DNA of 63,148 nt, counting the filler, from Collodictyon triciliatum (Eukaryota), in the NCBI GenBank assembly GCA_043381765.1. It is 5 parts of 5 records of this genome, joined end to end, with 100 filler letters (N's around TTAATTAATTAA, not from the genome) between each part and the next. Parts side by side here need not be neighbours in the genome. Positions count along the whole stretch, not along the records: positions 1 to 23,074 come from JBHJMP010000670.1; 4 more parts are not named here. One strand, written 5' to 3'. A model generated the notes under the pieces. The model had not been told where the DNA came from. It saw nothing but the letters and a program-made list of their open reading frames with translations, and did no database searches. Below, one piece after another: positions 1 through 63,148 of this stretch. The position numbers were made by a program, and so were the translations under genes. Position 1 is the first letter of the stretch, and each line of letters starts with the position of its first letter.

Positions 1-108
1 AAGAGATGTCGGAAATATTTCTTACAACCACATTTGGCGCAGTGATTGACTGAACTAAGGAAGTGGGTGTTTAAGTGAAGACATTGTTGAATCACTCGTA
101 TTATAGAT

Positions 109-112
<4 letters not shown>
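1..112. repeat. Near-identical copy of 7009-7120 (intron 3' end plus part of exon 3 of the RAD5-like gene), abutting a long poly(A) tract
   Basis: Direct comparison gives 110/112 identity (mismatches at positions 4 and 59). Both copies end at an A-tract (short at 7122-7133, long at 113-200). Confidence 0.95.
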
Positions 113-202
<90 letters not shown>

Positions 203-283
203 AAAAAAAAAACAAACGAAAACGAAAACGAAACAAAAATGACAACAAAATGAAACACAAGTTTCGACGGAGCGAGCATCCAG

Positions 284-1180
284 TGGAGAAAGAGTCCAAA
301 CACACACGTACGACCACCCGTGGGAGTTGGTTGTCTATGCACACATGCTTCGCTATCCACTGCACGAACGAGTCCCCGTAATGCTTGAATCACGCATTCT
401 GCACTCAGCAGAGAAAGACGAGCACGTAAGGGAGATTAAGCCTTAAAAAAAAAAGAACGAAAACAAGGAGGAAGATAAAACAAGCAGTATCACTCACCAC
501 TTACAATATAAAGCTCGTTCAGGTCCGTTGGCTGCGTCTGGTGGCGGAGGCACCCAGGTCTGTTCTTTCTTATATCTGCATATCTGATTTCATGCAGCCT
601 TCATCTTACCTTTTTTTTCTGAACGCTTCTTCGTGTCAGATATGACCAAAAATAAATAAATAGAAATACAGATAAGCATTCACAAATCAATCAACCCACA
701 ATTGAAAAAAAAAAACCCAAACACAGGTGGCTACAAAAGGCCTTTGGAACGGCCGAGTTTGAGTTTCTGCAAAAGATTGAGGTGGATTATCGCCGGCGTT
801 TGTTTTGCATGAAGGGGAAGAATCTGACGTACGCAAACCTTGTGACGTGCGAAGAAGTGACCATTTTCAAGTAGGATTCACATCCACCTTCGACACATCA
901 CCCGACCAGCTTTCCAAAGTTTGTTCACAAACTGAAATGTTGGCAACGCAGAGCAAACGAGACGGACCCGACCAAGACAGACTTTGTGCAGACGTCGTGG
1001 TTGGAGCTGCCGCACTTCCCGTTTTCCTCGTATGTGGCAAAGTACATCGTGTCCAGCTACGATGGAAACACAAGCAAAGGTCGCGCAATCGATGCGCTCT
1101 TTATTGCAGAGAGCGTGCAGGATGGCTCCTTTGAAAAGTACCGTCGCTTCACAAACAAACCAGGCCCGACATCTGCCTGA
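284..1180 (+). CDS. PRELI/MSF1 (Ups/PRELID) mitochondrial lipid-transfer protein; start codon not visible
   Basis: Phase-consistent exons ~284-425, 523-557, 727-828, 910-1180 give HTYDHPWELVVYAHMLRYP...APRWLQKAFG...KGKNLTF...TKTDFVQ...FSSYVAKYIVSSYDGNTSKGRAI, matching the PRELI family pattern. All introns are GT-AG. Confidence 0.85.
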
Positions 1181-1499
1181 AAAGAAAAAGAAAAAAAAGA
1201 AAGAGAAAGAGGAACAATCTGGTCCAGAATCCTCTCTTCTCTCTCCCTCTCAGTGGACTACCTCACTTCCTTGAATCACTGCTCATGGTTTCGCCCCACT
1301 TTTGTACTATCTTTTGGCTTTGTTAGGAAAACAGCTACCACAGCAACTCACCCATCGCACAGCTTAATAATTGTTACAGAACTCGATAAACTTGGCTTTA
1401 TATTGCATCGATTTGTAAGCGATATGATTAATTTTAATCATTGATAATGTTGATGCTCATTATGATGGGTTCAAATACAAGAGAGAGACACACCCACTA

Positions 1500-2472
1500 C
1501 TATGAAAAAAGCATCCGCAGGTCTTCAAGACGAAGCTGCCTGAGCTCAGCGGAATTGCGTGACAGGGCCCCGTGAGCCAGCATGCGCTTCTTTTCTTGCA
1601 GCTCCAGGATTTTGTCCTCAATCGAGTTTTCGATGATGAGGCGGATGACAACAACAGGTCTGGTCTGGTTGAGGCGATGGACTCTGTCGATGGCCTGCTC
1701 TTCTGCGGCGGCTGTGATTGTGTTGTGGAGGGGCGTATGAGAAGCTCGTGGCATAAAGGATTGTTGAATGACGGGTTACGCACGGTTCCACCACGGGTCA
1801 ATCATGAAGACGCGTGATGCTTCTGGCAAGTTTAGCCCAAGCCCACCGGCCTTCAAGGATATAAGGATGACTCTGCACGCACATCGCAGGAATGAAATGT
1901 CATTAAAAAAAAAAATATGTCTAGCTTCTGTTTCCTTTTAAACACTTCAAATAATGATATCGAAATATGCGCTTGAGTAATTCCACTCCGCACATAAACG
2001 AGAATGAATGCCTTTCTCATTTTTTTCTTTTCATTTTTTTTATATACATAAAGTCATTGTAATATATACCGTAGAGTCTGAAAGAAGGTGTAGTAGAGAC
2101 AGAGGTGACACTTACGAAATGTTAGAGTCCGTCTTGAACTGCCGAATCACGGTTTCTCGCTGGCTCTGCGACATGTTCCCATCCAAGCGGGTGTAGTTAA
2201 TACGAGCATTCGAGAATGCAACTTCGACCAAGTTAAGCTAGTTTGTTATAATATCACTGTGACTTGATTGAAGTAACTTATACGGTTATGATAAGAATAA
2301 GGTCGAAGAAAGCGTATTAAAACCAAGGATTAGGTGCACACCATTCCAGTCCATTGGGAAAAAACAATGCTTTTAATCGATCGGTCACTTTGGCGTATGT
2401 GGTGGAGCTCTTTCATCAAGGCACTAATCTTTGTGCTTGTATAAAACCCTTCACTCGACTGTGTCTATTACA

Positions 2473-2503
<31 letters not shown>

Positions 2504-5500
2504 TTCCACACATGCTTACTATTAAACGACAAAGGGAACCCCCTATCTCTTTTGTATACATTTTCATAGGCATTTTTCGTGAGATAAAGAAAACGAAAAC
2601 GAAAACGAAACCTTAAAATCGTGTGTACTTGAAACCTGCTGGGGTGTCTCTACTTCTATAACTTTTTTTCCTTTGTGTAAAATAAATTAAATGATTTTCG
2701 TCTTGAATAAAGCCTTTATCATCACTATCATTGAATGTATGCAAAGAAATCTCTCGGTCTGTCAAATAACCTTGTGTTTGCTGAGAACAAACCGGACATG
2801 TCAACATGTTTCCTATCAAGTATGAATATAACACGCTCTTTTTAGTTGTAAGCGAGTGTTTTGAAACGGACCAAATTTGGTAGCATCAGTATATCTTTTC
2901 TTCCTCTCCATTTATTCAACAAGACTAGGATGATATGGCCTTGGTTTAATAGCCTCTATTTACACATTATCTACTTGATATTGGCGGTGTGTCTGTATAA
3001 CATCGGTGTATCATATTTTATTCATCAAACCTTCTTCGACAGCAAAGCAATCTGGACAGATCAGGTGGTCACACGGATAGCGCATTAGTTTCTCGACACA
3101 ATCGAAGCAGGCTTGACACGGGGTGTACTCTCCCATTGCTTGCATGTCCTGTATATATATTAAAACTCCTGAATTACTTTCATGGAAAAAAAAAAGGAGA
3201 GAAATAACCGATGGATTTATGAACCAGACTATAATTGAGTTGTCGTGTTTGCTACATAAAATATACCTTATCAATCAATAATCCTGGTAACTGTGCCTCA
3301 GATGACAAGAAATCTTTTGAAACACTTCTAGTGTTTGATGTTCCTCGAGCGTAGCAAAGAAAGGGGTGATTGCAGGCCTGGCGAAGTCTGAGAAGGAGCT
3401 CCAAAATTACGCTGTAGTTTTTGAATATGGTTCCTGCCTGCAAGTTTTATGATTTGCATGTAACATACCCTAAAATTTTCTTCGTCTCACCAAGCCAATT
3501 ATTATGAAGGAGAATGCATATGAAGTTACATATGGGCATTATTTATGTGGTATAGTAACCTCTGAAAATGATTCAAACTTCACACGCGAAGTAGACCACA
3601 ATAAATGATAAAATTGGTTTTCTGTTTCGTCAAATGTGTACCGATGTATTTTAACCTGGGAGTAAAGTATATATCATTTCAAATAATTTTATCCTCAAGA
3701 TTGTGAAAGGATGGTGGCTGAATGACCACCAATTAGGATTATAGGATGGAATTATATTATTACGGAAGTATAGTAAAACAATATTTAATATCAAAAATCT
3801 TACAACTTTGGGTGACATACAGACGATAGGTTGGTCTTGCACTTTCTGATCTTTCGTTCGGCGCAAAAGAATCCACCGAAGAATATTCTAGTTAATATGA
3901 TAGAATTTTATGAAACAGATGCTCTATTTTAAAGATAACACCATGGTAGGAATAAAAAAAAATCTGTAAACTCTTTCAAACTATTTGTGTAATGGAAGAA
4001 TGTTGATACCTGCAATCTGGTAAGCCCTTTCATATCCTGAGCTCTGATCGGCTTTGTAATATATTGTGTCCACCACCCAAGCCTCCCTTACAATAATTGA
4101 ATGATAGATAAATACAACTCAATGTCCAAGAATCAAAAATGATAAGCCTTTATTTTTTTTCCTTTATTCGACTTAAAGAATATTAAGCCTGCATTAAATT
4201 TTGCGTCGTGCAGGGCTAAAAGCAAGTGATTTTTTTTTTTCGTACAGAATTTTCAAGCTACTTACCATATGGCTCGAGGCGAAGAAACTGAATCAAGCTA
4301 AAAATGTCGTCCAGTTTATTCTGGAGTGGGGTTCCTAGAAGCCGAGTATGAAATTGAAATGTATTGCCCAGACACAAGTTACCAAAAGTATAACATCACA
4401 AATAATGATTCCCTCTTCCTATCAATTTTCTTCTTCGTTTTACACTTTTATTAAAGAAAAAAATTAAATATTGTAAATCCGCTGAAAAGTTACCAGTAAC
4501 ACACCACCGGCTTTCTGCTTCTAGGCTTGCTGCGGCACGTGCACTGCGCGTAGTCCTATCCTTAATGATGTGTGCCTCGTCCAGAATTACACGGTACCAC
4601 CTATCTCATAGGACAGTAAGTGAATGTTGATGTCTTGTTTTAAAAGGACAATCCTTTTATATTAGTTTGGCGAGTATCCTTCAAAAAAGTATACGAATTG
4701 AAAACGGACTTGATTTTTTCTAATGGAGCAACAGAGTTTAACAATTTAGGATTGTTGCCAGGGATATGGCTATTTCTGGATTATTAATGTGATATAAGAA
4801 AACATGAAAGAAAATAATAGTCTTATAGAATTCGAATAGAGGACATATAGTCATATGTATGATTTGAATGATGTATGGGGATGAATCAAAGTACATTACT
4901 TGTCATCTATTGAGTATCCCACGTGTTCGGTTGCAAGGGTTGAATAAGTAGTGATGACAATATCAAACTGGGATAGAAATATGGGGTCTTTCTTTCGAGA
5001 CCTGGTATTTAAAATCAGTTTCGAAATGGTTATAACAAACAAAATTTCTGTGGATGGCATCATTTTTATCTAAGCTGCTCACTATTATGTCTCCATTAAA
5101 TGAATGATAATTATTGATGATACTTGAATCAATCTAACCCTGAATGGTATGAATAGATTGACAGGCCTGGCTCCAGAGTGGACCGTCGAATCTCAGCCGC
5201 CCATTGGTCCATTGTTGTTAAAGGACATACAATCAAAGTACCTTTCGAGTAGATGTGGGAAGCAAAGTCTCCTGCGAACATTTTTTTTTTATAATAGAAC
5301 GTTCAGCAATTGGAAAAATATCAATAAACAGTACAGTATGTACATGTGCATATATCTATAGACTCATACTTGGAGGGATACTTGGAGGAATGCAAGAAAG
5401 GCTTGGATTCGAAACTATTAATGCGATCATTTGTATAGTCTTCCCCATGCCCTGTTTCAAACCAATGAAATGAAATGCTTTTTGTATTTGAAAAAAAACT

Positions 5501-8107
5501 TGTTGGAACAATTCAATATATAATGTAAATAAAATCGAATCGAAATGAATGTATAAAAGAATAAAACCTGTTCATCAGCAAGAATCCCACCTCGAGAAAG
5601 ATAGTGTTCGATCTGACTGACACCGGACGATATTTGTAAAGTCGATCCACGGTTGCCGACCTATTTTATATGAACAGAAAGGGAAGAAAAAACTTGATTA
5701 AAAGCATTCTTGTGATAATTATACGGGTTTATACATATTGAGCATGACTACAAAACTCATAAATTGACAGATGAAACTGGTAAATAAAATTACTAACATT
5801 AAGCATTAAGCATTAATAAATGAAAAAAAATAAGAATATTCGAGCCCACTTGAGGAGACAAGAATGAGAAGCTGCATTGGCTCATCTGTGTGACATCCTT
5901 CTGCTCGGGATTCGCTGATGCTCGTTTCAACACATTTTCTCGATTACACCTTGTTTTTTTTTAAAAAAATATATATAATCGTTATAATTGTATTCATAAT
6001 ATTACGTTTTTCAGGAAAGCAAACAAGTTTCCATGTTCCTTTAATTGATGAAAGAGAATGTTTATTATACATCCAAAACAATGCTTGCTTCTGGTAGTGG
6101 TGAAGTTTCAGACAGAATCGAGGATTGGGCTCCATGGTTTCACCAAGGTCATCTGTCTAAATAGTGGTAGTTGCCTCATAAAATTTTGGACAAAATGTAA
6201 ATAAAAAAAAATAAAAAAAAGTTGAGAGTAGCTCTTTTCTTATATTTGTGCTGATATATTCAAATACCAATTACTATATTTCCTATGTAATTCATCGTCT
6301 TTGAATCAATTAAAAGAAAGTTAGCATGCTTTGTATCAGAAAAATAAATAATCTCACCTGGAAATCTGTCAAAAGGTTTTCTATTTTTGGATCTGATGAA
6401 TAACCAGGTACTGGAACATCAGAAGTGTTTTGTAAAATTTTGCTGAGATGTTCGGCCGAGTATTTGAAAATAAATCAATGCATAAGTCAGTAAATGATAA
6501 ATTCATGTTTTTTTTTATTTTTGTTTTTTGCTTTCGAAATGGACAGAAAGTTGTATTTACATAGAGGAGGATTTTTACATATTGTCAGTTGGTATGTAAT
6601 ATCCGAAAGCTTGTTACCACCTTCCTGGCATAGGTGGATACGTGATTGATCGACTCAATGGAACCCGCGAACGAAGCGTGGTTGGTCGTTTGGCTGGATT
6701 TTCATCTTCCTCCTTGTTCGTTTGAGTCTCATAGCCTTGTATTGAATTACTGGATATGATTTCTACAGTTGCTCCTTTTCTTGGGGTAGAGCCTTTTGGA
6801 ACATAAGATCATAGTCAAAGTGGCAAATTTACAAGGCGCGCCATTTTATTTATTTTTAACTATGCAATTGTATTTTCCACCAAACTAAAAGTAGTCATAA
6901 TTTTAGGAAATGATACGAAAATGATTCAAACACCTATATTGAGCGGCGCTGATATATCCGGCTTCGAATGATTACTAACGCTCAATGTTGGCTTTGCATT
7001 TAGACTGAAAGGGATGTCGGAAATATTTCTTACAACCACATTTGGCGCAGTGATTGACTGAACTAAAGAAGTGGGTGTTTAAGTGAAGACATTGTTGAAT
7101 CACTCGTATTATAGATAAGTTAAAAAAAAAAAATCCTGCAGCATGGGCCTACTATGGAAGAACTTTTGGCTCAAAGAAACTAAATTTCACCTTTCATCGC
7201 AGTCGGTCGATAGATATCACTAGGAACAACACCGATAGGAATCTCAGGCCCTCCATGTTCTAAAATAATTGATTGAAAGCAGGGCAGTCGGATCGATAAT
7301 GCAAAAAAAGGATTAGAAAATTATCAGAAATATCAAAATATAATCAATTATTGAAATAAAATAAAGAGGAACCAAATGGAATGATTAAGCTAGATGAGTG
7401 CTAAAAGAAAAATATTGCTGATAATCACTGCGCAGCATTTAATAAAAATAAATATTATAATATGCGATGTCAAACTATATATTGTATCGTATTTGCATGT
7501 CCATACCCAAGCTGACAGATCTGCGAGGTATCTGTAAGTTTCTTGTTTGCGATATGAGCGATGTGGGAGGCAGGCTCGTTTTCGAGGTAGAGATGCTTGA
7601 ATTGATTAGTGAGTGGGTTGGCCATGTAGGCTGCAAAAAGGGTGGCTGTGGGGGCAAGTGGAGCGAAGCCTGCGTTGGGGGTGTTTCGGTTTTGACCAAG
7701 CAGCTTCCTTCGGCCCGAACCATTTGTGACACTGCACTTTGGCCTGTAAAGAATTCCGAGTCTGTTTGTAGTGGAGAGCTGCGTGTCCTTGGTGTGCGGG
7801 CAACGGGCGTGTATGAATGTATCTCTGAGTCGAACTTGGGTTCGTAATGCGCGTTTTCGTCAAAGTATTCGTTTTGCCATATTGAAGAAGGCTCGCACAA
7901 TTCTGAAGGATTCAGGGTGTGCAAAGCGGAGCGTGTAGGCGAGTGGGCCGTACGAAGGAGCGAGGAGGACTGTGTGTTATGCAGAAGCGAAGATGGGGCA
8001 GGGCTAAAGCGAGAGTCATTTTCTGTTTGGCTTCCAAAGTCGTGGGTGTCGAATGAAAAGGAACCAAAGAAATCCTCGTTGTCACTGCCATTGTCAAAGG
8101 GCTCCAT
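1500..8107 (-). CDS. SNF2-family helicase with RING finger (RAD5/RAD16/HLTF-like), multi-exon
   Basis: Motifs [60 protein letters not shown], a RING ([17 protein letters not shown]), [41 protein letters not shown]. First exon is ORF 7475..8107. Confidence 0.93.
4153..4178 (-). mobile_element. Degenerate copy of ~28-bp A-tailed micro-element in a RAD5 intron
   Basis: Reverse complement is CTTTAAGTCGAATAAAGGAAAAAAAA. Flanked by an imperfect 15-bp direct repeat, AATGATAAGCCTTTA (4138-4152) / AATATTAAGCCTGCA (4179-4193). Confidence 0.6.
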
Positions 8108-8366
8108 CTTCTGCGCTTTTCTGGTGTGGCCTGCTAAGGAAAAAGGTCTTTGTTACATTTCATGAAGGTTGAAGGAATAAAGGAAGACATCTGAGAGACA
8201 GGCGGGGATATTATAATGATTTCATTGTTTTGGTGAGAGTGGGGTTTATCGCTGTTGTCTCAGAAGCACCGATTATTAGCCATTATCAATTTTTTTTCCT
8301 TTGTTTATTTGTCCTTTCTTCAGCTATTCCTCCGTGTTGCCTCGTAGTGATGGTAGCAAAAAACAA

Positions 8367-8426
<60 letters not shown>

Positions 8427-8698
8427 AAAGATGACATTCGCGTGTGCATCTCTGTTTGTCTTCCTTCACAAAAGCCTGTTCAGCAGCGATCACCGCTCAT
8501 CAAAAAAAAAAAAAAAAACACAAGGCGAGTGATTCGGCGAAGACTCCTGAGGCGAAAAACGAGAAGGCCTCTTATTCATACTAAATGTGGATTTTATTCT
8601 TCAGCTAAGGGAAGCGAAGAGATTGCCAAGGAAAGCCCGAGAAGGACACGCCTGCACAAGGAGCTGCGTTTGACTGCTAACAGGTTGCATTGTGAGAT

Positions 8699-11600
8699 AT
8701 GACAGGGAGTCTGAGTGCAGCTGCGTTGAGTCGCTTGTTTTGTTTGCGAAAGACAAACACACTGCTTCTCGTTGTCTTGTGCGTGGCCTGGTCGCTGGGC
8801 TTTGTGTTTATATGGATTACGGACCTTGGCTCGGGGAGAATCGTCGCGCGGCCGGACGCCGTGGTCAGCAACGGCTTTGCATTCCTTGGCCCGCCTGAAC
8901 ACCGCTCCGGATACTTGCAAGGACAAAATAATCTGGCAGAAGAGGCTCAAAAGGGTTCTCCTTTTCTCCTTTTCTCCTTTTCTCCTTTTCTCCTTTTCTC
9001 CTTTTCCTCTTTTCTTTGTCTTTTGTCGTTTGTCTTTTGTCTTTTGTCTTTTGTCTTTTGTCTTTTGTCTTTTGTCTTTTGTCTTTTGTCTTTTGTCTTT
9101 TGTCTTTTGTCTTTTGTCTTTTGTCTNNNNNNNNNNNNNNNNNNNNNNNNNNNNNNNNNNNNNNNNNNNNNNNNNNNNNNNNNNNNNNNNNNNNNNNNNN
9201 NNNNNNNNNNNNNNNNNNNNNNNNNNTCTTTTGTCTTTTGTCTTTTGTCTTTTGTCTTTTGTCTTTTGTCTTTTGTCTTTTGTCTTTTGTCTTTTGTCTT
9301 TTGTCTTTTGTCTTTTGTCTTTTTTTCTTTATTGTTATTGTCATCGTTTTTGCCTTTTTGTGTCATTAGCCGGTCTTTTTTATTTTTATTTTGTTTTTAT
9401 TTTGTTTTTATTTTGTTTTTATTTTGTTTTTATTTTGTTTTTATTTTGTTTTTAATTTGTTTTTATTTTGTTTTTAATTTAATTTAAGATGACATTAAGA
9501 ACCTAGTTATATTTCCCATATGATAATAATGATAATTTTTTTTTGGTTTCTTTTCAACAGTATGATAATAATGATAATGATAATGATAATAATTCGTTTG
9601 TTCGATTCAAAGAATAATAGTAGCTGACCCCATTTTGCAACATGTAGCACCTGCTCATGATGGCTTATTTTATCTTATATAATTGTTTGTTCGTTTGTTT
9701 ATTTTAACTCGCCAACCAAATATAATAACCAAGGTGCTCGCCTCTTACACTCTGAAAGACCCTCACAAACATATAGAACTGATAGCACGGTAATATCAAT
9801 ACCTAAATTCGATTTCCTACGTAAATCACATGTGCAATCTCCCTGTAATAAATAAAATCTTAAATTAAACTTTATCAGCTGGACAATTTACACTTTGAAG
9901 AGCTCCTTAGAAAAATTGTCGATCCTTCAACAAACTCCCTTATTGTCACATTCACAAACTCTGGATTTATCGAATTAACTTACAATTGGTTGGCATATTT
10001 GAAGTTACTCGGCCTGAAAAACTATCTGATCGTCTGTTTTGACGAATTGGCATGCAAAAAGTTTGTTAGTATATGCTTGCATGTGCCTATATCGATCGAC
10101 TAAATATTTTGTGACAGATTGAATGACTACGGGGAATATAACTGTTATTATAATCAATCTGCTGGCCCTCTTCCGACAAAACCAGAAGCCTATGGTTCAG
10201 AAAACTATATAAAGTTGGTAAATTGGAAGCCAAAGTACACCCTTTCTCTAATAAAAAGAGGTAAGCATATGGCATCTACCAATTTTGAATTGAAATTTAT
10301 TTGTGCACCAATTTTTTACACTATCCCTTTTTTTTTTCAATTATTATTCTCAAACTTATGCACTCTACCTTCTATTGATATCCTTTATGCTATTCGGTAA
10401 GGCTTTACCTTTTCATCGTAAACATGGCATTTGTACTTGAAGATGCATCGTATATAATCGACTCTCAAACATGCAGGATATAACATATTGGTCACTGATG
10501 TTGATACTATTTGGAAGCATAATCCTTACAACTACTTGCTTCAAACTTGTGACCTTGAAATCGAAGTTGATACAATTAATTATCCAAAAATCCCAAGAAA
10601 CTACACCCTGTCATGCATGAAGCGGAACCCCTCTGTTTATTTGAGGTTTTCATATCACATTAACATTAATCCCCACTATATATTATGTATACTTTAAGAA
10701 TTCACGAAATATAACTAGTAAAATCGTAGAAAACATAATATGATATTTCGCCAACATATGTTTCTTACATCTTATAAATAGCACTGGTGTCTACTACATG
10801 AAAAGCAACCTCCGCACGATATCCTTTGTGCAATCGCTGATAGCGTACCAAAGCAATCCGAATTCAACATTCTTTGACCAACCCGCTTTTAACCACGTCC
10901 TATCACAGCAAAATCTCACCATTCGGGCGCTTACTCCGCTTCTTTTTCCAAGCGGGCATCACTTTTTCCTGCAAAAACTTCCCCAGAGACATCATGCATC
11001 CCCATTTATCATACATAATAATGTCCTTGTGAATGGAGACGAAGCAAAAAGACATAGGTACTTGTAGGGGCTTAGTTTTCATGCTTTTTGAAGGCTTTGG
11101 TGACTTCAGTTTGATAAGAACTTTATGGAAACAGAACCCGCCAATGCCTTCAAAACATTCTATTATGTTGGTGGACCAGTGTCATTATGATATATGTAAT
11201 ATGAGTTTCTTTAAAAAAAATTTTTTTTGTAGATTTCGTGAATATCATTTTTGGATTGTCGATCCTGATAAATACTATCAAGGCAATTTCATCACAATCG
11301 AGACACAAGCAGAGTAACCATATTTTCAACTAGCATATATATTGGATGGTTTAAATATGTAGCGAGCTTAAAAGAACCATATGTCATCCAGTTCATGCGG
11401 CAGTGTACTAGATGATCTTAAAAATGGACTGGCTTTAGCCAAGGTGCTCAACAGAACATTTGTTTTACCAACATTCAACTGCAAGGCCATCTGTGTTTGT
11501 TCCTCGAGATGCATCACACGAGTTTCTCATTACATTCGCCCACCCTGCTTCATGAGCGATTTCTTCCAGATGGACTTGGTTTGTCACGCTACGGCGCAAC

Positions 11601-12262
11601 TTTCATCACAAATCTCATTTTCTCTTATTATTTATTTATTTATTCATTATTTATTCATTTATTTTTTTATTTTTTTATTTTTTTATTTTTTTATTTTTTT
11701 TATTTTTTATTTTTTTTATTTTTTATTTTTTATTTTTTATTTTTTATTTTTTATTTTTTATTTTTTTTATCAGTAACACCATATTTAAATATATAATATT
11801 TCTGCATCATGCAATCACTTTCATTAGTTTGGAAAAAACTTCCACTATCGGGAACACGCCTTTCTCTCACACCCTCGAGCAATTAACTTTTCAGACCCGG
11901 TGAACTATCGACGAGTCCATATTTCACTCCCAGGTGAAGACTCGGAAAATTTGCTTAGATATCGTTCGTCAGCGATATACACGCCCGACGCGTCTACTTC
12001 GTCCGGATGGTCTTTACTGAATATGACGACCCAGCGCGTCTTCACTCTGGAGGCAAAAAGCTTCAGTGGAGTTGATGAGATTGAGGCTCGAAATTACTTT
12101 GGACAGTTTAAAGAAGTTCCTTTGTTAGTGTTTCGCACAGCGGGTGGTCGGTTCAAAGGGTTTAACAACCGGACTGAAGCTGCGGATTTCACCGACATGG
12201 CCAGAGACTCGTTCAAATTTTTAGAATGTAGTAACCCACACTGCGGGCGTCATCAAGTTTGA
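8699..12262 (+). CDS. Type II membrane nucleotide-diphospho-sugar transferase (GT77/Nucleotid_trans-like) with a C-terminal LALAKVLNRTFVLP domain
   Basis: N-terminal TM anchor (LLVVLCVAWSLGFVFIWI); IVTFTNSGFIELTYNW; DxD motif VTDVDTIW; TGVYYMKSN; DQPAFN; LFPSGHHF; IIHNN; LKNGLALAKVLNRTFVLPTFNC. Confidence 0.82.
9010..9320 (+). repeat. (TTTTGTC)n microsatellite in intron 1 of the glycosyltransferase (spans an N gap)
   Basis: Perfect heptamer array visible on both sides of the gap. Confidence 0.95.
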
Positions 12263-12636
12263 CGAGTATATGCCGTTTACTTTGGGGTATATCTCTCACT
12301 CTTCTCTTTTTTCCAAACTTTGTTGTAGAGGAGACGCGTAAAATGTCAGTGCGATGAAAGAAACTGGGTTTCCTGGTTATTTCCATGGTCATGCTCTTCT
12401 CGCTGTCATAAATATGCGGATAACACAGAAATCTCTTTTCTTCTCTTTTCCAACATCGGTTTTAAGTCGTTATGTTTTTTTTTTTTGTTTTTGTTTTCTG
12501 TTGTTTTTTATTGTATTTTGTGTGTTTTATACTGCTATTCACCCCGGAATTGAGATATCCCATGACGCTTCGCCCAAAAAAATTGAAATTTCTCAACACT
12601 ACGTTGTTTTTCATTCTGTTTGTTCTAACGAAAATA

Positions 12637-14729
12637 CTATTCACTATCAACGTCGTCGATAAGAACAGCATCCTCATTTGCATCGTCTGCGTCAAAACTT
12701 TTCATATTTTGTTTGGTTGAGCCATCTTCATCGCAATCCACCCGTGCAAGGTATAGTCCATAACCAGGGGCCATAATTGGTGCGTTTGTGCGGCTTTTTT
12801 GTTCGAGTAGTCGTTTGATTCCTGCAGGCTCCATCTTGCCTGAACCAACCGTCTTGAGAGCACCAGCTATATTTCTTACCTGTTTTAAAAAGAAAAGATT
12901 CATAAATCGATTGGCATGATTGTAGCAATCCTGTATGTATGATGTATGAATGTATGAATGTATAGTATAGTTTGTATGTATGTATGTATGTATGTATGTA
13001 TGTATGTATGTATGTATGTATGTATGTATGTATGTATGTATGTATGTATGTATGTATGTATGTATGTATGTATGTATGTATTGAATATTGTGCGGACCAT
13101 GTGATACAGAAATGATGGAGCTTTCACTGTGATAACAACAGATTGGATATCAGAGTGCACAGAGCTGGATTTCGGGTATACGTCCCGTATTATTATTTTT
13201 AGGTAATTGATCTCTTTGAGTAATTGTGTATTGAGATATATATGAGATAACCAATCTCTTGAGTAATTACGAAACAAAATATTTATTGTTCAGTTTTAGA
13301 TAAGATCTCAAGCATCTTAAGCTTACTTAACAATAAATGGTGAGTGATATGCATCGATTGATATAATGTTGATGGTTTTCACAGGGGATAAAGCCTACTG
13401 TAAAGTGTGTACTCTTAATTTCTTTTCTACAAAGTGGCTGTAAAATTCGCTATAGTTATGAATACAACTCTACGTGATAAACTTTGAAATTGATCTGCCT
13501 AGTGGGCATGAATCTTAATAACCTGGCATCCTCGGCTGCGGAAACTGGAAAAATCATGTGTCCCGAGTAAATGAGCTGCACCTTGCTATTGGAAGAAATT
13601 AAGTAAGATGTTGTAACAATCAACCATCTCATTGAGACGATAGATAAGATTTTCCTACAGACAGAATGTGTCATGCTCTTTTACTAATATGTGATTAAAA
13701 ATAAGATGGGTGATGAGATTCGCATTTTATTCCCGCATAAGTACCTTCATCTTTTCGATGTCAAGCGAATTCGGTATTATCCAAGCTGTCTTTTGCTCAA
13801 ATAAGATAGGATTTTTGCAGTTTGCAAATATTCGGTACACATAGGTTCTCGAGAAAGCATTTCGCCTGGCGCTGAACATCTGTGATGTATTCAATTAAAG
13901 ACATAAGTTTGGCACCGATTTCATGACGAATGTAATATAGTCACTTACTTTATCAATGCAATTCACCAATCACTAAAAAAAAATCCAAAGAAAAGAGAAA
14001 GGAGAATGAATTTATACATTTGGATCAACTTGCTTTGCATCGAGTATGTGGATCGGCTGTGGGCGAATGAAGTAGTTGAGAGCTCCCTTGACACTTTTTT
14101 CACACCACTACACCGAGAAGGAAACACAAATTTATAAAGAGAAAATAAAGAGATAGATGCTAAGTTGCGTACCACACTCTTTGCAACTGGGAAAGCTCTT
14201 TGGCTGGTTGAGTTGTGTCCCCTTCACAACCGTAGGTACTATTGTCTCTATTGCATATGCCACTATCAAATAATATCCTCACCAACAATCCCGACTTTCT
14301 TGGGCTCAAGTCGATGTGTCCCACCTGCCCGAAAGCGTGCACATCCTTGTCTGTGCGGCTGGTGAAGAGAACACGCGGCGGCTCGATGACCAGATGACTT
14401 ACAGCTCTCTATACCAGTTGTTAATCCTAGAGATATTTGGGTTGCAAATCTTCGACGAAACTTAAAATATATATATATCTTGGCGCTAGTTACGGTGTCG
14501 GCCGATCAATGGTGTTTGCATATGTGCTAACATCATTGGGTCAAATAGAGAGGGAAAAGAAGGTGTATGTGCGGCTTAGAATATTGGTTCGCTTGCTACT
14601 TTGCTTGAAAGAAACACTTGCCTCCAAGGCCGTTTGTACCGTGGGGATCGGCTCCTTCTGCCACACGCAGCCGCTGAAGGCAGTCCCCACATACTGCATG
14701 GTGAGTTTGAACCGCTGAAACGTCCCCAT
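12637..14729 (-). CDS. tRNA pseudouridine synthase TruA/PUSL1-like
   Basis: QRFKLTMQYVGTAFSG, TVQTALERAV, SRTDKDVHAFGQV, FSARRNAFSRTYVYRI, GTHDFSSFR, APSFLYHMVRNIAGAL, MAPGYGLYLARV. ATG inferred at 14729. Confidence 0.9.
12974..13080 (+). repeat. (TATG)n microsatellite in the last intron of TruA
   Basis: Perfect tetramer array. Confidence 0.95.
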
Positions 14730-15673
14730 GATTCTCGTCCCTTGTCCGACTCTTTTCCTCTTGCAGACTCTTTTCCAGCAGCAGGGTTCCTTGGTGTTGG
14801 AAGCCACCTGCGGATCCTCCGTTCTTTGATCGAGGCTGAGGCAAAGAACTGCCCATTCATACCTTTTTCGACAGAGTCTGCGGTGCCGCGGACATCAAGT
14901 TGAATCTTTGGTGTGGGAGCCAGTGTTCGATTCCGTATGGTTTGTATCCACTTATGGCGCTGACAAGCTTCTATGGAAAGTACATGTTGGCTTGTCAGTG
15001 TGGTGCAAATGAAGCTCCAGATGAGACTCTTTTCTGCGTTGTTACATATAAAAGCGACAAATAAGTCAATATTTGAAGAAACCGAGCCCGAAGCAGATTC
15101 AAAATTGTGAGAAAAAAACAAAACAAAAAGAGAAGTGGATCCGCAGATTAATCACAAAGTGTTTTGGCAATCACCACACCGAAACACAAACGTAAAGGAG
15201 ACCACCAAACACGTGAGAAGGCAAGGAGTCTGCGAATGTGGGTGGACAGCAGACTCGAAGGCTGAGGTCTTTCTTTATTCTTTTTTGACGGAGCTGGCTA
15301 CAGGTTTGGGTCTGGGTCTTGGAAATTACTTGAGTGTCCGAATGAAAAGAAAAGTTTACAAAGAGATGGTTGTTGGTTTGTTTTTGTTTTTTACTGAATA
15401 ATTCCATATGGTGCGAGTTGTGCGAAGAGCAAAGAGTTAGTCTTTTCTGTCCAACCTCGGTTTTATCTAGCACTGTCCATGTGCTTTAACATATTTCATT
15501 TCTTTCTGTTCAAGTCACACCTCCTGGTCTTTTTCTTTTATCGTTGGGCGTGGTTACTGTCTTCTTTGTAGAGACAGTCAAAGAAAATATTATTTCGAAC
15601 TTCAAGACATTTTAAATCGTGTGGATCGTATAGGCCTCTGAATTACCTTGAAAGTTCCATAAAGCACGATCTA

Positions 15674-17945
15674 ATGCAAGCCAGCCTGGGTATGCAAGGT
15701 TTGTCTGGCTATGTCTTTTTTTTTCGTCCTTCTATCTATTATTGATGTCTTCGCTGGATACCCGCCCGCGCTTCGTTACCATCTAGTTGACTATACCCAC
15801 CTTTCCTTTTTTTTTATTTTTTTTCTATTTTTATTTTTTATTTTCTATTTTTTATTTTCTATTTTTTATTTTCTATTTTTTATTTTCTATTTTTTATTTT
15901 CTATTTTTTATTTTCTATTTTCTATTTTCTATTTCGTTTCTATTTTCCTACTTTCACAAATTTGAAAGATCAAGAGACGCACACTTTTTGCGCATTGTGA
16001 CAACATATTCCGTTCTGTTTTTCACATTCTCTCAAATTCTTAGTTCCAGCAAGCGTGGAGGGGGTGAAACTATTTGTCTGCCAGATCCCGCGAACTTCCA
16101 CAGAAGAGTCGCTTCGTCCATTGTTTGCTTCCTTTGGAGAAATCGTCGAACTGCGTATTATTCGTGACCGAACAACAAAGCAGCACAGAGGTAATTAATT
16201 TGCTCTGTACTTTGAACCGTGCATGTCTTATCCAGGTTTTGGAAACATGATAACGAGGGTGCTGCAAGTTTATGTTCTCCTATACTATTTATTATACAAT
16301 ATCGTTATCTCATCAAGGTTGTGCCTTTGTGTCGTACACTTCGCGCGAGTCTGCAAATATGGCAATCGATAATCTGAACGAGAAGGCTGTTCTTACAGGA
16401 GTTTGTATATTTCGATAAACTATTGCTTTTAAAGTTGACTGTCCGATCTCGGTCAAATCGTTCACTTTTTTGATGAATATCCCATGTAAGAAAAAAATCA
16501 TTAAAAAGCACGTTTCATGCAAATAGATGGTTGTTCCCATTCAAGTGAAATTATCTGATGCGGAGTTGGAAAAACTGGGTAGAACACTCGATACTGAATC
16601 CTTATGAATGTGTATTTCATGTGTATATTTATCAAGGCACGACAATCATATCATACCATCAGTTTTCTCGCTGATTCACATCGTATTATAATTTAAAAAT
16701 ATATTACAGAACTCAGGCTCTTTGTTTCTGTTTTCCCAAGACACTTGTTGGAAGATGACATCCGCCCCATCTTTGCATCATATGGCAACATCGTCGAGTT
16801 TAATATCATCCGTGGTCCTGGGGATGTTAGCCAAGGCTAGTGTGAATTTTTTTTTATCGAGGTAAACATGTACTGAAAGCTGATGCTGCAGCTATATCCC
16901 ATAGGTTGCGCTTTCCTTAAATACGCAACTCGGGAGCAAGCCATTCACGCCATTCGGGAATGTAGCGGGAAACTAATTCTTCCGGTCAGTAAACCCGTAA
17001 ATCTTTGCGCGAAGAAGCATATATATATATATATTCGAGAATCTATGTGGTCAGTTTGCTTATAATATCACAATTTTATAAATGTTTTTTTTTTCGAATA
17101 ATAGGGTACCCAGAGGCCTCTTAGTCTCAAATTTGCCGAAACACCAAGACAAAAAAACCAAAGAAAGATGATGAAGGCTTTCCAACAAACCCATGTCGCC
17201 CCACGCTCCCCTCAACCGCAGGCATCTCCGCAACCTCTCCAGTCCCAACATCATCAGCACCAATCCCATCACCAGCATCATCAGTCGCATCATCACCAAC
17301 AATCCGCTCAACTCAATGGCCAATCCCAAGTTTCGAATGGCCAAATACAGCGCCCCAGAAATCTTGTTTGTTTGATTATTATTTTTTTTTTAACTAATGA
17401 ATCAACCTGAAACGAACATTATAACATCATTTTCGTAAATGTAGTATATGAGGATGACTCTGACCAATAATGATAAACAGGCACCGAGCTCTGAGTCTGG
17501 TTACAAAGCTCCTTACACTGTGTTCATTCCTAATTCTGTTATACCTCCTGCGTATCCTCCTGTTCCCATGGGTAGACTTATTTCTATCATTCCATTTAGT
17601 ATATGTTCACAACAAATTTAATAAACAATTTTCTAGAAGTTATGAGTTATTTTTCTAAAATTCAATGTACTTTTCATAAATTTAGCATATCCTGTTCACA
17701 AGCCGCATGTTCCTCACTTTGGAGCGATACAGCCACCTGTTCCTACTGATGGTATCGAAATGTATTATTATAGCACACCATACACGAGCCGAAGTGTTGC
17801 ACATAGAAAAAAAATTACTCAACTCTGGAAACTAATCGCTTGTTGCGCCAATATCATAGAAATCACTTTGTTTATATACCACTTGCCCCCTCACTATGGA
17901 GACAATGACCTGTGGGGATTGTTCTCTTCGTTTGGTGGCATCACC
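15674..17945 (+). CDS. CELF/Bruno-like three-RRM RNA-binding protein (3' end lost in N gap)
   Basis: RRM1 VKLFVCQIPR..IIRDRTTKQHRGCAFVSY; PIQVKLSDAE; RRM2 LRLFVSVFP..IIRGPGDVSQGCAFLKY; PLSLKFAE; Q/H/P-rich linker; RRM3 ITLFIYHLPPHYGDNDL. Confidence 0.88.
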
Positions 17946-19133
17946 ANNNNNNNNNNNNNNNNNNNNNNNNNNNNNNNNNNNNNNNNNNNNNNNNNNNNNN
18001 NNNNNNNNNNNNNNNNNNNNNNNNNNNNNNNNNNNNNNNNNNNNNNNNNNNNNNNNNNNNNNNNNNNNNNNNNNNNNNNNNNNNNNNNNNNNNNNNNNNN
18101 NNNNNNNNNNNNNNNNNNNNNNNNNNNNNNNNNNNNNNNNNNNNNNNNNNNNNNNNNNNNNNNNNNNNNNNNNNNNNNNNNNNNNNNNNNNNNNNNNNNN
18201 NNNNNNNNNNNNNNNNNNNNNNNNNNNNNNNNNNNNNNNNNNNNNNNNNNNNNNNNNNNNNNNNNNNNNNNNNNNNNNNNNNNNNNNNNNNNNNNNNNNN
18301 NNNNNNNNNNNNNNNNNNNNNNNNNNNNNNNNNNNNNNNNNNNNNNNNNNNNNNNNNNNNNNNNNNNNNNNNNNNNNNNNNNNNNNNNNNNNNNNNNNNN
18401 NNNNNNNNNNNNNNNNNNNNNNNNNNNNNNNNNNNNNNNNNNNNNNNNNNNNNNNNNNNNNNNNNNNNNNNNNNNNNNNNNNNNNNNNNNNNNNNNNNNN
18501 NNNNNTTTCCTGCAACTTGATATTAGCCACAAGAAACTCACTTTTTCTCTTTATGCTTTGCTTCTTTTATTGGCTTTCATACTTTATAGCATTTCGGCTT
18601 CTTTGTATGACTGAACCTAGTTTTGCCTTTATTTCAATCACAACTACCTTCTTTTCAACAACTAAGCAAAATAAGCGCTATACTCGGTCTCTATCCTTGA
18701 ACGTCTTTATTCCGCTCTCTTAATCAACAAATGCCCAGGAGAATGAAAACTCTACCAGTCAAAAGGCCCCACCCGCCACGGCCACGATAAAGAATAAATA
18801 TAAAAAAATTATGTTGTATCGTATTGGGATTATGAAAGCAAGAATTCACCACGAAATGAGGTAATAAAAGACAGGAGACAGACACAAACGAGGTGTTAAA
18901 GGAGGAATTAAATGGGCTTTGCTGGTTGACTACAACAGGCGCGTTCCTGTTGTTTATGAAGTACTAAGGGTTGGTGAAATCTCAAAGACATGTCGATACA
19001 TATAGCTTTAGTTGAGTATTACTAACTCATTTACTTAAAGTATATATGTATTTGTGTCATGAACGACAAAGCTAGGATGTGTGATGTATCCTCCAGGTAA
19101 TCTCGTGATACTCATGAGCCGCGTTGCTTTTGG

Positions 19134-21400
19134 CTAGTTGTCTTCTTCGGAATCACTTCGTATGTCTTTTGTACCTGGCGAACCCACTGCAATTCTGTAT
19201 GTCATTCGCAGAATCAAGATGGTCCAAAAAATGTGAAGGAAGGACAACGCCCAAAGAAGCACAACTGTAAGGGTAATGAGTTTAGCTACACTAGCTTCAT
19301 AAATTTTTTTCTAAAGTATGGAAATCTTCTTTATTGTAAAACTACTGTAATAAGCACCAGAAGAGCTTCATAAGGCATCAATTCTTTTTTATTTCTAGAC
19401 ATCAGTCCTATTTTAGATGATGATGATAAGAATAATAATAAACTAATAACGCCAGACGGAAGAAGTTCTTAAAAGGTGGGTATCCCTCTGAAACTGTTAT
19501 GAACTCGGGGGCGATAGACCTTCAATGTATTTGGGATGTCAGAAAAAAAGGCCGCTATAGATTTACATTATACATGCTATGGAGTCCGAGTGAACTTTTC
19601 CGGACGGAAAAAAATCGTAGCAGATAATCACAGATTTAAGATACATGTTTTTTTCATGACAAAATATCCAAATTTGAATCGCACTTACGGAATACTCCAG
19701 ACAATTTTGTAAGCGTAATGGTAAAGGCGAAGGTATATCCAAGATATTGCGAACAATGAGAAGGCTGCGTTGCAAAGCATATGATTTCTCTTATAGTTGA
19801 AAGCCTTGGCCATTTCCAGGAAGACATCCGAAGGGTCGTGTAAGATTAAAACCAATACCCCTATCCTTGTAAAACTAAATGGCTCGTCATTCAAAATGGA
19901 GTTATTAAATACTTGATGTCACATTTTCTTGTTAGTTGCTATCGTGCCTATAATGAATAAACATCCTCTTACTTGAAGAAATATGAAAATGATATGAGTA
20001 CAATTGCCAGGAAATGATGTGCCATCATTTCTACAGAGTCTTTTCTTTTTGTTTCTTTGTTGATGTTTGAGAGGAGATGAAAGTAATATCCAAGCTGTAT
20101 GAGGTAGTACTTCCTTGATGATGGGCTATAAAGTATGCGTAATTTTGGTGTTAAAAGTATATATCAAAATTAATCAAGAGGAAGAAGTGGTTTAAGTACT
20201 TCAATAGAACCAAATTTTGGATGATTGCATTGCAACCTTAACTCATGTTGTGGGTAATCTTTCCAAAGCCACGATTGGACGAATAAGTTGGGCTCATTTG
20301 CGATGATAAATAGCCCCATAATTGACAAGATTGAATAACACAATAATCTCCAGAGTGATTCTTTAATCTTTTTGCGATTATTCTTTTGAACTCTGTCCCT
20401 TATCAAGTGCTATAGGAATTGCACAAGATTTGAGACAAGCAGAAATGAGATTTGATTAGCTCGAATCTATTCATTAATGAGATACTTGTTTGTTTTTACC
20501 TGTGGGATGTACCGCAAAAAGTACTCTTTTCGAATAATATCCATAGCCCATGATATTAAAATAGATACTCCAACGTCTATGGCTTTTTGAAGGAAATCGT
20601 CCTTGCTCAGAAAAAGATAGTTTTTGTAGTCACATTTTATTGCATCGTGGGACAATACAAATGCCAATATTCCAAAAGCCACAGATGAAACAAGAATATC
20701 ATTAACTTGTGAACCCCTGTATTATTATTTTTTGATCGTCTGATTATTATTTTTACTTTATCTGGGTCATCCATTAGATTTTCCATGTTAAAAAAAATAA
20801 TTTTTTGTCTCCTTTTCCTCCATTTGTGCAACAAAAACGTAGTTGAGTATCATGAAATTGAATTAATTGATTAAATATTCCAACCTAAAGGCGTATGCTT
20901 TCTCTTCTATCTTTTCTTTGTACGTCCTATGATAAATAATCGTAGGAAATTTCTTTAAATTGTATGCTACAATCTGTAATAGATCGGCCATTAGAGTCGA
21001 ACTAATAAGATTTCAGTTTAAAGGAATTGTCGTATCATTTAAAATCTGATTGAATTAATGAACACATACACTCCTTGGTGTTGTGCAGTTCTTGCTTTCA
21101 TATGATACAGGGTGAATGTTCTTTTCGTATTTTTCCCCTTTTCCTCTATTCAAATATTTCCACTAAATTCTTTTGTGGCAGAGATAAACAAACTTCTGAT
21201 GATAGATCATGATAGCTTTAATTGAATGATAATCGGTGAGGCTTTGAATATAGGTGTATCTTTGACCAAGCCGGGTGTCGTATTTGAAGGCTTTTCTTCC
21301 TGGCAAAAGCTAAATGGTGTCCTTACGTGTACTGAGAGAATAGGATGCCAGAGTTTTGTGATGAATGTTGCATTTGCTATGTTTTCTAAATCTTTACGAT
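19134..21400 (-). CDS. Ceramide synthase (LAG1/TLC domain) with N-terminal extension; 5' end uncertain
   Basis: KIKESLWRLLCY, WKDYP, YYLIQLGYY, RKDSVEMMAHH, RIGVLVLILHDPSDVFLEMAK, and C-terminal KDIRSDSEEDN*. Confidence 0.88.
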
Positions 21401-22276
21401 CCTATCATTTGTAGTTATACCCGGTATGTCCTTGGATGACTACGGTGCATAATCACCACTTTCACATGCAGGGTATGCGGTCAAAAGTTTCATAATCGAG
21501 CATTGGTTATTTTCAGAATCATCTCTCAGTTAGATGTAGTTCGAGGCTTTGAAATCTGAAAGAAAAAGTAAAATGCATGATATATCATCTTTTTGCTCCG
21601 TTTCTTTTTTGTTCTTTCCTAAATTCAATTCAAGGCCAAACGTTCTAGCTTCTAACAGAATCCACATGAGAATCGCACTATTCGTATTTTCGATTTCAAC
21701 CACATGTAGATACCGAATGGCCGTTAATCAATGCCCGCCATCATTCTTGTGCTATATTCCATCTTGTTTCATCATTATCCTATTTCTTTTGCACGTTGTT
21801 TTTTCGAATCAGAAAGAAAAAGAATCCATTGTATTCTTGTGATTGCATCTGACTCGTTTGTTTGCCCTCTCTCTCTCGTAACTGAACGAACCTGCGGTAC
21901 TAGCTTGCAACCACCACATCTCGGTGTGTCTCTTCTATATGTGGAAACCCTGATTTTCCATAAGCGGTCGGCCTTCAAGAAATGAAGTTCTGTCCAGATT
22001 TGGTCGTACACCAACAGGAGAGGTGCCTTATCAGGCACAACGCACTTGCCCTGAGTCGGCCACCAGTTCGCGCGTGCAGCCCATATTCTCGCTTCCTCCT
22101 TCCACGCATCAAGACAGACATGCTTTTCGATTCCTTTTTTTTTAAAAAAAAAAAAACTGACGACGGTGAGAAACAAAGCAAATAGAATCAGTGTCAGTGA
22201 CGAAAAAGAATAAAGGAAAAAATAGAATATACATTATAGTTTTTTTTATACTGCTAGCACTCTCGCTTTCAGGAAA

Positions 22277-22930
22277 ATGGTTATATCCAAGGATGAGTTT
22301 ATCGAGAAGCTTGAGCTGGACGGAGCAACAGGACAGATGATTGTCACCAGCGGACTCCTGAGCCCCCTGAACTTTGCCCTTGCACGCACGTTGATCACCG
22401 TATATGCCTGGATAGTCCTGATTGCACAGCTTTCCTACTACTTTGACCGCGGTGTTTTTTTCACGTACTTTACTCACTGGAGCTTCATGCTGCTCACAAC
22501 CTATCTGACGGTTTGTTTTGATGGATGACTCCATTTGTTATGCGTTATTTCCTAAATTGTTGATTTCGTGGTAATAACATGCTCTGTTAGATTGTGACTT
22601 ATTTCAGCTGGATGTTCTTCCTGAAAGGCAAAGAGTTTGTCGGGACAAATGTAGTGTTAAACAACTCTCGTCACTGCTTCAAGATTTGGGTCTTGTTTGG
22701 GGTTTGAATAATTCAAGATACAACAGCAATTAGCCATAAAAATCAGTTATTCAAAAAAAGTTAGACATTTTTATAATCCACTCTATCAGCTACACTTTGA
22801 ATCGAATAAAGGAAAAAAAATAATCCACTCTATCAGATTGTTGCTGCTGCTGCTTTTGGCTTGGACGTTATCTACTGGGTTGCTCTATATGATGGAGAGA
22901 ACAGCGGCTGGACAAACTTCCATGTTCACG
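22277..22930 (+). CDS. FAR-17a/AIG1/rolling-stone-like membrane protein, truncated at contig end
   Basis: FFTYFTHWSF, then spliced exons IVTYFSW... and IVAAAAFGLDVIYWVAL...NFHVHG. The YxTxW and H-x-HG motifs match the family. Confidence 0.72.
22790..22819 (+). mobile_element. ~30-bp A-tailed micro-element with perfect 17-bp target-site duplication
   Basis: ATAATCCACTCTATCAG (22773-22789) - CTACACTTTGAATCGAATAAAGGAAAAAAA - ATAATCCACTCTATCAG (22820-22836). Confidence 0.85.
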
Positions 22931-23074
22931 GTGTGAAACTGAAATATATAATATGCGCTTTTCGTTATTTCGGCAAGTCTTTTTTTTTTTTTTTTTTTTT
23001 TTTTTTTCGAATGTAAATTTTTTTTTTTTTTTTTTTTTTTATTTATTCTTTTTTTTTTTTTGTTTTTTTTTTTT

Positions 23075-23174
23075 NNNNNNNNNNNNNNNNNNNNNNNNNN
23101 NNNNNNNNNNNNNNNNNNTTAATTAATTAANNNNNNNNNNNNNNNNNNNNNNNNNNNNNNNNNNNNNNNNNNNN
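23075..23174. other. Artificial scaffold-joining spacer (N44-TTAATTAATTAA-N44)
   Basis: Six-frame stop linker embedded in Ns; the same linker occurs at 36752, 41203 and 50537. Confidence 0.95.
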
Positions 23175-23251
<77 letters not shown>

Positions 23252-23291
23252 GCTCCGCTATGCAATTTTAACAAGCACTATTAGGTAAAGG

Positions 23292-26200
23292 ATGACACAG
23301 CCTGACTTTGGAAAAGCAGTTCGAATCCTTAATGAAGCGCAGCGCACTAGTGCATATCACTCACGCTTGATACCTGAACTGAAAAGCCTCCATTCCGCCG
23401 ATCCCCAAAGAGCCACAGCTTTTTTGCTGCAAGCCATCGATCGCGTCTTGGTGATCGACAAAAAAGAGCCCCCTGCTGATAGACTGGTACCTGACTTGAT
23501 ATGACAAATCAGTGCTGTCGATAACAAAATAACTGGAATGTAATTAGCCTTGTTTTCGTTTCGAATACTAGTTAAAATTGGTCTTAATCATACTGGTACA
23601 ACTTCCATCACATAAGGTGGACTTTTTCGTCGCCTTTGCTGTCCACACTTCAGAGCAACATGTGCAGGACGAAGAGCTCATATCTGAAATCCTTCACCAT
23701 CTGCTCTTAAGGGCAGGGGCTAAAAGCAGATACGTTCGTGCCAGGGCCACACAAATGATAGGCGGAGTAATGCTTGGATTAAGTGAGGATGCAGAAATCA
23801 GGTATAGTAAGCATGATTCCCAACCCAAAATTTGGGGATTACATAATTATTACCCTCCTGCTGATATATTTGTACATGGAAAGTACTTGTCATCGATACA
23901 AATCTCAATCCATACCATCATATAATCGCAGTGGAGATCTCTTTGACAATATTCAGAACGCAATCTTACAGAGGAGTAAAGACAAGGTAAACCAAATTTG
24001 AAATCTCTAATGCCCCAACACAAATATATTCTAAAAAAAACTCTTGTTCTCGTGCTTATCTCGTGGATGTGCTGCTCCATCATTCATATCATAGTGGTAT
24101 CATTTGGAATGCATTTTGAAAAATTGAGACGTTTACCTCAGTTCTTGGAAACAGGTTCCTATGGTTAGAGCACAGGCGGCATCTGCCCTCATGAGACTTC
24201 AAAGTGCGGATGAAACAGACGACCCAGCCACCAAGGAATTGATACGCCTAATGACATACGATGCATCCAGGTTTCTAATCCTACATCACCTCCCTCTTTT
24301 AAGAGTAACGTTTTATCATCGAATATTCAACGAACATAAAGCCTAATCACTACTATTTTTCTGATAAAAGTGCTTTTTTTTTATGGATCTAAATACACAG
24401 GGAAGTACGTCAAGCTGCTTTATTGAATGTTCAACTGTGTAAAAATACCTTCCCTTCCATACTGCTAAGGTCACGGGATGTTTGTGAAACAGTTCGGAAG
24501 ATTTTATATCAGGTACAGTGTCATAAGCCATAATAATAGCACAATCCAAAAATCAGAGTGCAACTGTATAAAATATATTTCAACTCAAATGAGCTATCTT
24601 ATCATGCTGTCAAGGAAAAACTAGTTCATCATTTATGTTTAGTTCACTGCATATAGCGTGGTATGTTCCTAATGAATCAAATCCTTCAGGATGTTCTTGC
24701 AAATAAAATCACCATCAAGGCACTGAGTATTTCACAAAGAAACAATATTCTGAGAGATGGGATGAACGATAGGTACATACACAACACTTACTTTTCATTA
24801 TGATATCTTCCATCAATCATTTTCTTTCCCGTGTACTCTTATTTTGTGAAATGGGGTAAACATAAGCTGTATGTCGATTATTTTAAAGTTTGCTACCTGT
24901 TAATACAGGAACAAATATGTCACCCAATCATGCCTGGTAATGCTAAATGCTTGGTTCAAACACTTCAAAAATGACCCTTTGCAAGTAAGGACCAATATTT
25001 TACAAAATGTGACGAATCGATGGCACTTTCCTTGTTCAGATATCATCTTGTTAAACGAAAACCCTTACATATCAGCTCATTGAAGCTCTAGATCTTGAAA
25101 ATTACGAAGACAACATCGTACAGTCCATGAAAATTCTCATCAAGTCAGGAACAACACCAAAGCCTGAGCTCCTACCTCCTATTTCGCCCGAAAAAGTGCT
25201 TTATTTCCGCCTTTATGTCGATTGTCTTAAGGTAAATATTATATTGCTAACTTGCCGAAAATAATATATTTAAATACTGGGATTTTTATGAGAACAAAAT
25301 AAATGTCTCTCCGACACTTGTTATTGAGCCTCTAAGTTTTAGTAGATCGAAACAACTACACATTTGCTCGCACCTTCTAAGTTTAAACCACACTCACAAA
25401 ATCTATCTTTTTTTTTATTTTAACAATCTAAGGAGGAAAGAAAGGAAAGCTTGTTGGATGATGTGATTCCTGAAGTGCTGCAATACGTTCGTATGATGGA
25501 AGAAAACACACAAACTCCAACACTCATTCAGCTACTTAAAGCAGCAGTACACTTGGATTACCATGACGAAGTTGGTAGAAGAAAAATGGAATCAGTTCTC
25601 TGTAAATTCAAATATTATATTCATATGCATACATTGTATCCCATAAAATGATTGCATATCTTAGTAATTTGATGAAGATATTCTCCAATATATTCCCTAT
25701 TTAAAATCAATACCCAAACTAGACACATTATCCTTGAAGAGTAACGATTCAGAAGATTTGATCCCAGCAATACACACTGCACTTCGTGCATTATATAAGA
25801 ATGATAATATATGGATTAGGTAATCCGAATTCTTCAAACTTTTGCAAATATATTTACAGGCGCTTATTTAAAAAAAAACTATGGGGTTCTATAATTCTGG
25901 CCTAGTCTATAACTCTTATTTTCTTTTTTTGGCGCTTGGGTTTAAAAATAAATAATACTACTAAATCTCACCAAAACGCCTAGAGAGTCTTGCCTTCGCC
26001 TAGGGTCAGTGGTGAAGGATACCCTCCAAAAAAGCGAGCAACTCAAAGAAACGAAGATTTACTACCAAGAAAGAATCTCAACTGTCCGCCAAAATATCAA
26101 GAAAACCGAGGATTTGTTGGTTTCTTGCCAGTATCGAAGTGAAAATGATGAAGTGGCCAGATATTCTCAGGTTATATCCAAATGCAATTTATATTATGTA

Positions 26201-27415
26201 AATTTTTTTTGGTTGTGTACATTTTTGTAACAATCAACTTATGTCCAGCAATTAGAACAATTAAAGCAAGATTTTGCAAAATTGACGTTGGAATTTGAGG
26301 ATGTTGAAGTTCAGGAAGAGGAAGATTGGAACCACAGACTAATATACCTATCAGAAATATTAAAGCATATGACACAAGTAATGGTGTTAGACACTCTCCG
26401 AAAGCTAGTAACTACTGCGTGTTGAAAAACTCCTCTTTACATCGGGGCTCACTTGAATTAAAAGTGCATTTTTTTTTCCATTAGACTCAATACCAAAAGA
26501 TAAAAGAGATCCAGGAACTTTTCACAAGTTTTGTTTTGTGTTCAATCCGCAATCAACTACCGTCTGTGCGTTGTAAAGGGTTCGAGGCTCTAGGATTGTA
26601 TTCTTTATTGAATAAGGTATCTTCATGTTTTCAAATTGAATTGTCCTTAATATATAGGATAATTCAACAACATGGTCCCTTTTTTTTCCCTCCAATTTAT
26701 CATATTCCAGCAATTCAATATATAAAATTGACCTGGTTAAGGTAAATTCAAAATTTCTTCTACCTTTCTGACCCTATTAATTTCTTTGGTGTAGCAAATC
26801 GCTCAGGATTATGTTGGTTTATTCTTTGTAGCGCTTAAAAATGACATCGACCCACTTCACCCTATATGCGCAAAAGTTTGGGCTTTATCTAAAACATTAT
26901 GGTGCATTCAGTTATTTAGGCCACTAGCTTGATGTGACTGAGATATTCATAATACTGTTTCTAATTGTAAATTCTTTGTTTAAAATTAGGCTCTTTTTGA
27001 TTTGATGCTCGTTTATGGTCTAGAAGGGTTGGATGAAAGCGCCAAGGAAACTCAGGTATCATTTGCTTTACTTTTTTTTTAAAAAATAATATTTTTGCCC
27101 CCAGTGCTCATAATCAAATTTAATAATACATTCATCCTCTCATTCTTAAGATCATATATAAATTTGCTTATCTTGGATACAGCCGTGTGAACAATTGATA
27201 GCACATCTGCTTGATTTGATTCACAACGAAGATTCGGAAATGAGATGTATAATTGCCGAAGGATTTTCCAAACTCTTGATGCGTGGAATAATTCGAAGTG
27301 AAAAGGTACTGTTGTATTATGAAGTAATCCTCTCTATTTCTTTCTTCTTTTTTTAGGGTTAATACATAATGAAGTATATTGTTGTTTTATTGGAAATCCT
27401 GGTTTTGATTATCTC

Positions 27416-27502
<87 letters not shown>

Positions 27503-29364
27503 AACGTAGCATGCCGCTCAGGTTTTAAGCACACCAATTACTTTTTTCACAGATATTTACTAGGCTATTCATATCGTATTTTAATCCTACCAACGAAAGC
27601 GATACAGCCATGAAGCAGTGCCTAAGTGTTTTTTTCCCAACATTTGTGTCTTCCGCGAATGCAAACCGAAATCTAATCTCGGAAGTTTTCATGCCGTGTA
27701 TACGTATTTTCCTAGAGGCTCCTTCTTCATCTCCATTGTCAAAGGTAATTGACTAGGAAAGTCAATCATTTGTGCGTGTTTTATGTAAAAAAAAATATAG
27801 ATAATTCTCTAACTGTGATGTTGAAATGGTGGGCATATCTGCAACGATAAACAGCAAACATAAATAAATATGATTGATAAACGTCACTTGTAAGTGTTTC
27901 AATTATATCACAATTTAAGGTCGATGTCGTTGACGTTGCCGAGCTGTTTTGCTACATGACCTCCAAAGAGCTCTTCTCGTCAACACAAGGGTATCATTGA
28001 TAACTTCATAATGATAGAAATGTCTGTAATATTCATTTCATTTGAATTGGTTATCAAACAATGCGGTTCTGTCGAATTCAGTCACCAATTTATGCCTTGT
28101 ACAATCGGAATTTCTCATTTATAGATATGACTTTATTCATGACAAACTTGCTGTTTCAACACTTAATGAGACCTTATCTCGAGATAATGGTAAGCTGTCT
28201 CATTTATTTATTTCACTTATGCGTGCATATAATGTTTAATATAATTAAAATTGTGTTATATTTTTGCTTTTTATATAATACAGCCAAGAGTACTGTCTAC
28301 GCCTCCTGCATATTCATGCCTGAGGGGGAAATATATTATCGATGATTAAACTTTACTTACTAACCCATGTTTTTAGTCAGAGAAAAGAGGAAATTATGCC
28401 AACTTCTGCCCTTATTTGAGGTGAGCCAAAAGGATGAAGCTATGTCTGTTCAGTTTGGTAATCTCGTGGAGTGTGTGCGGAAGGTATAATCACAGCCTCT
28501 CGGTAATGATGATAAGAAGTGCTTCTTTTTTTATAAGAAATAATAATTTTTACATCTGACTTTCGCCATACATATTCTCTTAAACACTAGAATGTGTTTT
28601 AATGCGGACTATATTTTGAACATAGAATATCAAAGAGGCTGGAACTCTTATTTTCTTTCTATAAACACCACTACAGTAGTCCACTTTTTGAATCAAATGC
28701 AAACTTTAGATTTTCTTTCTATGTCAATTGCGCCTAACCCACCGCGCAGGAAACGACGGACAAGCTGTCTCTTCGATACCTAGAAAAGTTTGAGAGAATC
28801 TTCCGCGGCTTCTCTGAAGAATCCCGCAATCTGGATGACGGAGAGCGTAGCGACTCATCCACTGCGTCGCACCAGCAATCCAATGATGAGAATGGACAAG
28901 AAAGCAACGAAGTAGGAGAGGATTCAATCGCCAGGAAGGCGCCAAATAGAAGCTCTAAAGCGAAGGCTTCAGCGATATCAAACACGAGTTTGTCCCCTGG
29001 ACCAGAAAATCCATCAGGCACAAAAGTGTCGAAAAGTAGGCAGACGAAAGGCACAAAGAAGGCATCAAAGTCTGCCGCTTCGAGCGAAGAGGCACTGCAA
29101 AACGATGCAAAAGAAGGTCACGTGAAACCGACGAAGAAGAGTTCGAAAAGAAGCGAAAAATCAAGTGTGATGGGAAGGAAAGCATCCAAAAAATCGTCAA
29201 AGGTCAAATCAGCAAAAGCAGATCTTTCAAGTAGCGAGAACAGCAGCGATGGTGAAGACAGCAACGTGGAGAGGCGCTTCAATTCAGATAATGAAGACGG
29301 AGATGATGATGATGATTTTGAAGAGGACGAAAAGGAAAAGGACGCAGACTTTATCGGTATGTGA
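23292..29364 (+). CDS. NCAPG: Condensin complex subunit 3 (CAP-G/Ycg1), multi-exon
   Basis: EAQRTSAYHSRL, KKEPPADRLVDF, AKSRYVRARATQ, RSKDKVPMVRAQAASALMRLQ, YDASREVRQA, RSRDVCETVR, LDYHDEVGRRK, EALGLYSLL, IAEGFSKLL, KQCLSVFFP; basic then acidic low-complexity tail. Confidence 0.9.
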
Positions 29365-29498
29365 AAACCAATATGTTGGCCGACGTCTGGTTGTATTCTT
29401 TTACTTTTAATGACGATAAAAACCAAGTGACATAACGCTTATTGATACCTGTGGTTTCTTTATCCTCTCTCCTTGATTCCCTCCACGTGTGACCATTA

Positions 29499-30184
29499 TC
29501 AGGCAAAACGAATCGCAGCGCTGGAAAGGGACGGCTGCAAAAGACGTATGAGATTAAACGCACATATACCCACGTTCATGAGGGTCTTTAACGCCCGCCC
29601 CACTTTGATTGTCATTACCATACAAACCTCGGTTTAACCACAACCACAACCACAGCCACAACCACAACCACAGCCCTCACGACGCGAAGCATGGCCCTGC
29701 AGAAGAAAACAAACCACCGAACCAAACATCCCAGTATCGAACCCGGTAAGAGGCATCCCCTGCTTCTGTCTCCTCCCACCATTCGCGTAACATTGACACA
29801 AATCCAAACAAACGGGGAGCCGCATATCCGTTCAAATACGACAGTCATAAGCCACTCTTTTTGCCTTTTTTTCTTTTTTTGTCTTTTTTGTCTTTTTTGT
29901 CTTTTTTGTCTTTTTTGTCTTTTTTGTCTTTTTTGTCTTTTTTGTCTTTTTTGTCTTTTTTGTCTTTTTTGTCTTTTTTGTCTATTTGTCTTTTTGTCTT
30001 TTTTGTCATTTTTTTTTCCCTTGAAGATTTGCAATGCTTGGATAAGCTGCTCACCACGCACCATGTCCAGTGCCGCAACCAGGCAGAAAAAGGCGGAGGA
30101 GTGTTGAGGGCTGAGCCGGTGTAAGCCACAGCCACGGGCGTCCTGCTGCTCCGAACCCTCCGCAGTCTCGTTGCTTTCGCCCAT
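29499..30184 (-). CDS. Putative small orphan protein (88 aa, four exons); product unknown
   Basis: GT-AG exons 30184-30062, 29759-29681, 29602-29574, 29534-29499 join in frame (267 nt). The first two introns carry simple repeats like other genes here. No family recognised. Confidence 0.3.
29870..30005 (+). repeat. (TTTTTTGTC)n 9-mer tandem repeat
   Basis: Visible array; source of the spurious KDK/QKR ORFs. Confidence 0.9.
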
Positions 30185-30520
30185 CTCAGCGAGGGACGCG
30201 ACATCTTTTCCTTCTTTTTGTTTTTATTTTGATTTTTCCTTTTTTTTTCTTTTTTTTTTTACATTCTTATTTTTTGTTCGACGTCTCTTTTCGCAGCCCC
30301 GCATCATTACAGAAAACTGCCTGTGGTTTTGCCTCTGCAAAGGTGTTCATTGCCACTTCAACGCGAGGCCTTTGTAAATAATTACACCAAAGAAAATGAG
30401 GGGCAGCTTTTTCTTTTCAAGATATGAATACACCAATAAATCTCAAACCCTCGAGCTTTTATTTGGTACAAAAAAATTCCTTGCTCTTTTCTTTTAAAAT
30501 ACAAGTACCTATTATTTGCG

Positions 30521-30660
30521 GTGATTCATGGTGATTCATGGTGATTTATGGTGATTTATGGTGATTTATGGTGATTTATGGTGATTTATGGTGATTTATG
30601 ATGATTTATGATGATTTATGATATTTGTGATGATTTATGATGATTTATGATATTTATGAT
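30521..30660 (+). repeat. (GTGATTTATG)n 10-mer minisatellite upstream of PSMG1
   Basis: Units change progressively from GTGATTCATG to GTGATTTATG to ATGATTTATG. Confidence 0.9.
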
Positions 30661-30878
30661 GGTTTGAAAATTGCGCCCCAGAAGCCATTTTCTTTATCCG
30701 GAAATACTGTGTCCTCTATGTTCGTTTCTTCGGCCGACCGGAACCTTCTATTATCGCTCTTTCTTTTCTTTTTTATTTTTCCTTCATCCCCTGTGGATCT
30801 TTACAGCGTGGTTTATTCAAGTATCGCAAACGAGTCGAAAAGAGAGAAGGGAAGGGAAAGAAGGAAAGGGGAAGGGAA

Positions 30879-32596
30879 ATGAGCCTAAACAATAACAGCA
30901 GCATGGACGGACTTCCACCGCTCGAACCTTTGGTTTCCTTCTCCCGCAATCCGTATGAAGACGATGACGAGGAAGACACTCCATTCGAACCAGGGGCAGA
31001 GGAATGCAGCAAACTCCGGAGCGAAGACGCTGGATATTGTTGGGAGGTCAGTTGTTTTTCTGTGTATACTTATCGCTATATTTTATTTTTATGATAGTTT
31101 TGTTTTGAAGACTCCCCTTTTTTTTCTTTCTTTTTTTTTCTTTTTACTGCCTTCTATTTGCTTTTCACGATTCTGTAAATGATGTTCCTTTGTATCAAAC
31201 CAAAGTTGCCCGAATGCAAAGATAAAGAACCTGCCTAACTGGACAACTCCATAATTTACGACATTATAGCATTTTCCTGAGACAGAGAAACACATACACG
31301 GATTTCCGCTGCTAGTCACAACTGGCCCGGTCTTGGCGTCTTTTTTCCAGTCTGCTGGGATCACCAAGGAAGCACCCACGTCCGTTTTTCTACGGAACGG
31401 GCAGGATTGGGTTGGTTGATAAATACGCATCTAATTGTTCATCCCGCGTCCATATTTTTGTTTCTCTCTTTTTCTTTTTGTTACAATCGTCTCAAATTGC
31501 TAAAGGCGTCAGATAAAGATGATTCTTCAAAAAAAAAAAAAACTCACTCCAATATATTATGAAGTACTTTATATCCATCATAAAAAAGAAAGAATTTCCT
31601 TGAAAATCCTACCACTGAACCTTTTTTCCTATTCAAAAGCGTAAGAGCAACACTGCGGTTAGAGTTTATCAGTATTCGCAGGTATATATAGTCCAAGTAG
31701 ATGAGGCGTTCCCTTCTGAAATGATAAATGAGACAGCATCTGCACTTCTGGAACTCTTAAGACCTTCCGAGTATGCTCATATAATCCGCTCTATTTTCTA
31801 CTTCTTTTATATAAAGCACATCAATCATAAATTGTAGCATCCATCTATGAGACTGATTCAATAAACGAATTTCACTTTTAGGCTTTACATCCTTTCTCTT
31901 CAAACAACCTCTGCTTATCGTGGTATTTCTGAGCAAACTTCTTTCTTGCGTGCGTTATGGACATCCAAAGCATCCGATGTAATAGCTTTCTTAATTTTTT
32001 TTTAATTCTTTCTTCCCCTTTCTGTGTATACGACAGAAAATATCAAACGTCAACCAATCGGCCTGACTCTTTCTTTCAACACAGGAAAAAACTGGCTGTT
32101 TAACGGCACTTGAATCTCCCAATTATTGTGTCGGCATGGACGCCTCCCTAATGACGCTAGTAATCACATTTTGATTGTATGAAAGATTATAAAGATATGC
32201 TAATAGCATTTAAACATGCGCCTAGGAGCCATTTGTAGAATTGTTGAATTTTTTTCTTTTAATCAAGTGATAGTATGCTACCTAAGTGATCGTTATTTTT
32301 TCATTCTGTGCGTGCGGTGTCAGGCTGAGCTCAAAGGCATACCTGCAGTACTCTTGCTATCCTACCGTGAATCTCTTCATGTCGATTCAAACTCTCTCAA
32401 GATTGGTCTCCATGCAGTATCCAACATCATCGTAAGTAGTTTGGTGTCATCAAACCATCCATCAAAACATTAATCGCGACCTCAACCTCAAAAGCCATCT
32501 GCCGGCCTGTCCCAGTCCATAGCCTCCTCGCTCCCACTGGTGCCCAAACTCTGCCTGTCGCACAATCGAAGAACCCACACAGATGTATACACATAG
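30879..32596 (+). CDS. PSMG1: Proteasome assembly chaperone 1 (PAC1)-like
   Basis: N-terminal FSRNPYEDDDEED; LRALWTS; LESPNYCVGMDASLMTLAELKGIPAVLLLSY; C-terminal DVYT*, resembling the PSMG1 NIYT end. Confidence 0.7.
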
Positions 32597-33303
32597 ATGC
32601 ATTTCTGGTCCACCGCCAAGTCATCATCCGAATCGCAGCTTGTAGTGGCCGGACTTACTTCGCTAAGGATTAAAGCTCAAAAGAAAAAAATTGTTGTTTG
32701 TCGCGAGATAAAAGAATGCGTCAACAAAATTCCAGTATTAGAAATGCGTCATGAAATTATCCAATGTGGAAATTACTCTCTTCCAAATGTATTGACTCAT
32801 TTTTATGTTCATGATGAATAAAATAGTTCATCGAAAAGAATCAATTATACGAATGTCACGTAACTAACTTTCGAACCACAATAACCATTTATGCAGGAAA
32901 ATCCGTTGTCCCTGTGCAGTCAAACGTCTGGGGCGCAGGTTGCTGCATTTGCTTGTCCCATCAGCCGGACGTTTGTCAAAAAAAAGAAAACAAAAGAAAA
33001 CAAAAGAAAACAAAAGAAAACAAAAGAAAAGAATAGAATACAAAAGAAAACAAAAGAAAAGAATAGAAAACAAAACAAAACAAATGAAAACAAAATAAAA
33101 CAAAAGTGTACGAAAATAAAACAATTTTTTTTAAAAGAGGAAGAAAATCACAATCAGATCGTGACACCGCATCACGCTCGAGTTGATCACAGACTCCGCT
33201 CACCAGCCACAACACAGCATTCAAGATGTACCTTACAAATATATCTATCAATTCACTTATTGTATACCTGTCTGACAGGCAAGTGGAGGTAGCTGCGAGG
33301 GAT

Positions 33304-36707
<3,404 letters not shown>

Positions 36708-36989
36708 NNNNNNNNNNNNNNNNNNNNNNNNNNNNNNNNNNNNNNNNNNNNTTAATTAATTAANNNNNNNNNNNNNNNNNNNNNNNNNNNNNNNNNNNNN
36801 NNNNNNNTGCTTTTGCTTTTGCTTTTGATTTTGATTTTGATTTTGATTTTGATTTTGATTTTGATTCCTGGGAGGGAACTGTTGTATCCTGGGCAAGGGA
36901 TTTCCCCAGGACTACAGATAGAATACACAGCTTTCATGGAAAACCTTTCTCAACCACAGGATGGAACTCTTGGACGGTTGGCAACAGTT

Positions 36990-37935
36990 TCAAAAAAGGC
37001 TTAGGGGGAGGCAGAAGAGAGCTAATCAAGTCTTGATGGCCCTGAAAAAAAATACATCGAGGTGTGTGTCTCCTCTAGTTAATCAAACCTATCAACTAAC
37101 TCTGAGATGTATGGCGGTCTGAATCGAGATAAAGTATGCGAGGTTTTTTTGTTTTTGTATTTGTATTGTTTTTTTTTTTTTTTATCGTTATTGTTATTGA
37201 TACCGGTTCTCTGCTGATAGACATCAGACGTGGGGACCTTTCTGAACCGCCCGAATGTGAAACTCGCCTATCCGAGCCGCTAGACCGCGATAATCTTCTG
37301 TCCGAACTAGCAGATATGGACATTCTCCTTTCTGCGTGCACTCTTCTCTGTGGGGTGACATAGGGATTATTGAATTTTAAAAAAATGACAGTAATCCAAT
37401 TAAAATTTCCAGTTATTTTGTGAAGGCTCATATGCATACTTTGGGTACATTCACTCTCATTTATACAATAATGAAGAGGAGTTACCATATACTCAGCGTG
37501 CTGCGCTTTGTAAAGCGACATTTGCTAGTCAAGTGGTATTTTGACATTAATATACTGGTATATTATATCGATGAATAGCGGACGATGGTTCATGTAAACT
37601 GAAATAGCAACTGATTTGTTCAAAAGGATGTGTGGCTATGTTTATGTAAGTGAAATTTTCGATTCGTGGGTATCTTCTCTTCCCCTGTCCAATCATGAAG
37701 AAAAATTCAAATAAAGACCTTTGTGTGCTGGATTCTCTTTTGTAGTATCCACGCTCGAACAATTTGACTTCTTTTTTTCCTATGAAAGTGTAACAATCAC
37801 GCATACATCTATTGATTACTGCTATTATTACTAGTATTGTTATTATTATCGTTTATTTTTATCATTTTTATGAAAATTATAGTTCTAAGACAGTGACAGG
37901 TTAAATGTGTCCAAGTTATTTCCATTTCCGCTTCC

Positions 37936-37993
<58 letters not shown>

Positions 37994-38098
37994 ATAATNN
38001 NNNNNNNNNNNNNNNNNNNNNNNNNNNNNNNNNNNNNNNNNNNNNNNNNNNNNNNNNNNNNNNNNNNNNNNNNNNNNNNNNNNNNNNNNNNNNNNNNN

Positions 38099-38170
<72 letters not shown>

Positions 38171-41030
38171 GTGCTCTTAATTTATGTAAGACACTGAGAT
38201 GAATGGAAAAAAAAAAAAGTAACATATTTACAATATCAACACACCCGAGAATTGATATCTCCTTACAGCTCTTGTTAAGGCGTTCAGGCTCTCTGTATCC
38301 TTCAGAAATGCGACTACAGCGGAGCACCAAAACAATGAGCAGGAGAAATCAGATGAAAGTGACTAATAATATGGATAAAAAAGAAAATGGTACAGCAGAA
38401 ATAGTTCGATTATGTTTTGCTTCAATGAGTATTATGATAGCGATAGTGATCCCGATAAAGATAATAAATAGGTACTAATCGTATCGGCAGCCCAGTGTTT
38501 CTTGTGCTCTCTCCTTCTTGTCACATACTTTAATATGACTCTGGGTGATTAGATTTATAGTTAAATTCATCTCTAGGATAGCAAATCTATAGAATAGCGT
38601 ATTTTTAATCTAGTTTAAGATGTTTACGGTTTTAATTGATGAATAACAAACTTTTGTAAGACTCGAGTACCCCAGCGCCTCTTTTTTCCTAACATTCGAG
38701 CTTTGTATCGCCGATAAGCTCTCTGAATGATTATGACGGCTCGGAACTCCAATTCTGCACGATATCGCTCATAACGAATTTTCTACACGGATTATTCGAT
38801 TATGTACGTTGACACGATAACAGGCGATATAATAATGGGTTAGAATTGCTTGTGTTCTTGTATCTTTGCGTGTTTGTTTGTTTGTTTGTTTGTTTGTTTG
38901 TTTGTTTGTTTGTTTGTTTGTTTGTTTGTTTGTTTGTTTGTTTGTTTGTTTGTTTGTTTGTTTGTTTGTTTGTTTGCTATTTATTGGTTCGTTTTTTGTT
39001 GTTTTTTTCTTAAAAGAATGCTTCGATTTTTATTAAATAAACTAGAATAAACTGTGTGGTTGTCTACTTTAAGAACTTGGTCAAAGAAAAAATGACGCGC
39101 TCCCAGAGAGACAAGCCACCCCCATCTCCTTTGATTGTTGAATCGGTCTTGTACTTCAAATTCTCTACGATTTCTATGTTGCTCCTAAAGTATCTCTAAG
39201 TGCTTTTCTTGCGCCATGTGTCACATTTCCATTAATTTATAATGATAGGAAACTTATGCGAAGATATATATGAATTTTAAGTGAACCTCTTCAATCATAA
39301 TTCTACGTCGTTCAGACCTTTCTTTTCTCTAATTGTAATGTAAATATTGAAAGAAATGAAAGAGATGATGTGTGGGTGATATTTGAGTCAGTTTGTCACC
39401 TTACACTTTTTTTTCCTTTATTCGATTCAAAGTGTTGTCACCTTACATTTATTAGGGGATGAGGGATATTCCCTTCTTTTCAATTAAGAAAAATGAAAAA
39501 AGAAAAAGAAATGAATGTATGTACATAAAAACATATTTGTTGTTTGTCTCTTTTAAAATAAATCGATTTTCATGCTCCTTACAAGCTTTTCAAGTCGGAT
39601 TCGATATGGCACGGCTTGTTCACTCAAATCTATATGAGGTCTTTGATGTTTCTTTTGTTCCAATATGGTATCTGGAGTAAACAGGTAAAATGATTTTGTT
39701 TCTTAAAAATATTGTTAATGTGTCTTTTTAATAAAAAAAAAAAAAAAAAAAGTAATGACAGTGGTGGTCCTTGCGAAAGGGAAACAAACTTTGGGGGCAA
39801 GTAGAGAACCAACTGTGAAAATACTTGAATTATGGTTCTTTAAATTATTGTTCGGCTTATAGATAGATAAAAAAAATCGAAGAGGAATTGACAGTATTTG
39901 CTCGATGTTATGAATTTCATACTAATCTTTTGTTTAAATTCTACGTAATCTTCTGGATTTGATTTAATTCTATCGATTTTTTGGAATATATCTTCAATTT
40001 TTCCTTCCGGTCGAATAACTGACATGGCATCCTTATGTATGAGAATTAAATTAATTTTTAAGGTTTCTCCTTTTTTAAAAAAAAAACTTAAAATTTCAGA
40101 GACAACTAGTATTATCTTCCTTTTTTTTTTCTTTTTTTCTTTTTTTTTACCGATGCTTTTGTTTGCTTCAGGTAATGAGCAGACGAAGAGACTTTTTCGA
40201 TATTCCTATCCACATCTAAACATGTTTAATATGAACGGTAAAGAGAAAGATTAAGGAAGGGAAGAAATTGTATGACAATTCACTTATTCCTTTGTTCTTA
40301 TTTTAAAATAGAGAAGAATATGATCAAAATAATAGTAATTGTCGTGTTTAAGTAACATCCATAAAAAAAATTCTTTCATAGAAAATAAGCGAGAAATAAA
40401 TACAAAAAGTACTGTAAAAATCACTTTTTCTTTCAGTCACCCTAGTATCATCGTCTGTTCCAATCTCTTTATGGCTATGCTCCAATTTTTTAACTTCCTC
40501 TATAATCATAATATCAGATTAGCTAGGCCTTTTCTATAATATATATATACCGTGAATTACACTATTAAATTTGTCTTGTTCTGCTCTTTTCAATTCTTCA
40601 TTAAGGAGTATAATTCAGTGGGTGAATAGCGAGGTGAAAAATGGGGAAACAAATCACTAAGTATTTGTATCAGTTCTTTGAATCGAATAAAATAGGGGGG
40701 GGGGGGGGGGAAAAAAATAAAAAAAAAAAAATAACTAATTAAAAAAAAAAAAAAGTAAAAAAAAAAAGAAAAAATAAATAAGCATCAATTAACATTAGAT
40801 TTTACCTATGAGGTGTTGAACATCAGCAATATTTCTTTCAAATGTCTTTTGTCCTTCTCTCATCTTTGCCTCTGAATTCTCTAGTAGTGTTGAATCTGAT
40901 GAAGATATACCAGCCCTGTGTCCTTGTGTGTTGAGAAGGTGAAGAACTGTTTCTACTTGTCGATTCGCTCTTCTGGTCAGCACACTGAGGGAGGAACTTA
41001 ACTCGTTGCCCTAGTCTCATTCTCCATGTA
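36990..41030 (-). CDS. 3' part of an uncharacterised IQ-motif/coiled-coil protein
   Basis: Minus-strand exons include AVIIIQRAYRRYKAR (IQ motif, ~38650-38785), ORFs 40795-40983 and 39840-40025, an S/R-rich penultimate exon (~37204-37330) and a terminal exon ending at 36990. Confidence 0.55.
39406..39434 (-). mobile_element. ~29-bp A-tailed micro-element with perfect 13-bp target-site duplication
   Basis: TTGTCACCTTACA (39393-39405) - CTTTTTTTTCCTTTATTCGATTCAAAGTG - TTGTCACCTTACA (39435-39447). Its reverse complement matches the 22790 core exactly. Confidence 0.85.
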
Positions 41031-41480
41031 TCAGAGGTACATTATATTTTCTTATTTCATTTAGTGTTGGGCGACGTGAACCCGAACGAGCCAAAATATC
41101 ATATTACTTTTTTTTTCTTTTTTTCTTTTTTTTTCTTTTTTCTCTTTTTTTTTTTTTTNNNNNNNNNNNNNNNNNNNNNNNNNNNNNNNNNNNNNNNNNN
41201 NNTTAATTAATTAANNNNNNNNNNNNNNNNNNNNNNNNNNNNNNNNNNNNNNNNNNNNCCGGAACAACAAAATATCTGATGTCTTTTTTTTTAAATTCCT
41301 ATGAAAAATAAAAAAAAAACAATGGCAAAAAAAAAAAAAAAAAGTTATGACAGTGTATTCGTCAGCTAATATTACGCATGAAAACTTTGAGGTGCACCCT
41401 CATCTGACACAAAAGCATAAAATGAAAATCTTTGATGTCACGGCAACATATGTGAAATCCTCGTCGCAGAATGAATGCAC

Positions 41481-42587
41481 CTTGCAACGCATCCGTCGAG
41501 CAAGCCCCATCGATGCACGGATTTCGCCGATGGAGTACAGAACATCCAGAGGAAATTCAATAAAAACAGGACCAGGAACGCCAGACATGGCTATCTGAAA
41601 AAATTGAATAGTTAGATAATTAGAGAGATTGAGAGAGAAATGGACAGAAGATATATAAAGATAAACAAGCGGCGTTCTACATTTTTGTTTTTATGAATTA
41701 AAAAAAAACATTTGCTAGAATTCAAGCTAACAAGTACGTTATTCATCAAGTATCATCCAGCTGTTGTACCTGAAAGGCTTTTTTGATTGTGGGAATAATG
41801 TCCTTGACACGCGTGATTGTCGCAGCAAACTTGACTATAGGGCGCAAAAGAACGATTTGGTCTATATCCTGAAGAGATCCGCGCCCTTTTAGCATCGTAG
41901 CTGCAGCACCGCCAATCAAAATAAGTGGTGATTGTGCCATTTGAGCATTCTTGACCGCTGTAATTGTATTTGTGATGCCAGGGCCGGCTGTGACTGCTGC
42001 CACACCTTAAGATGATGATACATATGCTGGTTGATTCGAATATTGACATTCTTATCAAATGGCGTGTATACGGTGGCCATTAAAAAAACAATCGTACAAA
42101 TAGGGAGATTCATTTTAGCATTATTCTCCATAACTAGTACAAAGGGGATATATTTGTCACTTCGTCAGTCATACCAGGAACGCCGGTTAGACGAGCGACA
42201 GCATCGGCTGCAAAAACTGTCGTTGCTTCATGTCTGTTTAATTTTAGAATATTCATAGGTATTGCGTCAACGACAAATTGTCAATTGCCCAAAAGAGTGT
42301 ACACTTCAAGTCATTTAAGATTCCCTTCTCTTTGTTAAAATGAGTATATCCTTTGGTGATCGCCTGATCAGTAGATGGGAAAGATGGATAGGAGAATAGA
42401 CGGAAAAGACGGGAAAGACGGGAAAGACGGGAAAGACGGAAAAGACAGAAAAAACAGAAAAGACAGAAAAGACGGAAAAGACGGAAAAGACGGAAAAGAT
42501 GGAAAAGATGGAAAAGATGGAAAAGATGGAAAAGATGGAAAAGATGGAAAAGATGGAAAAGACGGAAAAGATGGAAAAGATGGAAAA

Positions 42588-42680
<93 letters not shown>

Positions 42681-44117
42681 TGAAAAGATGAGAAGATGAG
42701 ATGTTACTAACCTCACATCGATGATACGAATACCCTTCTTCTTGGACTCCACCAAAATTGGCGAGATATGACCCCCGACCAACGTGAAGATAAACTTGAC
42801 TCCGTGCTGTGCCAGCGCAGTTGCAACCAATTCGCCTCCATTGCGCTCCGTATTGACCACAGCCCCGTATGGAATCGGCAGCGTCGACAGAAATCCTGCC
42901 GCATTTTCCCTTCAAAGTGTACATTGAATAATGTGTCGATGATGTTGAGTGAAGAAAACGAAGGTATGGCCAGAAATATGTCAAACAGAAGCTGTGAAAA
43001 GTGAAGCGTCTAGGTATGTAATGCTGTGATGGATGGATGGATGGATGGATGGATGGATGGATGGATGGATGGATGGATATATGAAAGCGAATAAAAATAA
43101 ACCCGCTGATATCATCGGTATTCGTGAGGCTCTCGCTTTTCGTCTCATCAGCCCTAAAACAAGTTCAAGCAATGAACAGAAGGCAGAGGTGATAAAATAA
43201 AATATGTGTACAAAAGTCTTATGGTTGGATGTGAGCGTAAGTGAGCCAAAGAAAGGGTCGCTGGTAGAAATTCAATAGTATGAAGTTCTTTTTATATCCT
43301 TTTGTGTTCTTTTTTGTTCTTTTTTGTTTCTTTTTACTTTTTTGTTCTCTTTCTTTTTTGTTTCTTTTTGTTTTCTTTTTGTTTTCTTTTTACTTTTTTG
43401 TTCTCTTTCTTTTTTGTTTCTTTTTTGTTTTCTTTTTTGTTTTCTTTTTTGTTTTCTATTTTGTTTTCTATTTTGTTTTCTATTTTGTTTTCTATTTTGT
43501 TTTCTATTTTGTTTTCTATTTTGTTTTCTATTTTGTTTTCTTTTTTGTTTTCTTTTTTGTTTTCTTTTTTGTTTTCTTTTTTGTTTTCTTTTTTGTTTTC
43601 TTTTTTGTTTTCTTTTTTGTTTCTTTTTACTTTTTTGTTCTCTTTTTTGTTCTCTTTTTTGTTTTCTTTTTTGTTTTCTTTTTTGTTTTCTTTTTTGTTT
43701 TCTTTNNNNNNNNNNNNNNNNNNNNNNNNNNNNNNNNNNNNNNNNNNNNNNNNNNNNNNNNNNNNNNNNNNNNNNNNNNNNNNNNNNNNNNNNNNNNNNN
43801 NNNNNTTTTGTTTTCTTTTTTGTTTTCTTTTTTGTTTTCTTTTTTGTTTTCTTTTTTGTTTTCTTTTTTGTTTTCTTTTTTGTTTTCTTTTTTGTTTTCT
43901 TTTTGTTTCCTTTTTGTTTCTTTTTGTTTCCTTTTTGTTTCTTTTTTTTGTTTCTTTTTTGTTTTCTTTTTGTTTCCTTGTGTCTATGAGGGCTGGCTAT
44001 TTCATTACGAAGGTTTTTTAAGCAAAGTTACCCATCGGCTTGCTGGCGGAGCGCGTTAAAGTGCGAGACTATGCGCTGTGCTCGTCGGTGACTCACTTCG
44101 CTCGAAAAAGGCTCCAT
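41481..44117 (-). CDS. ILVBL: ILVBL/HACL2-type thiamine-diphosphate enzyme (acetolactate-synthase-like 2-hydroxyacyl-CoA lyase), N-terminal half; rest lost at contig edge
   Basis: [98 protein letters not shown]. First exon inferred from ATG 44117 with phase-2 junctions. Confidence 0.88.
42397..42678 (+). repeat. (GGAAAAGAY)n array plus long poly(A) in an ILVBL intron
   Basis: Visible 9-mer array followed by an A homopolymer. Confidence 0.9.
43300..43975 (+). repeat. (TTTTTTGTTTTC)n 12-mer array in ILVBL intron 1
   Basis: Long degenerate array spanning an N gap. Confidence 0.9.
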
Positions 44118-44501
44118 CTGGAACCGTTGGAAAAACGCGGAGTCGGTCAAGCAGAAAAGGAACGGAGCGACGACGATGAAGAGAGAAAAAGAGTCGTAGT
44201 CAGCCGCAACGCCTCGCAGTCAGGTTAATAGCAACAGATCAACAGCGCAAAAAAGAAAGTGCGGTCTTTCACAGCTCCAAGTCATATTATATGATATTAA
44301 TATCATTTTTTGTTTACATATGCGTCACAGTGCCGAATTAAGGGTTATGTACATTATTTACTTTATTTTCCACATATGAATACTAGAGCTGCGTTCGCCA
44401 CCTCTGCCGGCAAGTATCCGAAATTCCACATCTCCATCTCAGCATCTAATCGCGCTGCTTCACGACAAATGGAATCCGCACATTGCATTTAGTGGATACG
44501 G

Positions 44502-46073
44502 CTACTCCTCGAGCGGGAGTTCACCGGAGGCAATGATGGTGACGGGCTTGATGGGTCGGTCCTGGGCGGCAGTCGGGTTCTGCTCGATGGTCTTGACGAT
44601 GTCCATGCCTTCCAAGATGCGGCCGAAGACGACGTGGCGACCGTCCAACCTGGCAAGCAAAGAGCCTGATTTGAGCGCAAACACCACGGCAAAATACACG
44701 CAGAACAGAAAGAGAAAGAGAAAGAGAAAGAGAAAGAGAAAGAGAAAGAGAAAGAGAACAGAGAAAGAGAACAGAGAAAGAGAACAGAGAAAGAGANNNN
44801 NNNNNNNNNNNNNNNNNNNNNNNNNNNNNNNGAGAACAGAGGCAAGAGAAAAGGAAAAAAGAAAGACAAGGTGAAAGCGAAAGTGCTGTTCTCAAAGAGG
44901 CAATAAAAGTAGGTATATCCACGCCGGGCTGAGAAGCCTGTGCAGGCGGCAAGGCCGAGATTGCACGCACACACGCACGCACCAGGGGGTTTTGACGGTG
45001 GTGATAAAGAATTGGCTGCCGTTGGTTCCGGGGCCGGCGTTTGCCATGGACAAGAGTCCCGGGCCGGTGTGTTTGATCTTGAAGTTTTCGTCTTCGAAGC
45101 GGTCACCGTAGATGCTTTTGCCACCGGTGCCGTCGCCACGGGTGAAGTCGCCGCCCTGAATCATGAAGTTGGGGATGACGCGGTGGAATCTGGCGAGAGG
45201 CGGGATGTCTGGATTAGTGGTGATGTGGAGTTTCATGCTGATGTTGATTTTGGTGGTGATGGTCATGGCTCTTGGCATGTGATGGCAGAGAGGACGGTGG
45301 CGCAAAGATACTTGGAGCCCTGGTAGCCGAAGCCTCGCTCCATGGTGCAGAGGGCGCGGAAGTTCTCCACAGTCTTTGGGACGGTTGCTCCATACTGAAT
45401 CGTGCGTGATTTGCATGTGGCGGAGTTAGTTTCTTTCTCTTTTTCTTTTTAAGAGAAGGTTTGAAACGTTAGCAGGTGAGTGCTATTTTAGGTCGGATTT
45501 GAATGGGTTTGAGTGAGCAGATTAATTGAGGCAAAGAAGGAATGCTATGAAGGAAGGAGTTGGAGAGCCAACCAAGCCCATGATGACGCGGCCGGCGATC
45601 TCATCTCCGATCTCTAGATTGTGTTGGGCAAAGAATTAGTTTGCGATTCTTTGTGTGGTTTCCTTTTGCTGTTTGGCTTGATTTGAGGTCAGATGTCAGG
45701 ACGGTTAGGACACATGTTGGAAGAAAACACGCACGGATATCGAAGTAAACTTTGTGGGTGACCTTCGGGGTCTTCTGTTCACGTGGGTTACGCATAGGCA
45801 AAAATATTGATTAGGACATATTGTCTGTAGCTTTGATTCATGACTCCACACTATGCTCAGAGAAATACGAAGCAAAAATTCAAAAATCAAAAACACAACA
45901 CAAGCAAGAGGAAGAGCAGATAGGAAGAATAAGCCAAAAAAACAAAAAACAAAGGTAGATCATCAAATTGTCTAGAGTAGTTGCGGGACTGAAAAGAAAA
46001 TTACCGAAGCAGAGGCCGAGTTCAGGAGAAGGGCCACCGCCAAGAACGAAACAAACAACAGGGTTGGGCGCAT
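44502..46073 (-). CDS. PPIB: Cyclophilin B (secretory-pathway peptidyl-prolyl isomerase), six exons
   Basis: Signal peptide [110 protein letters not shown]. All junctions phase-checked. Confidence 0.95.
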
Positions 46074-46629
46074 TCTGCAGATTCTGCATTTCGACACAAT
46101 AAAAGTCAGCGGGTTCTGTGTCTTTGCGAAGGGGAAGCCGCGAAGCAGGTGCGTTGCCGTCGGAATCTGATTCATCGTGGACACACACAAGAAATCAATG
46201 TTGTCTCAGCTTGGATCGGGAGCGGCTGAAAGATTCATGGAAACGGCCCCAATCCGATTAGGTATACGTTCTGATGAAGATGGTAACCAACTTCGTGAAT
46301 ATGTACTGCATTTCTGGAAACAATAATATTGTTCGTGGCGCGTGCATCACACCTTTCTCTTTATCTTATCCGCCACTTGCAAAACAATCCGCGCAGCCGA
46401 AGGAGACTTTGTTGCGTAATGGTCACTTTATTAATGATGTCGTTCGGCTAGAATGAGGGGTAGGACATGTGGGGAGAATCGAAGGAGGGCAGGTTTGGGA
46501 TAAGAAAAGGAAGAGGAGGAGAGAGAGAAATCGACGAGGATGTGGCATAAAGTCCGGCGGTTTGCATCTTTTCACCTTTCAAACCCCAGTTACGTGCGAA
46601 GCTCGGTGAAAAAAAGAAGGGGCTTGGCG

Positions 46630-49600
46630 TTAATCATCGTGGCAACGCTCATCACGTCGCCCATCCTCTTCATCAGAGTCGGAGAATTCGTCGTCACGGG
46701 CAACTCGTCTGTCTCGTTCTCTCTCTGCCATTACACATTCATAAAACAAAGAGGGACATGATGTCACGACTCAATCCGATATCAACTCGACGGTAAATGT
46801 AGAAGTAAAAGTTTTTCGAACACATAGGTGAAGTGCCATACGTGAGACACGGACATCTGGGTCATCTTCGTCTTCGTCTGAGGAGTATGATGCAAAGTCT
46901 GGAGGGACCTATGGGACAGATATATATAAAAGCAAGAAGAAGAAAAGAGAGAAGGAGGAAAGGAAGAAGAAAAGGCTGCCTCAAAATCGATGTTCTTTCT
47001 GTTAGAATACTGGCGGAAACTTACGTGTTGAATGGGCACAGACGGCGCTGACGGAAGATTACGAAGGTTCTCTGTGATATGGATTCTGTTGATTTGTTCA
47101 TCATGAGAAGAAGAAAATACAATACACGAATTTTGATGTTTATGTGCTAGACGCAAGGCGATATTCAAAACAAATAAATATAGAATGATAAAATTCTTGA
47201 AAAGTCCGACCGGAGTTTCTCGAGGTAATCTCGGGTGTTCATATTCTCCATATTTCTACATGATTGAACATTACAATTAAGAACAGTCCAAGTCCAAAGA
47301 CAAGTGCATATTTTTTTTTTCAATTGTCGAGCTATCTATGCTTGTAAATATGGTTGCACAGGTGACTTACGTCGACGGGACGTTCAGCCGATAATCAGGG
47401 CCGTAGTATTCGTAGTATTCCCCGAATGGAAGCTCTGGACAATAATTCGATACCCAATCAGCAAAAACGTAACAACAATAAATCGGTCATAGAATCAAAC
47501 ATCCAATAAACCTGTTAAAAAAGAAGAAAAAAGAGGCATCATCCATATAGGTTGCTACGATGTAGAAAACATATCTGTCAAAATAAGACAACCTTCGTGA
47601 AGGTCGCAGCCGATGGCACATGCAGTTTCATAGGTCCAGCAACGCGCAACATTTCGAATCGTGTATCCACCACCACCAAGAATCAGGGTTGGAAGGCCAA
47701 AGCTTTGCACATACTGGACACACATTGCATGGCCTATGTTAATCACAGAATGCGGAAGATACAATTAAATTGAATACTGAGAGTAGTTCAGGAAAATCAA
47801 CCATCCCGACGGTATACCCAGCGGTGACGAATTAGTGAGTGTAAGTTCAAGACGTGATGGGCTAGTGCACATGGCTTCATAAATTCTGCGAGTGATAATG
47901 TACACATACCACGCATGGAAAGATTGAAGCAGCCCAAACGATCCCCAGCCAATGAATCGCAACCACATTGCAGCACAACAGCACCAGGCTGATACCATTT
48001 CATAACCATCTCAATTATCTGTAGGCATGGAAAATCGAATCAGCAAATCAGCACACCAATCGTACGTCGTTTAATTATAATTGCAGGATTGTGTCTTTTC
48101 ACTTTTTCTTTGTTTTATGCTGTTCCCAGTTATTCAAAGAGCCCATGCATATCATTTTCCTTTCGTTATGTTCTCCATATTTGACTCCAACTTACATTTT
48201 TGAAGTATATTTCATACGTTTCATCATCGATTCCGTCTTTCAATGGGAAATTAAGTGAGTAATATTTTCCTTCGTGAATACCAACGTCCTAAAATACAAT
48301 ATATATAAATTAATAATAAAGTATGATACAAAGAATCAATAAAATATAGGCGTACATCGGCATATCATGCTACGTTCTTTAAAAGGGAGGTTACGTTAAC
48401 GTGACCGGTTCCGGGGAAAAAGTCTCCAAATTTATGGAATGACACCGTCATCACTCGATTCGTGGTATAAAATGCCTCCTCCACACCATCTCCATGATGA
48501 ACATCAACATCGATGTACAAGACTCGTTGGTGATGTCTAGTTTATATCCAGGAAAATAGCAAGAGATAGAGACCGGTTCAATCATATGTCCTTCATTTTC
48601 AAAATGTCAAGTAATAATTATAGGACACATAGATATTCGTATACAATTAGATGATTGAGCGAAAGGAAAAGAAAAAAACACATCGCTAGAAAAAATACGC
48701 CGAATCTTACTTCAGCAATTCCAGAATAGATAACACAATGTCGTTCACATAACAAAAACCCGAGGCTTTTGACTTCTTCGCATGATGAAGTCCTATATGA
48801 AACAGTGTGCAACTCAGCTCTTTTGAAATCATGGACTGAAACAAAACTCGTTACTCAGTCCGCATAGTGTACCAATAAAGACAATTAGTTGACATGAACT
48901 AGTGAATGATACGTGAAAATCAGATGTAATCTTTGCATACCACCAGCCCAATTGATGGCAACGTCATGGTTTTTAGAATTCAAGCGGACAGCAGATTCTT
49001 TACACGTGAAAAAAGATAAGTTTTCGTTTGTTTGTTTGTTTGTTTGTTTGTTTGTTTGTTTGTTTGTTTGTTTGTTTGTTTGTTTGTTTGTTTGTTTGTT
49101 TGTTTGTTTGTTTGTTTGTTTACTCTGAATGAAATAAAAGTAAGCAAAAGGCCTGATACAGCTGAATAAGTCTTACCGATGGAGCCACCGGCTGATATTT
49201 GACAAAACTGATATAGTCCATCAAACACGGGACAATCTTCACCAACATTGACTAGCAGATTTAGGATGATGCAATAAGTCTCACGTGGTATATTGGTTAA
49301 TACCAATGAATACCAAATTCTATCGATCCATAAATTACAGTAGCACCAAAAGATAAAGCAAAATACGAATGAATGGAAAATTCTTCACAAAATTGGAGCT
49401 GTTCAAGGTATTCTTGCGAGTTGTCGGGTGTTATGAGCTTCAAGAAGTTGATGTAATCGTCACTGTGAAACTTGGTCATATCAGACTCCTTGGCAAGGGA
49501 TGGTCTCTGCAAATGAAAAATTAAAGAGCCACATTAGGAGCGAAAGGGACCGATAGAGATAAGACAGTCGCACTTTTAATTTGGTTTCTCAAATTATCGA

Positions 49601-50131
49601 TACTCCGATAAATCCAATATCATGATTCAACACAAATTAATAGGAATACAAAGAGGGAAACGCTTAAATGCACGCAGAATGGCACAGACAGTCGAAACTT
49701 ACAAAGACTTCCATCTTGTTAAAAAGCCCGTAGTTAACGATTAGGTCATGGGTCATGCGAATACGATGCGGCTTCATCGGGTGATGCTGGGAGTAGTAAA
49801 AGTTTCCGATCTCCTCTATGTTGTTTATTTATTTGGATTGTTGATATTAATAATGAATTCTTGTGAAAAGGAACCTCCACACAATTAATTGAAACAAGTA
49901 TGAAGAAAGATAACAAACGATAAAAGATGAAAGATAAAAGATGAAAGATAGAAATACAAAAAATAAAAGATAAAAGATAAAAGATAAAAGATAAAATATA
50001 AAATATAAAAGATAAAATATAAAAGATAAAAGATAAAAGACAAAAGACAAAAGACAAAAGACAAAAGACAAAAACCGACGATCATAGAAGTAGGCCACAC
50101 GCCGACGACCCGAACGTGAGCTGCTCGCCAT
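46630..50131 (-). CDS. HDAC1: Class I histone deacetylase (HDAC1/Rpd3)
   Basis: [112 protein letters not shown]-terminal EFSDSDEED. Confidence 0.97.
49026..49121 (+). repeat. (GTTT)n microsatellite in an HDAC intron
   Basis: Perfect tetramer array. Confidence 0.95.
49905..50072 (-). repeat. (TTTTGTC)n/(TTTTATC)n array in HDAC intron 1
   Basis: Same heptamer, on the sense strand, as in intron 1 of the glycosyltransferase. Confidence 0.9.
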
Positions 50132-50956
50132 TTGTCGGGTGCACTCTTTGTTTGAAGAGCCCTTTCAGAAGAGTGTTTGTTAGTGATATTTGACCTCTGC
50201 TTCAATGATTTTCCATCATAATTCCGTGTTCTTTCTCAAGGCTTGGGTAACTTTGCGTGGAAAAAGGCTGCTTGCTAAAAAACCATTCGAAAAGAGCGCC
50301 ACAATATACTTTACTTTGCTTAACACCTCTATGGGAGACTTTCAACGTCGTAATTTTTTTATTCTTGAGAGATACAAAAACAAAAGAAAACAAGCAAAAG
50401 AAAAGAAAAGAAAAGAAAAGAAAAGAAAAGAAAAGAAAAGAAAAGAAAAGAAAAGAAAAGAAAAGAAAAGAAAAGAAAAGAAAAGAAAAGAANNNNNNNN
50501 NNNNNNNNNNNNNNNNNNNNNNNNNNNNNNNNNNNNTTAATTAATTAANNNNNNNNNNNNNNNNNNNNNNNNNNNNNNNNNNNNNNNNNNNNAAAAAAAA
50601 AACAAAAAAAACAAAAAAAACAAAAAAAACAAAAAAAACCAAAAAAAACAAAAAAAAATCAAAAAACAGAAAACAACAACAACAAAAACAACAAAAAGAA
50701 CAAAAAGAACAAAAAGAACAAAAAGAACAAAAACAACAAAAAGAACAAAAACAACAAAAAGAACAAAAAGAACAAAAACAACAAAAACAACAAAAACAAC
50801 AAAAACAACAAAAACAACAGCAACAACAACAACAACAACAAAACAACAACAAAAAAAAAACTATGCAACATAAGCCCGTGAGGCCGGTTTCACCTTTGGA
50901 GCACCCAGATCAAAATCGCACGGATCAAAAACACAGAGGAAAAGAGGCGGCAGAGA

Positions 50957-53143
50957 ATGAGCCTCGGGGCAGCAGGCGCACAAAGCGACGCACCCACCGA
51001 TCCCGAAACCCACGATCTCAGCGAGGTTGTGTCTCTGACGAGTCCCGGAAGGATGTTGTGGCACTTGTTCTCTGTGCGGCAGCCGCGCCACGGGACACAT
51101 CCGCTCAGCCGCAGCCAGCTTGTCATCCTCTTTGTCTCCGGCTGTCAGTCGCTGTTCCTCTTTGTGCTCAATGTCGACATGCTTGCCGAGGGCACGGAAA
51201 GGCCTGCCATTCCAGCCAAGCCGCTGGGGCGTTTTGCCCTTCGCGTCTCTTTCGTTTGCCTACTCTCTGTGCTATTTGTTCTTGTTCTTCTGTCTCCTCC
51301 TTATTGCGCGGGATGGTTTCTTCCTTCAACAACATTTTTTTTATTATCATTCCTTTCAGTTTTGTGTTCCTTTAACAACATAATGATGGTTGCAATTCGT
51401 TTATTCTCGTAGGTGTGCCAACCCCCCTTGTCGGTCAACAACAAATGCATTCTACTCTATCACACTATTCATCCTGACATTCTTCGGTCTCTACTTCACC
51501 ATTAGCGCTGTATGTACCCTCACTTCCAATCACAATGTTTACCAAAATTTTCTTCTTCCTATTCTAGTATCCACTTCTCTGTTCAAACGTAAACATATTC
51601 CCTCGTTTTAACGAGAGCAAAGAACATTTTAGTCACATAACAATTATATTGTGTGTACCAATCAATAAATGTGTCAAACCGTTGTATATGAACATATACA
51701 TATCATGTGTCCATAAACCCTTTTTTTTTCTCATATCATAGTCTATCATTTTTATAGCTTTTCTTTTTGGCAACAAAAAATGCCGGGCTTCTAATAAAAA
51801 ATTTTTTTGTCTTAATAGAACATGAGTATGAATGATTATGAGCATATAGCTTATCTGGTCAATCTCCTTTTGGTCACTCTGTACGCTATTTTTCAGGTTT
51901 CCCCTACAAATTGAAAAATCAACCTTACTATAGACTTACTTATTCGATGTTTATACTCATATCAATATTACTCTGCATTCGAGTGGTTTTTTTCATTCAA
52001 TTTTTTTTAATCCTATGTATTATAACAAAGATAAATCATATTTTGCTGTGATAATATTTTCCCACTCAACCTTCCATTGAAACGTCGCATAAATTTCCAA
52101 GATGACATATGAAAATATATGGTTTATTTATTTTACTTTATTGATGATGTTGATATTGGGATCTGACTCATTACTGAAGAAAAATTACATCCCTAAACAG
52201 GTTTCTGTCAACCAAGAAACACAGTTTGTAATCATGACTATCGTGTGCGTATCTTCCACCTTTCTCTCTGCTGTCGCGTCCTTTTTTGTTTTTCGACAGA
52301 TTGGATTGAAAAGGTTTATCATATCTCTTAAGGGCCATGAATCAAGAGGTATATACGCATATTCATTTATTTGGGTAGTTTTCGAATATATAAATTATCG
52401 AATAAGTATAGCATCTTTTAATACATATATTACAGCACTCATCTACTTCTATATTTTCATCAAAGACACGTTCCAAATATTCGAATTTAAATTCATATAA
52501 ATCCTGTGTTTCTGTAGATGTATGGAAAATGAGGCAGTCCTTTTACACCGCAATCAAAGTAGATCTGATGATGGGTCTCATTCTCTTGTCTATGGTCAGC
52601 GTTTACTTTTTAGACGAACTCGGTCGTGAGTTTATATTAGCCGTAATTGTCTTCTTTATCTCCTTTGTATGGGTGGCACAAGGAATAATATCAGTAATTT
52701 TACAAATTTTCAAATAACAAATTTATATTATTTTCCAACATCCAATTTCCGACAGTTTCTCACTCCATGAACAACCGAAATGTATATTTTATTCTTTTTT
52801 CTCGCAAAACTATTCTATATTTAAATTAATAAAATTACACCAGATTGCATCGCCAAACGACTACCTTTACTACCTGTTCAATCTTATCGGATGTGTCACT
52901 CCTATTTATATCATCTATAAAATGGTCACAATGGTAGATGAAGAAGATTTCCCACACGATTTATTTGTTGCAACTGGTAGCTTTGGTATGCTCATACGTT
53001 TCGGCGTCCTTCGTCTTACATACATATTGAGGAAGAAATGGCTTTATTACTTGGTCGATCAGCTCAGAAGACGAATTAATAGACCTCTCGGACGAGGAGA
53101 GAACGTCATTGAAAATCTTCGCTCCGTGTTGGATATTACTTGA
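50957..53143 (+). CDS. Multi-pass membrane protein, possibly UPF0658-like
   Basis: About 7-8 hydrophobic segments over spliced exons. FRQIGLKRF..MRQSFYTAIKVDLMMG and IYIIYKMVTM resemble the UPF0658 pattern by eye only. Confidence 0.6.
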
Positions 53144-54732
53144 CTGACCTAGTGCTTTTACCTTTCGATTAATATGAGACATTTTAGCCTATCCTTTTTA
53201 CCCTGTCGACGCTATTTTTTAATCTTGATATCCAAAGCTTGTCATCTATATGGCTTATTTCGTATAAAATTTGCCCACTGTTTACACATTATAGCGTAGC
53301 GTGTATTCGTTAGATTGCGCACTAATTTTTAAGCAAATATATCGTTCCACTATTTTCAAAATGATAATAAATAAATAAATAAATAAATAAATAAAAATAA
53401 TATGTGAAAGCCAGGGTCAGTTTGTGAAACTTTAAATCTCCTGAAAGTTCCCAATAAGGTTGATGTAATAGTGTGTATCCAAGTAGATATATACTCTGGA
53501 ATATAAGATATGTATGCAAATAGACATACCTACCGCAACCAATTTTTTTTCATTTCTTTTTCCGATGCCTTAACAGTCATAATGGTCTCAAGAGAATGAT
53601 ACTTGAAATAATAATATTTCCCCCCTTTATTTGATCCGAAGTAAAATAAAATTAAAATAGTATAGACAAAGCATCAGCGGACGAAAGGAGATGAACGAGT
53701 CTAGGGTATCAAAGCCGATTTCTAATCAAAATTGCAATATCTAATGATTATGAGTAGTCTAGAATGCATAGTTTATTCATAAGAAGAACATTTGAAATCT
53801 CATTTCTAAAAAGAGCATACAACAGGAAAACCCAAGACGGATGCTGAGCTAATCATCATGGATTTGTAATCAGTAATCAGCACACTTGAAAACCCCCTGG
53901 AATGAGTTTGTTGCCCATAAACAAAGCATTTTCAAACTGCACAATAGTCAGGACGACGGACTTTGCAGCCCTTAAAAAGACCTCTGAAGATTATTGACGT
54001 ATAAGACAATATTCCGGTCATCGGCACAACCGAACCGAAGCCACCCAAAGTTTCACAGTTTGAACCCAAAGGCCATTGACACGAAACCACCACCCGAACC
54101 ACACACCCCCCATGGGACTCCAAATACGGGAGCCTGATTACAGGGCCGATTGCAATCTACTTCCTTAAGCGGACTGACGAAAGAGGAAAAGGCGATTTGC
54201 ATCTGCGCTATTTATAAAGCAGAATCCCGGTTGCGGCAGACGATCAAAGGGCGGCGCGGTTGAACCCGATCGACAAGCAGCAAAGCAGTGGGCGTTTGTA
54301 GTGTGACTTTGGGAGCGCGTGAGCGTTTATATGTTGAAGTACTCGTGGGTTTGTTGGGCCGGTGGGTTTTCAGACCTGATCGGCGTTTGTTCCCTGGGCG
54401 AGCAGAGCAGACGACTTGGCCTTTAGCTTGTAGGGCGCACGATGCACAAAACACAGAGCTGCGGCAGAGAAAGTCTATGGTCTCCCCTCTCTCAGACCTT
54501 CTCCGCTTTTCTCGGCGCACAGACAAAGGAAGAAAGGGAACAAAGATCAAAGACATATATATATATAATTATGATAAAAATAGTAATTGGAAAATAATCG
54601 TCTATGTGCACAGTTAGAAGCCGCCTCTGGTTGCCATGAGTAGGGCCACTTCGGGTCCGATGACACTGCTGGGCAGTTCGCATTCCTCCATGGTGAGTCC
54701 ACACGCGCTGACTCAGAATCCTTCGCATCTCA

Positions 54733-54967
54733 ATGCTTATGCTCATTTCTTGTCCGCAGCGCCCTGGCAGTGAAGTCAGCCTCAATGTTTTCCCATCGCA
54801 CGGCACAAACACAAGTAACGGAGTCGACGTCGGTACTGATATCGACACAGAAGCAGGCTGTGCAGAGCAACACGTGCCTGAAGCGGAGAAGACAATCAGT
54901 TCTTCTCCGAGGAAGAGTGGCCTCAAGTATGCCTCTTTGCTGCTATGCTAATGCATATGTCTAATGC

Positions 54968-54998
<31 letters not shown>

Positions 54999-57900
54999 TG
55001 TATGTATGTATGTATGTATGTATGTATGTATGTATGTATGTATGTATGTATGTATGTATGTATGTATGGTGTGGTATGGTATGGTGTGGTGTGGTGTGGT
55101 ATGGTATGGTATGGTGTGGTGTGGTGTGGTGTGGTGTGGTGTGGTGTGGTGTGGTGTGGTGTGGTGTGGTGTGGTGTGGTGTGGTGTGGTGTGGTATGGT
55201 GCACATCCAATCAATTTATCAACAAAATTCACTCGCAGAAGTCGACCGAGTTCGCTACAATCTGTCGGGCAAATGCATCGCTTCAATCTTTTCACGTGGG
55301 ACACCGACAGAGATCCAATTTCTTTCACAGCAGAAAGAAAATACCCACCGCTCGCAATTCTGATGCTTTTCCTCTTCGTTCCTCCTTTTATCCTTTCTCA
55401 TACAGGTGACTGTGACGCTATTTACAAGATATGTTTAAAATCTGTATATGAGAACATTTCAAGTACAGATGAATATAATTTTTGAAAGAAAAACAAATCA
55501 GAAATGTCTCATTCCAGTAAACTTTTATGTAATTTAGACGATGAGGGTGCCGACCACATATCCTTTTTTTACATATACGGGTCAATAGTAACCCTGCTTA
55601 TGTGTATTCGAATGTTTTGGTCCTACATGCAAATCAAACGCTCTGGAAAGAACGAGTCCTTCGTTTCCTCGCCACCAGCCATTCTGCTTCTCAGTTCTCT
55701 TGGATATGAGGCAATATTCGCCATCGTCTCAATTTTAGACAGCTATTCAGGACTCGAGGTCTAGTATCTTAAATATTTTTAAATGGTTTATTTGCTAATC
55801 AGGCGAGTTGCACTATTTTTTTATATACTCTGTACTATACTATGCCATTAGACCTTTCATATATGTGATAAACCTGCCTAAAAATACAAACACTCGAAAC
55901 AAACAATTAGGGGACTGACTGTATCGTGTATGCATCTCTAACACAATTTAGTTTATTCGGCTCCATGACTTATTTTGCCCTTCTATCAGTCGGTGAGTAC
56001 AGTATAGATAACAATTTAGTTTACAAAAACTGTATATCTCTCTTTCGTTTAGTCCTGCACAAAAGTTGAAAGGAAGAATAAAAAAAAAATCTCTCTTTCG
56101 TTTAACTTCGGTTAATTCTATCTCTTGTTCTTTCATTTTATTTATGTATATATTTCATGTAACAGACCTCTTGATGTCCGTGGAATTCTCTTTTATGAAT
56201 CACAATACATTCCTCCCACGGTACCATGGAATCGCCTTATTTTGCAGCACTTTCTCTTCGTTTCTTCTCTTAGTAACAAATAATGCTGGTGAATCATTCT
56301 GGCACAGATGCTGGATCAAAAAGACCGAAAGTGAGTAATTTATTGATTCTCACATCGTTCTTTATATGAGTTTACCCTCTTGCACTTTTAATTAAATAAA
56401 TGAATCCTTTTCATAAAGTTTCCAATTAACACAGCAAAAACACACTTTCTCTTTTTCCTTCTTTTTTTTTTTTTAATAAAAAAGAATAAAGAATTCTTAT
56501 CGAGCGCCTTTTGTCCTTCGATTATGTTTTGCTCTATTCTAGATGTTAAAGATCTTAATGTTGTTACGTGGCTTCTTGTGAATATCCCATTCGGGATATA
56601 TTGCATCATCGCACTTGTGACCTTGGGACTGGGTTATTATAGAGCTAATGTTGCTGAAACAAGGTACTTGCCAAATATTTAAAATTTTTACTTTACCAAT
56701 GTCATTGTCTCACCTTGATAACTTTGTTTCGGACATATCTCACTGGTTTCAATGTTCTATTTCATGGTGTAGTATTCATCATTTTTTTTTAACAAACATA
56801 TCATCATTTCTCCCTTCAATCAAGTAGCACCTTTGGCCCGAGTTCAAAAAACTCGGACGAAAAACCTGGGGTCGTTTTTAATTATTTTTTTTTAAAAAAT
56901 TAAAATAAATCGCTGTTATTTTCTTCTTTCTTGGCCGTATAGAACAGAAAATTTCCTTGCTATAGATTAGTTATTAAAATTCTTTTTTTAAACAAAACAA
57001 AACAAAACAACTGCTTATAGAGGGATAAACTTGTTTCTCAATTAAAAGAGATTCTAAAAACTCAAGCAATACAAACATTCATAATCGGGTAACACTACTA
57101 GCATTGTATAATAATTTTCCAATAAAAAAATCCGCATTCTTTCGTGATTCAATCATAAATAAATCCATTTAACGAAAAATTGCTTTGTGCATTAAAGAAT
57201 TCACTATGTCACTATCGGTGCCTTTTACCTGGCATTGTTTTTGGATCAATTTAAAGTGAATTGGGCTATGAAATTTTTTGCCTCATTGTGTACCATGAAA
57301 GGTAAATTTCTATTTGATTAAAGCTATGGAACCAGTTCATCTCCTCATTCTCAAACATTGCCTATAATATAAAGCGATTCCGGTTATCATCGTTTGGGAA
57401 TGGAGGTTTCATTCCACTGGCACAAACCAACAAACATTAGAAGACTACACTTTGTCACGTATATACTTTCTTGAATTCTATTATTCGTCCAAGACACCAG
57501 TTAATAAAATAAAATTAACAAATAAAAATTAGCATAATCCAATATGAAAATATTCCGGAGTGATTCTTCATTATTTTTTTTTATGTTCCTTACCACCATA
57601 TTGCCAAAATTAAAAAGGAATAGTTATTTTTATAAAAAGCATCTATTCTTTTTTTTTTAATTTATCTATCATTTCGTATGATTTACCATGTGGTATTTAT
57701 AGGTCTTGCCGAATCACGACGACTAGATATTATGCAAACATGCTCATCATGTATTATGGAGACAGCAGAGGTATCGCTGTACGAAAGCAAAAAATCATTT
57801 TTATATTCAGTCGCATGCTCACTCTATTACTGCAATACTTTTTTCTGATTTAGTAGCCATATAATCTAATAGATAATATCCCTACATACAGATGTCAGCC

Positions 57901-58489
57901 GGACCTCCATACACAGTTGCAGGAAGAGCAAAAGAAAATGACTTCGAGTCAGGTTTTTTTTTCCAACAATTCGAGTTTATAATTAGTAAAGTCTATGATT
58001 TGCGATGAAATATATTGTTCAAACGCGATAATTTGTCGTTGCTTTTTTCTCCACGGCATTTCAATAAGTCTCTTTAATTTCATTTAGTTCTTTCTTTAAA
58101 CATTCGAGGCCAGCACTCTGGAGTACAATATCAATTCAAATCATACGCTATGCGCGTATTCCGTCATATTCGCGAGTCATGCAAAGTTACAACAGAATAC
58201 TACACAAATTCTTTCCAACCAGAAAAAGGTCACTATCTATTTAACTTTTAATTGTTTGAAAATCTAAAAACCCTTCCTTCCCTTCAATCGAATAAAGGAA
58301 AAAAAAACTTGTAGTTGTTTGAATTATTATATTTTAACCCATATTTGATAAAGTAAAATAAATGAAGATAAATGATTGTATCTTAAAACACAAAGGTATG
58401 CGCGAGCGCTTCTCTGAAGGAAAGAGTGGGAGTTTTCTATACTTTACCGGCGATTCCAAATTTATTGTCAAAACAATGGTTTATTTCCT

Positions 58490-58523
<34 letters not shown>

Positions 58524-58694
58524 TTGTTTTTTTTTTTTTTTAAATATATTTTTTTATTTTTTTTTTTTTTTTTTTTTNNNNNNNNNNNNNNNNNNNNNNN
58601 NNNNNNNNNNNNNNNNNNNNNNNNNNNNNNNNNNNNNNNNNNNNNNNNNNNNNNNNNNNNNNNNNNNNNNNNNNNNNTTTTTTAAAAAAAAAGT

Positions 58695-58742
<48 letters not shown>

Positions 58743-60611
58743 ATGGTCGTTAGTGCACTACAAAATAAAATTGTCAACTGTTTGCTCACTTTCTCTTGAT
58801 TTATTGAAAATTGTAGACCAGAGATGAAAAAAATGCATTAATTGAGATTCTACCATTGTATTACAAGCACGTTTTGGATAACCCCGACTCCTTAGTCGTT
58901 CGTGTTAGTTTTTCAAGTTATATCATTTGTAACATGCAGAAAATATAACCATATCAGATACTCATATTTTTCTAAAAAGAAATAATAATACAAAAATAAT
59001 AAATCCATGAAAAAGATAATATTCAATTATTCACTATTTTCATCCATTAGTATTTAGGTGTACATTCCATGACTATTTACGGTCAGACAGCATATCTTGT
59101 GGTGATGAGGAACATACTGGTTTGGTTTTGTTCCATAATCTATGAAGGAACGTAATTCAATTGTTTCGTAATTTCTGTGTGGGATATCAGCCTAGCTCCA
59201 AGCTCCGGAGATATGACTTGAAAGGCTCCACGGTCGACCGGGGGTTTGATGATGTCGAAACTGTCGGACCTGATATTTCCACAAGGTTCTCAATGAATTT
59301 ATGTAATATATAGAAAAAGAAAGATAATGGCTGTGTTCGATTACAGCCGCATATATTTATATATGGGTATAAACAAAAATATGTCTTTATCACATAAGTT
59401 ATCAATCTATGCAGGATATTATTCAGAAATACATATTTCATTAAATATAGACTGACAAGTTTTTCACGCACGCTGATGAACAAACCTATCGTTACCAAAG
59501 GTACTTTTCATTTTCATTTTAGCAGAAAGTTTCTAATGGCAGTATTAAAACTAAAAAAGAAAAAGAGACTGCATCGTTACTATTTTCATCTAAAATTCAC
59601 ATGTGTTCTGAATACTGCTATTTTCTCTATAATACACAGATAAATCCACCATAAATTCTGTACAGGTACACTTAAAGATGGAGACTTTGTCAAAATCGAA
59701 AAGAATTTGATGTTTGCGCCAGAACAGAGAGAAAAGTTTATTGATACAGTACAATTTTGTTATTTTAGCCGATTAACTTGATTTTTTTGAAAGTATATTT
59801 GAAAAGTAGAATATTTTATGTCATCAGAGCCCTCTTTTTTATCCTCTAAAGACGATTCATTAATTTATATATTAATTACTTTTTCTTAAAAAAAAAAAAA
59901 AGCTTAAATCAGACATCCAATTCTTGCAAAGCGTCCGGGTCATGGATTACAGTCTACTTGTTGGGATTGGAGAAAACGAGTATCATTTTTTATTCTTAGC
60001 GCATAAAATCTCAGCACCGCCACATCTACGTCGTACCCTGCATCGTCTATATTGAATATTCACAAAATTACATTTGTTTACAAAGTCGCACAGCTCAAGA
60101 AGAAGCAAACTTTGCACTGTCTGTGACCAGCATTCCCATGTCCGACGCACCAAGTATATTGCATCACCTGTGATTATACCAGAAGCATGAATCTTTTCAC
60201 ACCTTACGTGGGTGTTGCAAACGAGCACATTCTGTTTACATGGCTTTCTACATCCTGAATATAGCTGGCTACCCCCAAAACTTTGCCGGAATTATTGACA
60301 TTCTGCAGTACTACAATCTAAGGAAGAAGTCTGAACGCTTCTGGAAGACAAAGTACTTGCGTTAGGCAAATCGTACTTTATCGCTACGAACGGCCTAAAC
60401 GACCGCATCCTTTTATTTTGTGTTTTCCTTATTTTATTGTTTGTCATGTTTTAATTATTGTTATTATTATTTTATTTTATTTACCTATCTATCATTTTTT
60501 TTTTTTTTTTGCAATAGAATCCAGCGCAAAGACGGCGCAGGTATTTCGTGTATGAACCCAGACGCTTACGGCAACCGGATGCTCGAGTTCCTGTTGAAAC
60601 ATATCAAATGA
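54733..60611 (+). CDS. GPCR-PIPK fusion: cAMP-receptor-like 7TM region fused to a phosphatidylinositol-phosphate kinase domain
   Basis: TM exons with CIVYASLTQF and AGESFWHRCWI, followed in frame by FKSYAMRVFRHIRE, SEGKSGSFLYFTGDSKFIVKT, YLGVH, VVMRNI, YDLKGS, TLKDGD, MDYSLLVGI, GIIDILQYY, ISCMNPDAYGNR. Confidence 0.9.
54968..55200 (+). repeat. Compound (TATG)n-(TGGTG)n microsatellite in GPCR-PIPK intron 1
   Basis: Visible arrays. Confidence 0.95.
58261..58305 (+). mobile_element. Older copy of the micro-element with imperfect 18-bp target-site duplication
   Basis: ...CTTCAATCGAATAAAGGAAAAAAA flanked by AACTTTTAATTGTTTGAA (58243-58260) and AACTTGTAGTTGTTTGAA (58306-58323), 16/18 identical. 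Confidence 0.7.
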
Positions 60612-60991
60612 GACAGGCACTCCTGGCCCGATGGAACTAATGGGCTTTGCTCCCCTTCCCGAGCATGAGAATGCGGGGGAAAAAAGTCAAGAAATAAACC
60701 AGGGAAAACATAACAACACCGCAGCATTAACCAGCCGAATGTTTAAAAGGAGTATTTCTTTTCTGCCCGACACCCTTTGCACAAATCATGGTTCTAATTT
60801 GTTGGATGAAAACAATGCAATATTCTATTCAGCCGGAGCGATGCAGATACATAGTATATTTCCTGTGAAACAAGTTCGTGTTTATTATACGTACATATAG
60901 AATTACTTCGACCCTGCCATGAAGTACGAAGGTGATAAAGTAATTGTGTCCATGGTATTCTCATTTTGATTGAAGTCGGATGGACGGGGTT

Positions 60992-62578
60992 TCATACGAA
61001 GAAGTGGTGGGGATGGGTGATATTGAGAAAAGAAAGAGAGGATAAGGAAAAAGAAAAAAGCGGATGGGGCCAAACCCAAGACAACTGGACAAAACCTGTG
61101 GCATGCCCTTGCTGCTTGCAAATGCGCATTTGTGAGGAAATCGATAGAAAAGAAGCAAAAGGTAAGACGGGGAAAAAAAAAAAAAGAAAAAAAAAAGGCA
61201 CTATGCAAATCGGTTTCCTGGGACGAATCCTGTTATTTTGACACAGACGAAGGGTGTTATTAGAGGAGCTATGTATGAAAGGAAAGGAAAGAAACTTCTT
61301 TGCAAGTATTTTGTGGGAAATACCTGCGTATCCTTTGATGTGGTTCTGGATGAGCGGGACGTGTGTGGGCGGCCGCACAGTCGGCTTTAGAGTGGTCTCG
61401 TCTCTGGAATTAGCGAAAGCCACCCAAGTGTCCAATCTGGTGGGCCTTTGTCCGTCCGGAGGCACTTTCAGCAGGGGGACAGCGATTAGGCAAATGAGGC
61501 AACGGAATGATCGATTGTAGTTTTCAGATGTCTGGAAAAGTAGTGGTAGGTATAATGGTGTTCACTTTCATTACCCATGCTGATTGGCTGTTTGGAGGGC
61601 TCGTTATACTTTGACATCATCTGCGGGGAAGAAAAAAAAAAGGAAGTAAAAACAATACATATGAAAAATAAATGTATGAGGTACGTGGAAGCGGATTAAG
61701 GGAGCACTCACATCTTTGGCAAATGGATTTACTTTGGGGTTCATACTCAAGTAACAAAGATACTCCGGGATTTCCTTTCGCATAGTGGATGACGAGGTCT
61801 ATGAAGAATCGGATTAGAAGACCAGATACACATCACTTTTTTTATAATGATATCAATATATACTTAATATTAACTCTAAATGGTCTGTATTTTGTTTATT
61901 TAATTCCGTTGAGTCAAAAAAATTAGCACAAAGTATCTTCAGTTGCGCACCTGTACCACCAGATTGTGTCGTTTGTCTTCCGTCACCTTTTGCCGACTGT
62001 TGCTGTCGATGGTATCAAACTTTTCACTCGAAATATATCCAGCATATCCAGGTGTCTGTTAAAGTTATTGATATTATTTGAATTTTTACTGAATTTTACG
62101 ATGAGAAAACACTAAAGGAAAAATGAGAGGAGTGAATAACAAGGCTTTTTTAAAATAAGAATTAAATAAATTACAAAACCTTGGATGACTTGGGCGGGAC
62201 TCTATTTTCAAACAGCTTGTCAAAATGAGTACCCCAAACGTCTCCTGTATTAAACTAATGTGTATGTAATAATGAGGAATATGGCTTGCGTTGACTCTAG
62301 GCGAAAGAGAAAAAAATCGAAATATTTTACAAAAACAGAGAAAGATAGGTACAAGTTCACGCGCTCCCATAGTGGGGCTTTTGTTCCTATCCTTGTTTTC
62401 TCCAGCAGAAGGGGCCTGAGGTGAGGCACCCTGAGGTTTCGCTGTTTGATATCTCAACTACATCATTTATTGATTCATTGATTGATAAAGGGGAAACCAT
62501 AGACAGAGGGCATAGACTGAAACTAGTCGTTATGAATGTGATGCGGATATAATATTTTCTCCAAAGTTATAACCTCTT

Positions 62579-62611
<33 letters not shown>

Positions 62612-62985
62612 TTTACTGGGTTAGTGCTTGGTTGGTTTTTTTTTTTTTTCTTCTTTTTTTTTTTTATTAACTTACAGGGGCAGAGCTTGGTCGGATGTGT
62701 GTTCTTGGGGGCGTGCGAACTTCATATGTAGGCGTGCCGCTGTGATAGACAACTATTTGGTAAAAATGTACAACACACACATGCTTGTTTGAAGATCATG
62801 TATTGAAACGAAGCTGAACATGGATAGTGTCAAAGTATGTCGGTACACTCTAGGGGTCGTTGTTCTATTTCCAGTGATTTTAAAGTTTCCGACTTCCTCA
62901 CGAATATCTCTTGGGCAATATCCCGTGTAGCCACGAATTCCTGCTTTCGAGCCGTTGGTCTTTTGGAGCGGAACCTGCGTGGTGG
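60992..62985 (-). CDS. 3' part of an uncharacterised protein with PGYxG-type repeats; 5' end off-window, 3' end uncertain
   Basis: Phase-compatible exons give TPGYAGYIS, IPEYLCYLS and IKGYAG. Confidence 0.5.
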
Positions 62986-63018
62986 GTGAAGCATGAACGT
63001 CGAATAATAATAATAATG

Positions 63019-63082
<64 letters not shown>

Positions 63083-63148
63083 GACCTAGATAAACTCATA
63101 TATGTAACAGGTATATATTGTTTTTATGATACTGATACATAATATATA

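What the first reader, a model, noticed from the sequence alone, without database searches (positions are those of the whole stretch)
22773..22836. Dispersed ~28-bp A-tailed micro-element with 13-18 bp target-site duplications
Seen: the motif (A)CACTTTGAATCGAATAAAGGAAAAAAAA occurs at 22790-22819 (+, perfect 17-bp TSD), 39406-39434 (-, perfect 13-bp TSD), 58261-58305 (+, 16/18 TSD) and 4153-4178 (-, 11/15 TSD). Weaker copies lie at 40676-40720 (G-run expanded), 9593-9612 (-) and 6299-6320. They sit in introns of unrelated genes on different scaffolds, in both orientations, with a range of divergence. Established: an AATAAA plus A-tail with variable ~13-18 bp TSDs is the signature of target-primed reverse transcription by APE-type non-LTR elements. 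Inference: similarity stops at nearly the same point (CTTTG) in all copies, which fits a fixed tiny RNA template or a strong RT stop better than random 5' truncation. CTTTG-AATCGAA-TAAAG can form a 5-bp stem with a 7-nt loop, like LINE/SINE 3' recognition hairpins. This could be an undescribed, extremely short SINE-like family.
Basis: partly seen in the sequence, partly recalled or inferred. Interest (0 to 1): 0.82.

Follow-up and report, generated by a model that had tools for sequence, protein, structure and literature searches.

The report
Ultra-short truncated LINE tails with TSDs
The repeated ~30-base A-tailed pieces are real retro-insertions, but they are the last 16-24 bases of an L1-like jumping gene rather than a new tiny SINE; what is unusual is how uniformly short they, and unrelated neighbouring inserts, are.

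Summary
The 18-nt motif occurs 8 times against 0.13 expected. Two copies carry perfect, complex TSDs of 17 and 13 bp, and two carry imperfect ones.

A metagenome contig (L001) carries the same tail plus A10, preceded by a 93-nt 3' UTR and the frameshifted C-terminus of an ORF2 with a zf-RVT domain. Full-length relatives have APE + RT + zf-RVT and align best to human L1 ORF2p. Contigs from independent runs also continue from the tail into this UTR. The micro-element is therefore the extreme 3' end of an L1-like LINE, not a separate SINE.

The proposed hairpin is negligible at -0.3 kcal/mol. The 5'-end pile-up is nevertheless real: no body fragments and no population of shorter tails exist in the window. 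Three unrelated A-tailed, TSD-flanked inserts of 24-37 nt lie nearby.

Best reading: target-primed reverse transcription captured after about 30 nt. No whole genome was available, so copy-number and length censuses remain open.

The parts
22790..22819 (+). Focal micro-copy: the last 23 nt of the LINE 3' UTR plus A7. The boundary with the TSD's first A is ambiguous.
   Evidence: 100% identical over 32 nt to L001rc 1023-1054. Sequence read.
22773..22789 (.). Left copy of the perfect 17-bp TSD. It ends in the original intron's 3' splice acceptor AG.
22820..22836 (.). Right copy of the 17-bp TSD. Its AG (22835-22836) is the acceptor actually used.
   Evidence: Loose ends of RNA-run X5 contigs join 22701 to 22837.
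22702..22836 (+). GT..AG intron of 135 nt that contains the element and both TSD copies. It would be 88 nt without the 47-nt gain.
   Evidence: X5 record 22 loose end and records 24/25. Sequence. The neighbouring intron 22510-22589 is skipped by the same contig.
39406..39434 (-). Second intact micro-copy: 20 nt of the tail, A8 and one G. Perfect 13-bp TSDs at 39393-39405 and 39435-39447.
   Evidence: (29 nt, 100%).
4153..4178 (-). Older micro-copy: 18 nt with 2 mismatches plus A8. Degraded TSD (7-nt perfect core, about 13/17 overall).
58261..58307 (+). Variant copy. 58283-58307 matches the tail (24/25). The 20 nt at 58261-58280 do not match L001 and may be extra 5' nucleotides or a subfamily. 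16/18 TSD at 58243-58260 and 58306-58323.
40676..40691 (+). Degenerate copy: 16 nt exact, then a G17 run and A-rich sequence. No TSD found.
9593..9612 (-). Degenerate copy (2 mismatches). No A-tail and no clear TSD. It sits next to an (ATTATC)-like microsatellite.
6299..6319 (+). Doubtful or very old copy (3 mismatches, no tail, no TSD).
53624..53641 (-). Doubtful or very old copy (3 mismatches, G4 then A-rich, no TSD).
56052..56088 (+). Unrelated 37-nt A-tailed micro-insert (28 nt plus A9) with perfect 16-bp TSDs at 56036-56051 and 56089-56104.
   Evidence: It does not recur in the window.
9537..9560 (-). Unrelated 24-nt A-tailed micro-insert (16 nt plus A8) with 18-bp TSDs at 9519-9536 and 9561-9578. 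The TSD is fairly repetitive.
22189..22219 (+). A 31-nt A-tailed micro-insert that shares only the last 9 nt with the family. 9-bp direct repeats at 22180-22188 and 22220-22228.

Best explanation
The copies are extreme 5'-truncated insertions of an undescribed L1-like (APE endonuclease + RT + zf-RVT, poly(A)-type) LINE.

Proposed steps:
1. The element's endonuclease nicks the target.
2. The A-tail of the LINE RNA pairs with the nicked strand, and reverse transcription starts.
3. After only about 16-24 nt of 3' UTR (about 30 nt with the tail) the nascent cDNA is joined to the other side of a staggered break 13-18 bp away. This leaves a TSD.

Unrelated polyadenylated RNAs seem to give inserts of the same size in this window. 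The short, peaked length is therefore best ascribed to the insertion or repair process (early capture of the cDNA by host end-joining, or early RT release). It is not well explained by a special tiny template or an RNA hairpin.

Shown: the copies, their TSDs, the identity to a LINE 3' end, the absence of structure, and the size class. Inferred: the enzymology and the reason for early termination.
For: Parent element:
- L001 carries the identical tail plus A10 after a 93-nt UTR and an ORF2 C-terminus (zf-RVT PF13966, 32.4 bits against a cutoff of 27.5).
- The HMMER search gave 14 hits at E<=1e-3. They include a 98%-identical fragment and four full-length proteins of 1226-1275 aa. All four have Exo_endo_phos + RVT_1, and three of the four also have zf-RVT.
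- The best solved match is human LINE-1 ORF2p at E = 3.4e-57, against about 1e-23 for R2.

Window copies:
- Only L001rc 1023-1054 matches the window. No body matches by blastn or tblastn.
- TSDs: perfect 17 bp and 13 bp, plus 16/18 and about 13/17.
- TPRT geometry against mirrored control: 7 vs 2 at TSD >=10 bp, and 5 vs 1 at TSD >=13 bp.
- Three unrelated micro-inserts of 24-37 nt lie nearby.

Other runs:
- Many contigs align only to 22789-22822.
- Of the 10 contig ends listed before the element, 3 read on as the L001 UTR with one base different. The other 7 show unrelated flanks.
- There are 14 contig ends behind the element, in 10 rows with different letters.

Structure: no stable fold and no Rfam family.

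Literature: passages of PMC4760211 propose that host end-joining factors join the LINE cDNA before reverse transcription is complete, and list extra nucleotides as a class of 5' junction.
Against: - A simple constant-rate stop model is rejected. It predicts about 54 copies with 6-15 nt of tail for the 4 A-tailed copies, and at most 1 is seen. Some unexplained feature therefore sets a preferred length.
- No whole genome was held. I cannot show that the long LINE is in the same genome, nor give the genome-wide length distribution.
- L001 is a single metagenome contig cut at its 5' end. EN and RT are seen only in relatives about 30% identical.
- The sample is small: 4 good and 4 weak family copies, and 3 other inserts.
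- The endonuclease target motif is weak. 4 of 5 perfect TSDs start with A, but only one is preceded by a clear T-run.
- The focal insertion itself is not bridged by any independent contig.
Confidence: 0.7

Rival explanations
1. A dedicated tiny non-autonomous retroelement. A discrete short RNA (for example a processed or sliced 3' fragment of the LINE transcript that keeps its poly(A) tail) is the preferred template, which gives a near-fixed 5' end.
For: The 5' ends cluster within 8 nt (L001rc 1023-1031). There are no shorter tails and no body fragments in the window. Geometric and uniform truncation models are rejected. In run X3, 31-nt unitigs covering 22792-22820 have depths of 100 and 28.5 against 2.8-6.6 for neighbouring single contigs. 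This fits many copies that diverge just upstream, though depth is not a copy number.
Against: The 5' ends are not identical (tail lengths 23, 20, 18 and 16 nt). Unrelated inserts have the same size. There is no room for a promoter or head. No ribozyme or known RNA lies in L001 and no structure. Long copies with the same tail exist.
Confidence: 0.13
2. Ordinary broad 5' truncation plus survivorship. The LINE inserts at all lengths, but in this compact, gene-dense region only the tiniest insertions are tolerated. Longer copies lie in repeats or unassembled gaps.
For: The window is gene-dense with short introns. Housekeeping domains occur throughout, and introns of 80 and 88 (+47) nt are seen. 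It has 15 N-runs. Long copies exist elsewhere.
Against: Selection against length would favour the very shortest inserts most. Yet tails of 6-15 nt and A-only inserts with TSDs are essentially absent. The distribution has a lower bound as well as an upper one.
Confidence: 0.12
3. Not mobile DNA at all: a chance AT-rich motif, a conserved polyadenylation or regulatory motif, or an assembly artefact.
For: The motif contains AATAAA and an A-run in a genome of about 36% GC. Exact 22-mers also occur by coincidence inside bacterial genes (L002, L003, L004).
Against: There are 8 hits against 0.13 expected. Long complex TSDs abut the copies. The copies occur in both orientations, and one lies in a spliced intron. 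The same unit with many different flanks appears in four independent runs. The tail is identical to that of an RT-encoding element.
Confidence: 0.03

Closest known systems
5'-truncated insertions of L1-clade (APE + RT, poly(A)-type) LINEs made by target-primed reverse transcription
   Same: A-tail, variable 13-18-bp TSDs and both orientations. The copies are collinear with the 3' end of an ORF2-encoding element. Full-length relatives align best to human L1 ORF2p. A 5' junction with extra nucleotides is possible at 58.3 kb; that junction class is named in passages of PMC4760211.
   Different: The copies retain only 16-24 nt of the element, and the lengths are tightly peaked rather than broadly distributed. 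A-tails are short and uniform (A7-A9 in young copies). The LINE family itself carries no name in any source.
LINE-mobilised SINEs that share their partner's 3' tail; the ~100-bp Platy-1 is called the shortest known primate SINE in the abstract listed for PMC4864456 (search listing only)
   Same: Short, dispersed, A-tailed and TSD-flanked, with a 3' end identical to a LINE 3' end.
   Different: There is no head, promoter or body. The whole unit is LINE UTR. The 5' end is not fixed to the nucleotide. At 16-24 nt it is about a quarter or less of the length of that SINE.
L1-mediated processed pseudogenes and retrocopies of cellular mRNAs (described in passages of PMC11702581)
   Same: The unrelated micro-inserts at 56.0, 9.5 and 22.2 kb look like 3' ends of other polyadenylated RNAs inserted in trans with TSDs.
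   Different: They are only 24-37 nt long, and their source RNAs were not identified.
Stringent-type LINE/SINE 3' recognition stem-loops (recalled from general knowledge, not from a call)
   Same: A 5-bp stem with a 7-nt loop can be drawn.
   Different: The fold is not stable (-0.3 kcal/mol, z = +0.36). The element is poly(A)-type.

Membership tests
5'-truncated copy of a poly(A)-type, APE-bearing (L1-like) LINE | The sequence is collinear with the 3' end of an RT-encoding non-LTR element. | tested here: met
   The window copies match L001rc 1023-1054 (32 nt at 100% and 29 nt at 100%). L001 upstream encodes a zf-RVT ORF2 C-terminus.
5'-truncated copy of a poly(A)-type, APE-bearing (L1-like) LINE | A 3' A-tail. 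| tested here: met
   A7-A9 in 4 of 8 window copies and A10 in L001. The 4 weak copies lack a clean tail.
5'-truncated copy of a poly(A)-type, APE-bearing (L1-like) LINE | Target-site duplications of variable length that abut the insert. | tested here: met
   Perfect TSDs of 17 and 13 bp, plus 16/18 and about 13/17. There is none at the 4 weak copies. The mirrored control gives 1 against 5 at >=13 bp.
5'-truncated copy of a poly(A)-type, APE-bearing (L1-like) LINE | The parent encodes an APE endonuclease and a reverse transcriptase. | tested here: inconclusive
   L001 is cut at the contig end after 202 + 133 aa. EN + RT are seen only in relatives of 29-38% identity (P0009-P0012).
5'-truncated copy of a poly(A)-type, APE-bearing (L1-like) LINE | Longer or full copies with the same tail in the same genome. 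| not testable with these tools
   No genome is held. Indirect evidence: contigs of runs X1 and X2, which also hold parts of the window, continue from the tail into the L001 UTR.
5'-truncated copy of a poly(A)-type, APE-bearing (L1-like) LINE | An L1-type target motif (T-rich, then the nick, then A-rich). | tested here: inconclusive
   4 of 5 perfect TSDs begin with A. A clear T-run precedes only the 22.8-kb site.
SINE | A 5' head with an internal pol III promoter (tRNA-, 7SL- or 5S-derived). | tested here: not met
   The entire non-A part (16-24 nt) is LINE 3' UTR, so there is no other sequence inside the TSDs. I did not run a tRNA finder.
SINE | A defined, shared 5' end. | tested here: inconclusive
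   The 5' ends spread over L001rc 1023-1031. They are clustered but not identical.
SINE | A 3' tail shared with a partner LINE. | tested here: met
Stringent-type 3' stem-loop recognition element | A stable stem-loop at the 3' end, conserved in structure. | tested here: not met
   MFE -0.3 kcal/mol, and 92 of 200 shuffles fold at least as well. The 197-nt L001 3' end has z = -0.72.

The most novel reading that the evidence does not exclude
In this organism the L1-like machinery works in a distinct regime. Target-primed reverse transcription of any polyadenylated RNA (its own RNA most often) is captured after a preferred ~16-28 nt plus a short A-run. This produces a genome-wide class of ~24-45-nt 'micro-retrocopies' with full-size TSDs. 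Because the TSD can duplicate a splice acceptor, even hits on intron-exon borders are tolerated. The peaked length would then report a fixed step of the TPRT and end-joining cycle (for example the timing of second-strand cleavage, or the RT footprint). Alternatively it could report a discrete processed 3' RNA fragment used as template.
Probability: 0.3. Interest if true: 0.65.

Novelty: new variant of a known kind. Interest (0 to 1): 0.45.

Why it matters
What sets the length of 5'-truncated LINE insertions is still debated: RT processivity, or capture of the intermediate by host repair (passages of PMC4760211). A genome in which nearly every detectable TPRT event, whatever its template, ends after about 30 nt would be a natural system for studying that step.

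Such inserts are too short for routine repeat annotation, which I state from general knowledge. They could therefore be an overlooked source of small insertions in introns and at splice sites. The 22.8-kb copy shows how a TSD can duplicate a splice acceptor and keep the gene spliced.

If a complete genome shows an ordinary broad length distribution instead, this is simply a new L1-like family with truncated tails.

Tried and rejected
- Whole genome: none is held.
- Earlier findings of the scan: none for this genome or this sequence. Three word-matched notes from other genomes describe ordinary truncated LINE tails or one-off inserts.
- RT or EN in the window: 0 of 186 ORFs of >=75 aa hit an RT or endonuclease family at E<=0.01. 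tblastn of the L001 ORF against the window gave a best E of 6.3.
- The repeat finder on the whole window was swamped by microsatellites and N-runs and was of no use.
- Viral contigs: 0 exact matches.
- Metagenome contigs: 2 matches, of which 1 (L002) is a coincidence in a bacterial gene.
- Prokaryote genome contigs: 2 matches, both coincidences in Flavobacteriales MAG coding sequence.
- Word-based homologue search for longer proteins: none at E<=1e-3.
- Cluster look-up: no informative names; the only one given is 'hypothetical protein'.
- Rfam on L001: only two chance-level lncRNA hits (E 0.12 and 0.82, far below gathering score), so no ribozyme that could define a 5' end.
- Structural RT stop or hairpin: rejected.
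- Sequencing runs: only small shares (<=0.10) in 10 runs. No DNA contig bridged the 22.8-kb site, so nothing can be said about an empty-site allele.
- X2 record 13: it starts at the motif's first base and shows an 8-nt direct repeat in its two loose ends. The repeat does not abut the tail in the printed consensus, so I do not count it as a verified TSD.
- First TSD null: inflated by tandem repeats, and replaced by the mirrored-geometry control.
- Long candidate at 25926-28642 (-): a 2717-nt 'insert' with an A-rich 15-bp repeat that spans an intron-containing condensin gene on the other strand. Judged chance.
- Literature: searches found no description of LINE-tail families this short. That holds for those searches only.
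- Host lineage: one atlas hit points to a eukaryotic FG-GAP cluster in which diatoms are the commonest recorded phylum. This is a lead only.

Full report
**1. Observation**

It is a 17-bp repeat, then a 30-nt unit ending in A7-8, then the same 17-bp repeat. The 18-nt core with up to 3 mismatches occurs 8 times on both strands, against a mean of 0.13 in 100 dinucleotide shuffles (largest 1). A second probe (13 nt plus A5) gives 5 hits against 0.56.

Read on the element strand, the copies sort into three groups:

| Group | Copies | Features |
|---|---|---|
| Intact | 22790-22819 (+), 39406-39434 (-) | Perfect, complex TSDs of 17 and 13 bp that abut the insert |
| Older | 4153-4178 (-), 58261-58307 (+) | A8-A9 tails; degraded TSDs of about 13/17 and 16/18 |
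| Weak | 40.7, 9.6, 6.3, 53.6 kb | No convincing TSD |

My first TSD null was inflated by the window's many microsatellites. I therefore used a mirrored-geometry control, anchoring on every A-run or T-run of at least 6 nt on both strands. The TPRT geometry gives 7 TSD-flanked short inserts and the mirror geometry gives 2, both of them low-complexity. With TSDs of at least 13 bp and inserts of up to 6 kb, the counts are 5 and 1.

**2. What it is**

No whole genome is held. An exact scan of metagenome contigs found two loci. L002 is a coincidence inside a bacterial gene.

L001 is a 1157-bp contig that carries the same tail followed by A10, and it continues upstream for about 1 kb of GC-richer sequence. 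That sequence holds:
- a 5'-open frame of 202 aa that hits Pfam zf-RVT (PF13966, E = 1.5e-7, 32.4 bits against a cutoff of 27.5);
- after a frameshift, a 133-aa frame that is 54% identical to the C-terminus of a related protein, ending 3 residues before that protein's end.

ORF2 therefore stops at L001rc 953, and the 3' UTR is 93 nt.

An exhaustive HMMER search gave 14 hits at E<=1e-3. They include a 98%-identical fragment that reads through the L001 frameshift, and four full-length proteins of 1226-1275 aa at 29-38% identity. All four have Exo_endo_phos + RVT_1, and three also have zf-RVT. The best solved relative of P0009 is human LINE-1 ORF2p (E = 3.4e-57 over residues 3-871), far ahead of R2 at about 1e-23. 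No source gives these proteins an informative name.

In the window, only L001rc 1023-1054 ever matches. The hits are 32 nt at 100%, 29 nt at 100%, 25 nt at 96% and 26 nt at 92%, plus weaker ones. No body sequence matches by blastn or tblastn. None of 186 ORFs of at least 75 aa hits an RT or endonuclease family.

**3. Independent runs**

The organism's own reads are not indexed. Ten runs hold small shares of the stretch 19000-23070. I laid the contigs of four runs on 19000-22970. Not all rows are printed: 51 records and 4 loose ends are not shown.

- The bin containing the element is strongly over-covered: 18, 53 and 448 in X1, X3 and X5, against 0-36 in their other bins. X2 shows no such peak. 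Many records align only to 22789-22822.
- Of the 10 contig ends listed before the element, three (two in X1, one in X2) continue as the L001 UTR with one base different. These are longer LINE copies.
- The other seven (one in X2, four in X3, two in X5) show unrelated or mixed flanks. These are short copies at other loci.
- Behind the element there are 14 contig ends in 10 rows, all with different letters, which means many insertion sites.
- No DNA contig bridges the focal site, so there is no evidence either way on an empty allele.

Run X5 has 37 of its 49 laid records at least 99% alike to the window, and it behaves as RNA of the same organism. One 405-nt contig skips 22510-22589 (GT..AG), and its loose end joins 22701 to 22837. 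Two further contigs show the reciprocal loose end. The sequence confirms a GT..AG intron at 22702-22836. The element therefore inserted flush with the intron's 3' end. The TSD duplicated the splice acceptor, and the downstream copy is the one used.

**4. The 5'-end pile-up is real**

The tail lengths before the A-run are:

| Copies | Tail length (nt) |
|---|---|
| A-tailed copies (22.8, 39.4, 4.1, 58.3 kb) | 23, 20, 18, 16 |
| Weak copies at 40.7, 9.6 and 6.3 kb | about 18 each |

Even the last 6 nt plus A6 occurs only 5 times in the window. Those are the four A-tailed copies and one site at 22.2 kb. A constant-rate stop model fitted to the observed lengths predicts about 54 copies with 6-15 nt of tail, and at most one is seen. 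Uniform truncation over at least 1046 nt is excluded at about 3e-12. These tests rest on few copies in a single window.

**5. Not template-specific, and not a hairpin**

The generic scan found three further A-tailed inserts with unrelated 5' sequence:

| Position | Insert (nt) | TSD (bp) |
|---|---|---|
| 56052-56088 (+) | 37 | 16 |
| 9537-9560 (-) | 24 | 18 |
| 22189-22219 (+) | 31 | 9 |

None of them recurs in the window. Every convincing TPRT-type insert in the window is therefore 24-45 nt long.

The proposed hairpin has an MFE of -0.3 kcal/mol (z = +0.36), and 92 of 200 shuffles fold at least as well. The last 197 nt of L001 have z = -0.72. Rfam finds nothing above chance in L001.

**6. 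Mechanism**

The best-supported reading is target-primed reverse transcription by an L1-like element that ends, or is captured, after about 30 nt of cDNA, with a staggered second cut 13-18 bp away.

Passages of PMC4760211 argue that host end-joining factors join the LINE cDNA to the chromosome before reverse transcription is complete. They also list extra nucleotides as a class of 5' junction, which could explain the 20 non-matching nt at 58.3 kb. Passages of PMC11702581 describe TSD and microhomology features of 5'-truncated L1 inserts and of trans-mobilised mRNAs.

Why the length has a lower bound as well as an upper one is not explained by my data. The rivals are a discrete processed 3' fragment used as template, and survivorship of only tiny inserts in a compact genome. 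Both are scored under rival explanations.

**7. Comparison and novelty**

The copies meet the tested features of 5'-truncated poly(A)-type LINE insertions: collinearity with an RT-encoding element's 3' end, an A-tail, and TSDs. They fail the SINE definition because they have no head or promoter, and the 5' end is not fixed to the nucleotide.

The LINE family itself is undescribed in the sources I could query. My five literature searches found no report of a LINE-tail class this short and this narrow. For scale, the ~100-bp Platy-1 is called the shortest known primate SINE (PMC4864456, listing abstract only).

I rate this a new variant of a known kind: an ordinary mechanism with an unusual, uniform, ultra-short outcome. 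It needs a genome-wide census before anything more can be claimed.

The host lineage is not established. One atlas hit points to a eukaryotic FG-GAP cluster in which diatoms are the commonest recorded phylum. One passage of PMC2806351 mentions only RTE-like non-LTR elements in one marine diatom.

Noticed in passing
window 22702-22836: The insertion sits exactly at an intron-exon border. The 17-bp TSD duplicates the 3' splice acceptor (both copies end in ...TATCAG), and RNA contigs of run X5 use the downstream copy. The intron grew from 88 to 135 nt with no change to the mRNA.
   Followed up: yes
window 56052-56088 (+), 9537-9560 (-), 22189-22219 (+): Three unrelated A-tailed micro-inserts of 37, 24 and 31 nt with direct repeats of 16, 18 and 9 bp. 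They may be 3' ends of other polyadenylated RNAs inserted in trans. Their source RNAs were not identified.
   Followed up: partly
window 40692-40780: The degenerate copy at 40.7 kb is followed by a run of 17 G and then a long A-rich tract, where a simple A-tail would be expected. The origin of the G-run is unexplained.
   Followed up: no
window 25926-28642 (-): An exact 15-bp A-rich direct repeat flanks 2.7 kb that ends in an A-run and spans condensin (Cnd3) exons on the other strand. Probably chance.
   Followed up: partly
window 23075-23174, 36708-36807, 41159-41258, 50493-50592: Four identical patterns of 44 N, 12 bases and 44 N, each inside T- or A-rich low-complexity sequence. There are also 100-N runs and one 559-N run. 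The '100% complementary' inverted repeats reported by the repeat finder at these places are artefacts of the Ns.
   Followed up: partly
L002 3491-3512; L003 234-255 (-); L004 2447-2468: The exact 22-mer also occurs inside bacterial coding sequence. In the two Flavobacteriales MAGs (L003, L004) it encodes ...SFESNKGKLPWP.... These are coincidences, and a caution for motif-only searches.
   Followed up: yes
window 27417-27500 and 42596-42679, and many other places: Very long homopolymer runs (84-nt T and A runs) and abundant microsatellites ((GAAA)n, (TCTG)n, (TATG)n, (GGTGT)n and 9-mer arrays) in an otherwise gene-dense region.
   Followed up: no
L001 (minus strand) about 549-610: The L001 LINE copy is frameshifted within the ORF2 C-terminus, whereas a 98%-identical protein fragment (P0001) reads through. 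L001 is therefore a dead copy of a family that has near-identical intact relatives.
   Followed up: partly
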